From an uncultured archaeon (GTDB taxonomy: Archaea; Thermoproteota; Nitrososphaeria; Nitrososphaerales; Gagatemarchaeaceae), in the NCBI GenBank assembly GCA_963817525.1, contig CAWFOU010000007.1, forward strand, positions 1,056,001 through 1,120,000: a stretch of 64,000 bases of DNA. Reading direction: 5' to 3'. The notes beneath the pieces were generated by a model. That model had not been told where the DNA came from. It was given only the letters and a program-made list of their open reading frames with translations, and ran no database searches. Shown here in pieces: positions 1 through 64,000 of the stretch; position 1 is the stretch's first letter; each line of letters opens with the position of its first letter. A program made the translations under genes and the position numbers.

Positions 1-378
1 CGTGCGGAGGAGCAGGATCCAGCCCTTCCCGTCGAGGCTCCCCTGGCCGGCCTTCGCGAGCGCCTCCTCGATGTCGTCGGCGCTTATCTGGTGGCGCTTC
101 GGCTTTTTGGCAAAGTCGAGCACAAGGCCGTTCCCGACGAAGTGAGTCAGGGGCACCTTGTCGACCGCCTCCCCGCCGCCGACCATGTGGGCAGGCGCGT
201 CCACGTGAGTGGCCGTGTGCTCCGAGAACGTCCACAGGAAGGAGAGGTACCCATCCTGCTCCATCGTCTGGATGGCCGCCCTGAGCGGCTGGGGCGCCCC
301 AGGGAAGACCGGCGTGTCCATGCTCTTGAGGTCCATCGAAAGGTCGACCACCTGCTTGAAGACCCTCTCGTCCTTCAA
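1..378 (-). CDS. Cyclase family protein (kynurenine formamidase-like), 3' end truncated by the window edge
   Basis: Not in the ORF track. Manual translation from TTG at 378 gives ...VVDLSMD...SEHTATHVDAPAH..., the HxxTHxDAPxH cyclase motif. Confidence 0.85.
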   Translation of the reverse strand, partial: MKDERVFKQVVDLSMDLKSMDTPVFPGAPQPLRAAIQTMEQDGYLSFLWTFSEHTATHVDAPAHMVGGGEAVDKVPLTHFVGNGLVLDFAKKPKRHQISADDIEEALAKAGQGSLDGKGWILLLRT

Positions 379-522
379 TATCTACCCCAGCACCGCGAAC
401 CGGAGGGCGCGCTTTCTAAATATCTTTCCCACCGCCTCGGGGACATTCGTTAACGCATTGGCATCAATAGGAGGCATCCGTGCGCAAAAAGACGCGCTAA
501 GTTAATATATTCAAAGCATCTA

Positions 523-2163
523 TTGAAGAAACCCGAATTGCAGCCCAAGCAATTCGTCCGGGAGGCCACTGGTTTTGTGCGGGAATACGGTGCTCTTGAT
601 ACTCTCCTCTTCGCGTCGGTCTTCGTATTCGCGCTGGTCTTCACCATCACGCAGTTCCCGTGGTTCTACGGGAACACCCGCGGCGCGAACCTGGCGGACA
701 CGCTCCTCGTCGCAGCCATCCCGTTCATCTTCCTGATGCTCACGTACTCGGTGATAGGCGTCCTCATGCCGAGGACCGGGAGCGACTACGTCTGGATAGG
801 GCGCATCCTGAGCCCGCCGATCGGCTTCGTTTGGGGCCTGGTGTACGTCCTCATCGTATTCATCGCCGCATTCATCGGGGCGGGTACTGGTCCGCTCGCC
901 TTCGCTCTCTCTTCTATATTCTCCATCTACGGCCTGATAGGAAACTCCACTTCCTTGACCAGCCTAGGGACCTACTTCGGGGGCGCGACTGGGACGCTCG
1001 AAATCTCGATCCTCCTTACCCTGCTCGTCGCCGCCTTCACCATCTTCGGCTCGAAGTTCGTGAAGGCCTTCCTCTACGCCACTTGGATATTCGCCATAGC
1101 GGGCATGATCGTCATGTGGTACATCCTCTCCACGACCAGCAACGCCACCTTCATCAGCCACTGGAACAGCCTGATCGCAGCCGGCAACTCCTCGTACACC
1201 TACCAGGCCCTCGAGGCGACCGCGTCGAGCAAGGCCGGCTTTCCAGGATTCGCGACCGGCTTTGGGGGAATACTCCTCGCGCTGCCCTTCGCGTTCCTAT
1301 TCCTGTTCGGGGGGAACTACGCGAACTCCTTCGCGGGCGAGATAAAGAACGTCAAGAGGTCCCTCCCGATCGCCCTATTCCTGTCTTTGATCCTGGGATT
1401 GGGATACTGGATAGTGACGTCGTCGCTGACCACCCACACGGTAGGGTTCAACTGGGTCACCACGGTCGGGTTCGGTTGGATACAAGGCGGGTCAGTCCCC
1501 GGCACGACGAGCTACCCGCTCCCCTACCAGCCCACGCAGCCGCTCTTCTTGGCCGTCGCGGCCTACGGTAACAACACCCTCATCACGCTGATGGTCATCA
1601 CCTACTTCATAGGCTCCCTAGGGCCGGTGTTCGCCTACTTCTGGATACCCACCAAGTACCTCTTCGCATGGGCGTTCGACAGGGTGATACCCACGAAGTT
1701 CGCCGACGTCAGCGCCAAGTACCACACAGCCTGGATCGCCGTGCTCGCGACCGTGGTCATCGCCATAGTCGCCGAGTTCCTCTATTCCTACCTCGGCTAT
1801 TCATCATACTTCACAATGGGGACGGTCCTGTGGGGCATCTCCTACACGATACCGGGGCTGGCGCTGATGCTCTTCCCGTGGCTGAGGAAGGACCTCTTCG
1901 CCCAGGCACCCGGATGGCTCGGGAAGAAGGTCGTGGGCATCCCCATCGTCTCGATAATAGGGGCCGCCACGCTCGTGGGCTTCGCGTACGTGGGCTACAT
2001 CGCGTTCACGAGCCCAGCGGTCACCGTAGTCAACGCCGACAGCCTGGAGCTGCTCGTCGGCCTGATCGTCGCGGGATTCGTGATCTACTTTGCGAGCAAG
2101 GCGTACCACAAGAGGAAGGGCCTAGACATCTCCATGGCGCTGAAGGAGATACCTCCGGAGTAG
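523..2163 (+). CDS. APC family amino acid/amine permease
   Basis: N-terminal FVREATGFVRE, MPRTGSDYVW, about 12 TM helices, C-terminal EIPPE typical of archaeal APC permeases. Confidence 0.9.
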   Translation: MKKPELQPKQFVREATGFVREYGALDTLLFASVFVFALVFTITQFPWFYGNTRGANLADTLLVAAIPFIFLMLTYSVIGVLMPRTGSDYVWIGRILSPPIGFVWGLVYVLIVFIAAFIGAGTGPLAFALSSIFSIYGLIGNSTSLTSLGTYFGGATGTLEISILLTLLVAAFTIFGSKFVKAFLYATWIFAIAGMIVMWYILSTTSNATFISHWNSLIAAGNSSYTYQALEATASSKAGFPGFATGFGGILLALPFAFLFLFGGNYANSFAGEIKNVKRSLPIALFLSLILGLGYWIVTSSLTTHTVGFNWVTTVGFGWIQGGSVPGTTSYPLPYQPTQPLFLAVAAYGNNTLITLMVITYFIGSLGPVFAYFWIPTKYLFAWAFDRVIPTKFADVSAKYHTAWIAVLATVVIAIVAEFLYSYLGYSSYFTMGTVLWGISYTIPGLALMLFPWLRKDLFAQAPGWLGKKVVGIPIVSIIGAATLVGFAYVGYIAFTSPAVTVVNADSLELLVGLIVAGFVIYFASKAYHKRKGLDISMALKEIPPE

Positions 2164-2212
2164 CGGCGGTCTCGCAAGTCTTTTCGTTTCGTGGACGAGC
2201 GCTGTCGCTACC

Positions 2213-3115
2213 ATGACAGGACCGAGGAGGGATTTCATCGGCTACGGACGGGACAAGCCCAGCTTTCTCTGGCCGGACGGCAAGCGGCTCGCCCTTTCGA
2301 TCGTCGTCAACTACGAGGAGGGCTCCGAGCACTCCCAGGCCGTCGACAGGATAGTCGAAGGGATGGGGGAGTTTCTCCCCATCGATATCCGCGCAAGGGA
2401 CGTGGGGAACGAGAGCGTCTACGAGTACGGCCCGAGAGTCGCCATATGGAGGGTCCTGGAGACGCTGGCGAAGTTCAAGACCAAGGCGACCTTCTTCGCG
2501 ACCGCCGAGGCGCTCCGCGTGAACACCCGGGCGGCCAAGGCGATAGTCGGGGGCGGGCACGAGATATGCGACCACGGCCTGCGTTGGACAGAGCACTACA
2601 GGTACAAGCGAGCGCAGGAGAAGAAGGCGATCAAGCGCTCCGTGGAGCTCATCGAAGAGGTGACAGGGAGAAAGCCCGTCGGGTTCTACGCCAGGGAGCC
2701 CAGCATCAACACCGTCGAGATAGTCCAGGAGCTCGGGAACTTCATCTACGACTCCGACTCCTACAACGACGACTTGCCATACAGGTACGAGGGCGACGGC
2801 ATCCTGATTCTGCCCTACACGCCCGACGCGAACGACTTTTACTTCATGTCGCCCATCAACAGGTTCGCGACCTCGACCGACTTCTATTCCTATCTCAAGG
2901 ACACGCTGGACGTCCTCCGCGGGGAGGCGGAGACGTCCCCGAAGATGATGTCAGTGGGACTCCACTGCAGGGTCATCGGGAGGCCTGGGAGGATAGTCGC
3001 CCTGCGCAAGCTCCTCGAGTACGTCTCGGGATTCGACGACGTCTGGGTCGCCACGAGGGAGGAGATAGCCAGGCACTGGATCGAGAAGGTGGAACCTGGC
3101 CTGGTGTTCCGCTAG
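2213..3115 (+). CDS. Polysaccharide deacetylase family protein, PuuE allantoinase-like
   Basis: RDFIGYG, WPDGKRLA..VVNYEEG, ESVYEYG, HE..DHG.RW, YDSDSYNDDLPY, MMSVGLH.R.IGRPGR. Confidence 0.85.
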   Translation: MTGPRRDFIGYGRDKPSFLWPDGKRLALSIVVNYEEGSEHSQAVDRIVEGMGEFLPIDIRARDVGNESVYEYGPRVAIWRVLETLAKFKTKATFFATAEALRVNTRAAKAIVGGGHEICDHGLRWTEHYRYKRAQEKKAIKRSVELIEEVTGRKPVGFYAREPSINTVEIVQELGNFIYDSDSYNDDLPYRYEGDGILILPYTPDANDFYFMSPINRFATSTDFYSYLKDTLDVLRGEAETSPKMMSVGLHCRVIGRPGRIVALRKLLEYVSGFDDVWVATREEIARHWIEKVEPGLVFR

Positions 3116-3182
3116 TGCCGTCGCGCCGGCGGTCACAGCCGATAAACGCTAAAGAGCCCGCGGGCATCTGGAGACTGATGAG

Positions 3183-3953
3183 TTGACGCCTCTCCCCGGG
3201 CTCCTGGACGAAGCCAAGAGGCTGCTCCAGGCCGCGTCCGACAAGAAGGTGGTGCTCAAGCTAGTCGGCGGATTGGCGATAGCGATGAGGTGCCCGTCCG
3301 CCAGCCGGGAGGGCCTGAAGCGGAACTACGTCGACGCTGACTTTGTCGGCCATGAGAAGCAGTCGAGGGCGATAGGGGATTTCTTCGTCGAGATGGGATA
3401 CCAGCCGCGGATGAGGTTCAACGCCCTGATGGGGCGCAAGAGGCTGATCTTCAACGACCTCACGAACGAGCGGCGGGTCGACATATTCCTCGACGTCTTC
3501 GAGATGTGCCACAAGTTCAACTTCAGCGAGCGGCTAGGCCTGGAGCCCTTCACCCTCCCGCTCGCGGACCTGCTGGCGACGAAGCTCCAGATAGTCCAGG
3601 TGAACGACAAAGACTTCAGGGATCTCACCACCCTCTTCCTGGACCACGACGTGGGGGCCGCGGACGGCGAGACGATAAACGGGGCATACCTCGCCAAGAT
3701 CTGCGCCAGCGACTGGGGCATCTACAAGACGTTCACAATGAACCTCTCGAAGCTTGAGAACTCGGTGGACATCTACGGCCTGAGCTCGTCGGAAGCGGAC
3801 GAGGTCAAGGGGAGGATAAGGAAGCTGGCCGACATGATCGAGAAGGCGCCGAAGAGCTTTGCCTGGAAGATGAGGGCGCGGGTGGGAGAGAACAAGTCCT
3901 GGTACGAGCTGCCAGAGGCGGACAAGCCCTTCGTCGTCGGCGCCACGGACTGA
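3183..3953 (+). CDS. Nucleotidyltransferase-fold hypothetical protein
   Basis: LVGGLA...DADF (GG + DxD), VDIFLD, LLATKLQ, KDFRD pattern of the Pol-beta-like NTase superfamily. Confidence 0.6.
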   Translation: MTPLPGLLDEAKRLLQAASDKKVVLKLVGGLAIAMRCPSASREGLKRNYVDADFVGHEKQSRAIGDFFVEMGYQPRMRFNALMGRKRLIFNDLTNERRVDIFLDVFEMCHKFNFSERLGLEPFTLPLADLLATKLQIVQVNDKDFRDLTTLFLDHDVGAADGETINGAYLAKICASDWGIYKTFTMNLSKLENSVDIYGLSSSEADEVKGRIRKLADMIEKAPKSFAWKMRARVGENKSWYELPEADKPFVVGATD

Positions 3954-3954
3954 C

Positions 3955-4905
3955 TCAGCCCGACGTCAGAAGATAGGACTTTATCTTGTCCCCGTCTAGG
4001 TCAGCGAGGAAGCCCCGGAGGATGCCCTCCGTGTACTCGCTCCCGGGGTTGGCGCACATCGTCTTGCCCAGCTTGACTATCCCGCGCGACTCGTGGATGT
4101 GCCCGTGCAGCCCGAGCATCGGCTGATACTTCATGATGGCAGCCCTGCACGCCGTGCTGCCCGCAGATATCATCTCGACGTTCCCTGCCTTCACGACTAC
4201 CCTGAAGTTCGCGTCGATGCGCGGGGCCTTGTCGATGGGCGTGTCTATCGGTGGGACATGGATGTTGAATATCGATGACTTCATGCCCTTGACCTGGTCG
4301 GCCATGGCGGAGAACTTCTTCGCGAGGACGTCCTCGTCGACCTCCCTGGGGGAGTTCCAGGGGGTGTGGTTTGTGGTGCCCGAAGTGATCATCTCGTGGC
4401 CGGAGTCGATGTCCACGACCCTCTCCTCGGGGTTGACGACGTAGCTGGACGAGTTGAGCGCGGCGTCTATCTCGTAGATGTCGTCGTTGCCTGGCGAGAT
4501 GTAGCACCTGACCGACGTCTTCCCCAGCCTCTCCTCCGCGAGCAAGAGCCACTCGCGAACCCTCTCCACCATCAGCTTGCTGAAAAGGTCCTTGACCTTG
4601 GCGGGGTCAGCCGCCAGCTCGCCAAACTCGGATGGGCTGACCACCTTCGTGTAGGTGCCTGACTCCGCGGCCTTCTTCCTGAACTCCTCCACCTCGCTCA
4701 TGTTGGTCATGGCCAGCTCCGCCCCCTGGTATGAGCAGGTGTACTTCCCGCCGCCTTCCACTATGGGGGTCATCACCTTGCCCGTGATGTCTCCGCCGAG
4801 GATCAGGACGTCCGCCTTGTAGAACTTGGCGGCGTTGAGGAACTTCCTGAAGCACTTGCTGGACCCGTGGACGTCCGTGATGAAGTAGATCCTGGAGCGC
4901 GCCAC
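3955..4905 (-). CDS. Calcineurin-like metallophosphoesterase (Icc-related)
   Basis: DVHGS, GGDITGK, PGNDD, HVPP and HGHIHES motifs. Confidence 0.9.
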   Translation of the reverse strand: MARSRIYFITDVHGSSKCFRKFLNAAKFYKADVLILGGDITGKVMTPIVEGGGKYTCSYQGAELAMTNMSEVEEFRKKAAESGTYTKVVSPSEFGELAADPAKVKDLFSKLMVERVREWLLLAEERLGKTSVRCYISPGNDDIYEIDAALNSSSYVVNPEERVVDIDSGHEMITSGTTNHTPWNSPREVDEDVLAKKFSAMADQVKGMKSSIFNIHVPPIDTPIDKAPRIDANFRVVVKAGNVEMISAGSTACRAAIMKYQPMLGLHGHIHESRGIVKLGKTMCANPGSEYTEGILRGFLADLDGDKIKSYLLTSG

Positions 4906-4954
4906 GGTCGGCCCGTCCGCCGGGGAAGCTAATTAACGTGAATCAGGTGATAGC

Positions 4955-6031
4955 GTGTGCCGCGGACACTCTGCAGGTTACTTGTCAGATTTATATTGTC
5001 GGCCGCCCCACTGGCATGCCACGAAGAACAGAGGGGTATTGTCGGTAGCTCTTGTGCTGACCGCAGTTCTCATTGTTTATTCGCTTCACGGGGCATTGCC
5101 TGCCAACCTGCCTGTCAGCTCAGCTAGTTCGGCGGGCCATTCGAGTGGACCGACGCACACGACACATCCGATGGTGCCGGTCCCTCCATCAACCGTGACG
5201 GCTGAGGTAGCGACATCGTCGGCAATGGGTTCGATTTGTCCCTTGCCCGCCTCCCAATGCCTCGCGTCCTATAATTGGGGGGGTTATGCAGTCACGTCAG
5301 CCTCTGGTCAGGTAACTAACATCCAAGGGTCGTGGGTGGTTCCAGCGATAGTCGGCTCTTCTGATTCCCTTGGTTATGGTTATCCTGGCACGTCATGCTC
5401 AGACAATGAGAATACCTGGTACGATATGTCAGATTGGGTCGGAATTGACGGCTTCAGCAGCGCGACTGTCGAACAGACTGGCACTTCCTCAGATTGCTAT
5501 TACGGTCAGGCATACTACTACGCTTGGTACGAGTTCTACCCAGCCGCTTCGGCGATAATCACCTCCATCACGGTCCATCCGGGCGACACGATGACGGCCG
5601 ATGTGAATTGCGTCCCGGGCGTCTTGTCTGCAACATGCACGACAACGATCACTGATGAGAGAACCCATCAGAGCTACACGGTCTCCCCGACTGTCGTCCC
5701 CGGCGCCGAAACGGATTCGGCTGAGTGGATCGCGGAGTCGGCAGCTTACAGCATATGCTCTTCATGCATTGGCTTCCTGGCGCTCACTCAAACCACCCCG
5801 GTCCAATTTAGCGACGCTACCGCTACGATTGGCGGCGTCACGCATCCCATATCAGGCTGGGGCAGCAATGTCTACTGGCTGTTGATGGTCAACCTCAATT
5901 TTGGGACTAACCAGGAGACCAGCGTACCAACACCCTCGACCGAGACTCTGGCCAATGCAAAGGCCGACCCGACCCCGCTTGGACGGGGCGGCGGTAGCTT
6001 CAACGTCGACTGGCTGAGCAGTGGCCCTTGA
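4955..6031 (+). CDS. Secreted glutamic endopeptidase, family G1 (eqolisin/peptidase A4); exact start uncertain
   Basis: Signal-like hydrophobic N-terminus, SYNWGGYA, WVGIDG, catalytic Q in VEQTGT, AWYEFYP, catalytic E in SAEWIAE. Confidence 0.9.
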   Translation: MCRGHSAGYLSDLYCRPPHWHATKNRGVLSVALVLTAVLIVYSLHGALPANLPVSSASSAGHSSGPTHTTHPMVPVPPSTVTAEVATSSAMGSICPLPASQCLASYNWGGYAVTSASGQVTNIQGSWVVPAIVGSSDSLGYGYPGTSCSDNENTWYDMSDWVGIDGFSSATVEQTGTSSDCYYGQAYYYAWYEFYPAASAIITSITVHPGDTMTADVNCVPGVLSATCTTTITDERTHQSYTVSPTVVPGAETDSAEWIAESAAYSICSSCIGFLALTQTTPVQFSDATATIGGVTHPISGWGSNVYWLLMVNLNFGTNQETSVPTPSTETLANAKADPTPLGRGGGSFNVDWLSSGP

Positions 6032-6088
6032 CACCGGCGCGCGGTAACCCAAAGGCCAGATGACCTGGGTAGCGGGCAGGCGCGCCAC

Positions 6089-7012
6089 ATGCCATCACAC
6101 GCCAGGATAGGGCTGGACACCTTCCACTACAAGTGGAGCAGGTCCCACAAGCCCGTGCTGTCGATAGCGGACGGCGACACGGTCACCTTCAAGATAAACG
6201 ACGTCGCCTCCTGGCAGCTGACCAAGGACTCGACCTCCGATGACCTCAACGACCTCGACGCCTCGAAGCTCTACCCTCTCGCCGGCCCGGTCCTCGTGGA
6301 GGGGGCGACGCCGGGAGACGCCCTCGTAGTGGAGACCGTGAGCGTCAAGACCGCGGACTTTGGATGGTCGGCGATCATCCCGGGCCTTGGGCTACTGGAG
6401 GAGTTCAAGAAGCCCTACCTCTACAAGTGGAGCCTGAGGAACAAGAGGTTCGCCTCCTTCAAGAAGGGGATCAAGATCCCGATGCGACCCTTCTGCGGCG
6501 TCCTCGGGGTCGCACCTCCCGAAAGGGGGTCCTTCGACGTGATGCCTCCCGGGAAGCACGGCGGGAACATGGACATCCGGCACCTCACCGCGGGGAGCAG
6601 GATCAAGATACCCGTTTGGGTGGACGGGGCCCTATTCTCCGTGGGGGACGTCCACGCCGCGATGGGCGACGGAGAGGTATGCGTCTGCGCGATCGAGTGC
6701 GCGGGCGAGGCCACCCTGAGGTTCACGCTCGAGCGCAAGTCGGGCCTGCGCTGGCCGCAGTACCTCGCCGAGGGCGACGCGAGGCCGAAGAAGGGCTACT
6801 ACGCGGCCACGGGCATAGCGTCCGACCTGATGCTGGCAGTGAAAGAGTCGGTGCGGAACATGCTCGACCACCTCACGCGCAGCTACGGCCTCACGAGGGA
6901 GGAAGCCTACGTCCTCTGCAGCGTGGCGGCCGACGTCAGGGTGCACGAGGTCGTCGACCAGCCGAACTGGGTGGTCGGGACGATGATCTCGCGCGACATC
7001 TTCCCAGACTGA
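6089..7012 (+). CDS. Acetamidase/formamidase family protein
   Basis: GPVLVEGATPGD, HGGNMD, GDVHAAMGDGEV, EAYVLCS. Confidence 0.9.
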   Translation: MPSHARIGLDTFHYKWSRSHKPVLSIADGDTVTFKINDVASWQLTKDSTSDDLNDLDASKLYPLAGPVLVEGATPGDALVVETVSVKTADFGWSAIIPGLGLLEEFKKPYLYKWSLRNKRFASFKKGIKIPMRPFCGVLGVAPPERGSFDVMPPGKHGGNMDIRHLTAGSRIKIPVWVDGALFSVGDVHAAMGDGEVCVCAIECAGEATLRFTLERKSGLRWPQYLAEGDARPKKGYYAATGIASDLMLAVKESVRNMLDHLTRSYGLTREEAYVLCSVAADVRVHEVVDQPNWVVGTMISRDIFPD

Positions 7013-7024
7013 GCGGCTCTTCGC

Positions 7025-7765
7025 CTACGTCGTTCGGGCGACCCTTCCCTTCGCGAACCCCGCCACGACCGAGGCAAAGCCGAGGACCTTGGAGACCGCG
7101 TTGAGGCCGAAGGAGACGGGGTCCGCGGGAGGGGCGTACCCTGTGAGCAGCGCCCAGGCCGCGAAGACGATGAGCATCCCGCCCAGCAGGTACAGCGAGT
7201 ACCGGGTGACCGCGAACCTGGAGGAGAAGAACGGCAGGGCGAGCGTCGCGAGGATGACGACGAGGAAGTCGAAGAAGGAGAAGAGGGGGTGCGGGACCTT
7301 GGTGGTGACCATCGGGGTGATTATCAAGAGGAACGGGAGCTCGAAGACCATCGGTCCGGCGACGGCCCCAGCGAAGCCGTTGCCCAGCGCCGCCAGCGCC
7401 CCGCCGCCACGGGTCAGGTACGCGACCGTGACGAAAGCACACACCGCGGAGGCGAGCGTTATCGGGAAGACGGGGCCGAGGCCGAGGCTGGACTGGTCAG
7501 TCGTCGCAGCTACCTGGTTGAAGACGCCATGGATCAGGAAGATGGTGACCGCCCATACGACCACGGTCGCCACTCTAAGCGCCCGCCCAGGCACGGCGGG
7601 CCGTATCCCATCCCTCACTCTCGTCCCAAGGAGGACGACCCCCAGACCAACCAAGAGCAGGACGACCCCGAGCGTAACCGCGGCCAAGCCGGAGTACGCG
7701 CGCCAGTCGATGAGGGCGACAGAGGAGTTGGCCGTCGCGAGGAGCGCAAGTAGCACGCCGTGCAT
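7025..7765 (-). CDS. Multi-pass membrane hypothetical protein
   Basis: 246 aa, about 7 hydrophobic segments, GPMVFELPF; divergent from MarR. Confidence 0.65.
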   Translation of the reverse strand: MHGVLLALLATANSSVALIDWRAYSGLAAVTLGVVLLLVGLGVVLLGTRVRDGIRPAVPGRALRVATVVVWAVTIFLIHGVFNQVAATTDQSSLGLGPVFPITLASAVCAFVTVAYLTRGGGALAALGNGFAGAVAGPMVFELPFLLIITPMVTTKVPHPLFSFFDFLVVILATLALPFFSSRFAVTRYSLYLLGGMLIVFAAWALLTGYAPPADPVSFGLNAVSKVLGFASVVAGFAKGRVARTT

Positions 7766-7779
7766 ATCAGTTCTTGCGA

Positions 7780-7799
7780 TTAATGGTTAATGCCATTAA
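7780..7799. promoter_or_regulatory. Palindrome TTAATGG-N6-CCATTAA, candidate MarR operator
   Basis: Perfect 7-bp arms in the AT-rich divergent promoter next to a TATATAT box; a related core recurs at 34183-34199. Confidence 0.5.
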
Positions 7800-7845
7800 G
7801 TATATATGGTTGACTATGCTAATGATTTTCCAGCGGGTGTCTGGA

Positions 7846-8358
7846 ATGAGCTCTGCGAACGACTGGGGCCTGAGGTCCAAGGCGCTTCTTACAATCCTCA
7901 GCTCTCAGAGGGTCATCCGGGGAGCGATGGCGGCCAGCGCCGAGAAGGAGGGCCTCACCCTCCAGCAGTTCTCGCTCATGGGGGTCCTCTCCCGAAGGGG
8001 GCGGGTGCCGATGAACGCCCTAAGCAAGGAGCTCCGCGTGACCCCGCCCAACATCACCGGCGTGGTCGACAGGCTGGAGGCGAAGGGCCTCGTGAAGAGG
8101 GTCGCCGACCCCGCGGATAGGAGGAGGAAGGGGATCCAGATGACGGAAAGGGGGACGGTCCAGTACGAGAAGGTGCGCACCGGCTACAGCGGGCCGCTCC
8201 AGGAGTCGCTGGACACGCTGACCCCCGAAGAGCAGGAGATTCTGGTCAATCTCCTCAGGAAGTTCGTCGGGGCGATAGCCCAGAGTGAGGGAGAGGGCCG
8301 CCCGAGCGCCGACGGCTCTCGCGTCAAGCCGAGACGCGGAGCTGGCCGTACTCCATGA
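7846..8358 (+). CDS. MarR family transcriptional regulator
   Basis: LTLQQF, VTPPNITGVVDRLEAKGLV.R..DPADRR. Confidence 0.9.
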   Translation: MSSANDWGLRSKALLTILSSQRVIRGAMAASAEKEGLTLQQFSLMGVLSRRGRVPMNALSKELRVTPPNITGVVDRLEAKGLVKRVADPADRRRKGIQMTERGTVQYEKVRTGYSGPLQESLDTLTPEEQEILVNLLRKFVGAIAQSEGEGRPSADGSRVKPRRGAGRTP

Positions 8359-8806
8359 AGAGGTGTATGGCGCAGAAGATGGCGCAGTAGATGGGGAACG
8401 TCCCCGACTTGTCCGCGACGAAGGAGACTTTCACGACCTGCCCCGGGGCGATGGACTCCACCGTCTTGTCGAAGTAAGTGCCGACCTGGAACCCGTGGGA
8501 CTCGATGGTGTCCACGTTGCAGACTGTGATCTCGACGGTCTGCCCCTCGGCTACAGATATCACCGGCCACGCCTTGGTCGGGCCCGCCCCCTCGAGGACG
8601 CTGTCGTTGTACCCGTACTGGCTGGCTATTATGAGGAAGCCCCCCGCTGGCCTCAAGCAGCCCGCAGGCAGCTTGGCGGTGGGGAGAGGCCCCTCGGCGG
8701 TCTGGCTAGCGTGCAGGCCACCGACCAGGACCGCTGACGAGGCGACCAGCCCGGCGACCGTCAGGATGGCCAGTGTGAGGCTCGTCATGCTCGTCATGCT
8801 CGTCAT
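8324..8806 (-). CDS. Membrane-anchored/secreted cupredoxin with CuA-like motif
   Basis: N-terminal hydrophobic anchor; SHGF...GTFPIYCAIFCAIHLFM (H...C-x3-C-x2-H-x2-M). Confidence 0.8.
   Translation of the reverse strand: MTSMTSMTSLTLAILTVAGLVASSAVLVGGLHASQTAEGPLPTAKLPAGCLRPAGGFLIIASQYGYNDSVLEGAGPTKAWPVISVAEGQTVEITVCNVDTIESHGFQVGTYFDKTVESIAPGQVVKVSFVADKSGTFPIYCAIFCAIHLFMEYGQLRVSA
8780..8806. repeat. 3x 9-bp tandem repeat GCTCGTCAT (MTS-MTS-MTS) at the cupredoxin start
   Basis: Three exact copies seen directly. Confidence 0.9.
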
Positions 8807-8919
8807 GGCAGAGACACTCGCGACAGCCTAGGCGTGATAAATCCTTCTAGCCCTGCAGACCCGAAAGCGCCCCCTCCGCGGAAAAGGTTTATGGCCAATC
8901 GGGAGTTCGCAAAAAGACG

Positions 8920-9711
8920 ATGAACGGACGCAGCGGGGGCTTCGGGAGGAGCCTGGCAGTCCCCCTCCACGGGGTCTCCTTCATCGGCCTGGCAGTCCTG
9001 ACCTCCTTCTTCGCCTACCTGTGGGGCTCGACCTCCCCCAACCCCGCGGAGCTCCTAGCGCCCGCCCTGTTCTGGTACGCGGTCGCCTTCCTTCTCTTCG
9101 CGTACCCCCTCCGGGGGGCCTTCGAGCTGTTCACCAGGTACATCAGGACGGCCTTCGGGGCCGGGGTCTTCGCCCTCTATCTCGTCGCGCACGTCCTCCT
9201 CTACGGTTTCATGCTGGAGAGCATACTCGTCTCGTTCTTCGACCGCCCGTTCGTCTCGGCCACGACCAGCGTCTATGTGACGACGTCGGTCTTCGCCCCG
9301 CCGTCGCTCCTGAACTCTCTCGCCGGCCTCTGGTTCAACCCATGGGTCACCCTGACCGTCCCTCCGCTCTTCAGCGACGCGCTCAGCCTGTACAGCGTGG
9401 TGGTCGCAGTCATCATCGCGGTCCTCATCGTCGCGAACATCGGCAAGACCCGCGAGCTGGGCAAGGCCTGTTCGACGCGGCTAAGATCGCGGACCATGGT
9501 CGTCTTCCCCGCCCTCGGCATAGCCCTGGGCGCGTCGTGCTGCCTGAGCGTCCCGATACTCTTCACCATCGCGGCGCCCTCCGCGATCGCCCTGAGCTCC
9601 TCCCTGTGGCTCTACGACGCCACCTACTTCCTCTTCCCTCCGTTCGCCATCGTCCTGCTGTACCTCAACCTCTACTCCGTCGACAAGATAGTTGCCAGGG
9701 TGGCGCAGTAG
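8920..9711 (+). CDS. Membrane protein with GASCC motif (paralog of 13405-14190)
   Basis: About 6 TM; H.LLYGF, PP.FS.ALS.YS, ANIG.TRELGK and LGASCCLSV shared with the paralog. Confidence 0.75.
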   Translation: MNGRSGGFGRSLAVPLHGVSFIGLAVLTSFFAYLWGSTSPNPAELLAPALFWYAVAFLLFAYPLRGAFELFTRYIRTAFGAGVFALYLVAHVLLYGFMLESILVSFFDRPFVSATTSVYVTTSVFAPPSLLNSLAGLWFNPWVTLTVPPLFSDALSLYSVVVAVIIAVLIVANIGKTRELGKACSTRLRSRTMVVFPALGIALGASCCLSVPILFTIAAPSAIALSSSLWLYDATYFLFPPFAIVLLYLNLYSVDKIVARVAQ

Positions 9712-9715
9712 GACC

Positions 9716-10582
9716 CTAGGCGCGGAAGGTCTCGCCGAGGCCCGCGCCCGTGAGCACGGCGTCGAAGTAGATTAGGGTCTCAGCGACGAGGGAGAGCGCC
9801 AGCAAGAGGTAGTCCCCGTCGACGAGCCAGACCAGGAACCCGACCATCATCACGGCGTTCGCGATGATGAACACCCCGAGGTAGCTCAGCAGCGGCCTGT
9901 CGCGCTCCGTCCTGGTGCGCAGGTAGTAGAGGGCGAAGACGACCAGCCCGGTCATCACCGCCGCCTCGAGGTAGACCGTATAGGTCTCCCAGACCCGCGA
10001 CTCGACGGCCGTGGGGGTGAGGAGCATCACGAGCGCCTGGATCGCCAGGACCTTGAGGAGGTCGCTCCGCAGAGACCTGCGCAGGGCGAGCAGGGTGAAC
10101 CCCATCTCGCCGACCATCGTGAAGACGAACCAGTATGAAGTGATGCTGTACTCGAGCTCCTTCGCGACGTCCACGGCCGAGTACCCTGCCGTCAGCCCTA
10201 TCAGGCCGGCCGCGAGGTTGAACGTCCAGCCCATGAAGAGCTCGCTCAGGAGCAGAAGGACTACGTAGGCCGCCCTAAGCTGCGAGGTGTGGCTCAGGAG
10301 GAAGGAGAAGGGCTCCGGTCCGGTCCTGCCGGGCTCTGTCTGTATCACGACCTGAGCGACGTAGAGCCCCGCTATGGGCATCATCCCCACGGCCATGAAC
10401 ACGGCGATCTCCCAGATGACGACGTCGCTGATCCCAAAGCTGAGCGCGGTGAGGTAGAGGTAGGCCGGTCCGACGAGCATGGCCACCATCATGCCGAGCA
10501 GGATGAGCATGATCGACGCGTCTATCCCGGTCTTCGCCTTGACCGCCTTGGTCAAGACCCAGCTGATGAACGCCACCATCAA
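9716..10582 (-). CDS. Membrane protein, paralog of the N-terminal membrane domain of the adjacent polyferredoxin, lacking Fe-S motifs
   Basis: Shared LSE.FMGWTF, SYWF.FTM..EM..TL and Q...M.L.PTA motifs. Confidence 0.7.
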   Translation of the reverse strand: MMVAFISWVLTKAVKAKTGIDASIMLILLGMMVAMLVGPAYLYLTALSFGISDVVIWEIAVFMAVGMMPIAGLYVAQVVIQTEPGRTGPEPFSFLLSHTSQLRAAYVVLLLLSELFMGWTFNLAAGLIGLTAGYSAVDVAKELEYSITSYWFVFTMVGEMGFTLLALRRSLRSDLLKVLAIQALVMLLTPTAVESRVWETYTVYLEAAVMTGLVVFALYYLRTRTERDRPLLSYLGVFIIANAVMMVGFLVWLVDGDYLLLALSLVAETLIYFDAVLTGAGLGETFRA

Positions 10583-10758
10583 GAGCGCGACAGGCGCCAG
10601 GTAGCGGTCGGTGTCGGCCTGCGCGAGGGAGACTAGCGAGCCGCATCACCTCCCAGCGTGGCGCGGAGCGGAATAGCTCTCGCCTTTAGCTCAGACAACT
10701 GGGAAGACCGCCACTCCTACCGATAGATAACTGGACGGTCGGCGCCGCCCCGACGGGC

Positions 10759-12833
10759 CTAGCCGCTTCCCTCTCCCGTGAACCGGAAGTCTATCGGGCT
10801 CTCGGAGGGGCCTTGGCCCGAGGGGTGGGCGAGCGGTGGCAGGGGCATGTTGAGCTTCATCCTGATCCAGTTCCTCACGTCGAAGAAGAAGACGTTGTTG
10901 TAGGGGCAGGCAGAGACGCAGTCCCCGACGCCTATGCACTTGAAGCTCCTGAACTCCCCCTTCTCGATGAACGCGCCGGGCATGTCCGTGAGGCCGACGG
11001 GGCAGACCTTGGCGCAGTCCTTGGTCTTGCAGTCCATGCACGTGTCGCTACTCTTCACCTTTATCCTGAAGAGGCCCACCCGAGAGATGAGCTGGTTGAA
11101 GGCGCCCCAGCCGCAAACCCCCGTGGTTGCGCACCCATACGTCCCGACGAACGGGGTCATTATCCAGACGACGTACCAGAGGAAGCTGAAGTAGAACGCG
11201 TAGAGGAAGTAGCTCGGTGTCCTGGCCGAAGAACGTGATGTTCGAGGACCCCACCGATGTCAGGTAGGAGATGGCGGCCGTCGCAATCAGGGAGCCCCAA
11301 ACCAGCGTGATCGACTATCTTGTAGGCGGAGGGGATCCTGCTCGTGAGGTACTTCCTGCCGAGCTTGGATGTCCTGTTGAACTTGCTCATCGCGTCGAGG
11401 GTTGTTCCCTGGTACATCAGCGCGGCAGTGCAGAACAGAGAGCAGACCTGCCTGCTTCCGAAGAGGAACGAGAGCCCCCCGGAGATCAGGTAAGTCCCAA
11501 CCAGTGCGAGGATGACCGCTGGGGCGAGCGCCCCGGCGGTGCCCAGCCCCATGCTCCAGCCTATCCAGGGTATCGAGGGGAGCACCGCCCCGAGGACGAA
11601 GACCGGCAGGAAAAGGCTGTAGAGTCGCATAGGCGACTATCACAAGCACGAGCCTGATCTTGGTCTCGGTCTCTCTGGCGTATCTTATCTTGAAGACGAC
11701 GAGGGAGCCCATCTCTATCCCCATCATGGCCAGGAAGAGGAAGGACGCCGTGATGCTTGCGACGAACACGATAAAGTCGTAGAGCGCCGCGCCCACCACG
11801 GTCGTTGCCGAGCCAGCGAGCGAGGCGAAGGGAAGGCCGGTGAAATAAGAGGTCCCGTTCGCCTGGATGTCCAGGACCCCGCCCATGAAGAATTCGGCGA
11901 CGAAGACCGAGAGGAGGAGTGCGAAGGCCCAGTTAGGCATCGACAGCCATCCCTGCAGTGGAGGCGCGGAGAGCCTCTTTTCGTCCAGGACAATGGAGAA
12001 GTAGACGACCATCTCAGCTACGATCGAAGCTACGAACACAGTGGCGTCGCCATAGAGGAGCCACACGAACAATCCCGCCATCATCAGGGCGTAGGCGCCC
12101 AGCAAGCGGACGACGTAACTCAGCGCCCCTGCGGCCACCGTCTGGTTCTTGTAGAGGTACTCGAAGATGAAGATGATCGCGACTATCATCGCTCCGCTGT
12201 TTCCCCACAGCGCCCAGTACGCCCAAGATGAGTTGCTTATCGCGGTCGGGGAGAGGACCATTATGACGGTCTGCACCGCCACGAGCCAGCGGAAGTTCCT
12301 GGGGAACCTCCTCCCCACCAGGTAGAGGGTGACGGCCATCTCCGAGGCCATAGTGAAGATGAACCAGTACGAACTCATGGAGTCGACGAGCGAAGAGAGG
12401 ACGCTCTGCGTGGTGGTGGAGGCAACGCCAGAAACGAGCGCGAAGGTCCACCCCATGAACGCCTCCGAGAGCATCGCGAGGACGATCACCGCTGCAAACA
12501 CCAGCGACGTCGACGAGATGGAGCTCCCCTTCCGAGTCTCGTCGAGCGGCCTGTCTCCCCTGAAGAGCGCAGCCAGGATAGGAATCAGCCCGATGCTCAT
12601 GGAGATCATGTTGAGGGCCACAAGCTCGAATAGCGTGACGAAGCTCGGGAAATACTGGTAGATCACCGCGCTCAAGAACATCGAGGCCATCATCACCATC
12701 AGGAAGAGGACCAGTCCCGGCGTCAGTCAACGTCTTGACTGTGGAGCCTCTCTTGAGCAGCCACGCGGTGAGCAGCGCCATCAGCGCGGCTATCGCCCAG
12801 AGCACGAACGAGTCCAGCCTAGAAGGCCTCCAT
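10759..12833 (-). CDS. Large membrane 4Fe-4S binding protein (polyferredoxin, NapH/FoxG-like), broken by about 5 single-base insertions
   Basis: Consecutive ORF pieces 12014-12805, 11287-12699, 11160-11630, 11048-11254 and 10759-11160 join into one protein with GSRQVCSLFC, GTYGCATTGVCGWG, CMDCKTKDCAKVCP and CIGVGDCVSACP. Confidence 0.8.
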
Positions 12834-13028
12834 CGGACGTCCTACCATCTGCGTCCCTCGACGCGATCTAGAGCCAAAGCTGCGTGCGCGAGCGCGACCC
12901 CCATCCTCGCCGGGAGGACACTCCTGGCAAACACGTCTCGAGAACGCTCAGAATGCACTTTAACCGTTATGGCTCAAAGGGCGAAATCGCGCCAAGGTTA
13001 AATCGACGGTCGAGCATCTTCCTGGCCG

Positions 13029-13397
13029 TTGCTGACGATCGCCCTCTACTACGGCGACCTCGTGGAGGTTGCCCTGGCCGTCATCTCGGCTGCCCTCACG
13101 GTCGTCTCGATAGGCTCGTATAGGAAAAGGTCGGGGGCAAGGTTTCTGCTGCTCGCGCTCGCCTTCGTCCTTCTGTGCGTCGTCTCGGTCAGCACGGCAC
13201 TCTTGGAGCTCCTCGTGGATCTGGGGCCTGCGGCTATCCGGTTCGTGGAGGTGTACCTTAACCCCTCGCTGGAGCTCATGATGGCAGTTTGCCTCCTCCT
13301 CGCAGTGACGTGGTCCACCAAGTCGCGAAACCCACTGACAATAGCGGTCTCAGCGGCGCAATCGCAATCAGATAGGACGCGTAGAGAGCCCGAGTAG
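13029..13397 (+). CDS. Small membrane protein (3 TM)
   Basis: Hydrophobic 122 aa with SYRKRSGARFLLL, typical of small archaeal membrane proteins. Confidence 0.55.
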   Translation: MLTIALYYGDLVEVALAVISAALTVVSIGSYRKRSGARFLLLALAFVLLCVVSVSTALLELLVDLGPAAIRFVEVYLNPSLELMMAVCLLLAVTWSTKSRNPLTIAVSAAQSQSDRTRREPE

Positions 13398-13404
13398 CCG
13401 TCGC

Positions 13405-14190
13405 TCAGACGTTCGCAGGGAGCCTGCGCATGGAGCGCAGGTTCAGGTATAGCACCGCCACAGCGATGCACGGGAAGAGGAAGTAGGTGACGTAGTAGAT
13501 CCAGGGCGAGGAAGTCAACACCGCGGCCGCCGGCGCGGCGAGGCTGATGAGCCCCGCCACGGACAGGCAGCACGAAGCGCCCAAGACGATGCCCACTGCA
13601 GGGAGCACGACGAACGCCCTCGCCTTGTTCGTCCCCGTCCGGAGCTTGCCGAGTTCCCTGGTCCTGCCGATGTTGGCGACGACGAGGACGGCGATGACGA
13701 GAGCGACGGCGATGCTGTAGAAGCTCAGCGCCGCAGAGAATATGGGCGGCGCGGTCAGCACGATTATCGGGTTGTACGCGATGTCGAACGCGACGCTCAC
13801 AGGGGACGGCGGGCTGAAGAGGTTCGTCGTGACGAACAATCCGGCCGTGGCCGCGAAGGCGCCTATCCCGTAGTAGGAGGCGAGGATGACGTCGAAGAGG
13901 AAGCCGTAGAGCAACAGGTGTATCGATATGTAGACGACGAACGCCGCCGCGCCGAGGGTGGTCCGGATGGACTTTGCGAACTCCCGGGCGGCGTCGCGAA
14001 ACGGGATGGCGAGCAGGAAGAAGACCGCGGCGACCCAGAAGACGGCCGGGCCGGCGACCTCGTCCACGTTGAGGGAGACCTCTCCGAGGGAATAGCCTAG
14101 GCCTACCAGCGCCGTGCCCATCACGGCGACGACGAGCGCGGAGATGGCCGGGCCGCGCCTGCTGGCCCTCAGGTGGCTCGCTTCGTCCAT
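13405..14190 (-). CDS. Membrane protein with GASCC motif (paralog of 8920-9711)
   Basis: Same motif set as 8920-9711; start placed at ATG 14190. Confidence 0.75.
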   Translation of the reverse strand: MDEASHLRASRRGPAISALVVAVMGTALVGLGYSLGEVSLNVDEVAGPAVFWVAAVFFLLAIPFRDAAREFAKSIRTTLGAAAFVVYISIHLLLYGFLFDVILASYYGIGAFAATAGLFVTTNLFSPPSPVSVAFDIAYNPIIVLTAPPIFSAALSFYSIAVALVIAVLVVANIGRTRELGKLRTGTNKARAFVVLPAVGIVLGASCCLSVAGLISLAAPAAAVLTSSPWIYYVTYFLFPCIAVAVLYLNLRSMRRLPANV

Positions 14191-14382
14191 GTCTATCGAA
14201 ACCCTTACCGTGTAGACATAAGGCTTTGCGGGCGCCGCGGGCCGAGCGCGACATCGAGGTCTCCCCTGAAATCGATTAAATACGAACGCGCCTGGGAATC
14301 CGACGTGTCTCGGCACGCGGGCGCGTCGTTTGGGAGGGGGCAGAACAGCGTCATCGCCGCCGAGACAAGGAGAGCGTAATCG

Positions 14383-14832
14383 ATGTCATCATCGTCGCTG
14401 GGCACGAGAGGCTTCACCAGGATCATCGTGGCCGTGGATGGCTCAGAGGTCTCCCTCAGGGCCGCCGAGCACGCGACGCGAATCGCCAAGCAGGACGGCG
14501 CTGAGCTGGTCGCCCTCCACGTCGTGCCGGTCCCTCCCTTCGAGGTGAAGGGGGACCTCGCCGATATCTACGCGAGCGCAAGAAGGGACGCGAAGAAGTG
14601 GATGAAGGACGTGGAGGATATTGCGACGAGGAGCGGGATCGGCGTAAAGACAGAGGTAGTCGTCGGCGCGTACTCCGTGGTCGACGCGATTCTGGGATAT
14701 GCGGAGACGGTCAAGGCTGACCTCATCGTCACGGGGACTCGGGGGACGACTCCCTCGAGGAGGATGCTCGTCGGGAGCGTGGCCGACGGATTGGTCGAGT
14801 ACGCCGCATGCGCCGTCCTCGTCATACGCTGA
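14383..14832 (+). CDS. Universal stress protein (copy A)
   Basis: IIVAVDGS...ADLIVTGTRG-x9-GSV (ATP-binding G-x2-G-x9-GS motif)...CAVLVIR. Confidence 0.92.
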   Translation: MSSSSLGTRGFTRIIVAVDGSEVSLRAAEHATRIAKQDGAELVALHVVPVPPFEVKGDLADIYASARRDAKKWMKDVEDIATRSGIGVKTEVVVGAYSVVDAILGYAETVKADLIVTGTRGTTPSRRMLVGSVADGLVEYAACAVLVIR

Positions 14833-14856
14833 GCAGGGTCCGGATAGCGCTCCAAC

Positions 14857-16475
14857 TTGGCAGTAGCTAGGCTAGTCAGGGTGAGGCTGGAAGCGCCCAG
14901 GGGCGATGTGGGGGTGCTCCTCGCGGAGCTCATAAAATTCGCGGAGTTCCACCCCTCGAGGAGCCAGGGGATGGTGCAGGACATCGGCATACTCCTCCTG
15001 GCCTCGGAGGCCCAGGACATCTACACCAAGGCCGGCGACCTGCTCAGCAGCAAGAGCGGGGTGAGGACCGCGGAGGGCAAGAAGAAGGAGGTGGAGAGGT
15101 TCGAAGCCCACGACATCGAAGGCCTGCTAAAAGTGCTGGAGGAATACCTCGGCACGATCGAGGGGAACCTGTCGCTCTTCAAGGAAGAGAAGGACAAGCT
15201 CGGGGTCACCGAGGTACTCCTCGCCATCCAAGAGGCCTCGCTGATGGTGTTCACCGACCTGCAGAGGATATTCGTCTACCCCCTCGACGGAGGGAGGCTG
15301 AGGCTCGAGGGGTTCGTCCCCGCGCACTCTCTCGGGTCGTTCAGAAACTCCCTGGGCAGCTACCTGGTCTCCGAGGAGCCGGTCAAGACGCAGGGCAAGG
15401 AGGTGGCCTACGTCCCGACCCTCCTCGTGAACCCTCGGCTCGTCTCGGTGTTCGAGAGCATAACCCTCATGCGAGGCCTCCCTCGATACGGGGAGGTCGA
15501 CCCAACGCCCATCCTCGCGTTCGTCTTCCCCTTCTTCTTCGGAATAATGTTCGCCGACGTGGGCCACGGGATTGCCCTCCTCGCCCTCGGCCTGTACCTG
15601 GTCTACCGGACCGCCTACAAGTCTTGGGGGAAGCAGATCATCGTCTTGAGCTTCTCCACGGCCCTTTTCGGCTTCATCAGGGGGTCGTTCTTCGGCGTCG
15701 TGTTCACCTCGCCCCTGGAAGAGTTTCGTCAAGCTCCCGCAAGGCCATCACCGCGGGTTTCACTCTCTCCTCGATCCCGTTCCTCTTGGAGGTCGCGATA
15801 GCGATAGGCACCTTCCACCTCGCGAGCGCGTACGCCATCGCCTTCGTCAACCAGGAGAGGGCCGGAAACTACCTGGACGCCTTCCTCGACAGGCTGCCTA
15901 CCGTCGTGCTGTACTGCTTCCTCGTGCCGCTCGGCCTCGCCGCGGCCGGGACCATCCTCGACCTCGGCGCCCTCTTCACGAGCAGCGCGCCCACGCCCCT
16001 CTTCAACGACCTTCTCGGGCTGGACATCCCGGTCTCCGCGACCGCGCGCCTCTGCGTCCCTGTCGTCTTGGGCGCGCTGCTAGTGCTCGTCGCGGGGGAG
16101 CCCATTCGCGAATACCTGCCCACCCGGAAGTGGAGGAGCGCGGTCAGGGGGCTGGGCGCGGGACTTCTGCAAGGGGTGGCGAAGCCCTTCGAGTTCTTCG
16201 TGAACACCCTGAGCTATGTCAGGCTCGGAGTCCTGCTGATCACGACCACGCTGCTGGGGAGCCTGGTCGCGGGCGTCCTGTCGTACGGCGTCGTCGGCAT
16301 AGTCCTGGCGGTCTTCCTCAACATAGCCGTGATGAGCCTGGAGGGCCTGATCGTCTACCTGCAAGACATGAGGCTGCAGCTCTACGAGTGGCTCTCGCAG
16401 TTCTACGCAGGGACGGGTACGCCGTTCACGCCCCTCGTCTCCGGCGGAAGCCACTTCAGCGCAAGCTGGACTTGA
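14857..16475 (+). CDS. A/V-type ATPase subunit I (a)-like protein, copy A, with two +1 indels near 15720-15742
   Basis: PRYGEVDPTP, FFGIMFADVGHG, NTLSYVRL, QDMRLQLYEW..FY.G.G; ORFs 14857-15801 and 15624-16475 join; the intact copy is at 23078-24691. Confidence 0.85.
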
Positions 16476-16552
16476 CTCCCCGACGCTCTTAGTTCTGGGA
16501 ATCGTGTTCCCCGTTTAAGTAGAAGGGGGCGTCCGAAGGTGCGAAGCTCGCG

Positions 16553-17344
16553 TTGCAATCAACCAGAGGCTCACAGAGTGGCGAGAAGGCGCTGGACGGC
16601 AAGGTCGCCCTGATAACCGGGGCGGGTTCGGGTGTGGGCAGGGCGACTGCCAACCTCTTCGCCAAGAACGGGAGCTCCGTGATCGTGGTCGACCTCCTCC
16701 CCGACAGGGTCAACCAGGTCGTCGCCGAGATAAAGTCTGCCGGAGGCAGCGCGACGGGGGTGGTGATCGACCTCTCTATAGGCACGGAGGTCGACCGGAT
16801 GGTCGACGAGGCCTTGAGGTCCTCCGGGAGGGTGGACATACTGCACAACAACGCGGGCATAATGGACGGCGTCAGGCCCGTGGCCGACACGCCCGACGAG
16901 GTCTGGGAGAAGGTGATGAACATCAACATCAACGCCCCCTTCCGGGCGAGCAGGCGGGTCATCCCCTCTATGCTCAAGCAGGGGGGAGGGGTGATAGTCA
17001 ACACCGCCTCGGTGGCGGGTCTCTTCGGGGGAGTGGCGGGCGCCGCGTACACGGTCTCGAAGCACGCGCTCATCGGGCTGACCCGAAACACGGCCGCCTT
17101 CTACGGCTCAAAGGGGATCAGGTGCAACGCCATGGTGCTGGGAGCGGTGAACACGAACATAGGGGTCGGGAGCGCGCAGCCCAACCCGCTCGGGATGGAG
17201 CAGCTCGGCAAGGTAGCTTCCCTTGTCCCCAGGGTTGCCGAGCCCAGCGAGATAGCCGAGCTAGCGCTGTTCCTGGCCTCGTCCAGGTCGAGCTACGTCA
17301 ACGGCTCGTGCATAGTGATCGACGGCGGCTGGACGGTCTTCTAG
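16553..17344 (+). CDS. Short-chain dehydrogenase/reductase
   Basis: TGAGSGVG, NNAG, YTVSK, VIDGG. Confidence 0.92.
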   Translation: MQSTRGSQSGEKALDGKVALITGAGSGVGRATANLFAKNGSSVIVVDLLPDRVNQVVAEIKSAGGSATGVVIDLSIGTEVDRMVDEALRSSGRVDILHNNAGIMDGVRPVADTPDEVWEKVMNININAPFRASRRVIPSMLKQGGGVIVNTASVAGLFGGVAGAAYTVSKHALIGLTRNTAAFYGSKGIRCNAMVLGAVNTNIGVGSAQPNPLGMEQLGKVASLVPRVAEPSEIAELALFLASSRSSYVNGSCIVIDGGWTVF

Positions 17345-17417
17345 CAGAGTGCGCCTTCTGAAGAAGGCGTCCGGTCGCCGCAGATCGTAAGATGGCATCG
17401 ATGCCGGTGACGTTGGA

Positions 17418-18095
17418 ATGACCAAAATGGGAGCTGACCTCGACGGGATGTCCGTCCGCGAGGTGGAGGTCGAGTCCTACTCGGTCACTCTTCCGGGAAT
17501 ACTGACGCTGCCGAAAAGGAAACCGAAGGCGGTCGTCGTCTTTGCTCACGGGAGCGGCAGCAGCCGCCTAAGTCCGAGAAACGCCTACGTCTCGACGGCG
17601 CTCAACGAGGCTGGCTTCGGAACCCTGCTCTTTGACCTGCTCACGAGCAAGGAGGACGCGGTCTACGACAACCGCTTCGATATCGACCTCCTCGCGGAGC
17701 GCTTGACCGCCGCGACAGCATGGCTGCGCGACCAGCAGGGCGTGGCGGGTCTCGACGTGGGGTACTTTGGCGCCAGCACGGGCGCGGCGGCTGCTCTCCA
17801 GGCATCGGTCAGACGAAAGGAGGTCAGAGCGGTGGTCTGTCGGGGTGGGAGGCCCGACCTCGCTTGGGACTACCTCGACCGCGTGGAGGCTCCCACGCTC
17901 CTCATAGTCGGAGGGAGCGACGACAAGGCCGTCCTAGAGTTCAACCAGCGGGCCCTCGGACGGCTGAATCTCGGTGGCGAAAAGAGGCACAACGACCTCG
18001 TCATAATCCCAGGTGCGACCCACCTCTTCGAAGAGCCGGGAGCGCTCGAGGAGGTGGCAAGGGTGGCCACAAACTGGTTCCTGAAGTTCCTCTGA
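17418..18095 (+). CDS. Dienelactone hydrolase-like alpha/beta hydrolase
   Basis: FAHGSGSSRLSPRN, GYFGASTG, RGGRPDL, GATHLFEEPG. Confidence 0.88.
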   Translation: MTKMGADLDGMSVREVEVESYSVTLPGILTLPKRKPKAVVVFAHGSGSSRLSPRNAYVSTALNEAGFGTLLFDLLTSKEDAVYDNRFDIDLLAERLTAATAWLRDQQGVAGLDVGYFGASTGAAAALQASVRRKEVRAVVCRGGRPDLAWDYLDRVEAPTLLIVGGSDDKAVLEFNQRALGRLNLGGEKRHNDLVIIPGATHLFEEPGALEEVARVATNWFLKFL

Positions 18096-18207
18096 GAGGG
18101 ACCACGAGCCCCGTCTCCCTCCCCGCACTATCCGTCAGGGTTGCCAAGACTGAGAATCGTAGCCCTGGTTTTTAAGAGCGCGAGTAATCAAGGCGTCGCA
18201 GAGCCAG

Positions 18208-18723
18208 ATGTCACTTATCGATGCTCCCGTGAGAGGCGTCATGACCAAGGATGTGAAGACGATTGAGGCGACCAAGCCGCTTGCAGACTGCGTCAAGATC
18301 ATGGGGGACGCCAACATCGGGAGCGTGGTGGTAGTGGGGAAGGACAAGACGCCCGTCGGGATATTCACGGAGAGGGATCTGGTGAGGAAGATGGCCGAGA
18401 AAGGCCACGGAATCCTCGCACTCCCTATGGCGCAGACCATGAGCAAACCCTTGACGATCATCTCCCCGGTCGCGACGATCTGGGACGCGCTCACCCTCAT
18501 GGGGAGGGCTGGCATAAGGCGGCTCCCCGTCGTGGAGAACGGCCGCCTGGTCGGGATACTTACCGAGAGGGACGTCTTCCACCTCATTCTGGCTCGCCAG
18601 AGCCTCCTGCTCGAGTCCGTGTCCGAGTCTCTCCCGACGGCCACGAGGGAGCAGCTGAAGGACATGACCCAACGGTTCGGACTCGGGAGCCCTCCCGGCC
18701 GGGCGAGCGGAGCCGGCGAGTAA
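18208..18723 (+). CDS. CBS domain protein
   Basis: Two CBS repeats: IGSVVV..GIFTERDL and IRRLPVV..GILTERD. Confidence 0.9.
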   Translation: MSLIDAPVRGVMTKDVKTIEATKPLADCVKIMGDANIGSVVVVGKDKTPVGIFTERDLVRKMAEKGHGILALPMAQTMSKPLTIISPVATIWDALTLMGRAGIRRLPVVENGRLVGILTERDVFHLILARQSLLLESVSESLPTATREQLKDMTQRFGLGSPPGRASGAGE

Positions 18724-18766
18724 TCTCATCTAGAGGCCCGGGTCTGCCCATAGCGGGGATTCAGGA

Positions 18767-20623
18767 ATGGGGTTGGGCAGCGTCTTCCATACGGACCTTA
18801 CGCTCCTCCACGCGCCCTCGGTGTACGACTTTAGGAAGAGGACCATCCTGCAAGGCCCCATCGCCGACGCCGTCCCTTCCACCGACGAGTTCGAGATGTA
18901 CCCGGTCGGGCTGACCAGCATCGCGTCCTACCTCGGCAAGAACCAGTACAACGTCCGGATCGTGAACCTGGCCTACAGGATGCTCCACGACCCGTCCTAC
19001 GACGTGGAGAGGAGGCTCGGGAAACTGCACTCCACGGTCTTCGGCATCGACCTCCACTGGCTCCCCCACGCGAACGGCGCCCTGGCGATAGCCGAGCTGA
19101 CCAAGCGGCTTCATCCCGAGAGCTACGTGCTCATGGGTGGCCTCTCGTCGAGCTACTACCACGAGGAGCTGGTCAGGTACCCCTACGTCGACTTTGTCCT
19201 CCGCGGCGACTCCACCGAGGAGCCCTGCCGGCAGCTCCTCCAGGCCCTCCGGGAGAACAAGCCGCTCGGGTCGGTCGAGAACCTCACCTGGAAGCGGCCC
19301 GACGGGCAGGTGGTGGTCAACCCGCTCACCTTCGTCCCTGGCGACCTCGACTACGTCGACGTCCCGGACTACCTCTACGCGATCAAGACGATGCTGAAGT
19401 ACCGGAGCCTTGACGACCTGGCCCCCTACCTGAGGTGGCTGAAGTACCCGACGACCATGCTCCTCAACTCGAGGGGGTGCACGCTCGACTGCTCGACCTG
19501 CGGAGGCTCCCGCTCGGCCTACAAGGAGATCTGCGAGAGGTCTTGGCCCGCCTTCCGGTCACCGGAGAAGCTTGTCTCGGACATAAGGTCGATCCGGTCC
19601 TTCTCGAACAGCCCCATCATGATGATCCACGACCCGCGGCTGGGTGGACTCTCGCGCGCCGAGAGGTTCTTCGCGCTGCTGAAGAAGGAGAGGGTGCCGA
19701 ACGAGCTGGTCTTCGAGCTCTTCTATCCCGCGGGGGACGAGTACTTCCAGATGGTCAGGGAGAGCGTCAAGAGGTGGAGCGTGGAGGTCACGATCGAGAC
19801 GCCCGAGGAGAGGCTGCGCAAGCTCGACTGCCTCAAGTTCCCCGTCCCCAACAGCAGGATCGAGGAGACCATAGGGAGCGCGCTCTCCCACGGGTGCGAC
19901 AAGCTGGACCTGTTCTTCATGGTGGGCATCCCGCACCAGACCTACGCGGACGTCATGGCCACCATCCCCTACTGCGAGCACCTGATCGAGCGGTTCGACA
20001 AGGACAAGCGGCTCGAGTTCTTCATATCCCCGATGGGGCCGTTCCTCGACCCGGGCTGCGGGGCGTTCGAGGACCCGAAGTACGGGTACAAGCACTTCTA
20101 CACCACTCTCGAGGAGCACAGGCAGGCGCTCCTCCAGCCCACGTGGAAATCCATCCTTTCATACGAGACCGACGCGATGACGAGGCAGCAGATCATCGAC
20201 GCGAGCTACGACGTGGCCTCGGCCATGAACGAGCTGAAGCACAGGTACGGGCTGATCGACGAAGAGACGTACGCGCACGTGAGCCAGCACCAGAAGGCGG
20301 CGAGGGAGGCGATGGAGGGGATCGAGCAGGCCCTCCTCCTCCCCGAGGACCAGAGGCAGGGCGCCCTGCTGGCGATCCAGGAGAAGGTGCGGGAGGCGAA
20401 CGCCGACACGCTCTTCAGCAAGAAGGAGCTCGACTGGCACGCCAACAACGGCCTCCGGACCAGCGCGACGCTGCTGCGGACGGCCGCACTAGGCCTCGGG
20501 GAGGAGGTCGACCACAGCGTCCACCGTCTCTTCGGGAGATACGACACCGACGTCTACAAGGGGGAGCGGATACCCCTTCAGGCGATGACCATGGACGCCT
20601 TCAAGCAGCTGAACGCCTCGTGA
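18767..20623 (+). CDS. B12-binding radical SAM protein (TIGR04190/Ta0216-like)
   Basis: LLHAPSVYDFR, FEMYP.G, GIDLHWLPHA.G, RGCTLDCSTCGG (CxxxCxxC), PFLDPG. Confidence 0.85.
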   Translation: MGLGSVFHTDLTLLHAPSVYDFRKRTILQGPIADAVPSTDEFEMYPVGLTSIASYLGKNQYNVRIVNLAYRMLHDPSYDVERRLGKLHSTVFGIDLHWLPHANGALAIAELTKRLHPESYVLMGGLSSSYYHEELVRYPYVDFVLRGDSTEEPCRQLLQALRENKPLGSVENLTWKRPDGQVVVNPLTFVPGDLDYVDVPDYLYAIKTMLKYRSLDDLAPYLRWLKYPTTMLLNSRGCTLDCSTCGGSRSAYKEICERSWPAFRSPEKLVSDIRSIRSFSNSPIMMIHDPRLGGLSRAERFFALLKKERVPNELVFELFYPAGDEYFQMVRESVKRWSVEVTIETPEERLRKLDCLKFPVPNSRIEETIGSALSHGCDKLDLFFMVGIPHQTYADVMATIPYCEHLIERFDKDKRLEFFISPMGPFLDPGCGAFEDPKYGYKHFYTTLEEHRQALLQPTWKSILSYETDAMTRQQIIDASYDVASAMNELKHRYGLIDEETYAHVSQHQKAAREAMEGIEQALLLPEDQRQGALLAIQEKVREANADTLFSKKELDWHANNGLRTSATLLRTAALGLGEEVDHSVHRLFGRYDTDVYKGERIPLQAMTMDAFKQLNAS

Positions 20624-20724
20624 CTCGTCCGGGCTCACCCTCAGGTTCGCGTCCGGGCAGTTCTCAGGCCTGGGAATCAGCTTCACATTTTTAAGCGGCG
20701 CCCGACTTTCTCGGCCGACCCGAT

Positions 20725-21780
20725 GTGGGGCGAGCCACTGACTCGGCGGCAGGGTTCTCGGGCGGGGAGAAGGCAAGGATCGCCCTGCTATACGGCGCCA
20801 TAATCGTCGTCACGGCGTTCGGGTTTCTGGCCTCCTTCGCCATCGGGCGCGTCGCCATCGTGCTGGCCGGGCTCGGGCTCATCTCCTACGTCCTGGGCCT
20901 CCGGCACGCGGTCGACGCCGACCACATAGCGGCCATCGACAACACCACCCGGAAGCTGCTGCAGGAGAAGAAGCGGCCCCTCGCGGTCGGAACATGGTTC
21001 TCACTCGGCCACTCCACCATAGTCGTCGGGCTCATCGTCGCCTTCGTGCTCGCCGCGCGCGCCTTCAGCTCGAGCGTCCCCACCCTCCAGGCCGACGGCA
21101 ACATAATCGGGACCCTGATATCCGGAGGCTTCCTCTGGATCATAGGCCTAGTAAACGTCGTCATAGTGGTCGGGGTCTACCAGGTCTTCAGGAAGATGAG
21201 GGAAGGGAAGCTCGACCAGAGCGAGCTCGACGACCTCATGGAAAGACGGGGCTTCATGAACCGCTACTTCCACAGGTTCTTCAAGATAGTGAACGAGCCC
21301 TGGCAGATCTACCCGATAGGGGTGCTGTTCGGCCTCGGCTTCGACACCGCCACGGAGGTGGCGCTGATTGCGATAAGCGTGGGCGTCGGGGTCTCGGCCA
21401 ACGTGCCGCTGTATTACGTGCTCGTGCTGCCGCTGATGTTCACCTGCGGGATGGTCCTAGTGGACACGACGGACGGGGTCGCCATGAGGATGGCCTACGG
21501 CTGGGCTTTCCTCAATCCCCTCAGGAAGGTCTACTACAACCTCACGGTGACGATAATATCGATAATGGTGGCTTGGGCCATCGGGTCGATAGAGCTCCTC
21601 CAAGTCCTCTCTTCGGAGCTCAATCTCTCCGGAGGGTTCTGGTTGTGGGTGGACGCCCTTAACTTCGAGACCATCGGCTACGGCATCGTGGGGCTCTTCG
21701 TCGTCTCGTGGATGGCTTCGATGGCTTATTGGCGGCTCGGCAGGTTCGAGCAGAAGTATTCTGGCGTCATTGCGGGCTAG
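20725..21780 (+). CDS. hoxN: High-affinity Ni/Co permease (HoxN/HupN/NixA, NiCoT)
   Basis: Signature RHAVDADHI, FSLGHST, GLGFDTATE. Confidence 0.93.
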   Translation: MGRATDSAAGFSGGEKARIALLYGAIIVVTAFGFLASFAIGRVAIVLAGLGLISYVLGLRHAVDADHIAAIDNTTRKLLQEKKRPLAVGTWFSLGHSTIVVGLIVAFVLAARAFSSSVPTLQADGNIIGTLISGGFLWIIGLVNVVIVVGVYQVFRKMREGKLDQSELDDLMERRGFMNRYFHRFFKIVNEPWQIYPIGVLFGLGFDTATEVALIAISVGVGVSANVPLYYVLVLPLMFTCGMVLVDTTDGVAMRMAYGWAFLNPLRKVYYNLTVTIISIMVAWAIGSIELLQVLSSELNLSGGFWLWVDALNFETIGYGIVGLFVVSWMASMAYWRLGRFEQKYSGVIAG

Positions 21781-21798
21781 GCCGCGGCGCTGACGCCT

Positions 21799-22230
21799 CT
21801 AGCCTTCTTTCAATCGCGTGACCTGACCCTGATGGCCCAGCCTCTCGGCGACGACCGGATTCGCCAAGACGTAGACAGACACCTCTCCGTCCTTCATCTC
21901 GACGCGGAGGCTGCTGAAGACGCTCCTGTACACCGCGTGCCCCTTCCCCTTGCCCGTGGCGACCTTCCGCTCGACGGTCAGCACCCCTTGGCTCACCAGC
22001 TGCTTGACCTTCCTGTAGCATGTGCTTACCGGGATTCGCTGGTCGGAGCAGATTTCTTCGACCGTCCTTCCGACCGAGACCGTCGAGCTCACTATCTTCC
22101 TCGAACACTCATCAGTGAGCGCGTCCATCAGCGCGGTCGCTGACCCGACGCTGTCGACTGGAACGGCGGCCCCTGCGTCCTTGGGTTCGGACGGTCTCCC
22201 CGTCGTGATCACGCTAGGCTGGACCGTCAC
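21799..22230 (-). CDS. Winged-HTH regulator (ArsR-like, archaeal); paralog of 43130-43633
   Basis: TVEEIC...IP.S.CYR.V..L...G, then YRS.F. Confidence 0.75.
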   Translation of the reverse strand: MTVQPSVITTGRPSEPKDAGAAVPVDSVGSATALMDALTDECSRKIVSSTVSVGRTVEEICSDQRIPVSTCYRKVKQLVSQGVLTVERKVATGKGKGHAVYRSVFSSLRVEMKDGEVSVYVLANPVVAERLGHQGQVTRLKEG

Positions 22231-22380
22231 TCGAGCTTCCCCGGCCCAACCGGTTCGATGCCGAAACCAATCCGCGAGACGTTGTGCGCGACAATCCTAG
22301 TGGGATTCCAGAAGCTCCCCACGTGATATCAGGGTTCTACCGGACATATCCGGCATCCCGTAAATACGGTCGCTTCCCGC

Positions 22381-23067
22381 GTGCGAGGCATGCGCCGTGT
22401 CGTCATGGAGCTTTCTGAGCAGGGGATGGAGAAGATGGCGGGCTTCACGCTGGAGCTCTCGAGGGATATCGAGTCATTGGAGGTCTTGCACCGCCTCAGG
22501 CACGGGACCGAAGGGTCGGCCATCGTCTGCAGGATCAAGCCGAAGGACAAAGCGGCTAAGATGGGCGAGCTGAAGTTCAAGTTCAAGAAGTTCGAGGTGC
22601 TCTCTGAGGAGGCGGACGGGTTTCTCGTCTACCTAGAGGCGGAGGCCGCTCGTCTGCCCCCGCTAGGCCCGAACCCTCCAAAAATCTTCCTCAACCTGCC
22701 CATCGAGGTCAGAGGAGGGAGTCGGAGGGTGACCATCCTCGGCGACTCTGCGGAGTTGAGGAAGCTGTTCCGATGGCTCGGTAAGAGGGGTGTCAACTTC
22801 GAAGTCCTATCGAACTCTGATGCCAGGTCCTCCCCCGAGTCTGCCCTCGGGGGCCTCTCGGGGCAGCAAAAGAAGGCGTTGTTGGCGGCCTACGCCCACG
22901 GGTACTACGAAATTCCCAGAAGGTCCCACCTGGACGAGATAGCCAGGGAGCAGAAGGTGAACAAGTCCACCTTCGCGGAGCACCTGCTGAAAGCGGAGAA
23001 CCGCCTCATAGGGAGCATCCTGGCGGAAGAGCTCAATCACCCGAACCCGGAAGGCCGCAAGGTCTAG
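22381..23067 (+). CDS. HTH_10 (bacterio-opsin activator-type) regulator
   Basis: C-terminal LSGQQ..AL..AY..GYYE.PR...L.EIA...KST..EHL.KAE. Confidence 0.85.
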   Translation: MRGMRRVVMELSEQGMEKMAGFTLELSRDIESLEVLHRLRHGTEGSAIVCRIKPKDKAAKMGELKFKFKKFEVLSEEADGFLVYLEAEAARLPPLGPNPPKIFLNLPIEVRGGSRRVTILGDSAELRKLFRWLGKRGVNFEVLSNSDARSSPESALGGLSGQQKKALLAAYAHGYYEIPRRSHLDEIAREQKVNKSTFAEHLLKAENRLIGSILAEELNHPNPEGRKV

Positions 23068-23077
23068 AGCTTGGGGC

Positions 23078-24691
23078 TCAAGTCCACTTGGCGCTGAAGT
23101 GGGCGCCGCCGGAGATGAGGGGCATGAACGGCGTCCCTGTCCCGGCGTAGAACTGTGGAAGCCACTCGTATAGCTGCAGCCTCATGTCCTGCAGGTAGAC
23201 GATCAGGCCCTCCAGGCTCATCACGGCGACGTTGAGGAAGACCGCCAGGATTATGCCGACGACGCCATACGACATCACGCCCGCGACGAGGCTCCCCAGG
23301 AGGGTCGTCGTTATCAACAGGACCCCGAGCCTGACGTAGCTGAGGGTGTTGGTGAAGAACTCGAACGGCTTCGCCACCCCTCCGAGGAGGCCCGCGCCGA
23401 GCCCCCTGACGGCGCTCTTCCACTTGCGGGTCGACAGGTAGTCGCGTATCGGCTCCCCCACGATGAGGACGGCCAGCGCGACCAGGACGACCGGAAGGGA
23501 GACGCGCGCGGTCTCGTAGACGGGGATGTCAATCCCGAGGAGGCCGTTGAAAAGGGGCGTAGGCGCGCTGCTGGTAAAGAGCACGCCAAAGTCGAGGGCC
23601 GTCCCGGCCACGGCGAGCCCCAGGGGCACCAGGAACACGTAGAGCACCACCGTGGGCAGCCTGTCCAGGAGTGCATCCAGATAGTTTCCGGCCCTCTCCT
23701 GGTTGATGAAGCCTATGGCGTAGGCGCTCGCGAGGTGGAAGGCGCCTATGGCTATCGCGACCTCGAGCAGGAACGGGATGGAAGAGAGGGTGAATGCCGC
23801 CGTGATCTCTTGGGGGAGCTTGACGACGCTCTCCAGGGGCGAGGTGAACACCACCCCGAAGATCAACCCCCTGACGAAGCCGAAGAGGGCCGCCGAGAAG
23901 CTCAGGACGAGGAGCTGCTTGCCCCACGACTTGTAGGCCGTCCGATAGATGAGGTACAGGCCCACCGCGAGGAGCGCGATCCCGTGCCCCACGTCGGCGA
24001 ACATTATGCCGAAGAAGAACGGGAAGACGAACGCGAGGATGGGGGTGGGGTCGACCTCCCCATACCGGGGGAGGCCCCGCATGAGGGTTATGCTCTCGAA
24101 GACGGAGACCAGCCGGGGGTTCACCAGGAGCGTCGGGATGTACGCCACCTCTTTGCCCTGCGTCTTGACGGGCTCGGCCGAGACAACGTAGCTGCCCAGG
24201 GATGCCCTGAACGACTCGAGTGAGTGCGCGGGGAGGAACCCCTCGAACGCCAGCCTCCCTCCATCGAGAGGGTACACGAAGATCCTCTGCAGGTCAGTGA
24301 ACACCATCAGCGACGCCTCCGGGATTGCCAGCAGGACCTCGGTGACCCCCAGCTTGTCCTTCTCCTGCTTGAAGAGCGACAGGTTCCTCTCTATGGTGCC
24401 GAGGTAGTCCTGCAGCCCTTTGAGCAGCCCTTCGATGTCGTGGGCCTCGAACCTCTCCACCTCCTTCTTCTTGCCCTCTGCGGCCCTCACTCCCCCCTTG
24501 CTCAGCAGGTCGCCGGCCCTGGTGTAGATGTCCTGCGCCTCCGACGCAAGCAGGAGTATCCCTATGTCCTGCACCATTCCCTTGCTCCTCGAGGGATGGA
24601 ACTCGGTGAACTTGATGAGCTTCGCGAGCATCACGCCGACCTCCGTCCTGGGCGCTTCCAGCCTCGCCCTGACGAGTCTAGCTACTGCCAA
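23078..24691 (-). CDS. A/V-type ATPase subunit I (a)-like protein, copy B, intact, 537 aa
   Basis: Same motifs as copy A; essential Arg kept in SYVRL; short soluble N-terminal domain. Confidence 0.88.
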   Translation of the reverse strand: MAVARLVRARLEAPRTEVGVMLAKLIKFTEFHPSRSKGMVQDIGILLLASEAQDIYTRAGDLLSKGGVRAAEGKKKEVERFEAHDIEGLLKGLQDYLGTIERNLSLFKQEKDKLGVTEVLLAIPEASLMVFTDLQRIFVYPLDGGRLAFEGFLPAHSLESFRASLGSYVVSAEPVKTQGKEVAYIPTLLVNPRLVSVFESITLMRGLPRYGEVDPTPILAFVFPFFFGIMFADVGHGIALLAVGLYLIYRTAYKSWGKQLLVLSFSAALFGFVRGLIFGVVFTSPLESVVKLPQEITAAFTLSSIPFLLEVAIAIGAFHLASAYAIGFINQERAGNYLDALLDRLPTVVLYVFLVPLGLAVAGTALDFGVLFTSSAPTPLFNGLLGIDIPVYETARVSLPVVLVALAVLIVGEPIRDYLSTRKWKSAVRGLGAGLLGGVAKPFEFFTNTLSYVRLGVLLITTTLLGSLVAGVMSYGVVGIILAVFLNVAVMSLEGLIVYLQDMRLQLYEWLPQFYAGTGTPFMPLISGGAHFSAKWT

Positions 24692-24710
24692 GTTGGAGCG
24701 CTATCCGGAC

Positions 24711-25160
24711 TCAGCGTATCACAAGGACCGCGCAGGCCGCGTACTCGACGAGGCCGGCCGCCACGCTCCCCACGAGCATCCTCCTCGAGGGGGTCGTCCC
24801 CCGGGTCCCCGTCACAATTAGGTCGGCCTTCACCGTCTCCGCGTAGCCGAGTATCGCGTCGACGACGGAGTAGGCGCCCACGACGACCTCGGTCTTCACC
24901 CCGATCCCGCTCCTCGTCGCTATCTCCTCGACGTCCTTCATCCACTTCTTCGCGTCCCTCCTCGCGCTCGCGTAGATCTCTGCAAGGTCGCCCTTCACCT
25001 CGAACGGAGGGACGGGCACGACGTGGAGCGCGACCAGCTCCGCCCCGTCCTGCCTTGCGATGCGCGCCGCGTGCTCGGCCGCCCGAAGAGAGACCTCCGA
25101 CCCGTCCACGGCCACGATTAGTCTGGTGAAGCCTCTCTTGGTCGACGAGGACGATGACAT
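24711..25160 (-). CDS. Universal stress protein (copy B)
   Basis: About 9 of 149 aa differ from copy A (counted by eye). Confidence 0.92.
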   Translation of the reverse strand: MSSSSSTKRGFTRLIVAVDGSEVSLRAAEHAARIARQDGAELVALHVVPVPPFEVKGDLAEIYASARRDAKKWMKDVEEIATRSGIGVKTEVVVGAYSVVDAILGYAETVKADLIVTGTRGTTPSRRMLVGSVAAGLVEYAACAVLVIR

Positions 25161-25274
25161 GGAGCTACTCCTGCCGTCTCGCGGCGTCGACCGCGCTGGT
25201 CGATCGTCTTTCTTCCCGCGCCCACACCTGCGCAGACACGTCCGGTTCTCTGGCGCTTTCGTATTTAATCAATT

Positions 25275-26434
25275 GAGGCATGGGCATAATTCTATCGTTG
25301 ATTGACGCGTTAGCAAAATCTGATTGAGATAGGATGCTAAGGGTCTCCGTCCCGGGAGACCTGTTGGCACAATGAATCCCGGTAGGAGACTTCCTAGCAC
25401 GATGCTACTCTCTGAGTCGTTCCTTATTGGGATTCTACGTCTAATCGGTTTGATTCCTTGGCCAACACATTCCAAGAGACGTGCTGGGAGGCCATACATC
25501 TACCCGCCTCTCGTGATGCTCAGATGCTTCATCGTGAGGGTATGGATGAGGATACCGAGCAACAACGCGCTCCACTCGTTCTTCCTCCTCTCCACAGAGA
25601 ACCCGTACAACGCGAGGATCATGATGGCGTGTGGTCTCGATAGGATTCCAGACAGGAGGACGTTCGACAGGAGGCTCAAGAACATCTCAGCCGATGGGAG
25701 CGACGAGGACCTCAGGCCGCGGATAGATGCGATGGGTCGCCTGTTCGTCGCAGAGGAGTTGATCGACCCATACATCGCGTCAGTGGACAGCACGCTCCTC
25801 AAGGCCAAGGGCCACGTATGGCACAGGAGCAGCATGGAGAAGGGTTTCGTTTACTCCGGGACAGACACGGACGCGCGGTGGGGCAAGAGCAGGACAAAGG
25901 GATGGGTCTTCGGATACAAGCTTCACATCGTGAGCAGCACGGGCTCGCTCATCGTTCCTATCTCAGCCGATTTCACCACAGCCAATATCCCTGACAGCAA
26001 GGTCTACGGGAGGGTGACCGCGTCCCTGCGCGGCGTCAGGTATGTGGATGGCGACCAGGGCTACGACGTCGACGACCTCTACGAGCTGAGCAGGGAGAGA
26101 GGGTTCGACCTCGTCTGTCCCATAGCGAGGTATGAGAACACGCATCCAGATAGGGTCGAGCTCGTGTTCTTCTACGAGTCTGAGCTCGGGCAGCTGGTAT
26201 ACTCGTGGAGGAGCAAATCGGTAGAGCCTCTCTTCGAGCAAATCAAAGATGTCTTCGGGATCGACCCTCTCCCGGTGAGAGGATTCGACAAGACGAAGAT
26301 GTCTGTCCTTCTATCGGTTCTGCTGTATCAGACGATGGTATACTACAATCATCTGACAGGGAGATCGCTGAGGGCGCTCAAACACATGCTCGGGAGTTGA
26401 GAGACCCTACACGGGACAATTATGCCCATGCCTC
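25275..26434 (+). mobile_element. Complete insertion sequence (DDE, IS5/IS982/IS4-like), 1,160 bp
   Basis: TIRs GAGGCATGGGCATAATT (25275-25291) and AATTATGCCCATGCCTC (26418-26434); TSD AATCAATT at 25267-25274 and 26435-26442; single transposase ORF. Confidence 0.93.
25372..26400 (+). CDS. DDE transposase (DDE_Tnp_1-like)
   Basis: GRP, SVDST, D.DARWG...GWVFGYKLH, GDQGYD, R.KSVEPLF..IK. Confidence 0.9.
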   Translation: MNPGRRLPSTMLLSESFLIGILRLIGLIPWPTHSKRRAGRPYIYPPLVMLRCFIVRVWMRIPSNNALHSFFLLSTENPYNARIMMACGLDRIPDRRTFDRRLKNISADGSDEDLRPRIDAMGRLFVAEELIDPYIASVDSTLLKAKGHVWHRSSMEKGFVYSGTDTDARWGKSRTKGWVFGYKLHIVSSTGSLIVPISADFTTANIPDSKVYGRVTASLRGVRYVDGDQGYDVDDLYELSRERGFDLVCPIARYENTHPDRVELVFFYESELGQLVYSWRSKSVEPLFEQIKDVFGIDPLPVRGFDKTKMSVLLSVLLYQTMVYYNHLTGRSLRALKHMLGS

Positions 26435-26574
26435 AATCAATTAAGGGACTTCTCAGAGTTGAGAATCACCAGCGCGCATAAATAGGAAGGCCGACTCAAT
26501 TGACCTTGGGAAGCCTTCAATCCTGAGAGCCCGCGAAAGAAGGTCTCTGTGCGCAGAGCGAGTGGACGACAGCG

Positions 26575-27741
26575 ATGCAAGTAACTAGGCGCGACTTTCT
26601 AAAGCTGGCAGGGGTCCTCGGCGCGGGCTTTGTCATAACAGCATATTCTCCAGGCATAAAGAAGGTCTTCGCCCAGGTGCAGTCCCAGAACGTGCACCTC
26701 ATTTGGATTCACCTCGGGTCCGACTCTGGTTGCTCGATATCGATGCTCCAGGCCTACAACCCTGACCTCATATCCTCCGTGGTCGATCTGGGACTTCAAG
26801 TGGACTTTTGGCAGGTTCTGATGACTCCCGACTACCAGATTGGGGACCTGGGGTGGATCACCGCCGGATACACGACGGAGGACACTTCGGAGCTCCCGAT
26901 CATCAACGCCGCGTTCGGGAGCGCACCGGTGGACGTGCTCGTCGTCGAGGGTACGCCGCAAGTCGCCACTCCGCCCGGCGGCGTGGCCGGAGGCTACTGC
27001 ACGGTCGGGCAGTACAACGGCCAGGACGTCACGGGGTACGAGCTGCTCCAGAAGCTCGCGGCCAAGGCCAGCTATGTGGTCGCGGTGGGCCAGTGCTCCT
27101 CATTCGGCGGCATCCCCGCGGGCAAGGGGAACCTCACGGGCGGCACCTCCGTGGTCAACGCCTTGAAGATGGCAGGGGTGAGCACGGCCAACCCTGTGAT
27201 CAACATGCCCGGATGTCCCGCCAATCCCGACTGGACCCTCGTCACGCTGGCGTCGGTCATCCAGGGCTTCAAACCCGACCTCGACAGCCTGGGACGCCCC
27301 ACCGCGTTCTACAGCGAGACCATCCACGACCATTGTCCGCGGAGGGGAGCCTACGACAAGGGCGACTTTGCGACGGTCTTCGACGACCCTTACGGCTGCC
27401 TATGGAAGCTGGGGTGCAAGGGGCCCATTACGTACGGGGCCTGCTCGCTGACCCACTGGAACTCGGGGACGGGGACGTGCACCCTCGCCGGCCCGATGTG
27501 CTGGGGGTGCATGAACGAGAGCTTTCCCGACCCGCCGACTAGCCCGTTCTTCGACGAGATCGAGCTCACGCCAGCCTTCTTCGGGGTCAACGTCAACGAC
27601 ATAGCGATAGGCGCCGCGGCGGCCACGGCCGGGGTCATAGCGGTCCACGCGGTAGCGCGGGAGCTGCGGGGGGACCGCAAGAAGGAGGACGCGGGCGCCC
27701 CGGCGGGCCACCAGGGGCAGAGCGAGGGCGGTGGCAGTTGA
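26575..27741 (+). CDS. Group 1 [NiFe]-hydrogenase small subunit, Tat-exported, with C-terminal membrane anchor
   Basis: TRRDFLK; VVEG; VGQCSSFGG; PGCP; IHDHCPR; GCLWKLGCKGP; C..WN...C..AG..C.GC; C-terminal TM with His. Confidence 0.92.
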   Translation: MQVTRRDFLKLAGVLGAGFVITAYSPGIKKVFAQVQSQNVHLIWIHLGSDSGCSISMLQAYNPDLISSVVDLGLQVDFWQVLMTPDYQIGDLGWITAGYTTEDTSELPIINAAFGSAPVDVLVVEGTPQVATPPGGVAGGYCTVGQYNGQDVTGYELLQKLAAKASYVVAVGQCSSFGGIPAGKGNLTGGTSVVNALKMAGVSTANPVINMPGCPANPDWTLVTLASVIQGFKPDLDSLGRPTAFYSETIHDHCPRRGAYDKGDFATVFDDPYGCLWKLGCKGPITYGACSLTHWNSGTGTCTLAGPMCWGCMNESFPDPPTSPFFDEIELTPAFFGVNVNDIAIGAAAATAGVIAVHAVARELRGDRKKEDAGAPAGHQGQSEGGGS

Positions 27742-29329
27742 CCAGGATAGTCGTCGACCCCGTCGCTAGGATAGAGGGGCACATGAAGGTGGAGGTCGAG
27801 GTGGACGACACAACCAACCTCGTGACCTCGGGCAAGTGCAGCGCCGTCCTCTACAGGGGTTTCGAGAACATAGTCCTGGGGAGGGACCCGAGGGACGCGG
27901 CTCCGATACTCTCAGCGATATGCGGGGTCTGCCACAGCGACCACCACATAAACTCCGTCAGGGCGGTCGAGAACGCGGCCGGGATGCTCTCCTACCCGAG
28001 CAGCTACAGCACGGAGCAGACGAGCATCCCAAAGAACGCCGTCCTGAGCAGGAACGTGATACTGGGAGCGGACTGGGCGTATTCGCACGCAGCGCACCTT
28101 CTGGTCCTCGCGGGGCCTGACTATGCGCTCTACAACCTCCTCCAGGTCCTGAGCCAGTCCGTGGTAATCACCGACTATGCGAGCCTCCTAAAATGGGCCG
28201 TGATACCCGCGCAGGCGTACATGCATCAGCTCATCACCCTCTGGGGCGGGAAGACCCCCACCAGAGGGGGTCGATCCCGGGAGGGAACCCGGTCAGGCCT
28301 ACGGCCGACGTCATCGAGCAGTCGAAGAACAAGGTCTCGAACCTCAGGACCATCACCGACGTCGTCGCCCCCGTGATCTGGAACTTCCTCACCGCGGACG
28401 CCATCCAGCTCTCCCAGCTCGGGCCAGGCCCCGGAAACTTCATCTCGCTCGGGGCCTTCCCCGACCCGACCACCTCCTCAGGAACGTCGAGCATGCCTTT
28501 GACCCTCCCGAGGGGAGTCCTGGTCTATCCGAGCACGACGCCCATCCCATTCGACCCGACCCAGATCACCGAGACCGTCCCCTACTCTTGGTACAACCAG
28601 CCGCTCTCCGTCCCCGTGATCGGAGAGCAGCCGCCCGTCCCCGACCAGACGAACCCGAACGCCTACTCGTGGGCCAAGTCGCCGCGATACGCAGGCAACC
28701 CGACCGAGAGCGGCCCGCTCGCGCGCGAATACGTCTCCGGCATATACCCGAAGCTGGGGCAGATAGTGAACAGCATAGTCCCCTCAGTGCCGGGGTTTCC
28801 CCTCAACCCCAAGGGGTCGGTCTTCGACAGGCTCGTGACGAGGGCGATAGAGCTGGTGGCTCTCGTGGGCTCGAACAACACGACGAAGAACCTCATGGCG
28901 CTAGGACAGCCGCTCAACCTCTCCCTCGTGGACGTCCTGACCGCCCTCGGCCTGCCGACGAACGGCCTCATCGAGACCTGGCTGGACGGGATGGACGTCG
29001 GTGAACCGGCCTACACTCCCTACACCGAACCCACGTCGGGCCAGGGGATGGGGCTCTGGGAGGCTCCACGCGGATCTTTGTTCCACTGGCTGAGCATAGA
29101 CTCTAGCAAAGTGAGCGACTACCAGGTCGTGGCGCCCACGACGTGGAACGTCTCCCCCAACGGCCCTCTCGAGGGCGCGCTGGTGGGGACCCCGGTCGGG
29201 ACAACGGGGACCAACCAGGACCTGAGGCAGACCGCGTGGGTGGTGAGGTCGTTCGACCTGTGCCTTGCGTGCACCGTCCACACCATCGACGCACGCGGGA
29301 ACGAGCGCTACGTCAAGATCAGGCCGTGA
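27738..29329 (+). CDS. [NiFe]-hydrogenase large subunit (one missing C in the C-run at 28255-28259)
   Basis: DPVARIEGH, RGFE, L1 AICGVC, GGKTPH after frame repair, YSWAKSPRY, EAPRG, APTTWN, L2 RSFDLCLACTVH plus a cleavable tail. Confidence 0.9.
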
Positions 29330-29339
29330 TCGTGCGCCC

Positions 29340-30092
29340 ATGCCCGAGAAGACCGTAAGGACGATGCGGCACGACCTTGCGGTGAGGCTCGTCCATTGGG
29401 CGATAGTCGTCGAGGGCGCCTTCCTGCTCCTGAGCGGGGCCCAGCTCAACGGCCTCCTCCCGTTCATCACGTGGGATCTCTACTCGTACCACATCATCGT
29501 GGGGTTCGCGTTCATAGGGACCGCGGTCATATTCTTCTACGTCGTCCTCGCCGAGCACGACTACCACTGGTTCGGGCTGCGACGGATCCCGTACTCGATC
29601 CGCTTCATTCTCGCGGAGGCTGGGTACTGGTTCAGGCTCAGGCCGAAGGTAGACGAGGCCAAGATAAAGTTCGACGCGCAGAAGGGCCAATACGTAGAGA
29701 AGCTCATACCGAGCGTCATCGTGGTCTGGTGGCTCTACATTGCGATGGGTGTCATCCTCACGCTGACCGGCCTCGCGGACGCCTTCCCGAAGACCTTCGC
29801 CTGGGAATACACGCTCTTGAACCCCATAGGCCTTGCGCTCACCGGGGTCGACGGCCTGCCGTGGATACTCGCGGTGCACAGGCTGGTCGCCGTGCTGCTG
29901 GTCTGCACCGTGGCGCTGCACCTCTACGCGTCGATCTTGTACAGGCTCGTCGGCTCCATCTTCATAGGATACAGGAACGAGCCAGTCGCGGAGAGTGAAA
30001 AGCCCCCTGCAGGACCTCCGCTCGTCGCGGCCTTTCACGCCCCCAAGGAACCCCTGGCCAAGACCCCAGACGACGAAGGACGTCACGCCTGA
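29340..30092 (+). CDS. Hydrogenase b-type cytochrome subunit
   Basis: Four TM segments with His in RLVHW, YSYHI, LAVHR and ALHLY; follows the large subunit. Confidence 0.85.
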   Translation: MPEKTVRTMRHDLAVRLVHWAIVVEGAFLLLSGAQLNGLLPFITWDLYSYHIIVGFAFIGTAVIFFYVVLAEHDYHWFGLRRIPYSIRFILAEAGYWFRLRPKVDEAKIKFDAQKGQYVEKLIPSVIVVWWLYIAMGVILTLTGLADAFPKTFAWEYTLLNPIGLALTGVDGLPWILAVHRLVAVLLVCTVALHLYASILYRLVGSIFIGYRNEPVAESEKPPAGPPLVAAFHAPKEPLAKTPDDEGRHA

Positions 30093-30121
30093 CGACGCAT
30101 GACCGCGGATCTACGAGGCGG

Positions 30122-30619
30122 GTGGGAGAGTTGCAAAGGGGGGTCGTGATAATAGGTCTCGGCAACGTGTTCCTGCACGACGACGCGGTAGGCGTCAGGG
30201 TCGCCGAGGCGCTGACTGATGTGGCGCCGAACCTGAAAGCCTCCCAAAGCGTCCATGTCGAGAAATACGAGGAGATGGACCTGTCCATCCTGCAGGAGAT
30301 GAAGGACGCGTCCAGGCTGATAATCATAGACTCGATCAAGTCGGGAACGGACCCGGGAACTGTCTCGTTATTCCAACTCGGAGAAAGGCCAGGCGAACTG
30401 GAGAGCATCCCCAGCCTCCACGAGCTCGACCTCTCCGACATGGTGTACCTGGCACAAACGCTCGGGATGCTGCACTGTCCGGTCCTCATAGTGGGAGTCG
30501 AGCCGGAAGACCTCAGCATCGGGGAGGGGCTCTCGGCAAGGGTTGAAGCGGCAATACCTCGCGCCGTGACGGCCGTCCTCTCGAGCCTGGGCGAACAAGG
30601 AGGCAGATGCGGAGAATGA
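30122..30619 (+). CDS. Hydrogenase maturation endopeptidase (HyaD/HybD family)
   Basis: IGLGN..L.DDAVG, IIIDS, SLHE, GVEP...GEGLS. Confidence 0.9.
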   Translation: MGELQRGVVIIGLGNVFLHDDAVGVRVAEALTDVAPNLKASQSVHVEKYEEMDLSILQEMKDASRLIIIDSIKSGTDPGTVSLFQLGERPGELESIPSLHELDLSDMVYLAQTLGMLHCPVLIVGVEPEDLSIGEGLSARVEAAIPRAVTAVLSSLGEQGGRCGE

Positions 30620-30635
30620 GGAGGGCGCGACGGCG

Positions 30636-31490
30636 ATGAGCAATAGCGAGGACGGCCCGGTCATCGCGTCTGCCGCTGAATCGGCGGACTCCGTCGCGTC
30701 AGGCCCTAGGCTGACCGTTCTCTTGGTCAACCAGTCCTCGTCGATGGACTCGCCGTTCGGGGCGTACGGGATATCGATGTCCGAGGGCATCGCGGACGCG
30801 CTGAACCTCTACCTCCAGAGGATCGCGGAAAGAAGGAAGGGCGCAGGCGCTAGCGAGTTCGAGAGCGGGAACTTCGGGGTCTCCATCATCGGCTACGGCT
30901 TCGAGGCGGGCGCGGCTGACAAGATCTTCTCCATGGAGTCGGACAGCGTCTGGGCGGACGAGAGGCGCACGCACTCAGACAAGTCGACCCCGAGCTCAGA
31001 CGACACCCTGTCTAGCTTCTCGACTTGGGTAGACCCCGCCGCGGGGTCGGCCGACGCCCCTCTCTGCAAGGCGCTCTCCACGGCTTCGTCCGTCATAGAG
31101 CCCTGGGTCTCGAAGCACAGGCTGGCCCCTCCCCCGAGGGTGGTCAACATCACCGACGGCGGGATGACCGACGGCGACCCTTCCGAGCCCGCCGAACGGC
31201 TTTGCAGCCTTTCGACCTTGAATGGCGCGACCTCCCTATGGACCTGTCACGTCTGCGGGGACCCGGAGCCGGGAACCCTGCTCTTCCCCAACAACGCGGC
31301 GCTGCTCGCGCCGGAGCTCTCGCCCCTCTTCGCGTCGACGAGCTTCCTGCCCCACGACGGCCTCTCGAACCTTCTGATGGAGTTCCCCGAGGTCTCGAAG
31401 ATATCGGGAGCCAAGGCTTCTGTCTTTTACGCGGACCTCCGGACCCTGGTGAGGTTCCTGGCGTTCGTCACCAGGGTCCCGATGCCCTGA
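30636..31490 (+). CDS. vWA-domain protein (TerY-like) with altered MIDAS
   Basis: LLVNQSSSM, IIGYG, PLCKAL, PP.VVNITDG..TDGDP. Confidence 0.65.
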   Translation: MSNSEDGPVIASAAESADSVASGPRLTVLLVNQSSSMDSPFGAYGISMSEGIADALNLYLQRIAERRKGAGASEFESGNFGVSIIGYGFEAGAADKIFSMESDSVWADERRTHSDKSTPSSDDTLSSFSTWVDPAAGSADAPLCKALSTASSVIEPWVSKHRLAPPPRVVNITDGGMTDGDPSEPAERLCSLSTLNGATSLWTCHVCGDPEPGTLLFPNNAALLAPELSPLFASTSFLPHDGLSNLLMEFPEVSKISGAKASVFYADLRTLVRFLAFVTRVPMP

Positions 31491-31509
31491 CGCGGATCTC
31501 TTTTCCGCG

Positions 31510-31896
31510 TCACCCGACTATCTTGGTGATATCCTTCGCTATCCCTTTTTCTACCTGGGTGGTCCAAAGCGCCTCGGGGACGTCCACGGCGAGGAACAAC
31601 GTGGATAGGAGCAAGGTCTCCACCGCGGCGACCGCCAGACCCTGCACGAACTTGCCTATTCCAAGGTGGATGGTGAAGTCGTTTGGCTCGCCCGTGATCA
31701 TGATTGTGAACGCTCTGTCCGCAAGGACGATGTCGCGAAGAAATCCCGCCTTTTGGACCTGGATTACCCTGCCGAGGGGAGGGTTCGCGTACTGAATCTT
31801 GTATCCCTGCGACTTCAACTGCGCCTGGATTTGCGAAGCGAGCTCGTCCAGGTCCTTGTTCTTGTTCTGAAAGTGCATTACCTTCTCTGAAACCAT
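31510..31896 (-). CDS. Hypothetical protein
   Basis: 128-aa ORF with normal composition and a hydrophobic C-terminal segment. Confidence 0.6.
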   Translation of the reverse strand: MVSEKVMHFQNKNKDLDELASQIQAQLKSQGYKIQYANPPLGRVIQVQKAGFLRDIVLADRAFTIMITGEPNDFTIHLGIGKFVQGLAVAAVETLLLSTLFLAVDVPEALWTTQVEKGIAKDITKIVG

Positions 31897-31999
31897 GTCT
31901 TATCTCGGGCCTTAGAGATGCCAAGAGTTAATACGGGTTTCTGCAGTGAACCCTATTGTCTCCTTCGGCTGGACCCACCGGCGACGGAGGCTCCGAGCC

Positions 32000-33635
32000 T
32001 CAATTGACGCCGTAGCGCCTGACCTTCTCCAGGTCCAGTCCGCGCTTCCTGCACATCGTCTCGATGATGTGTAGCAGCCCCCAACCGCCGAGGTTGAGGG
32101 TGAAGGGCATCGCGGCGCGGCGGAGGGGGTTGCCATGGCTGTCCCTCAGCGAGTCCCTCCTGATCATCTTCGAGAGGTGCCGGTAGCAGGCGTAGTAGAC
32201 CGCGAGCTGGGACTCGTCCAGCATCTCCGGGGTGAAGGCCCGGCTCTTGATCCGCCCGAGCGGCACGTTCTGCATCGGCGTGACGGTGAACTCCGATGGC
32301 ATCGTCCCCACTTGCATGTCGCTGAGCCTGTTCACCATGGCCACGGTCTCCCAGTTGTCCTCGGGCATCTCCGCCATCTGCCCCACCTGGACCGTGAAAG
32401 CGGGGCGCCAGTAGGCACGGTTCATCGCCCTCACCCCTGCCGCGACTATCTCCTGCCAGGAGCCGTCCGGGCCTATCTTGAGCGGCAGCGTCTTGTTCGG
32501 CATGTGGATCTGCGCCAGCCTCTCGCTGCCCGTCTCGAGGCCGACCTGGACGCCTATCCACTTGTCCGGGCCCGCCCCGACCACCGAAGATATCATCTTG
32601 ACGAGGTCGGGATACCCGGCCGGGACGGAGATCCTCCCGTAGGTCGGGTTCGCGTAGGCTATCCCCTTGACCGACATCACGGCGCGGAAGAGGTCTCCTA
32701 TCGCCTCGGGGTTCGGGGTGTAGTGGGGGCCGTGATGATAGGCGAAGATCTCGTCGGTGTGGAGCCAGGCGCTCTTCCTCCCCGCCCTGGCGTTGACCTC
32801 CACCTCCTTCTGGACCATCTCGGGCGTGTAGTACCTGATCGGCCTGAGGGTGACCTCGCAAAAGTCGCAGCCGATGCCGCAGCCGCGCATGATCTCGCTC
32901 AGGGCCTTCACCGTGGGCCCCCTGATGAGAGGGATGTCCTCCAGGGTCGGGAACTGCTTGCCCGAGTGCGTCCGGGTCACGAAGCGGTCGTGCCTCACCC
33001 AGCTCTTCCGGAATGTGGAGTCGAAGGACTGGAAGCCCTGGAAATAGCCCTTCTCGTATATCGTCTCGTTGGCGATGTCTTCGAGGACCTCGTTGATTAT
33101 GTCGTCGGCCTCGCCCTGGAATGCCAGGTCGATGCCGAGCTCGTCCATCACCTCCGGCATCACCGTGAGCTCCCAGACGCCCGGCCCTCCCACCACGACC
33201 TTGGCCTTCTTCCCTCGCCGAGCCCTGTCGAGCCTCCTCATCAGCCTCTCGAACTCCACCCTGGCCCACGCCTTCGACTGGTCCCCGAATAGCACGGAGA
33301 AGGACATCGACAGAGGCCCTAGGCTCAACGGGTCCATGGTGTAGACGCCGACTATCTCTGTGTCGTCCTTGATGAAGGAGCTCGCGAAGTCCTCGTGGGC
33401 GATGACGACGTCCTCTTTCGGGTGGCGCGCCAGGAGCGCGGACTCTAGCTTCCTGAGGGCGTAGGGCGCGAGGACCGCCCTCCCGTTGTCGTCGGGCGTC
33501 CGGCCTCCCTTCAGGAACCTGTAAAGGAACTCGGGCACTATCCCGCTCGGAGCGCACGGCAGAAAGTCGAGCAGGGGGGAAGTTGTTGTACTCGCGCGAG
33601 AGGCTTGGGTCTGAGACGAAGACGTACTTTGCCAT
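32000..33635 (-). CDS. B12-binding radical SAM protein of the Grs/Gms (GDGT lipid-modifying)-like clade; one +1 indel near 33575
   Basis: N-terminus MAKYVFVSD..SREYNNFP joins LLDFLPCAP...GRAVLAPYALRKLE; MDPL.LGP; VVGGPG.WE; EIMRGCGIGCDFC; GLETGS.RL. Confidence 0.75.
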
Positions 33636-33695
33636 CTAACGCCCCTCCTCACACCGCTTCCGAGCTGTGAGGGGGGTCTCCATGCCATGTGCGCC

Positions 33696-34142
33696 TTACG
33701 GTTCGTCCCTGGTCAGGGACATCTCCCGCTGGAGCTTCTGGAGGAGATGACGAAGGGAGTCCTGCTCGTCGGGCGTCAGAGCCTCGAGGGCCTTCTGCAT
33801 GAACCTGTGATACTTCAAGGCGACCGCCTCCTGGGCAGCCCTCCCTTCGTCGGTGAGCTCTATGATGGTGGCCCTCCTGTCTCCGCGGCGCGACGACTTG
33901 CGTATCAGACCCTTGTGCTGCAGCCTCTCCACTATTCCAGTGAGGTTCGCGGGGGTGACGAGCATCTCGTCGCTTATCTGCCTCATCCTCGACGCGCCCT
34001 TCTTCGCGATCACCCTGAGCGCGATGAACTGAGGCTGGGTCAGGTGTTCCTTTGCGAGAAGCCCCGCGATTGCGCGCGTCATGGTCTTGTAGGTAGCAGT
34101 CACCGTGTTGTAGGTCTCGGTGTGACGCTCGTCAAGCACCAT
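33696..34142 (-). CDS. MarR family transcriptional regulator
   Basis: LTQPQF, VTPANLTGIVERL..KGLI...DRR; start at ATG 34142 or GTG 34154. Confidence 0.9.
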   Translation of the reverse strand: MVLDERHTETYNTVTATYKTMTRAIAGLLAKEHLTQPQFIALRVIAKKGASRMRQISDEMLVTPANLTGIVERLQHKGLIRKSSRRGDRRATIIELTDEGRAAQEAVALKYHRFMQKALEALTPDEQDSLRHLLQKLQREMSLTRDEP

Positions 34143-34215
34143 CCCGTTGGCCACGGGGCTGAAGGTAACCGCCAAATTATAAATAGTTAATGCCTTTACT
34201 GACTTTGCTTCAAGC

Positions 34216-35043
34216 TTGAATTCCAGCAACATCACGTCCGAGATGACGAGCTTCAGCGGGGCGCGCGGCCCTGTCCAGGCGTACCTCACCAGGCCGAAGG
34301 GAGCTGAGCCTAGGCCGGCCGTCCTCGTGATCCACGAGATAATGGGGCTGACCGACCATACCAAGGCGGTCGCCGACAGGTTCTCGCGGGAGGGCTACGT
34401 GACCCTCGCCCCCAACCTCTTCTCGTCCGACCCCGAGCTCTCCTCGCTCTTCACCCCCCAGAACGTGGGGCTCGGGCTGGGCTTCATGCAGAAGATCCCG
34501 CCGGAGAAGAGGGGCGACCAGGCCTTCGTGCAGCAGCTGCTGGCAAAGGAACCGCCTGCGACCAGGGACGTCGTGCAGAGAGTGATGGGAAAGATGTTCG
34601 GGGGGATGCCGAAGGAGGCGCTCACGCAAGAGGGCGTTAAGGCCGTGGAGTTCCTGGACTCACAGGAGTTCGTCAGGAGGGGCTCCGTCGGCGTGGTGGG
34701 CTTCTGCTTCGGCGGCGGAATGTCGATAAACATAGCCTGCCACACCAAGACGGCCGCCTGCGTGGTCTTCTACGGCGAGAACCCGTCCCCCATAGAGCTG
34801 GTCGAGAAGATACAGGGCCCTGTGCTAGGCATCTACGGGGCGGAGGACTCGCGGATAAGCGCGACCCTCGATCAGCTCGTAGCCGCGATGGTGCACTACA
34901 AGAAGGACTTCCAGATGAGGATCTATCCCGGGGCGGGGCACGCCTTCTTCAACGAGTCGAACAAGATGACCTACAGGGAGGAAGCTGCCAAGGACGCGTG
35001 GGACCAAACGGCCAGGTTCTTCTCCCAGTCGCTTCGGGGCTGA
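34216..35043 (+). CDS. Dienelactone hydrolase family protein
   Basis: VIHEIMGL, GFCFGG, FYG, YPGAGHAFFN. Confidence 0.92.
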   Translation: MNSSNITSEMTSFSGARGPVQAYLTRPKGAEPRPAVLVIHEIMGLTDHTKAVADRFSREGYVTLAPNLFSSDPELSSLFTPQNVGLGLGFMQKIPPEKRGDQAFVQQLLAKEPPATRDVVQRVMGKMFGGMPKEALTQEGVKAVEFLDSQEFVRRGSVGVVGFCFGGGMSINIACHTKTAACVVFYGENPSPIELVEKIQGPVLGIYGAEDSRISATLDQLVAAMVHYKKDFQMRIYPGAGHAFFNESNKMTYREEAAKDAWDQTARFFSQSLRG

Positions 35044-35110
35044 CGTCCTGAAGGGACCGGGCGGTCTGGGCGGAGAAGAGGTGCAAGCCTGAACGGTCGA
35101 GTACAAGTGG

Positions 35111-36835
35111 GTGGCGCTCTCCAACACTACCATCGGGACGCTGATGGCGGCAATCGACGGCACGATCGTCCTGATCTCACTCCCCGCCATCTTCCGGGGC
35201 ATAGACATCAACCCACTCGCTTCGTTCCAGTATCTGCTCTGGGTCCTCTTCGGATACAGCGTGGTGACCTCGACCCTACTAGTTTCCTTCGGACGGATAT
35301 CGGACATGTACGGGCGAGTCAGGCTCTTCAACATGGGCTTCGCCATCTTCACCATCGGCTCGCTGATGTGCGCGGCCACGCCCAACACGGGCGACCTCGG
35401 AGCGACGGAGCTCATCGTGTTCAGGATAATCCAGGGCGTCGGAGGAGCCTTCCTGCTCTCCAACAGCGCCGCGATCTTGACAGACGCGTTCCCAGCAAAC
35501 GAGAGAGGCAAGGCCCTCGGGATAAACATGACCGCGGCCATCGCGGGCTCGCTCGTCGGCCTCGTGCTGGGAGGGATACTCGCCCTCTTCGACTGGCGCT
35601 ACATCTTCCTCGTCAGCGTGCCTGTAGGCGCGGTGGGTACGGTCTGGTCCTATCTGAAGCTGAAGGAGGCTGGCACCATGGCGAAGAATCATCGCCTCGA
35701 CCTCTGGGGGAACGTGACCTTCGCCCTGGGGCTCATCCTGGCGCTCGTCGGGGTGACGTACGCCCTGATCCCGTCTGGAAGCTCTTCGATGGGATGGGGC
35801 GATCCGTGGGTCATAGCCTCGCTCGCCTCTGGGCTCGCGCTCCTCGTGGCCTTCCCCTTCATAGAGAGCAGGGTGGCAAACCCGATGTTTCGCCTCGAGC
35901 TCTTCAGGAACAGGATGTTCAGCGCCGCCAACATGGCGGGGCTGCTCTCCTCGGTGGGCAGGGGCGGTGTGCAGATAATGCTCATCATACTCCTGCAGGG
36001 GATATGGCTCCCCCTCCACGGGATCAGCTACAAAGACACGCCCTTCTGGGCGGGGGTGTACATGATCCCGATGATCCTCGGGTTCACGATAATGGGTCCC
36101 CTGACCGGCTACCTCTCCGACAAATACGGAGCCAGGATCTTTGCTACGCTGGCAATGGTGATCACTGCCGCGACCTTTCTCGCCCTTTCACTCCTGCCGT
36201 ACAACTTCAGCTATCTCCCGTTCGGGATAACAATCTTCGTCATGGGGCTCGGGGGAGGGATGTTCGCGGCCCCCAACACGGCCTCCATAATGAACTCGGT
36301 CCCACCCGAACACAGGGGCGCGGCGTCGGGCATGCGGGCGACGCTCCAGAACACCGGACAGACCGTGAGCCTGGCAATCTTCTTCACGGTGATAATCACT
36401 GGGCTCTCCAGCAGCCTGCCGAAGGCGCTCTCGAGCGCCATGACGAGCGCCGGCGTCCCGCAGCTCGCGGGAGCGTTCACCTCCATATCGCCGACCAGCG
36501 CCCTCTTCTCAGCCTTCTTGGGATACAACCCCATGCAGTCGATCCTATCCCTCCCGCAGCTATCCACAGTGGTCAGCCAGATACCATCGTCGACGTTGGC
36601 GTACTTGGAGGGGCAGACCTTCTTCCCCAATGCGATTGCTCCTGCGTTCATCTCCGCCCTGGACCTTGCGTTCTACATCGGGGCGGCGCTTTCCTTGGCC
36701 GCGGCCGTCGCGTCGCTCCTGAGAGGCAAGGTGTACATCTACGGCCAAGGGGAGCAGGCAAAGCCGATCCCTGCTCCGGCCGTGCCGACCAAGGCGAGCG
36801 GTCGCGAAGAGGCCGTGGCGGATTCGACCGGCTGA
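35111..36835 (+). CDS. MFS transporter (DHA2-like, 14 TM)
   Basis: GRISDMYGR motif [25 protein letters not shown]. Confidence 0.92.
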
Positions 36836-36869
36836 GGGTGCGGAACGTCCCCGCATGGACGCCAGACTC

Positions 36870-37667
36870 CTATTTTGTCAGCGAGGACGCGAGCCGGTCG
36901 AGCGCGACGGAGATTCCATTCCCCCGCGCCCGGAGCAGGCTGACCAATCCCTCGGAGCTCACCGTCGGCTCCAGTGGGAGCTCGACCAACACCCTCGACC
37001 TTAGGCTGCGCTCAATGGATTCTCGGTCAGGCTTGCCGAAAGGATAGAGCACCCTCCCCTTGCTCGCCTTGAGATACGCCATGTTCAACACTATGCCTTC
37101 CACGGGCACCCGCTCGATCTCCGCGAGGCGCCGAAGCCTCGACACGACGGTCGTAGCTCCCTTCGAGGGCGTCGTGACCAGGATCAACGTTGATTTGCCT
37201 TGGAAGAGCGCGAACGCGGAGAGGAGCTCGTCGCCGGTGCTCGGGGGGAGGTCGACGACGAGGAAGTCAAGCTTCCCCCAGTTCGTCGACGCGAAGAGCT
37301 GGGTAATCAGGCTCTGTTTCTTGTCCCCCCTGAGCGGTATCGGTTTCTCGCCGGTGAACAAGGCTAGGGACATGACCTTCAGTCCCGCGACCTTCTTGGG
37401 CTCGAGCCCCCTGGCGGTGCTGCTGACCGGGGGCCTCACCCCCAGATAGCCTGGGACGCTGGCCCCGTGGATGTCGATGTCGAGCACGCCTGTCCTGTAG
37501 CCCTTCCGCTCTAGCGAGAGGGCCAGCCCGCAAGACACGAAGCTCTTGCCGACCCCGCCCTTTCCGCTCCCGACGAGGATGACCCGGCCAACGGCCTCCA
37601 TCTTCTTCCTCGAAGCTGCCCCCTCGAAATCTATCCAAGCCAACGGCTCTCTCCGCCTCCCCTTCAA
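36870..37667 (-). CDS. Mrp/MinD-family P-loop ATPase; likely ATPase-type HypB (Thermococcales-like)
   Basis: GKGGVGKS, DIDIHG, DLPPSTGDE; lacks the Mrp CxxC; overlaps the hypA stop. Confidence 0.8.
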   Translation of the reverse strand: MKGRRREPLAWIDFEGAASRKKMEAVGRVILVGSGKGGVGKSFVSCGLALSLERKGYRTGVLDIDIHGASVPGYLGVRPPVSSTARGLEPKKVAGLKVMSLALFTGEKPIPLRGDKKQSLITQLFASTNWGKLDFLVVDLPPSTGDELLSAFALFQGKSTLILVTTPSKGATTVVSRLRRLAEIERVPVEGIVLNMAYLKASKGRVLYPFGKPDRESIERSLRSRVLVELPLEPTVSSEGLVSLLRARGNGISVALDRLASSLTK

Positions 37668-38101
37668 TCTAACACGACCCTCGCGATCCGGATGTCCTCG
37701 CCCCTTGTGGCTGTCGAGTCGGAGCTCCCGCAGCCGGGGCATCTGACGAAGCTGGGATACAGATACGGGAGAAAGTGCATCGGGAGCTCGACGCTGTCGG
37801 GCTCGCGGATCCTCAGGTCGTCGGGCACTGTGAGCAGCTGTTTCCTTGTCTCGTCCATCCCCCATTCCTTTCCGCACCTTCTGCACGTGAACGAGGCCTC
37901 TGTGACGCGGACTACCACCCTCGCGTCTTCCAGCCTCGGTCCCCTCATCAGGAGCCGCAGCGCGGCCTCAAGGGCCTTCACGTCCAGCTGCATGAGCTCC
38001 CCGACCTCGATCTCGACCGAGGCCACCTTCTCTGCGTTTGCCTTGTCTGCCTCAGCGAGGAGGGAGTCGACGATGCTCTGCGCGATTCCGAGTTCGTGCA
38101 A
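37664..38101 (-). CDS. hypA: Hydrogenase nickel metallochaperone HypA (long archaeal type)
   Basis: MHE.GIA, GEL, CRRC...CPGC with an insert between the CxxC pairs. Confidence 0.92.
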   Translation of the reverse strand: MHELGIAQSIVDSLLAEADKANAEKVASVEIEVGELMQLDVKALEAALRLLMRGPRLEDARVVVRVTEASFTCRRCGKEWGMDETRKQLLTVPDDLRIREPDSVELPMHFLPYLYPSFVRCPGCGSSDSTATRGEDIRIARVVLD

Positions 38102-38168
38102 TTGCGGGCCGCCGTTTCCAAACCGGGCGGTCTACTAAACGAATTGGTCTTGGGCGCCAGGCTGGTCG

Positions 38169-39404
38169 CTAGAGCGCGGCCTTGACGGGCGGCCCGACTG
38201 GAGGTCTGTCGACCTGGTGCGGCTCGGCCGTCTCGCCGAAGTAGGCGTCCATCAGCCAGCTCCAGCCTCCTTGGATCGTGGACCAGTATATCTTCGCGAA
38301 CTCCCTCTTCATTTCGTAGCGCATGAAGGTCGGCTTTTCGGGCCCGGGCGCGGCATCGTAGGTCCCTGAGACGAAGAGCGCCCTCCGTCGTCCCGTTTCC
38401 ATCGGGCAGTTGATCCTCCCGTTGTATTCGAAGACCTCTCCGCCCCCGTTCAGGTCAGACGCGAGGTTCTTGGCGATTGTCTCCGCCTGCAGGTGCGCCA
38501 CCACGCCTGACTTTGAGATTGCTATGCTCGTGGCGTCGCCGAGCGCGTAGGCGTCCGTGCAGTCCTTCACTCTCATGGTGCGCTTGTCGGCAGGTATCCA
38601 TCCCTCCTCGTCCCCGATTCCCGAGGCCAGGACCACGTCAGCTCCTCTATGCGGGGGCACCGCGATGAGCAGGTCGTAGTCCTGGCTCTCCCCTTCGAGG
38701 TCGTAGATCTTCTTCGCGGACGGGTCGACGTGATCGGCTGCGAAGAACGGGACTACCTCGATGCCCCTCCTCTCGAACATCGGCTGTATCACCTCGGAGA
38801 TGTGCTCGGCCGGATACGCCCGGGGGTAGGGAGTGACGAACTTGATCCCCACCGATTTCCTGTTTCCGCGCTTCCGGAAGAACTCGTCTATCATGAACGC
38901 GGCCTCGTTCGGGGACGGAGGGCACTTGTGGGGGACGCTCGTGATGGCCACCACCACCTTCCCCCTCTTGAAACGCTGGAGGGCCTCCCATATCTTTGAC
39001 GCCTCGACGCCTCCGGTGTGAAAGTTCAACGAGCCCTCGAGCAGGCCGGGCATGAGCTCGGGCCTGGCGACGGCCCCCGTGGCGAAGACGACGTAGTCGT
39101 ACGACATCGCCGTCCCTCGTCGAGTCCTAAGGACCTTCTCTTTCATGTCGACGCTGGCCGCTCCGTCGCTGACGTATTCCACGCCCTTCTTCAGGAGTGT
39201 CGTTTCGCGGCGGACGGCCACCTTGGGGTCCGCCCCTTTGAACGCGATGTCGAGGTTGGCGGGCTGGAACGCGTGCTCGTCCCCTTCACCCACGAGCTGG
39301 ACGCCGACCTTGCCGCTGCGTATCTGTGCGTGGAGGTCACGGGCGAGGAGATTGGCGAGTAAGGTGCCCCCTGACCCCGCACCGACGATTACGACCCTCT
39401 TCAA
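38169..39404 (-). CDS. Sulfide:quinone oxidoreductase-like flavoprotein (type III-like)
   Basis: GAGSGG, KCPP.P.E, IAVPPH.G, GDAT....KSG..AH, YNG...C. Confidence 0.8.
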   Translation of the reverse strand: MKRVVIVGAGSGGTLLANLLARDLHAQIRSGKVGVQLVGEGDEHAFQPANLDIAFKGADPKVAVRRETTLLKKGVEYVSDGAASVDMKEKVLRTRRGTAMSYDYVVFATGAVARPELMPGLLEGSLNFHTGGVEASKIWEALQRFKRGKVVVAITSVPHKCPPSPNEAAFMIDEFFRKRGNRKSVGIKFVTPYPRAYPAEHISEVIQPMFERRGIEVVPFFAADHVDPSAKKIYDLEGESQDYDLLIAVPPHRGADVVLASGIGDEEGWIPADKRTMRVKDCTDAYALGDATSIAISKSGVVAHLQAETIAKNLASDLNGGGEVFEYNGRINCPMETGRRRALFVSGTYDAAPGPEKPTFMRYEMKREFAKIYWSTIQGGWSWLMDAYFGETAEPHQVDRPPVGPPVKAAL

Positions 39405-39408
39405 GGAG

Positions 39409-39657
39409 CTACGCCCTCTTCTTTGTGACCCGGACGTCTATCCGTGTGTAGCCGTTCTCGTCGGCGATTTCTAGCACCTGATTCCCCGTGTGAGCCGCCC
39501 ACGCCTGTATGTCGCTCTTCGCGGCGGGGTCGGTCGCCCAGACCTCCAGGACCGACCCAAGTTCGGCAGTCCTGTACGCCCTGAAGAGGTCGGTGAGCGG
39601 CCCGGGGCAGAAGCTGCCCCTCGAGTCGATGACCTTCTTCTGGCCGGCTGCTTCCAT
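39409..39657 (-). CDS. tusA: Sulfurtransferase TusA family protein
   Basis: D.RG.FCPGP...ATDP...DI.AW. Confidence 0.9.
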   Translation of the reverse strand: MEAAGQKKVIDSRGSFCPGPLTDLFRAYRTAELGSVLEVWATDPAAKSDIQAWAAHTGNQVLEIADENGYTRIDVRVTKKRA

Positions 39658-39669
39658 CCCTGCCGCCCC

Positions 39670-40131
39670 TCAGATGAAGATCGTCTGACCGCCTTCAGCG
39701 AGGTGAAGGAAGGTCGAGGCGCCCACGATGTCGTCGACCTCTGGGATGAAGTCCTCCTTCTTGAGCCCCATCATCTCCATCGTGGTAGAGCACGCGTGGA
39801 AGTGCACCCCCATGTCGTGCGCGTTGGCGACCATCTCTGGTATCGTCGGGATCTTCAGCTGTTTTATGGCAGCCCTTACCATCGGAGTGGTCATGCCTGG
39901 ACTCGCATCCGGGCCGACCTCGAGATTGGCCTCTTGGTTCCTGTTGATCACGGCCATCCCCCAAAATGTGAAGAAGACGTGAACCTGCATTCCCATGGCT
40001 GCCCCTGCGCTTGCGAGCATGAATGCAGGATAGGCCATGTCGAGCGATCCCTTCGAGAGTATTATCGAGAGCTTGTGGACCTGCTGAGTTTCAGGCTCCG
40101 ACCTTAATGCGGTCATTTCTGCCAACTTCAA
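39670..40131 (-). CDS. DsrE/DsrF/DrsH-like (DsrE2-type) protein
   Basis: G.LDMAYPAF.LA, FFTFWG, ACSTTM.MMG, VGA.TFL. Confidence 0.88.
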   Translation of the reverse strand: MKLAEMTALRSEPETQQVHKLSIILSKGSLDMAYPAFMLASAGAAMGMQVHVFFTFWGMAVINRNQEANLEVGPDASPGMTTPMVRAAIKQLKIPTIPEMVANAHDMGVHFHACSTTMEMMGLKKEDFIPEVDDIVGASTFLHLAEGGQTIFI

Positions 40132-40216
40132 ACACCTGTGTGGTGGAGAGGCGTCCCGATATATAATTCCTGGACACGATTCTCGGCCGAGAGAACGGCC
40201 TCGGGAGGCAGGCGCC

Positions 40217-40567
40217 CTAGCCGCTTCCGTTCGCGCGGTCCACGATCGCGTTGGAGATCTGCTCTGCGGTCTTCCCCACGGTCGGGATTCCCAAGCGCTG
40301 AGCGGTCTCGATGAGCGCCGCGTTGGTCTCGGCCGCGGACGCCGCGGGAGCCGGAGCTGTCCCGACGGCGGGAGACGTGACCGATGCGAAGGTGCTCGCC
40401 AGGCTGCCCAGTCCGACTGGCTTCTGCGCCGCCCCGGCGGCGAACTCGTTCTTAGCCTGCCCCAGCGCCCGGGCGAGCTCCGGGATCTTCCTGGGCCCCC
40501 ACATTATGAACACCACAACCAGCGCCCCGACTATCAGGAGCTGCAACGGGTCGTCGAACAATGACAT
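40217..40567 (-). CDS. tatA: Twin-arginine translocase TatA/E
   Basis: Short TM followed by GP.KIPELARALG.A..EF. Confidence 0.88.
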   Translation of the reverse strand: MSLFDDPLQLLIVGALVVVFIMWGPRKIPELARALGQAKNEFAAGAAQKPVGLGSLASTFASVTSPAVGTAPAPAASAAETNAALIETAQRLGIPTVGKTAEQISNAIVDRANGSG

Positions 40568-40677
40568 GTCTTGTCGAGCCTTTGGTCTCGGGGAGCTTTA
40601 AAAAATCCGTGGGCGATTCCCAACACTGAGAATACCACCCAACGGTTATTAGAGCGGGGGCGCCCGCTGGCCTCGCC

Positions 40678-40917
40678 GTGTGTGTGACCAGGGTGGCGCA
40701 GGTCATCTCTGTCCAGGGAGACAAGGCGAACGTGAAGTTTGTCGAGAGCGAGGCGACGCGGGTCGTGGACGTGTCGATGGTCGAGACGAGGAAGGGCGGC
40801 TACGTCGAGGTCTTCGCCGACCAGGCCCTCTCGAGCCTGACCAAGGCGGAGGCGGAATGGAGGAAGAAAGTCTGGCTCGACCTGAGGGCCAAGCTGGAAG
40901 AAGCGACCGTCGATTGA
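40678..40917 (+). CDS. hypC: Hydrogenase maturation chaperone HypC/HupF
   Basis: N-terminal MC, OB-fold pattern V..SMV...G.YV.V...A. Confidence 0.75.
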   Translation: MCVTRVAQVISVQGDKANVKFVESEATRVVDVSMVETRKGGYVEVFADQALSSLTKAEAEWRKKVWLDLRAKLEEATVD

Positions 40918-41702
40918 GGAAGCTAGGCGACGGGGGAAAGAAGCTCTCTGGGGAAGAGCGGGGCGAGCTCCTGCACGCCAAGCACGCGCTGGCCCCTAAC
41001 AGCTTGGGATACTGCGGGCCCGACGAGAACGGCAGGATTCTGGAGCACCTCCACGACTCCCTCGTGGACGAGAGCCTCGACTCGACCCTGAAGAGGTTTG
41101 AGGCCGCCTACCCCTTCGTCAGCATGATAGCAAAGTCCACGGGGAAGAGCCCGTTCGACTACGAAGTCGCCGAGGCCTACTGGATAGGGAACGGCCTGCT
41201 GGACAGGGTCGAGCCCTCCGAGTTCTACGAGTTCACGCACGCAGGCCTGAAGGCGCGCCTCCCGAAGCCGGAGATGAAGAGGCTCTTCCGGGACCTCGGT
41301 CCAATGGCGAGGCCGCACCACACGTTCTATGTCCTGGGGATGTACAGCCGCCCCAACGTCCAGTCCTCGCTCCAGCACAAGCTTCTCAACCTCATGGACT
41401 CGTGCAGGATATCCTGGGGGAAGGTCGTCGAGGTCAAGAGCAAGACGCTCGTCGTCGAGCGAGCCCCCCTCTCCCTGGGGGAAGACGAGCTGCTGAGCCT
41501 GACGCCTCCGGAGAAGAAGGAGATCCACTACGACAGCGGGATCCCCAATTTCGAGGGCATCAAAGGCGGCGACTGGGTCACGATCCACTGGAACTTCGCC
41601 AGCGAGAAGCTGACAAGACGCCAGCTCACGAACCTTAGGGCGTACACGAAGATGGACATCGAGGCGACTAACCGGCTCGTCGCTTCGCGCAAGCCCGACT
41701 AG
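40914..41702 (+). CDS. DUF6390-like protein (hypC-associated)
   Basis: APN.LGYCGP, FEAAYP, EAYWIGN.LL, PHH.F.V, D.CRISWG, GDWV..HW; TTG overlaps the hypC stop. Confidence 0.75.
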   Translation: MRKLGDGGKKLSGEERGELLHAKHALAPNSLGYCGPDENGRILEHLHDSLVDESLDSTLKRFEAAYPFVSMIAKSTGKSPFDYEVAEAYWIGNGLLDRVEPSEFYEFTHAGLKARLPKPEMKRLFRDLGPMARPHHTFYVLGMYSRPNVQSSLQHKLLNLMDSCRISWGKVVEVKSKTLVVERAPLSLGEDELLSLTPPEKKEIHYDSGIPNFEGIKGGDWVTIHWNFASEKLTRRQLTNLRAYTKMDIEATNRLVASRKPD

Positions 41703-41828
41703 GCTGGCGGAGGGGACGCCGACCTGACCAACTCGCCCAGGAGCGGATGGCTCTCCCGGAGGCTGTCGGCCCTGACCACGCAGCCCGGATTCGCAGGCCC
41801 TTCCGCGAACCTGGGGTCGTCCGCGTCT

Positions 41829-42980
41829 TTGCTCATCATCCTGACCATGGGGTACGCCGTCTACGCGGCGGACAGGACGGTCCTCTCCTCGGTGCTCGCG
41901 CCGATCTCGACCTCGCTCTCCCTTACCAACTCCGAGATTGGGCTGCTGAGCGCCGCGCAGTACATCGGCGTGACCTGCGTGGTGTTCGCGGCGGGCTTCC
42001 TCTCCGACAGGTACGGCAGGTGGCCGGTGATAATCAGCGGCCTGGCCGTCTTCACCGCCTTCACGTGGCTCATCGGGCTGTCGTCGAGCTTCCTCGAGGC
42101 CTTCGTCTTCCGGCTGGTCAGCGGGTTCGGGGAGGGAGCCTTCTGGCCCGTGGCGATGGCGAGCGTGGCAAGCTACTTCAAGGGGCGGAAGGGGCTGTCG
42201 CTCGGCATATTCTACGTCGGGTTCGACGCGGGGAGCGTGGCCGGGCTCTCGATAGGAGGGGCGGCCTTCTCCCTCTCCTCGAGCTGGAGGCCCGCGTTCT
42301 TCGTCGCCCCGCTACTCGGTCTCTTTGTAATAGCCGGCGCGCTTGTCGCTCGAAAGAGGCTCGCCGCGGCGGGGCAGGGCGTCGGCCACATCGGGCTTGG
42401 GAAGGACGCGCTGCGGCTCCTTCGACGGAGGAACGTGGTCGTGATCATGGCGTTCGCGCTCCTCGCGACCTGGGCAAGCGTGTGGCAGGTCGTCTTCCTC
42501 CCGTACTACTTCTTCAAGGTCATGCACTTCACCGTCCTCTCCTCGGCGCTCCTGTCGTCCCTGGTCACAGTAGCGGGAGCGTGCGGAAAGATAGCCCTGG
42601 GCGGCCTCTCCGACTCTGTGAGGAGGAACAGGCTCCTCGTCGCCGTCACGTTCGCCACCCTCCTCTCCTACCTGCTCTTCTTCTCGTCCCTGAGCTTCGC
42701 CCTGGACATGGCCGGGGCGCTCTCCATGGGCTTCTTCAGCGCCTCGATCTTCCCAGTGGCGCAGGCCCTCATGACCGACAGCGGATCTGGCATGACGGGG
42801 AGCGCGCTGGGGCTGAGCACCTCGGCCCAGTCCGTCGCTACCGTCTTCTCGCCCATCATCGCGGCATCTCTGTTCACGCTCGGGGTAGGCAGAGCTGTCG
42901 CGCTGGACGCACTTATTCCGATTGCGCTGGCCCTCGTCGTCGCCCTGTTTCTGCGCGAGCCGAGGGCGGCGGCCTCGTAG
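41829..42980 (+). CDS. MFS transporter (start may lie upstream, near 41772)
   Basis: LSDRYGR, RLVSGFGEG, GGLSD..RR, 12 TM. Confidence 0.9.
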   Translation: MLIILTMGYAVYAADRTVLSSVLAPISTSLSLTNSEIGLLSAAQYIGVTCVVFAAGFLSDRYGRWPVIISGLAVFTAFTWLIGLSSSFLEAFVFRLVSGFGEGAFWPVAMASVASYFKGRKGLSLGIFYVGFDAGSVAGLSIGGAAFSLSSSWRPAFFVAPLLGLFVIAGALVARKRLAAAGQGVGHIGLGKDALRLLRRRNVVVIMAFALLATWASVWQVVFLPYYFFKVMHFTVLSSALLSSLVTVAGACGKIALGGLSDSVRRNRLLVAVTFATLLSYLLFFSSLSFALDMAGALSMGFFSASIFPVAQALMTDSGSGMTGSALGLSTSAQSVATVFSPIIAASLFTLGVGRAVALDALIPIALALVVALFLREPRAAAS

Positions 42981-43129
42981 CGACTAGCTCGCCGGCGTCA
43001 CCAGGCCGCGGCGGCATCGCGTTTCTGGGCGGCGGACGTCGGTAATTTCCTTCAATACCGTACGCACCATTGAGGCGAAGTCGTCTCTATACATTTCCTT
43101 TAAATGACGGGCAAGGAGCATGCAAATCG

Positions 43130-43633
43130 ATGGCGAGCGAGGGGCTAATGGCAACCGCAGTCCCAATGCGAGTCGCCCTCGAGCCGTTGAACGTCGAAGG
43201 CACGCTCCTCAGTCCTAGACTGACCGAAGTGATGACCGAGGCAATATCAGACGGGGTTTCCAGAGCCATGCTCAGCTCCACGGTCCTGCGAGGAAAGACG
43301 GTCGAAGAGATCTGCTACGAGCAGGGGATACCCCAAAGCTCCTGCTACAGGAGGATGAGGCGCCTCATCGAGGAGGGCGCGATGGTGGTAGAAAGGATGG
43401 TGATCGCCTCCACCGGGAGGAAGTACGCGGTCTACAGGAGCGCGTTCTCCCGCCTGGACATCACGCTCGAGAACGGGGTAGTTTCGGCGTACGCCACAAT
43501 GAATCCGGACGTCGCCCACAAGCTGCGTCACACGCATCGCGCTCCCGAGTCGTCAAGCTCTTCCCATCAAAAGCTGTCGCCCTTCGTCATGCACCGAGGC
43601 GGCGGTCCACAAGCCGTAGCGGCGTCACCCTGA
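43130..43633 (+). CDS. Winged-HTH regulator; paralog of 21799-22230
   Basis: KTVEEIC...IP.SSCYR...L...G...YRSAF; TTTAAAT box about 30 bp upstream. Confidence 0.75.
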   Translation: MASEGLMATAVPMRVALEPLNVEGTLLSPRLTEVMTEAISDGVSRAMLSSTVLRGKTVEEICYEQGIPQSSCYRRMRRLIEEGAMVVERMVIASTGRKYAVYRSAFSRLDITLENGVVSAYATMNPDVAHKLRHTHRAPESSSSSHQKLSPFVMHRGGGPQAVAASP

Positions 43634-43807
43634 AGCGGACCCCCGTCAGGGACGTCCGCTACGGCCCATTCGGCCTCTTGAATCAGACTATTTCGCCAGG
43701 ATACGCACTGAATAAATCAGGGGAAATCTGGCGCCCCGCCAGGTGTAACGATAACGAGCTCTAGCAACGACGGGCAAGAGGAAGAGGCAGTAGTCCAAGA
43801 ACGCGAA

Positions 43808-44053
43808 GTGGAGGCCGAGCCCGGCGCCGAGCCGGTGGAAGAAGCGGAAGAAGAGGCGGAGGCGCACGAGGAGGAGGTAGAGGAGGAGACCGAGGAGAAA
43901 GAGTCCGAAAAGATCGAGGACAGGCTCGACCAGAAGGTCAGCGGCGAGGGTGGCTCTGCAAAGACCAAGAGGAGGAGCGGCAAAAAGAAGAAAGCAAAGG
44001 CGAAGAAGCCTGCCGCAAAGTCCAAGCGCCGAGCCAAGTCGAAGCGCCGATAA
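43808..44053 (+). CDS. Small low-complexity protein, acidic N-half and Lys/Arg-rich C-tail
   Basis: Glu-rich stretch followed by KKKKAKAKKPAAKSKRRAKSKRR; the frame is open further upstream. Confidence 0.55.
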   Translation: MEAEPGAEPVEEAEEEAEAHEEEVEEETEEKESEKIEDRLDQKVSGEGGSAKTKRRSGKKKKAKAKKPAAKSKRRAKSKRR

Positions 44054-44178
44054 CAGCTTCCCCCTCCGAGCAAGTCTGAAGGTTTTCCCTCGCCAATCTG
44101 TTGAACGGACGGGAATTCTCATTTCTGAGAAACTACCCGAGTCTTACTTAAATACGGGAGGAGGACAAAACTCTCACA

Positions 44179-45874
44179 TTGTCGGACGATGCAAAGAAGG
44201 AGACTGAAAGTATCAACACCAAGGGGCTGGCGAGACGCAAGCTTCTCACGGGTGCTGTGGGAGGACTCGTCGTCGGCGCGGTCGCGGGGACCGCGCTCGG
44301 GTCACTTGGGCTTTCCAAAGACGGTAACTCAGCAAGTCACTCAGACCCAGACCGTAACTTCTATTCAATCCGTTTCTGTCCAGGCCGGGCTCCCCGCGAC
44401 GTGGGACTATCAGACTGACGTGGTCGTTGTCGGTGCTGGCGGCGCAGGTCTGTCCGCGGCGACAGGCGCACTGGAGTCTGGGGCGAAGGTCATCGTCCTC
44501 GAGAAGTCAGGGGCGGTGGGCGGCACCACGGCGCTCTCCGGCGGGGGGATGTGGGTTCCAAACTCCAGTCTGGCGGTAGCGGCAGGTCCGCCCAACACAA
44601 TCTCGCAATTCAACCTCCAGGAATACTTGAGCGCCATCGGGGAGGGCGAGCAAGATCAAGACCTCACCACGACATACCTGCAAGGGGCGCCTGGCTGGGT
44701 GGATCACCTGATTCAGACCTACGGGATGAAGTTCGTCCTAGCGACCACCTTCGTAGCTTACTATAACGTGCCTGGAGCGCAGGGCACTGGGCTTCAGGTT
44801 TCTCCAACCGGCGGTGGTCCTGGTGTCAGCGGAGCAGGGCTCGGGATCATTCAGACGCTCCACGGCGCAGTCACGAACATGGGAGGAACCGTCATGGTTT
44901 CGACCCCGGCCACGGCGCTCTACAAGGACGCCACAGGCCGAATTGTGGGCGCGCAGGCGACTTCCGGTACCTCGACAATCAACATAGGTGCAGGTAAGGG
45001 GGTCATCCTTGCTGCTGGCGGGTACGACCAGAACGCCGCGATGATGGCGAACTATCAGCGGGGTCCGGTTCATCTTACCAGCGCCGTAGCCGGAAACACT
45101 GGCGACGGCATTCAGATGGCCATGTTCGCGGGGGCGGACATCGGCAACATGAACAACGCGTGGGGGTGCCCGCACTACAACACCCCGAGCGGCGGCATCC
45201 CAGACTGGTCCCTTATACGCGGCAAGCCTGGAGCGATAGTCGTCAACAGCGCGGGGCAGAGGTTCGCCAACGAGTCGTCCGCTTACCCGGTCTTCAACAG
45301 GACATTCTACGAATGGTCGAACGCCATATACGGCTACCCGAACCTGCCAGGATACACCATCATAGACAACACGTTCAACACCAAATACGGCTTCGTGACA
45401 TATGTCCCCAATTCGACTCCGCCAAGCTATGTGTCAACGGCAAACACCCTTGCAGACCTTGCGACGGCCCTCGGCATCGACCCGGACGGCCTTCAGGCCA
45501 CCGTAACGCAGTTCAACCAGTACGCGGCGAACGGGGTTGACCCTGATTTCCACAGGGGCGAGTTCAGCTTCGATTTGAATACGGCAGGTGACCCGACGAG
45601 GACCGACCTGGCGAACATCTGCCTGGGGCCTATCGAGACCCCTCCCTTCTACGGACTAGAGATAGATCCTGGCACCATAGGCACTTCGGGAGGCCCCAGA
45701 ATAAACTCCAACGCTCAGGTCCTCGACCAGGAGGGCAACACGATTGCCGGGCTCTACGCCGCTGGCAACGACTCGGCCTCTCCGTTCGGGGCGGCCTATC
45801 CGGGCGGGGGAGGCACTGTGGGTCCCGCTACTTTCTTCGGTTGGATTGCTGGCAAAAGCGCGGGAAGCTCCTAG
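44179..45874 (+). CDS. Tat-exported FAD-dependent oxidoreductase, 3-ketosteroid dehydrogenase/fumarate reductase family (one +1 indel near 44310)
   Basis: ARRKLL + TM leader; GAGGAG; GGTTALSGGGMWVPN; RFANE; HRGE; GTSGG; GLYAAGN; YPGGGGT. Confidence 0.85.
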
Positions 45875-46165
45875 CACCGGAACGCCACGCAGGCGATCTG
45901 ACCCCTCCCCATTGGCAGTGACACAAGACCTAAGGGAGAACGGAGGGTGAATAATTTGAAGCCTCTCTCCGTGCCGCGGTGGGTCTTGGATTATTGAAGG
46001 CCAATTTATGATTGATGTCGGCGGGCCGCAAGACAATCCTGGCCAAGTCGAGGTGGCGATGCTACTATCTCATAGAAGAAAAGTCTCATCCGGTTGTTCA
46101 TGAGAATTCTCACCTCTGAGAATCGGCTTCGGGAATTAAATACTCGCCGGACCACAATCAGACCA

Positions 46166-47830
46166 TTGTCTGAAGTGAAGAAAGAATCGGAGAGCATGGA
46201 TGCAAAGGGATTGGCAAGGCGAAGACTCCTCACGGGGGCCGTGGGAGGCCTGGTCGTCGGCGCAGTAGCAGGGGCGGCAGTTGGCTCGCTCGGTTTCCCA
46301 AAGACGGTCACCCAAACACAGACACAAACGATGACGTCCACGAGTTCGACGACGTTGGGAATCCCGACAACCTGGGACTACCAAGCGGACGTCGTCATCA
46401 TGGGCGCCGGCACAAGCGGTCTGTCTGCGGCCCTCGAAGCCGCGGCAGCGGGAGCCAAGGTAATTGTCCTCGAGAAAGAGCCGAGCTCGGCGCTCGCAAA
46501 TTCTGGCCATTGCGCCGGGACCATAGTCGGGGTGAACAGCGCACAGCAGACGGCCGCGGGTATAACGGACTCGCCCTCCATCTACTATGCCGAGTTGACG
46601 GGACCCGGGAGCAACCCTCTCTTCGACCCGGCCGTCGCGATGTCGATTTGCAACAATAGCGGCGCGGCCATAGCTTGGCTGACGCAGCAGGGAATCCAAT
46701 GGGCTCCCTACTGCCCGCTGCTCGACGGCCAGTCTACGGCTCCTCGAATGATGGCCGCTCTGCCGGACTCCTCCACCTACCCGGCCACGCTGAACGCGAA
46801 CGCGGTGAAAGCGGGCGTGCAGATTCTCTATAACACCCCCGTCGGCTCCCTTTACAGGGACCCAGTAAACGGAGTCGTGGGGCTCTCGGCCAAGGCGACG
46901 AGCGGTGTCATCAACGTCAAGGCCAACAGAGCGGTGGTCCTGGCCGCGGGCGACAACGCAGCCAACGCCAAGATGCTGGCGCAAGCCTCCGCAATCCCGA
47001 GCTGGTTCACGACCCTGCCCCCCGAGGGAAGTCCCGGGAGCACAGGAGACGGGATAATCGCGGGAATGGCGGTCGGGGCGGCTCCCGTGGCCTTGGCCAC
47101 CGCTGTCACCGAGCCGTCCTTCGGGTTCGTCGTTGGAAACACAAGGATCGTCCCAGATACCTCGTACGGCTATACACCGGGTTCGACGAATGTCAACGCC
47201 AAGCTCAGCGCCTTCGCATACCAGCCGGCGATACTCTCATACGCCATCTACGTGAACAGTGCCGGGAACAGATACACGAACGAGACGGGCAGCACCGTCG
47301 CTGCGGACACGTTCGCTCTTTCTGACATGAAGTCGTTCATGATCTTCGACAGCGCCCCAGCAAACCTCAACGTGTACATGCACGTCAGCGCAGGACACAC
47401 TCTCTTCAAGGAGTGGCTGGCAGACGGAGCGCTGGCACAGGCGGACACGCTCGACGGCCTGGCCTCATCCCTCGGAATCAACTCGTCAGGCTTGGCGGCT
47501 GGGGTGGCGACGTGGAACGGCAATGTCGCCGCGAACAAGGATTCCAGCTTCGGCAGGACGATTTTCGTCTCCCCGATCAGCACAGGGCCTTTCTATGGCA
47601 TCCCGGCCACTCTGTTCTCGCTTGAGCTCGCCAACGGCACCCTGAACGTCGACGTCGCGACACAAAACGTGCTCGATGAGTCGGGCAACCCCATCCCGAG
47701 ACTCTACGCTGCGGGCGATAACGGCAGGGCAGGGGTGATGGGAGGCGGGCACGGCACGCACATGGTATGGACCTTCATCTCCGGCCGTCAGGCCGGGACT
47801 AGCGCGGCGTCAGAAACCTCCTTGGCGTAG
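46166..47830 (+). CDS. Tat-exported FAD-dependent oxidoreductase (FAD_binding_2 family), paralog of the previous gene
   Basis: ARRRLL + near-identical leader; GAGTSG; TGDG; GNRYTNE; RLYAAG; SGR.AG. Confidence 0.85.
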   Translation: MSEVKKESESMDAKGLARRRLLTGAVGGLVVGAVAGAAVGSLGFPKTVTQTQTQTMTSTSSTTLGIPTTWDYQADVVIMGAGTSGLSAALEAAAAGAKVIVLEKEPSSALANSGHCAGTIVGVNSAQQTAAGITDSPSIYYAELTGPGSNPLFDPAVAMSICNNSGAAIAWLTQQGIQWAPYCPLLDGQSTAPRMMAALPDSSTYPATLNANAVKAGVQILYNTPVGSLYRDPVNGVVGLSAKATSGVINVKANRAVVLAAGDNAANAKMLAQASAIPSWFTTLPPEGSPGSTGDGIIAGMAVGAAPVALATAVTEPSFGFVVGNTRIVPDTSYGYTPGSTNVNAKLSAFAYQPAILSYAIYVNSAGNRYTNETGSTVAADTFALSDMKSFMIFDSAPANLNVYMHVSAGHTLFKEWLADGALAQADTLDGLASSLGINSSGLAAGVATWNGNVAANKDSSFGRTIFVSPISTGPFYGIPATLFSLELANGTLNVDVATQNVLDESGNPIPRLYAAGDNGRAGVMGGGHGTHMVWTFISGRQAGTSAASETSLA

Positions 47831-47885
47831 AAACGAGATGCGCTTACGCATATATCGCAAAGGAAACAAAGAGCCTCGGGGATAG

Positions 47886-48827
47886 ATGCAAGAAAAAGTC
47901 GAGCGCGGCGGAAGGGGGGGCCGCTCCGGCGCTCTCCCGATCGCACTGGTGCTGATCGCCATTTTGTTCGGCGCATCCATTCAGCGAGTGAGTGCGGTAA
48001 CCACGATCACGGCGTATCAAGCGCAGACTCCGGTGACCCTCAACGGAGTCGTGTCTCCGGGTGAATGGTCGGATACCCCGCTGGTAAATATCCCAGAGGC
48101 GGGCATGAACGTAGCCTTCAAGCACAACTCAACTGGTCTCTTCATTCTCATGCAGTGGAGCCAAAATCCCTCTACCTGCACCGACCAATATTGCTACGGA
48201 GGCATCGAGTTCGGTTACCTTAACAACACCGGCCCGATGGGTGACACTGCCACTCCCACCGTCATGCTGCTTCTGAGCACGTCTTTTACGGGAGGTTACG
48301 ACGAATTCATATCAAAGGCCGAAGCCACCCCGACATCGGTCGAGTCCGACGGATACAAGACTCAATCCACGTGCGCTCTAAAGCTCTCGGGCACAAGTTA
48401 CACAGCCGAGTGCTATCGGCCCTTCACCCTGAGCAATGCCTCACCCTACGATCCGTTCCCCGGCCTTGTAGCGGGCTCCCCCCTCGAGGTTGCATTCGCG
48501 GTAGGGGAGTTCGACGCGCCAGGGGACCATGCGGCATCGGACATGAGCACCTACGTCTTGACTTTGAGCAACCAGACATTTTCCGCTACTTCGACCTCCT
48601 CATCATCGACGAGCTCCCAGTCCTCGGCGACGATCAGCTCTTCGATAGCCTCGGCCTCCTCGTCGACGTCGACTGCATCATCGACTCAAACTAGCAGCAC
48701 ATCAACGCTTACCTCGGTCTCCACCTCGCCCACTGCAGCGTCGACCTACGCGGAAGAACTTCTGGTCTTGTCCGTGGGGTTCGCGGTGCTGATCTTGGTG
48801 GTCCTGACGAAATACGAGAGGAACTGA
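47886..48827 (+). CDS. Secreted, C-terminally anchored DOMON/CBM9-like protein with Ser/Thr-rich stalk
   Basis: Signal peptide, LNG...GEW, AFAVG, S/T linker, C-terminal TM. Confidence 0.65.
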   Translation: MQEKVERGGRGGRSGALPIALVLIAILFGASIQRVSAVTTITAYQAQTPVTLNGVVSPGEWSDTPLVNIPEAGMNVAFKHNSTGLFILMQWSQNPSTCTDQYCYGGIEFGYLNNTGPMGDTATPTVMLLLSTSFTGGYDEFISKAEATPTSVESDGYKTQSTCALKLSGTSYTAECYRPFTLSNASPYDPFPGLVAGSPLEVAFAVGEFDAPGDHAASDMSTYVLTLSNQTFSATSTSSSSTSSQSSATISSSIASASSSTSTASSTQTSSTSTLTSVSTSPTAASTYAEELLVLSVGFAVLILVVLTKYERN

Positions 48828-48830
48828 GTT

Positions 48831-49448
48831 ATGGAATTCCTCGGGATACAGATGCTGACGTGGCACGACTTTGTCGTGGAGCTCCACACCGGAGTCGCTG
48901 TCTTCGCAATTCTCGCGATAGTGCTGCGGGTTCTCGTCGACGCCGGCCAGAGGGGGAAGACCAACCCCTCGGGGAGAGTCCTGGAGATACGACAGGGAAC
49001 AGACTTTGTCGCCTACGCCGGGTCGGTAGTCGCCGTGATCTTCCTGGTCGCATCGGGCATAACCGGCTATTACATCCTGCCATACTCGACGCTCGTCAGC
49101 CAGACGATCTACCTCAACAAGGCATTCACTGCACTCGGCGCGCTGTTCTTCTGGTCGGCTTACGCCTTCCTGAGATACTGGTCCGGCCCCAAGATGTGGG
49201 AAAAGAAGGGGCTCTACGCGGTCGCGGTGGCGACTGCCTTCCTCGGCATTCTCTTCACGACGCTCGCGGGCTCAATCGGGGCGGAGCTTTCAATCGGCCA
49301 GTCCGTCCTTACCCCAGTCTACAACGCCCTCTCGATAAACTTCCGGCAGCTCGCGCTGGAGCCGATAGACGTGGAGATAACGGCGGCCCTCCTCGTAATC
49401 GCGATTCTCATAGCGGCGTTCCTCAAACCGTCGCAAACCAAGCGCTAA
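48831..49448 (+). CDS. Membrane protein (about 5 TM)
   Basis: Hydrophobic; starts 3 bp after the previous stop; His in VELH. Confidence 0.65.
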   Translation: MEFLGIQMLTWHDFVVELHTGVAVFAILAIVLRVLVDAGQRGKTNPSGRVLEIRQGTDFVAYAGSVVAVIFLVASGITGYYILPYSTLVSQTIYLNKAFTALGALFFWSAYAFLRYWSGPKMWEKKGLYAVAVATAFLGILFTTLAGSIGAELSIGQSVLTPVYNALSINFRQLALEPIDVEITAALLVIAILIAAFLKPSQTKR

Positions 49449-49560
49449 CAGGTTGGCCTAAGCACTCGAAAAACGAGGGCCCTGCGACGATTCTCAAACT
49501 CGATAATCGCATGTCGGTGTTATAAGCCCAGACCTTCGTTTCCCTGCCAAGGCGTTCGAC

Positions 49561-50106
49561 ATGATTCAAGAGATGCAGGGGAAGTGGGCGGGGAGGTTCA
49601 TCGGGGCTGCCATAGTCCAGGGCCTAATCGTGGCCGTCATAACGGTGCTCATCGTGGAGCCGTGGACCTACTTCAACGTAAAATCTTACTTCAGCCCGGC
49701 CATGGTCATCGCGGGAGGCGGGGGAGGGACGTGGATGTTTACGGGCTACGTCCTCTATCTGATGGTGGGCGTGGTCGCGGTGGCGGTCACCGCGGTCTTC
49801 TACTTCTACATCGAAGACGTAATGGGGAGGCAGTACCACGGTCTGACGAGCGCTCTCGCCTGGGGGCACTTCATCCTGATGAACGTGGGAGTCGCCGGCT
49901 CGATGCTCCTGATGATCTGGGGGGGGTGGGTCGCGGGGTATGCGAGCGCCGCGGTCGCCGAGGGTGGCCTAGGTTTGACGGACGAGCAGATTCACGTGCG
50001 GTACTTGAGCCAGCTCGTCGACCCCATAGGCACGCTGGTCCTCCTGGCAGTTCTTGGGGCAGTTCTTGGCGGCGTGGGATTCGTCATCAGAAGCGGGACG
50101 CGCTAA
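49561..50106 (+). CDS. Four-TM membrane protein of a family recalled from Nitrososphaerota
   Basis: WAGRFI.AA.VQG, IAGGGGGTW, W.HF.LMN.G; family recalled, not verified. Confidence 0.6.
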   Translation: MIQEMQGKWAGRFIGAAIVQGLIVAVITVLIVEPWTYFNVKSYFSPAMVIAGGGGGTWMFTGYVLYLMVGVVAVAVTAVFYFYIEDVMGRQYHGLTSALAWGHFILMNVGVAGSMLLMIWGGWVAGYASAAVAEGGLGLTDEQIHVRYLSQLVDPIGTLVLLAVLGAVLGGVGFVIRSGTR

Positions 50107-50186
50107 GTTTCCCTCTCTACTTGGATTTGGGCCGCAAGATTCGCCCCGGAGGAAGCCTGCGCGGGGCGTGATGACCAGAAGACTGG

Positions 50187-51008
50187 TCAGGCTGAGAGCC
50201 CGACGAGCTTGGCGGTCGCATCCCACAGCTCGAGTTGCTTCTTCTCGTCGTAGGACTCGTCCGAAGACCTCTTCTCCTTCTTGTCATCGAAGTACTTGCC
50301 GGTGACCGTCTCGACCTCGGGCGAGGACGCCAGGTAGATCGCGGTCTCCGCCCCCTCCTTCGCGCTCTTCAGGAACGGCCTCGTGATGGCGGGCGGAAGC
50401 CGCAAGATGTGGGTGGCCACGGTGCCCGGGTGCAGACAGTTCGCCGTGACCCCCGTCCCCTGGAGCCTCCGTGAGAGCTCGTAGGTGAACATCACCAGGG
50501 CGAGCTTCGAGTTCGAGTAGGCGCCCCAGCCCGTGGCGACGCCGCCCTTCCTCACCGCGTCGAGGTCGATGTGCCCGTTGAAGTGCCCCACGGAAGAGAC
50601 GTTGACGATGCGAGAGGGGGCGCTCGCCTTCAGCAGGTCCAGCAGAAGGTTGGTGAGGAGAAACGGCGCCAGGTAATCCACGGCGAAGGTCGTCTCGAAG
50701 CCGTCGTCGGTCCTTCCCGAGAAGCTGAAGAGCCCGGCGTTGTTCACGAGCACATGGATATTCCCGTATCGGTTCCTGACCTCCGCCGCCAGCGTCCTCA
50801 CCTCGGCGAGAGAGGAGAGGTCGCAGAGCAACAGGTCGACCGACTCGTTCCGGGACTTTTTCGAGATCTCCGCCCTCACGGCGTCGCCCTTCTCCTTGTT
50901 GCGGCAGACCATCACGACGTTGGCCTTCATCTCCGCCAGAGCGAGGGCGGTCTCCTTCCCCAGGCCGGAGTTCGCGCCCGTGACGATGCAGGTCTTGCCG
51001 TCGAGCAC
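50187..51008 (-). CDS. SDR oxidoreductase (retinol dehydrogenase-like)
   Basis: TGANSGLG, NNAG, YSNSK, LHPG.V.T. Confidence 0.92.
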   Translation of the reverse strand: MLDGKTCIVTGANSGLGKETALALAEMKANVVMVCRNKEKGDAVRAEISKKSRNESVDLLLCDLSSLAEVRTLAAEVRNRYGNIHVLVNNAGLFSFSGRTDDGFETTFAVDYLAPFLLTNLLLDLLKASAPSRIVNVSSVGHFNGHIDLDAVRKGGVATGWGAYSNSKLALVMFTYELSRRLQGTGVTANCLHPGTVATHILRLPPAITRPFLKSAKEGAETAIYLASSPEVETVTGKYFDDKKEKRSSDESYDEKKQLELWDATAKLVGLSA

Positions 51009-51080
51009 GGGTCTAAGCTGGACCCTCCCCCCTTTAAGGGGAGTGCACGACGAGACGGACGAGCCCCGGTGGCGAAGCGC

Positions 51081-51230
51081 CTAGCGAGAGTGGCCGAACC
51101 TGTGCGGGTCCTTGTCGAAGCTGGCCTTACACGCCGCCGAGCAGAAGTAGAACACGTTGCCGTCGTGGGCAGACCTGAACTTCGCCGTCTTCTCGTCCAC
51201 CGTCATGTTGCAGACTGGGTCCTTCGCCAC
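51081..51230 (-). CDS. YHS/TRASH metallochaperone (CopM-like), 49 aa
   Basis: Below the ORF-track cutoff; manual translation MAKDPVCNMTVDEKTAKFRSAHDGNVFYFCSAACKASFDKDPHRFGHSR. Confidence 0.9.
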   Translation of the reverse strand: MAKDPVCNMTVDEKTAKFRSAHDGNVFYFCSAACKASFDKDPHRFGHSR

Positions 51231-51273
51231 TGTTATCTCGACTGAGTCGTCGCCGCCCCTATATGAAAACTAT

Positions 51274-51291
51274 GCTTTACAAACGTAAAGC
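51274..51291. promoter_or_regulatory. Palindrome GCTTTAC-N4-GTAAAGC, candidate copper-regulator operator
   Basis: In the divergent YHS/regulator promoter; repeated at 51947-51963. Confidence 0.7.
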
Positions 51292-51321
51292 CTTTAAGAA
51301 GGCGGCGTCCTCGACCCATCC

Positions 51322-51939
51322 TTGAAGCCTGACGCAATCGATGCCAGGATACTTGGCGCTCTCTTCGAGGACGGGAGGGCGTCCAAAAGGCAGATTGCCA
51401 AGAGGACCTCATTGACAACTCCGACAGTCTCCGCCAGGATGGACAGGATGCTCAAGGCCGGGATGATCAAGAAGTTCGTGCCGATACTCTCGCCAGACTC
51501 AGTCGACCGCGGCGTCTCTGCGATGATAACGCTGAAGGTGACCCCGTCGTCGGTCGAGAAGCTAGCGAGGGACCTCTCTAAGCTGCCAGAGGTCGAGAAC
51601 ATCTACCTCACGACGGGGCACGGGGTGACCATGAAGGTAGCCACAGGCGACGTCGCTGGCCTTCAGACGTTCCTCGGCCGGAGCGTGCTCGCGAGGTCTG
51701 GCGTGAGCGTCGCCTCGAGCCAGATCATAACCAGCGTGGTCAAGGAGGAGCCCGCGCCCCTCTCGTCCGCCGCGCTCACCATGAACTTGGAGTGCGACTA
51801 CTGCCATGAGGAGGTCGCTCGAGCGAGACCTTACACTATCGCCGCCGCCCCGTCGCGCTACTACTTCTGCTGCAAGACTTGCAGGAACGCCTACCTGGAC
51901 AAGTTCGGCTCGAGGCTAGCCAAGACGAAGCGCAACTGA
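51322..51939 (+). CDS. AsnC/Lrp regulator with C-terminal TRASH domain (CopR/CopT-like)
   Basis: D.IDA.IL..L..DGR HTH; CDYC...YYFCC.TC. Confidence 0.88.
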   Translation: MKPDAIDARILGALFEDGRASKRQIAKRTSLTTPTVSARMDRMLKAGMIKKFVPILSPDSVDRGVSAMITLKVTPSSVEKLARDLSKLPEVENIYLTTGHGVTMKVATGDVAGLQTFLGRSVLARSGVSVASSQIITSVVKEEPAPLSSAALTMNLECDYCHEEVARARPYTIAAAPSRYYFCCKTCRNAYLDKFGSRLAKTKRN

Positions 51940-51946
51940 GAGAATA

Positions 51947-51963
51947 GCTTTACATCCGTAAAG
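51947..51963. promoter_or_regulatory. Second CTTTAC-N4-GTAAAG site, upstream of the copA TATA box
   Basis: GCTTTACATCCGTAAAG, then TTTAAG at about 51971 and ATG at 52000. Confidence 0.7.
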
Positions 51964-51999
51964 GCGGGGGTTTAAGACCGCCTGCGCCTTCGCACAGCC

Positions 52000-54162
52000 A
52001 TGGCCTCCGACCCGGTGTGCGGAATGTACGTCGACGAGTCCACAGCGGAGCTGAATGCCCAGGTCAGGGGGGTCACCTACTACTTTTGCAGCGAGAGCTG
52101 CATGCGCGAGTTCCTCGCGCCCGAGAAGGAGCTCCGGAGGCTCAGGCGAGAGCTCGCGGCGGCCGCGCTCCTCTCCGTCCCCATACTCATCCTCACCTAC
52201 GCGAGGGTCCTGCCCGCGCAGACCTCGGAGTACGTCCTCTTCGCGCTGGAGACGCCCCTGCAGTTCGGCGTCGGGCGGAGGTTCTACCAGGGGACCTACG
52301 ACGGAATCAAGAGCAGGATGGGGAACATGGACGCCCTGATCGCGCTAGGCACCTCGGCCGCGTGGGCCTACTCCGCCGCGGTCACCTTCGCCCCGGGCCT
52401 CTTCCCGACGCCCGGGGTCTATTTCGACACGGCCGCCGTCATCGTCACGCTCGCGCTGGCGGGGAGGTACCTCGAGCACGCCACCAAGAGCCGGGCCTCC
52501 GCCTCCCTCAGGAAGCTCATCGACCTCCAGCCCACAACCGCCCGCCTCGTCAGCGGCGACGGCTCGGAGACGGAGGTCCCCGTGGAGCGGGTGAGCGTCG
52601 GGGACACGCTCCTCGTCAAGCCTGGGGAGAGGATACCGGTGGACTGCGTCGTCATCGAAGGCAGGTCTGCCGTCGACGAGTCGATGGTGACTGGCGAGAG
52701 CGTCCCCGCCGAGAAGGGGCCTGGCGACGAGGTGATAGGGGCCACCATAAACAGGACTGGGCTCCTGAAGGTGAGAGCCGACAAGGTCGGGCAGGACACC
52801 ACTCTACAACGGATAGTGAAGCTCGTCGAGGAGGCTCAGGTGGGAAGGGCGCCCATCCAGCGCCTCGCGGACAGGGTCGCCTCATACTTCGTGCCGGTCG
52901 TCATCGCCGCGGCGGCGGTCGCGGGCCTGTCCTGGTTCTACTTCGGCCACATCGGTCTCGACTACTCTGTGCTCGTCTTCGTCTCGGTGGTGGTGATCGC
53001 CTGCCCGTGCGCCCTCGGGGTCGCCACGCCTGCCGCGCTCCTCGTCGGGACGAGCAAGGGGGCGCAGTGCGGCATCCTGATCAAGGGCGGCGAGTACCTC
53101 GAGCGGGCCGGAAAGGTCGACACGGTAGTCTTCGACAAGACGGGGACTCTCACGGTGGGGAAGCCTTCGGTCACCGAGGTCATCCCCTACGGCAGGCTCG
53201 GTCCCGACGAGCTGCTTCACCTAGCCGCCTCCCTCGAGCGAGGCTCGGAACACCCGCTGGGAGAGGCGGTCTTCGACGAAGCGAAGAGCCGCTCCATCGC
53301 CATCTCCGAATCGCGAGACTTCCAGGCAGTCCCCGGGAAGGGTGCGAAGGGTTACGTGGACGGGAAGGCCGTCCTGGTGGGGACCGGGCGCTTTGCAGCC
53401 GAGAGCGGCGTCGACCTCTCAGGCGTGGGGGCGGCATTGGCCAGGCTCGAGGGGGAGGGGAAGACGGTCATGGTCGTCGCCTCCGACGGCAAGGCCGCAG
53501 GGGTGGTCGCGCTCGCCGACACCGTGAGGCCATCCGCGAAGGCCGCGGTGGACGCCCTGAAGGGGATGGGCATCCAGGTTGTGATGCTGACGGGCGACAA
53601 CTCCCGGACGGCGGAAGCCATCGCCCACGAGTTGGGCATCGAGAGGTTCGTCGCCGAGGTCCTCCCGCAGCAGAAGGAGGAAGCGGTAGCGTCGCTGCGG
53701 AAGGAGGGGATGGTGGTCGCGATGGTCGGGGACGGCATCAACGACGCGCCCGCGCTCGCGGCGGCCGACGTGGGAATAGCCATCGGGAGCGGGACCGACA
53801 TCGCGAGGGAGACGGGTGGGATCGTGCTGATCAAGGACGACCTCAAGAATGTGGCCGTCGCCCTCAAGCTCAGCCGGAGCACGCTCTCCAAGATCAGGCA
53901 GAACCTGTTCTGGGCCTTCGCCTACAACGTGGTCCTGATCCCGGTCGCCGCCGGGGCGCTGGTGCCGTTCTTGGGCGCCAGGGTCTACGACGTCCTGCCC
54001 TTCCTTGCTGCCGGCGCGATGGCGGTCAGCTCGGCGACGGTGATCGGAAACTCCCTCCTTCTCTTCCGCTTCAAGCCGGGCTCTTCGGGCTCTGAAAGCA
54101 AATCGGTGGCGAGCTACGGCCGGGTGGGCGACCCCGAAGCCGTGGAGCTAACAGTTAAGTAA
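52000..54162 (+). CDS. copA: Cu(I)-exporting P1B-1 ATPase with N-terminal YHS/TRASH domain
   Basis: DPVCGM..YYFCS..C, TGES, CPC, DKTGT, SEHPL, GDGINDAP, YN, MAVSS. Confidence 0.95.
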   Translation: MASDPVCGMYVDESTAELNAQVRGVTYYFCSESCMREFLAPEKELRRLRRELAAAALLSVPILILTYARVLPAQTSEYVLFALETPLQFGVGRRFYQGTYDGIKSRMGNMDALIALGTSAAWAYSAAVTFAPGLFPTPGVYFDTAAVIVTLALAGRYLEHATKSRASASLRKLIDLQPTTARLVSGDGSETEVPVERVSVGDTLLVKPGERIPVDCVVIEGRSAVDESMVTGESVPAEKGPGDEVIGATINRTGLLKVRADKVGQDTTLQRIVKLVEEAQVGRAPIQRLADRVASYFVPVVIAAAAVAGLSWFYFGHIGLDYSVLVFVSVVVIACPCALGVATPAALLVGTSKGAQCGILIKGGEYLERAGKVDTVVFDKTGTLTVGKPSVTEVIPYGRLGPDELLHLAASLERGSEHPLGEAVFDEAKSRSIAISESRDFQAVPGKGAKGYVDGKAVLVGTGRFAAESGVDLSGVGAALARLEGEGKTVMVVASDGKAAGVVALADTVRPSAKAAVDALKGMGIQVVMLTGDNSRTAEAIAHELGIERFVAEVLPQQKEEAVASLRKEGMVVAMVGDGINDAPALAAADVGIAIGSGTDIARETGGIVLIKDDLKNVAVALKLSRSTLSKIRQNLFWAFAYNVVLIPVAAGALVPFLGARVYDVLPFLAAGAMAVSSATVIGNSLLLFRFKPGSSGSESKSVASYGRVGDPEAVELTVK

Positions 54163-54183
54163 AGCGCGGCCTATTTCCACACG

Positions 54184-54648
54184 ATGCCAAAAGATTCTAT
54201 CGCCGCCGACGCAGGCTCAGCCTCATCGTCTGCCAGGGCTGAGATAATCAGGGGTCTCAACGAAGACCTAGCGAGAGAGTACAAGGCAATCATTCAGTAT
54301 GTCGTCTTCAGTGTAGCGCTAAAGGGCGCCCAGTACAACGACATCGCAGACCAGCTAAAGTTGCACGCGTCGCAAGAGCTCGCGCACGCGCTCGAGGTGG
54401 CCAGACAGATCGACTACCTTGGAGGCGACCCCACGGTGAAGGGAAAGCCCGCGGAGTTCTCGAGCGACTCGAAGAAGATGCTGGAGATCGACCTAAGGGG
54501 CGAGCAAGAAACCATCAAGAACTACCGACAGAGGATCCGGCAGGCAGAGGCCGCGGGGGAATACGCCCTGTCCGAGGCGCTGAGGGACATCATCGCGGAA
54601 GAGCAAGACCACGAGATAGACCTCAAGGACGCGCTCGGCCTGAGATGA
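54184..54648 (+). CDS. Ferritin-like (bacterioferritin-type) protein
   Basis: LNEDLAREY.A.IQY, E..HA, E..TI..Y, EEQDH. Confidence 0.88.
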   Translation: MPKDSIAADAGSASSSARAEIIRGLNEDLAREYKAIIQYVVFSVALKGAQYNDIADQLKLHASQELAHALEVARQIDYLGGDPTVKGKPAEFSSDSKKMLEIDLRGEQETIKNYRQRIRQAEAAGEYALSEALRDIIAEEQDHEIDLKDALGLR

Positions 54649-54683
54649 CCGAGGCTCGTTCGCCAGGCTTGAGTCCGCGGCGT

Positions 54684-55283
54684 CTAGCCTTCGCCTAGGC
54701 CTGTCTGCCCAGACGACCGGCTCTTTGGGCCCTCTTCAGAGGCGATCTGCGCGAGCGACCGTTTGGTTGCCGCCGAGAAGTCATAGTCTTTCGCGTCGTA
54801 TCCTTGCTGCGAGTACTTGTCGCGGTGCTTGATCAGCAGCCAGGACTCCTTTCCCCCGAACCCGGCAGTGCGCACCAGCGCGAACGAGCCCTTCAGCTTC
54901 TTGCCGTAGAGAAAGAACTTCAGGTTCCCGTCGGCGAGGCTCTTCTTCGCCACCTCCTCGGCCTCCTTCTTGTTCACGACCTCCCTCCTCACGCCCTTGC
55001 TCACCTCTACCTCGGGGTCGTACGTCCCCTGGTCCCAGATCATCACCGCGCCGGCGCCGTACCCTCCCTCTGGGAGCACCCCCTCGAAGTGCCTGTAGCC
55101 CATCTCGTGGTCCGTCGTCGGCATCGCGAGCCGCTTCACGCCGCTGTCCAGGGACGGGCCCTTGGGGACCGACCACGAGGGCATCACGCCCCCGACCTCG
55201 AGCCGAAAGTCATAGTGCAGCGAGGTGGCCTTGTGCTTCTGGACCACGAACGCGAGCTTCCCCTTCCTCGGTTTCTTCTCCAA
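54684..55283 (-). CDS. Stand-alone LigD 3'-phosphoesterase (PE) domain protein
   Basis: [45 protein letters not shown]. Confidence 0.92.
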
Positions 55284-55347
55284 ATCTACGCTGTCTCCGG
55301 GTGACCACGCGCACTCCTTTTATCCTTCCGCCAATCCCGCGGCAGTC

Positions 55348-57510
55348 ATGCAGAAGGACTTGCGGCTCAGGGTGGCCGAGACCAGCTCTCGGCTCGTTGG
55401 GCACGGGAAGGCGATGATTGACCCCAAGGTCATGGACGACCTAGGGCTGTCTCCAGGGGACGTCATCGAAATCGTTGGCAAGGGTAAGAAGAGCCACGCC
55501 GTCCTCTGGGCCAGCTATCCTGAGGACCAGGGAAAGGGACTGATACGGATTGACGGATACACGAGAAACAACCTCGGAATCGGGATAGACGACACCGTCT
55601 CGATATCGCCTACCGAGGCCAAGGAGGCGGAGGAGATCGTACTGGCTCCCACCGAGCAGCTCAATATCGAAGGCCTGGAGGAATACCTTCCAGAGGTGCT
55701 CGAGGACCACGTGATGACAAAGGGCGACTCCCTCCCCTTGAACATCATGGGGAAGAAGATCGACTTTATCGTGGACTCCACGAGCCCGGCGGGCGCCGCC
55801 CTCGTCACGCTCGAGACGAGCTTCCGGCTCGGGTCGACTCACAAGCCCCTCAACACTGGAGTCCCCCGCATCACCTACGAGGACCTGGGAGGGCTGACCA
55901 AGGAGATCCAGAAGATCCGCGAGATGATCGAGCTCCCTCTCAGGCACCCGGAGATATTCGAGCGGGTGGGGATAGAGGCGCCCAAGGGGGTCCTCCTCTA
56001 TGGCCCGCCGGGGACGGGGAAGACCCTCCTGGCAAAGGCGGTGGCCAACGAGACGAACGCCAACTTCTACTCGATAGCCGGGCCGGAGATCATGGGCAAG
56101 TACTACGGGGAGAGCGAGGAGCGGCTGAGGGGGATCTTCAAGGAGGCGCAGGAGAACGCGCCGAGCATCATCTTCATCGACGAGATAGACTCTATCGCCC
56201 CCAAGAGGGAGGAGGTCTCAGGAGAACTGGAGAAGAGGATAGTCTCGCAGCTCCTCACCCTGATGGACGGGCTCGAGTCGCGCGGGAAGGTGGTCGTGAT
56301 AGCAGCGACCAACCGGCCGGACGCGCTAGACCCCGCCCTGAGGAGGCCGGGGAGGTTCGACCGGGAGATAGAGATCGGGATACCGGATGAGAAGAGCCGC
56401 CTCGAGATCCTGCAGATCCATACGAGGGGGATGCCGTTGGAGTCTGACGTGAGGCTCGAGGAGATGGCGCGGGTCACCCACGGGTTCGTGGGGGCTGACT
56501 TGCAGGCGCTCGTGAAGGAGGCCGCCCTCCTAGCGGTAAGGAGGGTCATCCCAGAGATAAGCATGGACGAGACCAAGGTCCCGGCGAAGACGCTCAACAA
56601 GATCAAGGTGAGGATGCAGGACTTCCAGGACGCGCTCAGGGAGGTCCAGCCATCGGCGATGAGGGAGGTGCTCGTGCAGGTGCCCAACGTGACGTGGGAG
56701 GACATCGGGGGCCTGACGACCGTCAAGGAGGAGCTGACCGAGGCCGTGGAGTGGCCCCTGAAGTACGGGAAGCTCTTCCTGAAGGGAGACGTCAAGCCGC
56801 CGAAGGGGATACTGCTCTACGGGCCTCCGGGAACCGGGAAGACCCTCATCGCAAAGGCGGTCGCGAACGAGAGCGAGGCCAACTTCATCAGCATCAAGGG
56901 GCCCGAGCTCATCTCAAAGTGGGTGGGCGAGTCCGAGAAGGGGGTGAGGGAGGTCTTCAGGAAGGCGCGCGCGGCGGCCCCCTGCGTCATCTTCTTCGAC
57001 GAGGTTGACGCGATTGCGCCGAGGAGGAAGTCCGGCGAGAGCGACAGCCAGGTGACGGAGCGCGTAGTGAGCCAGCTCCTAACCGAGATGGACGGGCTCG
57101 AGGAGCTGAAGGGTGTGGTCGTCCTGGGCGCGACAAACAGGCCCGACATCATCGACGAGGCCCTCCTGAGGCCGGGAAGGTTTGACAGGCTCCTGCGCAT
57201 CCCGCCGCCAGACAAGGAAGCCAGGATAGAGATCCTCAAGATCCACACGAAGAAGAAGCCGGTGGCGAAGGACGTCGACATCACGAAGCTGGCCGAGCTG
57301 ACCGAGGGCTACACGGGGGCGGAGCTCGCAGCGGTGGCGAACTCGGCCTCCATAGCGGCGATCAAGCAGTACGTGAAGGCCCACGGCAAGGAGGCAGAGC
57401 AGGGCGCCGGGGACCTCACGATCACGATGAGGGACTTTGAGGAGGCCATCAAGGAGACGCGGCGCAAGGCCACGCCGGACACGGGCCGGCAGCGCCCGGG
57501 CCTAGGCTAG
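55348..57510 (+). CDS. cdc48: CDC48/VCP family AAA+ ATPase
   Basis: N-domain plus two AAA modules (GPPGTGKT twice, DE.D twice, RPGRFDR twice). Confidence 0.95.
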
Positions 57511-57519
57511 GCAAGACGG

Positions 57520-57843
57520 TCAGGGCGGCGTCGACGCCGCAGGCTTTTCCTCGTTGAGGAAGCGCTTGATGCCCGTCCCGAACATCAGCATCATGAGCCA
57601 GAAGCCCAGCAGCAGCGCGACCAGCGCGTAGTTGCTGTAGAGGTTGAGGGCGATCAGCCCGGCTGCAATTATCGTCGCCGCAATGAAGTTCGAGAGGCCC
57701 CACAGGACGTTGGTCTTGGACGACGACCTCTGCCCGAACGGGCTCCTGAATATCTTTCCCGCCGCGCCGAAGGTGAAATGGGGGACCCCGTTGCCGAGTA
57801 GGAAGCCCATCACGAAATACCATATGAGGAATAGCTCGACCAC
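57520..57843 (-). CDS. Small membrane protein
   Basis: 3 TM; NGVPHF..G and F.SPF...SS...NV.WG motifs. Confidence 0.65.
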   Translation of the reverse strand: MVELFLIWYFVMGFLLGNGVPHFTFGAAGKIFRSPFGQRSSSKTNVLWGLSNFIAATIIAAGLIALNLYSNYALVALLLGFWLMMLMFGTGIKRFLNEEKPAASTPP

Positions 57844-57845
57844 TG

Positions 57846-58187
57846 CTACGTGCCATCCTGCACGTAGACCGAGTCTCCCTCGACCTCGACCTCGCAGGTC
57901 TTGAGGGGCTGGACGTCTATCTCAGCGACGATCGGCGGCAGGCCCGGCCGGATCCCGCTCACGACCTTGCCGGTGGTGACATCGAACTTGGAGCCGTGCA
58001 TCGCACAGGTAATGATGTTCCCTTCCAGAGTCCCTCTCGCGAGGCTCGCCCTCATGTGGCCGCACGCGTTCTGGGTCGCGTAAATCTTCCCCGCCACGTT
58101 CGAGAGAAGGATGTCCTGGTCGAGCGCCCTCACACGCTTCATGGCACCGACCGGTATCTCGCTGAGCTTTGCCACTTCCACCCGCAT
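57846..58187 (-). CDS. Rieske [2Fe-2S] ferredoxin
   Basis: CGH...CAMHGS.FD..TG. Confidence 0.9.
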   Translation of the reverse strand: MRVEVAKLSEIPVGAMKRVRALDQDILLSNVAGKIYATQNACGHMRASLARGTLEGNIITCAMHGSKFDVTTGKVVSGIRPGLPPIVAEIDVQPLKTCEVEVEGDSVYVQDGT

Positions 58188-58285
58188 CGCTATAACCTGA
58201 TCGACAACGCCGCGCACATGCTATAAGTCTATTCGGCTCGAGCATTCTGCCGCCGGCGGCATCAAGAGGCTGAGAGCCCGGAGCC

Positions 58286-59848
58286 TCAAAGATCCTCCCT
58301 TGCGTTCAGAGACCTTCCCGCGGCGGACAGCAAGTAGTTCAGGATGAGCACGGTGTACGCCAGGGCGGCGACGACGAAGACGGCGGCGAGCAGGACCAGA
58401 GACGACGCGCCGAGGGCGGCGGCGGCAGGCCCCGCGGCCACCACCAGCCCCATTACGGGCGAGACGAGAAGCAGGTTGATGACGGTCTGGTAGAGGAACC
58501 TCTTCACGTCGGTGAGGTCCTGCCCCTGAGCGAGCATGAGGTCGTCCGTCGTGCTCTGCCCGTACCTGGCCGCGAAGTACATCCCTCCTGCCATCATGAT
58601 GGCGGCCACCTCGAGGGCTCCGGGGAGCGAGAGCCCGACCGGGAGGAGCGAAGCGGGGTGCCTCAGGTCGCCCAGAATGAGGGGTGCGCCCACCGCGGCG
58701 GCTACGGGAGAGAGCAGGAGCAGGAGCGGTGTGACCCTCGCGCGGTAGGCCTCCCTCACATATCGGGTCAGGTCGAGCGAGGAGGTCTTGATTATCCAGA
58801 GCCTCTCCTTCTCTAGCCACCTCGCCGCGGTCCCCGACCCGAACGACCCGATGAGGAAGAGTATGAAGAGGAAAGACGTCGGGGACGACTCGAAGACCCC
58901 CGAGAGCGAATAGATCACCATGAAGCCCGCGAGGAAGAGCGTGTTGATCAGCATGCTCCTCGTCTCCTTTGTCCTGCTCATCATCACCCTCTCCTTGGCC
59001 CTCACCACCGCCCACACCGACCTCCCCTGCGTCTCCAGCCTCGACTTGCCCTTCGCGCCAGCCTCTTCGCCTCCGCCGTCGACCGGGTCCTCGAGCCTGA
59101 GCACCTCGTAGAACTGGTCCTTTGACAGCCTCAAGCCCAACGCTAGGAGGCCGAGGAACCAGACGCCGAGGCCCACGAGGCTCAGCCCCGTGGTCGCGCT
59201 CCACCGCGCGCCGCTCACAAAGTCGAAGCTGGCCTGCGCCGCGAGCCCGCTCGGGAGGACGTCGACGACCTCCCCGAGGATGGGCGGCGCGCCCGAGATC
59301 AGCAGGGTGAGGGGGAGGAGGCTGACCGCGACGACCACCGCCATCAGCCCATTCCGAAAGAGCCTCAGCCTCGGCCCGAACCTCGAGTTGAGCGAGAGGG
59401 TGATGTCGGCGCTGAGGAAGAGTCCAAGCACGAAGAACGCCAGGGTCGCTGCTCCGGCCAAGGCGGCGGACGCGACGGGGGTCCCGTATGACTCGGCAAA
59501 CCTCACGTAAAGCGCCAGGATGGGGGGGAACGAAAGGAGCACGGTCGTCACGGAGTTCATTAGCACCTTCGCGGCGAAGACCTCGCGCGGCCTCACCGGG
59601 GAGGTGAAGACGTAGTCGACGTCGGCCGAAGAGACCGGGAGCCCGCTTCCGTTGAACCCGCTCTGAATTAGGCCCACCAGGAAGAGCGCGAAGATCAGGC
59701 TGAGGCTCGCGTCGGATATCCCCGTGCCAAGGCTGAACCTCGAGGAAAAGGAGAGGAAAGTCCCGCCGATGAATACGACGAAGAGCAGCCCGAAGGACTC
59801 GCCAATGATCATCCACACGGCAAGCGCCCTCGTGAAGCGGCCCTTCAT
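58286..59848 (-). CDS. Putative ABC exporter permease
   Basis: Multi-TM; D.DYVFTSP; follows an ABC ATPase. Confidence 0.75.
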   Translation of the reverse strand: MKGRFTRALAVWMIIGESFGLLFVVFIGGTFLSFSSRFSLGTGISDASLSLIFALFLVGLIQSGFNGSGLPVSSADVDYVFTSPVRPREVFAAKVLMNSVTTVLLSFPPILALYVRFAESYGTPVASAALAGAATLAFFVLGLFLSADITLSLNSRFGPRLRLFRNGLMAVVVAVSLLPLTLLISGAPPILGEVVDVLPSGLAAQASFDFVSGARWSATTGLSLVGLGVWFLGLLALGLRLSKDQFYEVLRLEDPVDGGGEEAGAKGKSRLETQGRSVWAVVRAKERVMMSRTKETRSMLINTLFLAGFMVIYSLSGVFESSPTSFLFILFLIGSFGSGTAARWLEKERLWIIKTSSLDLTRYVREAYRARVTPLLLLLSPVAAAVGAPLILGDLRHPASLLPVGLSLPGALEVAAIMMAGGMYFAARYGQSTTDDLMLAQGQDLTDVKRFLYQTVINLLLVSPVMGLVVAAGPAAAALGASSLVLLAAVFVVAALAYTVLILNYLLSAAGRSLNAREDL

Positions 59849-59921
59849 CCAGTAGCGGGCTAGGGTCCAGACCGCGGTCCAACTATTCAGCTGCGGTCAC
59901 TTTCTCCACGGGCTCAGGGGT

Positions 59922-60686
59922 CTACGTCTCGGCGGTGAGCTTGAGGAAGACCTCGTCCAGCCTCGCGTGCTCCCCCGCGTCGGCCATCCGGCGGAGGGTG
60001 TCGAGCGCCCCGAGGGCGACTATGTTCCCCTTGTCGATTATCGCGATCCTCGTGGCGTGGTCCTGGGCGATCTCCAGGTTGTGGGTCGAGAGGAGGACCG
60101 TCGTCCCTCCCTTTCCTTGGGCAGTGATCCAGCTGTTCACGAAGACCTGGGACTTTGGGTCCAAGGCGGTCAGCGGCTCGTCGAGCACGAGCACCTTGGG
60201 GTCGTGGAGGGTCGCCGCTATGAGCGCCACCTTCTGCTTCATCCCCTTCGAGAGCGTGGTCAGGAGCGCGTCCTCCTTCTCCTCGAGGGAGAACGTCATC
60301 AGCGCCTCGGAGATCTTGTTCCGGAGGACGTCGTCGGGCACATCCCTTATCTTTCCCAGAAACCTGAGGAACTCGCTCACGGTCAGGCCAGTGTAGAGCG
60401 AGGGGTTCTCTGGAAGGTAGCCGACGTTCCTCTTCGCGTCTTCGGGGTCCTTTGCGACGTCCACCCCGCCCACCTTCACGTAGCCCGAGGTGGGACGGAG
60501 TATGCCCACGACGATCTTCATCAGGGTGCTCTTCCCGGCGCCGTTCGGCCCTAGGAGGCCGAGGACCTCCCCCTTGGCGACCTCGAGCGAGACCCCGTTG
60601 AGGGCGACTACCTTCCCGTACGTCTTCGTCAGGTTGGAGACCTCGATCTCGATTTCTTGCAACGGCCTAGCCTCCAAAGTCAACAC
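59922..60686 (-). CDS. ABC transporter ATP-binding protein
   Basis: GPNGAGKS, LSKGMKQK, LDEP, STH. Confidence 0.93.
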   Translation of the reverse strand: MLTLEARPLQEIEIEVSNLTKTYGKVVALNGVSLEVAKGEVLGLLGPNGAGKSTLMKIVVGILRPTSGYVKVGGVDVAKDPEDAKRNVGYLPENPSLYTGLTVSEFLRFLGKIRDVPDDVLRNKISEALMTFSLEEKEDALLTTLSKGMKQKVALIAATLHDPKVLVLDEPLTALDPKSQVFVNSWITAQGKGGTTVLLSTHNLEIAQDHATRIAIIDKGNIVALGALDTLRRMADAGEHARLDEVFLKLTAET

Positions 60687-60710
60687 GGCGAGCCGCGCGG
60701 GCTCGGCGTC

Positions 60711-61097
60711 TCAAAGACGCGGTCGCTCTCTTGCGGGGCGCCTTGCCTTGACCTTCTCGGCCGCGCGAGGGACCTGCCTCAGCTCGTCGAAGATGTCCCC
60801 GTAGGCCTTCTCGAAGTATTCCATCGACCGTTCGAGGGTGGCCTTCCCCTCCGTCGTCAGCTCGTAGACCGAGTTTCGCCCCTGTTGGCTGGCCACTATC
60901 AGGCGACGGGCAGCCAGGTCCTTGAGGGCCGGGTAGATCGTCCCCGGGTTGGGCTTGTCGCCCCGGCGGTTCCCTATCTCGGTGGCGAGCTCCTGTCCGT
61001 ACATCGACCGCCTGGACAGCAGCCAAAGGATGGTGAAGGACAGCATGCCGCGCATGTCGCACATCTCGTGCCCTTCGTCTTCTTTGGCTGTCTTCAT
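60711..61097 (-). CDS. PadR family regulator
   Basis: MRGML...IL.LL, YG, PGTIYPAL, Y.LT..G. Confidence 0.9.
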   Translation of the reverse strand: MKTAKEDEGHEMCDMRGMLSFTILWLLSRRSMYGQELATEIGNRRGDKPNPGTIYPALKDLAARRLIVASQQGRNSVYELTTEGKATLERSMEYFEKAYGDIFDELRQVPRAAEKVKARRPARERPRL

Positions 61098-61210
61098 CTG
61101 TCAGGACTGTTCCCTACACTCCCCTCCGCAATTATAAGGATATGGGGCGACCAATACCACAGTCTTTATATTGGACGTCCCATACTAAAGACTTAGGCGA
61201 AAAATCAGGC

Positions 61211-62314
61211 TTGTCTAGCCTCATCGGGGGCGTCGGCGCGGGCACAGTCATCACCGGGGTCTACTACGTGCTCCTCTTCGTGTTGATATTCTACGGCGGG
61301 AGCATCCAGGCCCGCCTCTCCTTGGGGAACATAGGCAAGTCCCTCGGGCGCCTAGAGTCGATGAGGGACAAGGCGAAGAGAGACGTCGTGGACTACTTCA
61401 AGCTCAAGGGCTCTCCGGAGGGCGCCGTCGCAGAGAATGTGGACCGCTTCCTCGAATACGTCACGATAATGCCGGTGGACATGGACCCCGCGGGGATCGT
61501 CGGGAAGATAGGACACATCGCCGAGACTAGCGACGACAGGGCGAGGGCGGAGATCGAGGGCATCATGAGCGGGGCCGACCCGGTCTCGCTCTCGGTGGCC
61601 CAGAACATGCTAGAGCTCGCCAGCGGCCTGAACACCATCCACAAGGTCGTGAGACACTACTACCTTCTCGGCAGGAAGGCCGGCTCGTCGTTCTCGCTGA
61701 TGCAGCTTCAGATGAGCCTCCCACAGATCATGGAGCAAGCCAGCGCGATGTCCAAGGCGATGGACTCCATCAAGACGGGCATGCCCATCGGCGACGGGGT
61801 GGGGCCGCTTGTCGCGTCCAAGTTCCTCGGCGACGCACCGAAGCAGACCGTCGCCAAGGACACGGTCGTGGGGAGGACGGCCCTCGACGGGAGGGCGCTC
61901 TACATCATGAAGGCGGAGGGGCCGATGGGGTACGTCGGGCAGCCGGGAGTCGGGTTGCAGCGCATCGTGGAGGAGATGAACGTCCCCCTCTCGGCGATAA
62001 TCATGGTGGACGCCGCCTCAAAGCTAGAGGGCGAAGAGACCGGCGAGGTGGTGGAGGGGGTCGGGGCGGCGATAGGAGGGCTCGGCGTGGAGAAGTTCCA
62101 GATCGAGGATGTCGCGACCAGGCACAACATCCCCATCTACGCCATCCTGGTCAAGGAGGGAGACCTCGACGTGATGGCGACAATGAAGAAGGAGATAGCC
62201 GAGGGCGCGGAGAAGGCCGTGAGCCTCGTGAAGCGGATAATCCAGGAGAGGACGAAGGAAGGAGACGCGGTCCTCCTAGCGGGCATCGGAAACACCCTGG
62301 GCGTGGGGCAGTAG
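61211..62314 (+). CDS. DUF1512-like archaeal protein
   Basis: PVDMDP.GI, K.VRHY, PIGDG.GPLVA, VDAA.KLEGE.TG, GIGNT.GVGQ. Confidence 0.8.
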   Translation: MSSLIGGVGAGTVITGVYYVLLFVLIFYGGSIQARLSLGNIGKSLGRLESMRDKAKRDVVDYFKLKGSPEGAVAENVDRFLEYVTIMPVDMDPAGIVGKIGHIAETSDDRARAEIEGIMSGADPVSLSVAQNMLELASGLNTIHKVVRHYYLLGRKAGSSFSLMQLQMSLPQIMEQASAMSKAMDSIKTGMPIGDGVGPLVASKFLGDAPKQTVAKDTVVGRTALDGRALYIMKAEGPMGYVGQPGVGLQRIVEEMNVPLSAIIMVDAASKLEGEETGEVVEGVGAAIGGLGVEKFQIEDVATRHNIPIYAILVKEGDLDVMATMKKEIAEGAEKAVSLVKRIIQERTKEGDAVLLAGIGNTLGVGQ

Positions 62315-62324
62315 GCGAGCGAAG

Positions 62325-63287
62325 ATGGCGAAGCTCGACCCACGGCTCTCTACGCGCGCCACCGCTGACGCGCCCTTCGTGATGCACGAGGGCATGCGCC
62401 TCGGCGCCCCCACCCTGCGTGTGAGGCGCCTTCAGCCGGTCCTCGATTTTTACGTGGGCCGCCTCGGGCTGAGCCCGAGGGTGAGGGAGGACGGAGCCTC
62501 GGCCCTGAGGACCGTGGAGCTGGAGTTCGAGGGCGTCCCCGGCCAGACACTGCTGACCCTGAGGGAGGACCCAAAGGCGAGGCGGCCCCGGCCCGACTTT
62601 GCGGGCCTCTACCATTATGCCATCCTCGTGCCCGACAGGAGGAGCCTCGCCTCGACCCTGATCGCAATAGCGAACTCAGGGGTAGCCTACGATGGCTTCG
62701 CCGACCACCAAGTCAGCGAGGCGCTCTACCTTCACGACGTCGAGGCGAACGGGATGGAGATCTACGCTGACAGGCCCAAGATCGCCTGGATGGACTGGAA
62801 GAAGATAGGCGAGCGGATGGCGGCGACCGGGGACATGTCGCTCTTAGCTCCGATGAGCCAGCCCCTCGACTCTGATTCGCTCCTAGGCGAGCTCGGGCGA
62901 GACGCCGCCCGGGCGAAGCCTACCTCGTTCCCAACGGGCGCGAGGATTGGGCACATGCACCTCAGGGTGACCGACCTGAAGAGGTCCGTGGAATTCTACC
63001 ACGAGAAGCTCGGGCTGGACGTCATGATGAACATCCCCAAGATGGGCGCGGCCTTCCTCTCTGCCGGAGGGTATCACCACCACATAGGGCTCAACACCTG
63101 GCACAGCCTCGGCGGCACGCCGCACGAGGAGGGCGAAGCCGGGCTGGAGGAGTTCAAGGTCGTCGTGCCCAACGAGAGCGTACTCAGGGAGGTCTCGAGG
63201 CGCCTTCCCGACGCCCAAGCAGAAGGCGGGTCGCTCACGGTGACTGACCCCGACGGCATCCGGATATCGCTCGTCTCGCAGGCCTGA
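62325..63287 (+). CDS. VOC/glyoxalase family, CatE-like catechol 2,3-dioxygenase
   Basis: GLYH.A.L.P.R, DH.VSEALY..D...NG.EIY.D, GH.HL, GGYHHHIGLN.W. Confidence 0.88.
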   Translation: MAKLDPRLSTRATADAPFVMHEGMRLGAPTLRVRRLQPVLDFYVGRLGLSPRVREDGASALRTVELEFEGVPGQTLLTLREDPKARRPRPDFAGLYHYAILVPDRRSLASTLIAIANSGVAYDGFADHQVSEALYLHDVEANGMEIYADRPKIAWMDWKKIGERMAATGDMSLLAPMSQPLDSDSLLGELGRDAARAKPTSFPTGARIGHMHLRVTDLKRSVEFYHEKLGLDVMMNIPKMGAAFLSAGGYHHHIGLNTWHSLGGTPHEEGEAGLEEFKVVVPNESVLREVSRRLPDAQAEGGSLTVTDPDGIRISLVSQA

Positions 63288-63334
63288 AGCCCAGCGGGAA
63301 CTGCTTATAGGGCGCAGCAAGTGGGTTCGGGGGA

Positions 63335-64000
63335 ATGCCCACCGTCGACGTCGGAGGCGTCTCGCTATACTACGAGCAGGCAGGCAGCGGTGTGCCCGTC
63401 GTCTTCTCCCACGGGATTCCCACCGACTACCGGGCGTGGAACGCCCAGGTCAAGGCGTTCTCCCAGAGGTACCTGACGGTGGCCTACAGCAGGAGGTACG
63501 CCGCCCCCAACACGAGGCAGGGAGACGTCAGGGACAGCACCATCGCAGCCAACGCGGCCGACCTGAAAGGGCTGATCGAGACCCTCGGGATAGCGCCCGT
63601 CCACCTCGTAGGTCACTCCTACGGCGGGTTCACGGCCGCCTACCTCGCGGCCGAGCACCCTGACCTCGTCCGCACACTCGTGCTCGTGGAGCCCGCGATC
63701 GCCACCCTCCTGGTGGAGGACCCGAACAGCTCCGGTCAGATGTTCGCCCTGCTTATCGGGAACCCTGGCGTCGCCCTCTCCGCGAGGCGCTTCCAGTCCG
63801 GGTCTCTAGTCCCCTCCCTGAAGGCGCTTGACGCAGGCCAGGAGAAGAAGGCGGTCGTGCTAAACGTCGACGGCGTCCAGAACAAGGTCGGGGCGTTCGC
63901 CGAGCTCCCGGACCCTGTGAAGACGATGATGCTAGACAACGCCAAGACGATAGCGGAGCTGAGGACGAGGCTCCCGCCCTTCAAGAGCCAGACCGCCGAC
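63335..64000 (+). CDS. Alpha/beta hydrolase, truncated by the window edge
   Basis: Manual translation MPTVDVGGVSLYYEQAGSG.PVVFSHG...GHSYGG...LVLVEP. Confidence 0.88.
   Translation, partial: MPTVDVGGVSLYYEQAGSGVPVVFSHGIPTDYRAWNAQVKAFSQRYLTVAYSRRYAAPNTRQGDVRDSTIAANAADLKGLIETLGIAPVHLVGHSYGGFTAAYLAAEHPDLVRTLVLVEPAIATLLVEDPNSSGQMFALLIGNPGVALSARRFQSGSLVPSLKALDAGQEKKAVVLNVDGVQNKVGAFAELPDPVKTMMLDNAKTIAELRTRLPPFKSQTAD

Follow-up and report, generated by a model that had tools for sequence, protein, structure and literature searches.

Within the window, by which we mean the whole 64-kb stretch of DNA from a soil archaeon that was analysed, lies an inverted duplication of a two-gene operon that pairs a universal stress protein (USP) with a short homolog of A/V-ATPase subunit I, and we put this module forward, tentatively and at a little less than an even chance, as a putative USP-regulated alternative stator/proton-channel subunit for the resident rotor. 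What appears to be new is a conserved, selected and truncated second a-subunit that is always accompanied by its own ATP-motif USP, in genomes with a single c-ring gene.

The inverted duplication and its assembly

The preliminary description of this window had claimed two converging copies, and the duplication is real: the arms, at 14270-16480 (+) and 23073-25274 (-), are 84-87% complementary in pieces and 85% identical overall (1868 of 2201 aligned bases in a global alignment, 84.9%). Each arm contains a TATA-like upstream element followed by genes for an ATP-motif USP of 149 aa and for a short subunit I, laid out as follows.

14270-14382 (+): left arm upstream region, with the TATA-like GATTAAATACGAA at about 14275-14287; homologous to 25161-25274
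14383-14832 (+): left USP, 149 aa (PF00582 at 8.8e-30)
14857-16475 (+): left short subunit I, broken as assembled into ORFs 14857-15801 (314 aa) and 15624-16475 (283 aa)
16481-23072 (no strand assigned): central 6.6-kb block between the arms, outside the module; its genes, by Pfam matches, are SDR, dienelactone hydrolase, a CBS pair, B12-binding radical SAM, NicO nickel transporter, HTH and HTH_10
23078-24691 (-): right short subunit I, ORF intact at 537 aa, start codon TTG (PF01496)
24711-25160 (-): right USP, 149 aa (PF00582 at 3.2e-29)
25161-25274 (-): right arm upstream region, sharing the left arm's TATA-like element
25275-26434 (+): IS element, with a DDE_Tnp_1 transposase at 25372-26400

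Some genes of the central block reappear near the module, in related genomes only. The IS element, present as a single copy in the genome, consists of the transposase (PF01609 at 4.3e-20) with flanking terminal inverted repeats of about 24 nt (inverted repeat 34 nt, 85% complementary) and a target-site duplication, the 8-bp direct repeat AATCAATT read from the inverted-repeat arms, and its insertion point lies only a few bases upstream of the TATA-like box that belongs to the right copy. The GATTAAATACGAA motif stands about 100 nt upstream of the USP ATG in both arms and in two more upstream regions, with a variant in a third, among nine that were aligned and read by eye; of the promoter first ascribed to each copy, the shared element upstream of both USPs thus stands as a reading by eye, and its promoter function is one that we infer. 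A Pfam scan of the 67 window ORFs found no other A/V-ATPase subunit, as had been described, and a further gene of the window carries a frameshift within a run of C.

Two 537-aa subunit I homologs had also been claimed, which is accurate for the right copy, whereas the left copy as assembled is split by two 1-nt insertions, an extra A each at 15719 and 15741. These lie 22 nt apart, both are absent from contigs of the independent runs X1 and X2, and without them the allele's product is close in sequence to the right copy. P0002, an intact relative of 537 aa, shares 90-91% identity with the left short subunit, and both paralog types are found intact elsewhere (P0001 and P0002). A chimeric origin of the left-arm short-read contigs, by joining with the right arm, was rejected on the pattern of the 32 listed variant positions, of which 12 have the right copy's base, 14 a new base where both arms agree and 6 a third state.

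It is very improbable, in our judgement, that the duplication is an assembly artefact, with the alleles of two strains merged in one contig, or that the module is a decaying, functionless relic. The genome's contamination estimate of 8.75%, the frameshifts in the left copy and in the second window gene, and the right inner and left outer junctions, which none of the contigs listed bridges, would all suit such an explanation; against it, independent-run contigs span, with 0 mismatches, both 16320-16655 (the left inner junction) and 24681-26700 (the junction of right arm and IS element, bridged in X1 and X4), two copies are present in a second genome of the genus as well, both paralog types are intact elsewhere, and long neutral decay is excluded because dN/dS is 0.05-0.18 at a dS of about 0.5. 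The misassembly of one arm, which the preliminary description had feared, is accordingly not what the independent contigs indicate.

The two genes, their ancestry and their pairing

Both USPs match PF00582 far above its cut-off of 24 (102.7 and 104.5 bits, E about 1e-29), and in 20 partner USPs the nucleotide motif G-x2-G-x9-G-S has G118, G121 and G131 invariant and S132 nearly so. Since G-x2-G-x9-G-(S/T) is the nucleotide motif of the ATP-binding USP class, the protein is an ATP-motif universal stress protein and a predicted ATP binder, so that the early label of ATP-binding USP stands, for both arms, at the level of the motif. Of the 149 residues, exactly 9 differ between the two USPs, the number first estimated, with a dS of 0.69 and a dN/dS of 0.051, and the short subunits have dN/dS values of 0.126 and 0.179 on either side of the left-copy break (dS between the arms ranges over 0.48-0.69 for both genes); both genes are under purifying selection, as had been suggested.

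The second gene is a subunit I homolog by profile, by sequence and by fold: the right copy scores 78.9 bits against PF01496 (cut-off 30.7) and the left fragments 62.5 and 26.0, its best PDB sequence match is Enterococcus hirae NtpI (7.2e-27), and an AF2 model (mean pLDDT 74), which has a long tilted helix pair at 424-473 and 477-508, retrieves in Foldseek top matches that are all V/A-ATPase subunit a, the 47 at E<=0.001 being subunit a chains. It does not have the full-length cytoplasmic arm of subunit a. The DPT motif is at residue 214 instead of 341-352 as in full-length relatives, which bears out the short soluble N-domain of the preliminary description, and the missing part is an internal gap of about 135 aa in mid-arm, between the arm's N-terminal and C-terminal parts. 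Going by the published description of the arm, so far as that account by Kishikawa et al. reaches, and not by structural superposition, the gap would correspond to the distal lobe and most of the coiled coil.

The membrane part is conserved. The short clade shares the consensus at every one of the 35 family-wide conserved columns (at least 85% in 47 full-length subunits), among them S451, R454, Q501, R504, E509 and D233. R454 (the essential Arg of SYVRL, in the penultimate long membrane helix, rightly reported as kept) and, from the last helix, Q501, R504 and E509 are present in 19/19 short rows and in 47/47 full-length rows, save Q501 at 46/47. The reported replacement of His residues is real relative to the parental clade, called type Y: position 462 is H in 26/26 type-Y rows and T, N, S or C in 17/19 short rows, and position 506 is again H in 26/26 type-Y rows, with Q in 11, H in 7 and M in 1 of the 19 short rows. 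Together with E276, these two positions form a set of ionisable residues that is invariant in the parental clade and lost in the crown group of the short clade, and the transport path is therefore altered there. The resident subunit I, of type X, likewise has none of E276, H462 and H506.

That resident subunit, of 690 aa, is encoded in a complete A/V-ATPase operon, K-E-C-F-A-B-D-(110 aa)-I, at G000:C7:797.9-806.7 kb, 250 kb from the module, and the genome has one ATP-synt_C (c-subunit) gene only. Because there is a full operon with its own subunit I and a single c-subunit gene, the short gene is an extra paralog; the worry that it might be the relocated housekeeping gene, the genome having no other atpI, is thus disposed of. 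A recent duplication of the resident subunit I was likewise rejected by the tree, in which the short clade forms one branch (SH-aLRT 99) within or beside the type-Y A-type subunits (97) and apart from type X, and by an AU test, in which a forced grouping of short and X sequences was rejected (lnL difference 44.9, p-AU 0.0011, on a 28-row subset under LG+G4, the tested group having been named after the tree was seen). On these sequences the short clade derives from the ancestral thaumarchaeal A-type subunit I, a lineage other than that of the resident V-type one. This grouping fits the picture of ancestral A-type and acquired V-type thaumarchaeal operons, as given in the parts drawn on here of Wang et al. 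2019 (PMC6863869) and Sheridan et al. 2023 (PMC10640624), the resident operon being of a type apart from the common thaumarchaeal subunit I and the short gene of the common type. So far as those parts go, both papers deal with whole operons, unlike the single short gene here; the terms 'atpI', 'subunit I', 'truncated' and 'paralog' are absent from the main text of the former, in the form consulted, and 'universal stress' from the consulted text of the latter.

The pairing of the two genes is conserved. A USP lies directly upstream, on the same strand and 12-49 nt away, at 18/18 scorable short-type loci on genome contigs and at 9/9 loci in relatives (the two sets overlap), including the two deepest members at 30-34% subunit identity, compared with 0/59 loci of full-length or other subunit I, and one USP-subunit fusion is on record (P0025, 702 aa); the possibility raised beforehand, that the pairing is not conserved, is thereby answered. 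USP and short subunit I are the only genes common to all contexts, there being no third shared neighbour and no other cluster in more than 5/17 contexts. The module is accessory: it occurs in 10/22 other genomes of the genus and in 0/18 genomes searched from other genera. It is also rare, with about 12 clusters at 50% identity counted among the best 150 of 8557 superfamily matches, and narrow in its ecology, the named carriers being MAGs from soil, peat and groundwater whose titles read Thaumarchaeota, Nitrososphaerota or Thermoplasmata. A literature search on USPs with subunit I or V_ATPase_I and on second archaeal atpI copies returned, in the texts covered, no description of the pair.

In 17/18 named loci the module lies outside the ATPase operon, and it occurs with either type of resident ATPase, co-occurring with A-type subunits in other MAGs (L070 with L077, L081 with L086). 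These two facts, and the change of three ionisable residues in the crown group, would suit a pair with a role of its own apart from the rotary ATPase, such as that of a transporter or ion channel which is made from the eight-helix domain and controlled by the USP, yet we consider this quite improbable, given that the half-channels of subunit a open onto the c-ring and are not, to our knowledge, known to conduct alone, that the ring-facing Arg/Glu/Gln set is invariant in all 19 rows, and that at one locus (L071) the module lies 2.5-4 kb from genes for c, C/AC39 (subunit d) and a full-length I.

The predicted complex and the proposed role

Co-folding of the right USP with residues 1-190 of the short subunit, a check that the preliminary description had proposed, gave an ipSAE of 0.78 (0.76-0.78 over three runs) against 0.02 for the best control, with 100% contact agreement between runs and a partner pLDDT of at least 84; the mark applied to such scores is attained by 116/157 solved complexes and 2/215 mismatched pairs. 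The predicted interface is only mildly enriched in conserved residues, at 5/17 positions against 19/173 elsewhere on the subunit and 8/18 against 45/131 elsewhere on the USP. Binding of the USP to the short N-domain is supported by these models.

In the mechanism that we propose, the second gene would encode an alternative subunit I (stator subunit a, with the proton half-channels) of ancestral thaumarchaeal A-type descent, whose cytoplasmic arm would be without its distal lobe and most of its coiled coil while the c-ring-facing membrane machinery stayed complete, and the first an ATP-motif USP that would dock on the remaining proximal part of that arm. The short subunit would take the place of the 690-aa housekeeping subunit at the cell's only c-ring where, because it has no distal lobe, it would be unable to hold the second peripheral stalk or to contact the rotor distally, and the nucleotide state of the bound USP would control this alternative stator, determining if it couples or conducts and in what manner, for instance under energy or acid stress. 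The preliminary description had suggested either an alternative stator or a USP-gated proton path, and the idea fits the conserved membrane machinery, the purifying selection, the single c gene and the USP co-fold; the choice between these roles, like engagement of the c-ring, the trigger in the cell and any influence on coupling, is something we infer. A point against the proposal is that a short subunit of A-type lineage must fit a V-type rotor in this genus and, co-occurring with A-type subunits elsewhere, would have to be promiscuous; further points are the accessory nature of the module, the lost E276, H462 and H506, and the frameshifts in one copy here as assembled.

The short subunit might instead join the c-ring, with or without subunit d, in a complex that has no A1 head, serving as a USP-gated proton conduit or as a hibernation-like rotor brake, which we regard as unlikely, if worth serious thought. 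In its favour are the deletion of the distal lobe, which by the published description binds the second EG stalk and helps to auto-inhibit free Vo, the predicted seat of the ATP-motif USP on the remaining arm, and the retention of all c-ring-facing residues. Against it, acid soil would make any inward leak of protons damaging, a device that only brakes would have no need of the whole conserved set of channel columns, and the introduction of PMC7367684 states that for prokaryotic V/A-ATPases a reversible loss of the head is so far unreported. Less probable still, and frankly speculative, is that the USP senses nucleotide and stands in, detachably, for the distal part missing from the arm: when ATP-bound it would complete the arm (tethering the head or releasing the rotor), and when ATP-free it would leave a short stator that is uncoupled or locked. 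The arrangement would have arisen a single time, in acid-soil archaea, and later spread from phylum to phylum; were this so, it would be a prokaryotic counterpart of the coupling and uncoupling control known only for eukaryotic V-ATPases.

To return to the alternative stator, the module is small enough for testing in vitro and, if that proposal is true, would offer a natural system for control of proton conductance by the arm and for the management of pmf and pH by acid-soil archaea during starvation, and would bear on the dispensability of three ionisable channel residues both in the short clade and in the acid-associated V-type subunit.

Comparison with known systems

The usual view of bacterial and archaeal rotary ATPases gives them a single stator a-subunit and no regulated swapping of parts. 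With the prokaryotic A/V-ATPase subunit I (E. hirae NtpI, 8wci_P; Thermus thermophilus, 5gar_N and 6r0z_N) the short subunit shares PF01496, the fold, the essential Arg, the second Arg, the Glu and the Gln, and it differs in the deletion of about 135 aa from the arm, in its location away from the operon and in its dedicated USP; from the parental-clade subunit I it differs in the crown-group loss of E276, H462 and H506. In eukaryotes the V-ATPase a isoforms (yeast Vph1p and Stv1p, mammalian a1-a4) differ in regulation and coupling, and they resemble the present case in that two or more a-subunit genes share a single set of the remaining subunits, although they are full-length and have no known USP partner, unlike the short subunit described here; we know of no prokaryotic counterpart of this isoform system, nor did the literature searched contain one. 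A USP that regulates a transporter is exemplified by TeaD, a small ATP-binding protein that acts on the TeaABC ectoine transporter of Halomonas elongata and is encoded together with it. Our module likewise joins a small ATP-motif USP to a membrane protein, but the partner is a rotary-ATPase stator subunit, and its regulation by the USP is putative.

Two inverted arms and the state of their copies

A repeat search of the window returned four long inverted repeat pairs that together make up two arms, 14270-16480 and 23073-25274, which in a global alignment are 84.9% identical (1868 of 2201 positions, with five indels). Both arms read inward, placing the two copies in convergent orientation, and each consists of about 110 nt of upstream region, a gene for a universal stress protein (USP), a spacer of 19-24 nt and a gene for a short form of subunit I, the stator subunit a of A/V-ATPases, with the arm ending 5 nt past the stop codon. 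The arm sequence is present only twice in the genome.

14383-14832, + strand: left USP, 149 aa (Pfam Usp, E about 1e-29)
14857-15801 and 15624-16475, + strand: left short subunit I, as assembled two ORFs, with two single-A insertions
23078-24691, - strand: right short subunit I, 537 aa (Pfam V_ATPase_I, 78.9 bits against a cut-off of 30.7)
24711-25160, - strand: right USP, 149 aa (Pfam Usp, E about 1e-29)

The preliminary description had proposed selection on both arms, and Nei-Gojobori estimates between the two copies agree with it. By these substitution patterns the copies are old, with purifying selection acting on both for most of their separation.

Divergence between the two copies (Nei-Gojobori estimates)
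Gene or part; codons; amino acid changes; dS; dN/dS
USP; 149; 9; 0.69; 0.051
Subunit I before the break; 287; 32; 0.48; 0.126
Subunit I after the break; 241; 34; 0.48; 0.179

As had been stated, there is no further ATPase subunit among the 67 window ORFs scanned, and the short gene is an extra paralog: a complete ATPase operon lies elsewhere on the same contig (C7:797.9-806.7 kb) and encodes c (gene at 797947-798289), E, C/AC39, F, A, B, D, a 110-aa ORF with no Pfam match and a 690-aa subunit I. The whole genome has a single ATP-synt_C gene and ten Usp domains.

The left copy had been described as an intact gene of 537 aa, which as assembled it is not, since an extra A at 15719 and another at 15741, both overlooked at the time, shift the frame twice and leave the two overlapping ORFs. 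Without these two bases the left copy reads PLESFVKLPQAITAGF, similar to the right copy's PLESVVKLPQEITAAF. Four sequencing runs of a single soil study supplied Logan contigs for comparison with 13500-26700, and contigs from two of the runs, X1 (15501-15977) and X2 (15664-16081), have neither extra A; as they also depart from the window at 13 and 11 further positions, respectively, they stand for a different allele of the left copy. It was also considered whether they are chimeras of the two arms, and this was rejected on the make-up of the 32 left-arm variants listed, of which 12 carry the base of the right copy, 14 are new where the arms agree and six show a third state. A contig from run X4 retains the extra base at 15719 but ends before 15741, and is therefore ambiguous. 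An intact metagenome protein of 537 aa (P0002) is 90-91% identical to the two halves of the left copy and 85% identical to the right copy, so both paralog types are intact elsewhere. Also relevant to how far indels in this assembly can be trusted is the NiFe hydrogenase large subunit (27738-29329), which is split into overlapping ORFs (27738-28376 and 28193-29329) at a run of five C, about 28255-28262, within its WGGK..PH..PGG region, probably by a homopolymer consensus error. For the left copy, the chances of a recent mutation of this strain and of an assembly error are near even.

Regarding the arrangement itself, the left inner junction is bridged by one X2 contig (record 10, 16320-16655), and the passage from the right arm into and across the adjoining insertion sequence by X1 record 8 (24912-25990) and X4 record 32 (24681-26700), all with 0 mismatches; among the contigs listed from the four runs, none bridges the junctions at 14270 and 23073. 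Two module copies, on different contigs, are also present in G015, of the same genus. The copies L063 and L064, from two contigs of one genome of the genus, are sisters in the tree and apart from the window's copy, represented there by the right one, so the module has probably been duplicated more than once. At L065, in an incomplete genome (G022), TGA stops divide both the short and the housekeeping subunit I into several frames, a sign that this assembly is error-prone in general.

The insertion sequence (25275-26434) encodes a DDE_Tnp_1 transposase (25372-26400), ends in terminal inverted repeats, is flanked by a target duplication of 8 bp (AATCAATT), and occurs once in the genome. Only a few bases separate it from the TATA-like element of the right copy, upstream of which it lies, and on account of this position it may alter the transcription of that copy. 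The surroundings also hold a membrane-bound NiFe hydrogenase cluster (26575-31490 and 36870-38101) with a Tat-signal small subunit, the large subunit, a cytochrome b and a HycI protease, further on HypA and a NUBPL/ParA-type P-loop NTPase that is possibly a HypB-like nickel-insertion protein, and, between the arms, a NicO nickel transporter (20725-21780).

Ancestry and architecture of the short subunit

Two kinds of full-length subunit I occur in the order, which we call type X and type Y. Type X is the one resident in this genus and is also present in two genomes (G030 and G038) from two other families of the order searched, at 38-42% identity; most other families have type Y. The comparison with the housekeeping gene that had been suggested was made with a 66-row tree including 18 distinct short sequences from other genomes (IQ-TREE, LG+C20+F+G4 PMSF, quick search, SH-aLRT), in which the short clade is a single branch (support 99) that groups with type Y (97), and type X stands apart, alongside sequences from Bacteria and Methanomethylicia (95). 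Copies from Thermoplasmata are nested within the Nitrososphaerota short clade. Forcing the short clade and type X together cost 44.9 lnL units (p-AU 0.0011; 28-row subset, LG+G4, with the group named after the tree had been seen). For a thaumarchaeal family of acid soils, Sheridan et al. (2023; PMC10640624) report that its topsoil lineages acquired a V-type ATPase that tolerates acid and that most of its subsoil lineages have the ancestral A-type, and types X and Y fit this picture. Taken with the tree, it follows that the short gene comes from the ancestral lineage and not from the operon now in use. The short gene and a type-Y subunit occur together in other MAGs (L070 with L077, and L081 with L086), and five further carrier genomes each also have one full-length subunit.

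Short and full-length sequences can be aligned over the first ~95 residues and again from about residue 108 of the short form, with a clean gap of ~135 residues between, and the DPT motif, with which the membrane domain begins, is at residue 214 versus 341-352 in the full-length forms. The arm of subunit I is described by Kishikawa et al. (2020; PMC7367684) as two globular lobes and a joining coiled coil, and in isolated Vo the distal lobe touches subunit d and blocks rotation; judged by position, the missing piece would be the distal lobe and most of the coiled coil. An AF2 model (22-row alignment, mean pLDDT 74, pTM 0.55) begins with a small alpha/beta domain that carries a short hairpin of helices; the membrane helices come after it, two of them (424-473 and 477-508) very long. 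All 47 Foldseek matches at E<=0.001 are subunit a chains, and the best PDB match by sequence is E. hirae NtpI (7.2e-27).

A conserved partnership with a universal stress protein

When 40 relatives were searched, 10 of the 22 further genomes from the genus proved to carry short-type genes (48-70% identity, ~535-550 aa), against 0 of 18 genomes of other genera, where only 28-36% matches in frames of ~630-735 aa appeared. A USP gene is directly upstream at 9/9 of the relatives' loci that include the 5' end (the 3' fragment L029 being left out). Searching 185,579 species genomes with the family alignment left 79 loci, and at all 18 short-type loci with upstream sequence (L078 and L131, both 3' fragments, are outside this count) a USP gene ends 12-49 nt before the short gene starts; beside the other 59 loci no USP match was obtained at E<=1e-4. 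The two sets overlap, as the same species representatives were reached twice, and in both the pairing, for which a search outside ATPase operons had been proposed, is conserved. The carriers are named as Thaumarchaeota, Nitrososphaerota or Nitrososphaerales MAGs, five Thermoplasmata MAGs and "uncultured archaeon". When every flanking ORF was clustered, no third gene was shared by more than 5 of 17 contexts, antisense ORFs inside the two genes excepted. In one locus (L071:10141-13604) genes for c, C/AC39 and a full-length subunit I stand at a distance of 2.5-4 kb from the pair; they have a divergent layout and are apart from the other ATPase subunits of the stretch examined.

A profile search of 1.84 billion cluster representatives matched 8557 proteins at E<=0.001; among the best 150 of these, 12 align end to end (533-565 aa), and the rest are fragments or full-length forms matching only from about profile position 80-190 on. 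A word-based search gave more than 110 short relatives at 41-100% identity among the matches listed. One metagenome protein of 702 aa (P0025), a single observation, joins the USP to the subunit through a 9-residue linker (EKSPEGALK), and could be a natural fusion or could result from a sequencing error or lost stop codon in a low-coverage contig.

The partner USPs are more conserved than the subunits of the same loci (62-79% vs 45-70% identity), and D19 and G118-x2-G121-x9-G131-S132 are kept in them (n=20), a G-x2-G-x9-G-S pattern that we take to be the ATP-binding motif of this USP class. Co-folding the USP with subunit residues 1-190, each supplied as an alignment, as had been proposed, predicted an interface, scoring 0.78 (runs 0.78, 0.78 and 0.76) against 0.02 for the best control; among 157 solved complexes 116 reach the mark, as do 2 of 215 mismatched pairs. 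Contact agreement among runs was 100% and partner pLDDT at least 84, with the predicted interface formed by residues 40-60 (a helix) and 128-135 of the subunit and 60-68, 92-98 and 101-109 of the USP. The model supports binding of the USP to the N-domain of the short subunit, and no solved complex of a USP with subunit a from which the prediction might have been drawn is known to us.

A predicted alternative subunit

Aligned with 47 full-length sequences, the short clade has the same consensus at every one of the 35 columns conserved at 85% or more, D233, S451, R454, Q501, R504, L505 and E509 among them. Of the 74 columns with 90% or more conservation in type Y, it keeps 53. Conservation of the operon, the contact in the co-fold model, the intact residues that face the ring, the selection on both genes and the presence of one c-subunit gene together point to the short subunit I as a predicted alternative stator/proton-channel subunit, which would act on the resident rotor under the control of its USP, putatively either in the holoenzyme or in a head-less membrane complex. 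No description of a USP and short subunit I pair came up in the literature searched.

The replacement of histidines noted in the preliminary description is borne out against the parental clade, H462 being present in 26/26 type-Y rows and 2/19 short rows, and H506 in 26/26 and 7/19. Within LQDMRL, the Q that had been read as a change is the norm (46 of 47 full-length rows); the replacement that stands is that of H506 in 12 of 19 short rows (11 Q and one M). Position 276 is E in all 26 type-Y rows and in none of the 19 short rows. The deepest short members (L081 and L091) have D or N at 276 and retain H462 and H506, so the residue changes are later than both the deletion and the acquisition of a USP partner. 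Among the 11 resident V-type (type X) rows, H462 and H506 are absent from all, with S at 462 and I, L or M at 506, and E276 is absent from nine, seven of them with A, and present in two. Since type X shares these losses, they are by themselves no argument against transport, and the loss of the three ionisable residues at 276, 462 and 506 in the short crown and in the V-type subunit may have happened in parallel, in connection with life at low pH.

Follow-up and report, generated by a model that had tools for sequence, protein, structure and literature searches.

HypD, HypE and HypF are thought to be essential for building the iron centre of [NiFe] hydrogenases, and to our knowledge all characterised enzymes of this type are Hyp-dependent. 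Group 1h hydrogenases are not known to have a Tat signal or a cytochrome b. In the available text on the group 1h enzyme of Cupriavidus necator (AH; 5AA5), one Asp joins three Cys in binding the proximal [4Fe-4S] cluster, and the accessible part of a review describes this Asp as needed for O2 insensitivity. Excerpts on FrhG (group 3a) report Asp60 in place of one proximal-cluster Cys, and the available portion of the work on Huc (group 2a) gives its clusters as [3Fe-4S].

Here we compare these systems with a hydrogenase locus from Gagatemarchaeaceae. The window, that is, the whole stretch of DNA analysed, comprises 64,000 nt of contig CAWFOU010000007.1 (positions 1,056,001–1,120,000, + strand; assembly GCA_963817525.1). 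Window translation and profile matches identified a gene set at 26575–30619 encoding a Tat small subunit, a large subunit, a cytochrome b and a maturation protease (Table 1). The small subunit passes TIGR00391 (185.8 bits, cut-off 179.5), and its matches to PF01058, PF14720 and TIGR01409 are all above cut-off; it carries a twin-arginine signal (TRRDFLK) and ends, after the distal cluster ligands, in a hydrophobic anchor. The endopeptidase scores 107 bits against TIGR00072, above the cut-off of 47. Relatives also show a second operon layout, with a membrane protein of 308–328 aa, without a Pfam match, between the two subunits. The nickel transporter gene adjoins the hydrogenase cluster in four genomes (G001, G008, G435 and G436), and the TatA/E gene adjoins DUF6390 in G008.

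Table 1 Features of the hydrogenase locus and its surroundings in the window
Feature	Coordinates	Strand	Evidence and remarks
B12-binding radical SAM protein, TIGR04190	18767..20623	+	635.3 bits, above cut-off 500
NicO/HoxN-type high-affinity nickel transporter	20725..21780	+	PF03824, 328 bits
Hydrogenase small subunit, 388 aa	26575..27741	+	PF01058, PF14720, TAT signal, TIGR00391
Hydrogenase large subunit, ~530 aa if read through	27738..29329	+	PF00374 on both pieces
C5 homopolymer, one C missing, source of frame break	28255..28259	+	sequence; homologues; X1 contig
Cytochrome b membrane subunit	29340..30092	+	PF01292, 57.8 bits; start ATG 29340 inferred
Large-subunit C-terminal maturation endopeptidase	30122..30619	+	PF01750; TIGR00072
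Mrp/ApbC-type P-loop ATPase	36870..37601	-	NF041136 171.6 bits, NF008669 110 bits, both below cut-off; start inferred
HypA-like, putative nickel metallochaperone	37664..38101	-	MHE N terminus, two CxxC pairs; NF003008, TIGR00100
TatA/E, twin-arginine export component	40217..40567	-	PF02416
HypC-like protein, 79 aa	40678..40917	+	PF01455, 34.2 bits, above cut-off 28.5
DUF6390 protein	40950..41702	+	PF19927, 190 bits; true start probably near 40914
MFS transporter	41829..42980	+	PF07690; adjoins DUF6390 in relatives too (synteny)

The large subunit is split over two open reading frames (27738–28376 and 28193–29329), and its homologues measure 528–531 aa at 59–91% identity. Across 28255–28259 the homologues read GGKTPHQRGSIPGG, and one C is therefore missing from the assembly. 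A short-read contig of run X1 (1188 bases) matches with zero mismatches and carries one extra C behind 28254. This restores the frame length and bears out the repair at 28255 that the sequence-only reading had called for, on the strength of one contig with a depth of 3.9, possibly from the same sample. The frame is unbroken in 10 of the 13 loci examined; the three broken loci are interrupted at three different positions and occur only in assemblies with few contigs (15, 5 and 10). The indel is most likely an assembly error in the C homopolymer.

Translation of the small subunit gives the strings VHLIWIHLGSDSGCSISML and WNSGTGTCTLAGPMCWGC as previously quoted. Its proximal motif is DSGC, in which Asp replaces the first Cys, and a proximal cluster bound by four Cys is not found. 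HMMER alignments with NiFeSe small subunits pair this Asp with the first Cys of their CxxC motif, as do those with Desulfovibrio-type [NiFe] small subunits. In the 120 closest small subunits, Asp (107) or Glu (13) serves as the first proximal ligand, and Cys in none of them; every out-of-family small subunit read has Cys there. The extra medial Cys, kept in 117 of the 120, aligns with a Cys of the NiFeSe enzymes. Direct reading finds the remaining cluster ligands present (GQCSSFGG, PGCPANP, HDHCPR, CLWKLGC, GAC and CWGC), with His and three Cys for the distal cluster and a fourth Cys for the medial cluster.

The large subunit carries RIEGH, ILSAICGVCHSDH, WEAPRGSLFHW and SFDLCLACTVH, followed by a 15-residue C-terminal tail. 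It thus shows the features of group 1 (CGVC, CLAC, the Glu of RIEGH, the APRG Arg, and a tail with its protease), and lacks the consensus Arg of L1 (here SAICGVCHSDH) and Pro of L2 (here DLCLACTVH). HMMER alignment pairs the Ala with the L1 Arg and the Leu with the L2 Pro of 5jsu. Among 120 large subunits, the L1 position is Ala in 112 and Ser in 2, the other 6 being N-terminally truncated; the second position of L2 is Leu in 110, Met in 7, Val in 1, Pro in 1 and absent in 1; and APRG is kept in all 120. Such conservation throughout the family puts the motifs far beyond chance, and the change from Arg to Ala in L1 and that from Pro to Leu in L2 are characters of the lineage, fixed on the clade's stem. 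Public contigs from four runs (at least 99% identical) cover the L1 region, with no differing letters listed, and the pieces listed lie outside the proximal-cluster codons (~26716–26730) and the L2 codons (~29275–29290).

Every residue that the sequence-only reading had singled out was recovered. The proximal Asp, the extra medial Cys, the L1 Ala and the L2 Leu were read in both translations and alignments, and the retained EGH Glu, APRG Arg, four Ni-binding Cys and C-terminal tail in translations. It had asked whether homologues share the substitutions and whether these would vanish on read remapping; over 100 homologues have them, and they persist in the public contigs spanning them. Its description of the motifs as non-canonical applies to part of them. 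Only two out-of-family representatives with a readable L1 lack the Arg (P0270 with Met, P0344 with Tyr), the eight further same-class hydrogenase loci (34–41% identity) all read RICGVC, and the three of those eight whose small subunit was read have CTGC. By contrast, the medial Cys is the norm in NiFeSe enzymes, and other lineages, too, repeatedly have a residue other than Pro in L2 (F, V, C, S, A or L). The hydrogenase may, we infer, also differ in redox or O2 behaviour, as had been proposed.

Clustering at 50% identity left the family with a single full-length representative, at 785 bits; the protein next in rank scored 283 bits at 41% identity. In our tree, the clade sits on a long stem with 100% local support, and it is at most 44% identical to any out-of-family representative. 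Judged from its sequence, this is a separate lineage of archaeal membrane-bound group-1-type [NiFe] hydrogenase, as had been suggested, set apart by distance rather than by HydDB classification. So far, the enzyme is confined to a single Nitrososphaerales family from soil and peat that does not oxidise ammonia. Soil and peat sequencing runs contain the gene, and three pieces of it occur at an identity of at least 99% in a peat metatranscriptome; DNA carry-over may account for these RNA contigs.

HypD was not found in 96 of 97 family genomes, nor in any that carries this enzyme; the sole HypD-bearing genome (G432) encodes a canonical large subunit (RACGVC/DPC). A tblastn search of the whole of G000 with relatives' HypD gave a best E of 0.28. 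HypE did not rise above the cut-off in sets of 9 and 5 genomes, HypF was not found in sets of 10 and 5 genomes or in G000, and the 15 family genomes searched for both proteins, namely G000 and 14 relatives, yielded neither. Both same-class control genomes encode HypD, HypE and HypF beside the hydrogenase; there, as in G432, no more than 10 kb separates the hyp genes from the hydrogenase. The corresponding position in family genomes holds HypA, the Mrp ATPase, the HypC-like protein and DUF6390. Two HypDEF-less genomes are single contigs (G484 and G485), with DUF6390 and a Cys-retaining group 4 large subunit. Because the genomes are metagenome-derived (48–100% complete, with G000 at 95% completeness and 8.75% contamination) and related, co-occurrence counts overstate independence. 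Large subunits of groups 3 and 4 with canonical motifs are also present in these HypDEF-less genomes. Loss of the Hyp proteins therefore does not go with the odd motifs alone; nor is it clean, since G438 has a group-3c-like hydrogenase and its own better-scoring HypC.

Other genes with a likely part in maturation are retained. HypA scores below the curated cut-offs (NF003008, 86.6 bits against 125; TIGR00100, 61.8 bits), and its gene adjoins the protease in relatives (antisense matches). The Mrp-type ATPase gene lies beside HypA in relatives as well; it likely encodes a putative archaeal ATPase-type HypB, a role that we assume from Thermococcus work. The HypC-like protein falls below the TIGR00074 cut-off (22 bits, cut-off 48). 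Its M1 and C2 are invariant in 11 aligned sequences, and it has Phe at what we take to be the His position of canonical HypC. The gene occurs in 37 of 97 family genomes, including all 36 that encode DUF6390, and lies directly upstream of DUF6390 wherever listed coordinates allow a check. Of these 36 genomes, 34 have a PF00374 match, the exceptions being G471 and G488.

DUF6390 is uncharacterised, and the term was not found in the literature searched. A predicted model (pLDDT 86.9) comprises a helical N-domain of ~150 residues and a C-domain with the HypC fold. The C-domain aligns with 2z1c_A over 71 of 71 residues (Z 7.9, rmsd 2.1, 31% identity), and no fold match was obtained for the N-domain. 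Invariant residues in the alignment are C22, H123, H124, C152 and H213; a weak profile alignment (E 0.12) matches Cys152 to the N-terminal Cys of the HypC-like protein. DUF6390 is also found in Actinomycetota, CPR bacteria and DPANN archaea.

The TIGR04190 protein tracks this hydrogenase type. It is present in 15 of 16 genomes carrying the enzyme, within ~10 kb of the hydrogenase cluster in 12 of the 15, and was not found in the 17 genomes of genus g20 that have DUF6390 and lack this hydrogenase, 16 of which encode a group-4-type large subunit. An intact TIGR04190 gene is also present in G007, where there is no hydrogenase, and families outside this one have the gene without DUF6390.

We favour, with a probability of about 0.6, a functional group 1 uptake hydrogenase of a new lineage that is Tat-exported, membrane-anchored, H2-oxidising and matured without HypDEF. 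H2 would be split at a Ni–Fe site that the four conserved Cys coordinate. From there, electrons would pass to a proximal [4Fe-4S] cluster with one carboxylate ligand (Asp; Glu in some relatives) beside three Cys, through a four-Cys medial [4Fe-4S] cluster to a distal cluster with His and three Cys, and by way of the b-type cytochrome into the quinone pool; both these cluster types and the direction of catalysis are predictions. Nickel insertion and tail cleavage may proceed via NicO, HypA, the Mrp-type ATPase and the endopeptidase, and the iron centre would be built without HypD, HypE and HypF. The best candidate for an iron scaffold is the pair of HypC-like protein and DUF6390, the latter in a putative role, and the B12-radical-SAM enzyme would be a candidate for an accessory protein particular to this type of hydrogenase. 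The label 'hydrogenase' itself comes from homology, because a canonical Fe(CN)2CO centre is not a given without HypDEF.

Absence of HypD, HypE and HypF would also suit a homologue that is no longer a hydrogenase, in which the four Cys hold another centre (Ni only, or Ni–Fe without diatomic ligands) for other redox chemistry, perhaps linked to the nearby sulfide:quinone reductase and DsrE2 genes (type III SQR-like and DsrE2-like, 8–10 kb downstream). The lost L1 Arg and L2 Pro point the same way, as does one subtype of homologues in which the L2 Asp and the EGH His are changed as well. We nevertheless regard such a change of function as doubtful: besides the universal APRG, the PTTWN Thr and R-x-E-G Glu are present, all of which we take to be CN-ligand-holding or catalytic residues; HypA, protease, cleavable tail, Tat signal, full Fe–S relay and cytochrome b are kept; and canonical group 3/4 large subunits also occur in HypDEF-less genomes. 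The cells might instead possess HypDEF that binning loss or a plasmid location has removed from the assemblies, leaving an ordinary Hyp-dependent enzyme with odd motifs. The incompleteness of most of these metagenome bins, and the state of G000, would allow for this, but the 97 family genomes, two of them single-contig, yielded HypD just once, and the usual hyp position is taken by other genes, making it the least probable of the readings considered.

That the clade belongs to an existing HydDB subgroup with such motifs (for example, 1a, 1g or 1j), so that only the taxonomy is new, is suggested by its nearest solved relatives, which are group 1a NiFeSe enzymes. The low identity and steep drop in score outside the family, together with the rarity of an L1 without Arg, make this improbable. 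NiFeSe models are also far below their cut-offs (NF045520, 209 bits against 470; NF045518, 108 and 165 against 780), and NF033181 gives 121 and 206 bits against 600, an intact relative reaching 326. The available text of one paper gives Thaumarchaeota no group 1 or 2 hydrogenase genes, and the portion of the HydDB paper at hand does not mention Thaumarchaeota. It is very unlikely that the locus is a decaying pseudogene with a real frameshift, despite the frame broken in the assembly and an IS5-like transposase 175 bp upstream of the small subunit, given that the single break falls in a homopolymer, the full length is present in a contig that is otherwise identical, every ligand, motif and accessory gene is intact, and breaks elsewhere are confined to other few-contig assemblies.

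Among known systems, the best solved-structure matches of both subunits are periplasmic [NiFeSe]/group 1a enzymes (2wpn, 5jsu, 1cc1 and 4kl8; small subunit E 1.8e-46, large subunit E 4.6e-62). They have in common with the archaeal enzyme a Tat small subunit, a fourth medial Cys, a His-ligated distal cluster, the four Ni-ligand positions and APRG. The archaeal enzyme differs in having Cys rather than selenocysteine in L2, Asp for the proximal Cys, Ala in L1 and Leu in L2, a C-terminal membrane anchor with a cytochrome b, and a genome in which HypDEF were not found. Huc (7utd/8dqv) likewise has a non-Cys residue in the proximal CxxC and comes from an aerobic soil organism, but the change affects the second position in Huc (its ACSGN pairs with SDSGC) and the first here. 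FrhG belongs to a cytosolic enzyme and differs in its C-terminal ferredoxin domain, and the small subunit matches its model only weakly (TIGR03294, E 8.6e-4). The group 1h enzyme, distant in sequence (small subunit E 2.7e-31), shares, as far as the available text goes, an aerobic soil host and an Asp-ligated proximal cluster, which is a prediction for the archaeal enzyme. Compared with the HypC/HypC–HypD scaffold (Thermococcus kodakarensis; 2z1c, 3vyr and 3vyu), DUF6390 has an internal Cys behind a helical domain and a HypD partner was not found in the genome, yet its C-domain superposes on the whole of HypC.

ORF listing and family scans of the window resolved a four-gene hydrogenase operon on the + strand (table). 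Every motif quoted in the sequence-only reading was found in the window's translation, which confirms that observation. HMMER alignment with solved chains paired the Asp of GSDSGC with the leading Cys of the proximal CxxC in both NiFeSe and Desulfovibrio-type [NiFe] small subunits, and the Cys of GTGTC with the additional medial Cys that NiFeSe enzymes have. In the large subunit, aligned in the same way with 5jsu, a solved NiFeSe hydrogenase chain, the Ala of SAICGVC (L1, the one CxxC region) falls at an Arg position and the Leu of FDLCLAC (L2, the other) at a Pro position. All remaining cluster ligands, the RIEGH Glu, APRG, the four Ni-Cys and a 15-residue tail are kept.

Table. Hydrogenase operon and surrounding genes in the window
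Feature	Coordinates	Strand	Family evidence or remark
Universal stress protein and V-ATPase subunit-I-like membrane protein, two pairs	14383–15801; 23078–25160		membrane proteins of 537 aa and 314 aa
B12-radical-SAM protein	18767–20623		TIGR04190 equivalog, 635 bits vs cut-off 500
NicO nickel transporter	20725–21780		
IS5/IS1182-like DDE transposase	25372–26400		175 bp upstream of small subunit
Tat small subunit	26575–27741	+	PF01058, PF14720; TIGR00391, 185.8 bits vs cut-off 179.5
Large subunit, two overlapping frames	27738–28376; 28193–29329	+	PF00374 on both
Cytochrome b	29340–30092	+	PF01292; start probably 29340
Maturation endopeptidase	30122–30619	+	TIGR00072
284-aa protein	30636–31490		no family match; next after protease
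Second B12-binding/radical-SAM-like protein, 562 aa	32000–33688	-	near or under Pfam cut-offs
Mrp/ApbC-type ATPase	36870–37601	-	
HypA	37664–38101	-	
Type III sulfide:quinone reductase-like protein and DsrE2-like sulfur carrier	within 38169–40131	-	NF049943, 286 bits, under cut-off (reductase)
TatA	40217–40567		
HypC-like protein, 79 aa	40678–40917		invariant Met-Cys
DUF6390 protein	end at 41702		
MFS transporter	41829–42980		

Searches returned 488 small-subunit and 254 large-subunit matches, and we examined the best 120 of each. Among the best 120 of the 488 small subunits, the first proximal ligand is Asp in 107, Glu in 13 and Cys in none, and the extra medial Cys occurs in 117. Among the best 120 of the 254 large subunits, the L1 residue before x-C-G-x-C is Ala in 112 and Ser in 2 (6 are N-truncated), the second L2 position is Leu in 110, Met in 7, Val in 1, Pro in 1 and missing in 1, and APRG is present in all 120. 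Whether homologues share the motifs, a question raised together with them, is answered by this prevalence of Asp/Glu, L1 Ala and L2 Leu in the best 120 per subunit; at the level of sequence, the variant motifs are lineage characters. Subtype 1, to which the window's enzyme belongs, reads HSDH, D[L/M]C and EGH. Subtype 2 reads YCDH, NLC and EG[E/K], with the L2 Asp and the His behind the Glu changed as well.

The two large-subunit frames join at a run of five C (28255–28259), and this break could be taken for a pseudogene, for programmed frameshifting or for an assembly error. Homologues show GGKTPHQRGSIPGG across the run, so six C are needed there. We compared contigs of four public sequencing runs with positions 26500–30700, where they leave the proximal-motif and L2 codons uncovered; one bears on the run of C. 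This contig, from run X1 (1188 bases, 27784–28970; depth 3.9, possibly sharing its sample with the assembly), carries exactly one extra C at the run and is otherwise identical. The extra C restores the length that homologues demand, which bears out the indel suspected near 28255 in the sequence-only reading. The frame is uninterrupted in 10 of 13 loci of the variant enzyme, and the window and the genomes G010 and G015 have one break each, at three different positions, in assemblies of 15, 5 and 10 contigs. We take the break to be a homopolymer error of the sort that long-read assemblies typically contain (that the assembly derives from long reads is itself deduced), and set aside a pseudogene or programmed frameshifting in favour of this error. 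The maturation protease gene of G010 (locus L031, 11339–11760) is also in two frames; like the large subunit of that genome, it fits indel errors of a few-contig assembly.

When 1.84 billion representatives (50% identity clusters) were searched exhaustively, one full-length representative of the enzyme family was retrieved, at 785 bits; the runner-up scored 283 bits at 41% identity. In a large-subunit FastTree of 90 rows (76 out-of-family representatives, 8 family members and 6 locus large subunits, omitting P0330–P0389, fragments outside 440–660 aa and 9 of 17 in-family samples), the enzyme family forms a clade with 100% local support whose stem measures 0.84 substitutions per site. The sister branch is a metagenomic protein with Arg and Pro at the L1 and L2 positions, followed by a group in which one protein has D-V-C and another has Met instead of the L1 Arg. 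Several further lineages among the out-of-family representatives have Phe, Val, Cys, Ser, Ala or Leu in place of the L2 Pro, so the Pro change by itself is not remarkable. The L1 Arg is missing in just two of these representatives, and none of the out-of-family small subunits read has lost the first proximal Cys; as far as these sequences go, loss of the L1 Arg is rare. The proposal of an archaeal uptake-hydrogenase lineage with non-canonical motifs is thus partly supported: a distinct clade is recovered, and the L2 Pro change loses its weight as a mark of it. Searching metagenome contigs for relatives of the outgroup protein P0245 gave 80 loci (best 50% identity, P0245's own contig not among them), of which 75 keep the L1 Arg and 5 are without a readable large-subunit motif; a DUF6390 match was found in none of the 80.

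Homologues are labelled as Thaumarchaeota, Nitrososphaerota or Nitrososphaerales archaeon MAGs, and a genome-contig search with a single small subunit found one close and one distant locus. Across 401 genomes of the class, including the one holding the window, a high-identity small subunit (63%, besides that genome) occurs only in the window's own Nitrososphaerales family; the two largest families of the class, probably ammonia oxidisers, have small-subunit matches in 0 of 223 and 0 of 78 genomes. The class yielded eight more hydrogenase loci, 34–41% identical; all eight have RICGVC, and CTGC is present in all three small subunits read. Within the window's archaeal family, the variant enzyme is present in 16 of 97 genomes, from four genera. 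Published passages on Gagatemarchaeaceae (group I.1c) give 54–62% G+C and genomes larger than those of other non-ammonia-oxidising lineages, values that the G+C of the window (~62%) and the 2.8-Mb genome fit. The amoA profile PF12942 had no match here, nor in a control, and the label 'non-ammonia-oxidising' rests on the family's likely identity. The gene was found in public runs from soil, peat, bog and rhizosphere metagenomes, and three pieces in a peat metatranscriptome, at least 99% identical, give a hint of expression. The words 'hydrogen' and 'NiFe' do not appear in the main text of the Gagatemarchaeaceae genome paper as available, and one recent paper states that Thaumarchaeota lack hydrogenase genes of groups 1 and 2. 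We found no description of the enzyme in the literature searched, Gagatemarchaeaceae combined with hydrogenase included, a result on which supplementary gene tables may bear.

The finding is larger than the sequence-only reading described, extending to HypD, HypE and HypF (HypDEF), the maturation proteins of the iron centre. In the genome holding the window, HypD had no match and HypF only 18–38 bits against a cut-off of 466; tblastn with relatives' HypD against the whole genome gave a best E of 0.28, and relatives' HypE met only a PurM-superfamily paralogue (26% identity) of a kind also seen in the controls, two genomes of the same class with canonical hydrogenases. HypD was found in 0 of 8 relatives carrying the variant enzyme and in both controls, 5–9 kb from the hydrogenase. 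Likewise, HypE above cut-off was found in 0 of 9 genomes with the variant enzyme and HypF in 0 of 10, whereas both controls have each. Neither HypE nor HypF was found in five further best-assembled genomes of the archaeal family, two of them single contigs. Its one genome with HypD among 97, G432, has a canonical large subunit (RACGVC, DPC). The archaeal family also has group-3b-like, group-3c-like and Cys-retaining group-4-like large subunits, all with canonical L1 and L2. Since these canonical-motif hydrogenases occur within the same HypDEF-less family, Hyp loss is a family trait, not bound to the variant motifs. Such loci hold a Cys-retaining NuoD-type group-4-like subunit with Nuo-like membrane genes (L035, 10856–17444), a group-3b-like pair (L125, 5244–7320) and a group-3c-like (VhuA-like) pair (L122, 4107–6553). 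The counts of presence and absence are of related metagenome bins, and gene content, motifs, conservation, linkage and distribution are all computational observations.

Accessory genes adjoin the hydrogenase in relatives, in variable order. They are compact there and spread over ~24 kb (18.8–43 kb) in this genome; the spread and the nearby transposase may reflect rearrangement. DUF6390 occurs in 36 of the 97 genomes of the archaeal family, and the HypC-like gene in all 36, immediately upstream wherever coordinates are listed; G432 is the sole genome with a HypC match and no DUF6390. PF00374 matches 34 of these 36 genomes, and in the genus g20 the pair lies 7–10 kb from a group-4-like large subunit. 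The AlphaFold model of DUF6390 (mean pLDDT 86.9) comprises a helical N-domain and a C-domain, the latter superposing on the whole of HypC 2z1c_A (Z 7.9, rmsd 2.1, 71 of 71 residues, 31% identity), 1.4 Z units over the runner-up. C22, H123, H124, C152 and H213 are invariant in 56 DUF6390 sequences, and hhalign matched C152 weakly (E 0.12) with the N-terminal Cys in the alignment of HypC-like proteins. BLASTP of the C-domain against canonical HypC gave no alignment, and Foldseek with the full model found no PDB match at E ≤ 0.001. Modelled alone from 12 sequences, the N-domain had a pLDDT of only 50. Some DUF6390 copies are fused to an ArsR-type HTH domain (a second copy in L031, 6591–7343; P0478, P0482, P0490, P0493 and P0516), which suggests that the fold may serve as the sensor domain of a regulator. 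DUF6390 is found in Actinomycetota, CPR bacteria and DPANN archaea as well, and we found no paper on it in the literature searched.

Several neighbours vary between loci. The pair of universal stress protein and V-ATPase subunit-I-like genes, present twice in the window, adjoins the hydrogenase cluster in G008 and G015. The sulfide:quinone reductase-like and DsrE2-like genes sit between the HypA/ATPase pair and TatA, which hints at sulfur metabolism beside the hydrogenase island. A 42%-identical copy of the 284-aa protein lies behind cytochrome b in locus L001 and in none of the other loci. A second operon layout has a His-rich polytopic membrane protein (308–328 aa) without a Pfam match between the subunits (L029, 8854–9777; L031, 14517–15464; L032, 7465–8448), and these three loci are without a cytochrome b gene after the large subunit; this protein may be a different membrane electron acceptor.

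TIGR04190 is found in 15 of the 16 archaeal-family genomes with the variant enzyme, the exception being 62% complete. Elsewhere in the family it is intact in G007 and G437, stop-interrupted in G016 and fragmented in G021, and G439 has a paralogue that scores under the cut-off. None of the 17 g20 genomes that have DUF6390 but lack the variant enzyme carries TIGR04190; 16 of these 17 have a group-4-type large subunit. In 12 of the 15 genomes the gene lies within ~10 kb of the cluster, in arrangements that differ across three genera. Assignment to lipid (GDGT) synthesis was rejected, as TIGR04190 occurs in only 20 of 97 genomes of the family and above cut-off in 0 of 14 control genomes. Its presence in other families without DUF6390 shows that the chemistry is not restricted to hydrogenases, and the literature searched yielded no link between B12-radical-SAM proteins and [NiFe]-hydrogenase maturation. 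The second, radical-SAM-like gene of the window was dismissed as a hydrogenase accessory, its linkage to the hydrogenase not being conserved in relatives.

To our knowledge, every characterised [NiFe] hydrogenase needs HypCDEF for Fe(CN)2CO. Intact catalytic subunits without HypDEF would point to a second biosynthetic route or a different active-site chemistry, and maturation here may be of a new kind. We give a little over one chance in three to the reading that the whole archaeal family makes [NiFe] sites without HypDEF, on a HypC-like/DUF6390 scaffold, with TIGR04190 giving a ligand or modification. Maturation without HypDEF would then span the group 3 and group 4 types as well as the variant group 1 enzyme. 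In a new maturation route of this kind, the HypC-like protein and DUF6390, with its helical domain, HypC fold and invariant Cys and His, would serve as scaffold for the iron, and a first functional lead for DUF6390 would result. TIGR04190, which tracks the variant group 1 enzyme alone, would contribute a ligand or post-translational modification, and this would account for the loss of the L1 Arg and L2 Pro, whose roles in known enzymes are taken here in outline only. The iron might then carry ligands that have another source than carbamoyl phosphate, or ligands other than CN/CO altogether. The Fe(CN)2CO step is termed well conserved, unlike nickel insertion, in a passage of one paper.

The enzyme would be exported by Tat and anchored through the small-subunit tail and cytochrome b. 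It would oxidise H2, and the electrons would travel from a proximal [4Fe-4S] cluster with a carboxylate ligand, by way of a medial [4Fe-4S] cluster held by four Cys and a distal cluster with a His ligand, to haem b and quinone. Nickel would be supplied through NicO, HypA and the ATPase, with the tail cut afterwards; the iron centre would be put together on the HypC-like/DUF6390 pair, and the TIGR04190 protein would modify the enzyme or provide a ligand. If so, H2 oxidation would be added to the physiology of non-ammonia-oxidising soil Thaumarchaeota. According to passages of the Gagatemarchaeaceae paper, these archaea encode haem-copper oxidases, and in group 1h an Asp ligand is required for O2 insensitivity, which mutagenesis abolished; on these grounds, aerobic or microaerobic H2 respiration is a reasonable guess.

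NiFeSe and group 1a enzymes are the nearest solved structures, and the variant enzyme is set apart from them by distance, their NCBIfam models falling far under cut-off. Likened at the level of the cluster, and as far as the published excerpt on group 1h goes, its carboxylate-ligated proximal cluster would be a natural variant at the place where mutagenesis removed O2 insensitivity in group 1h.
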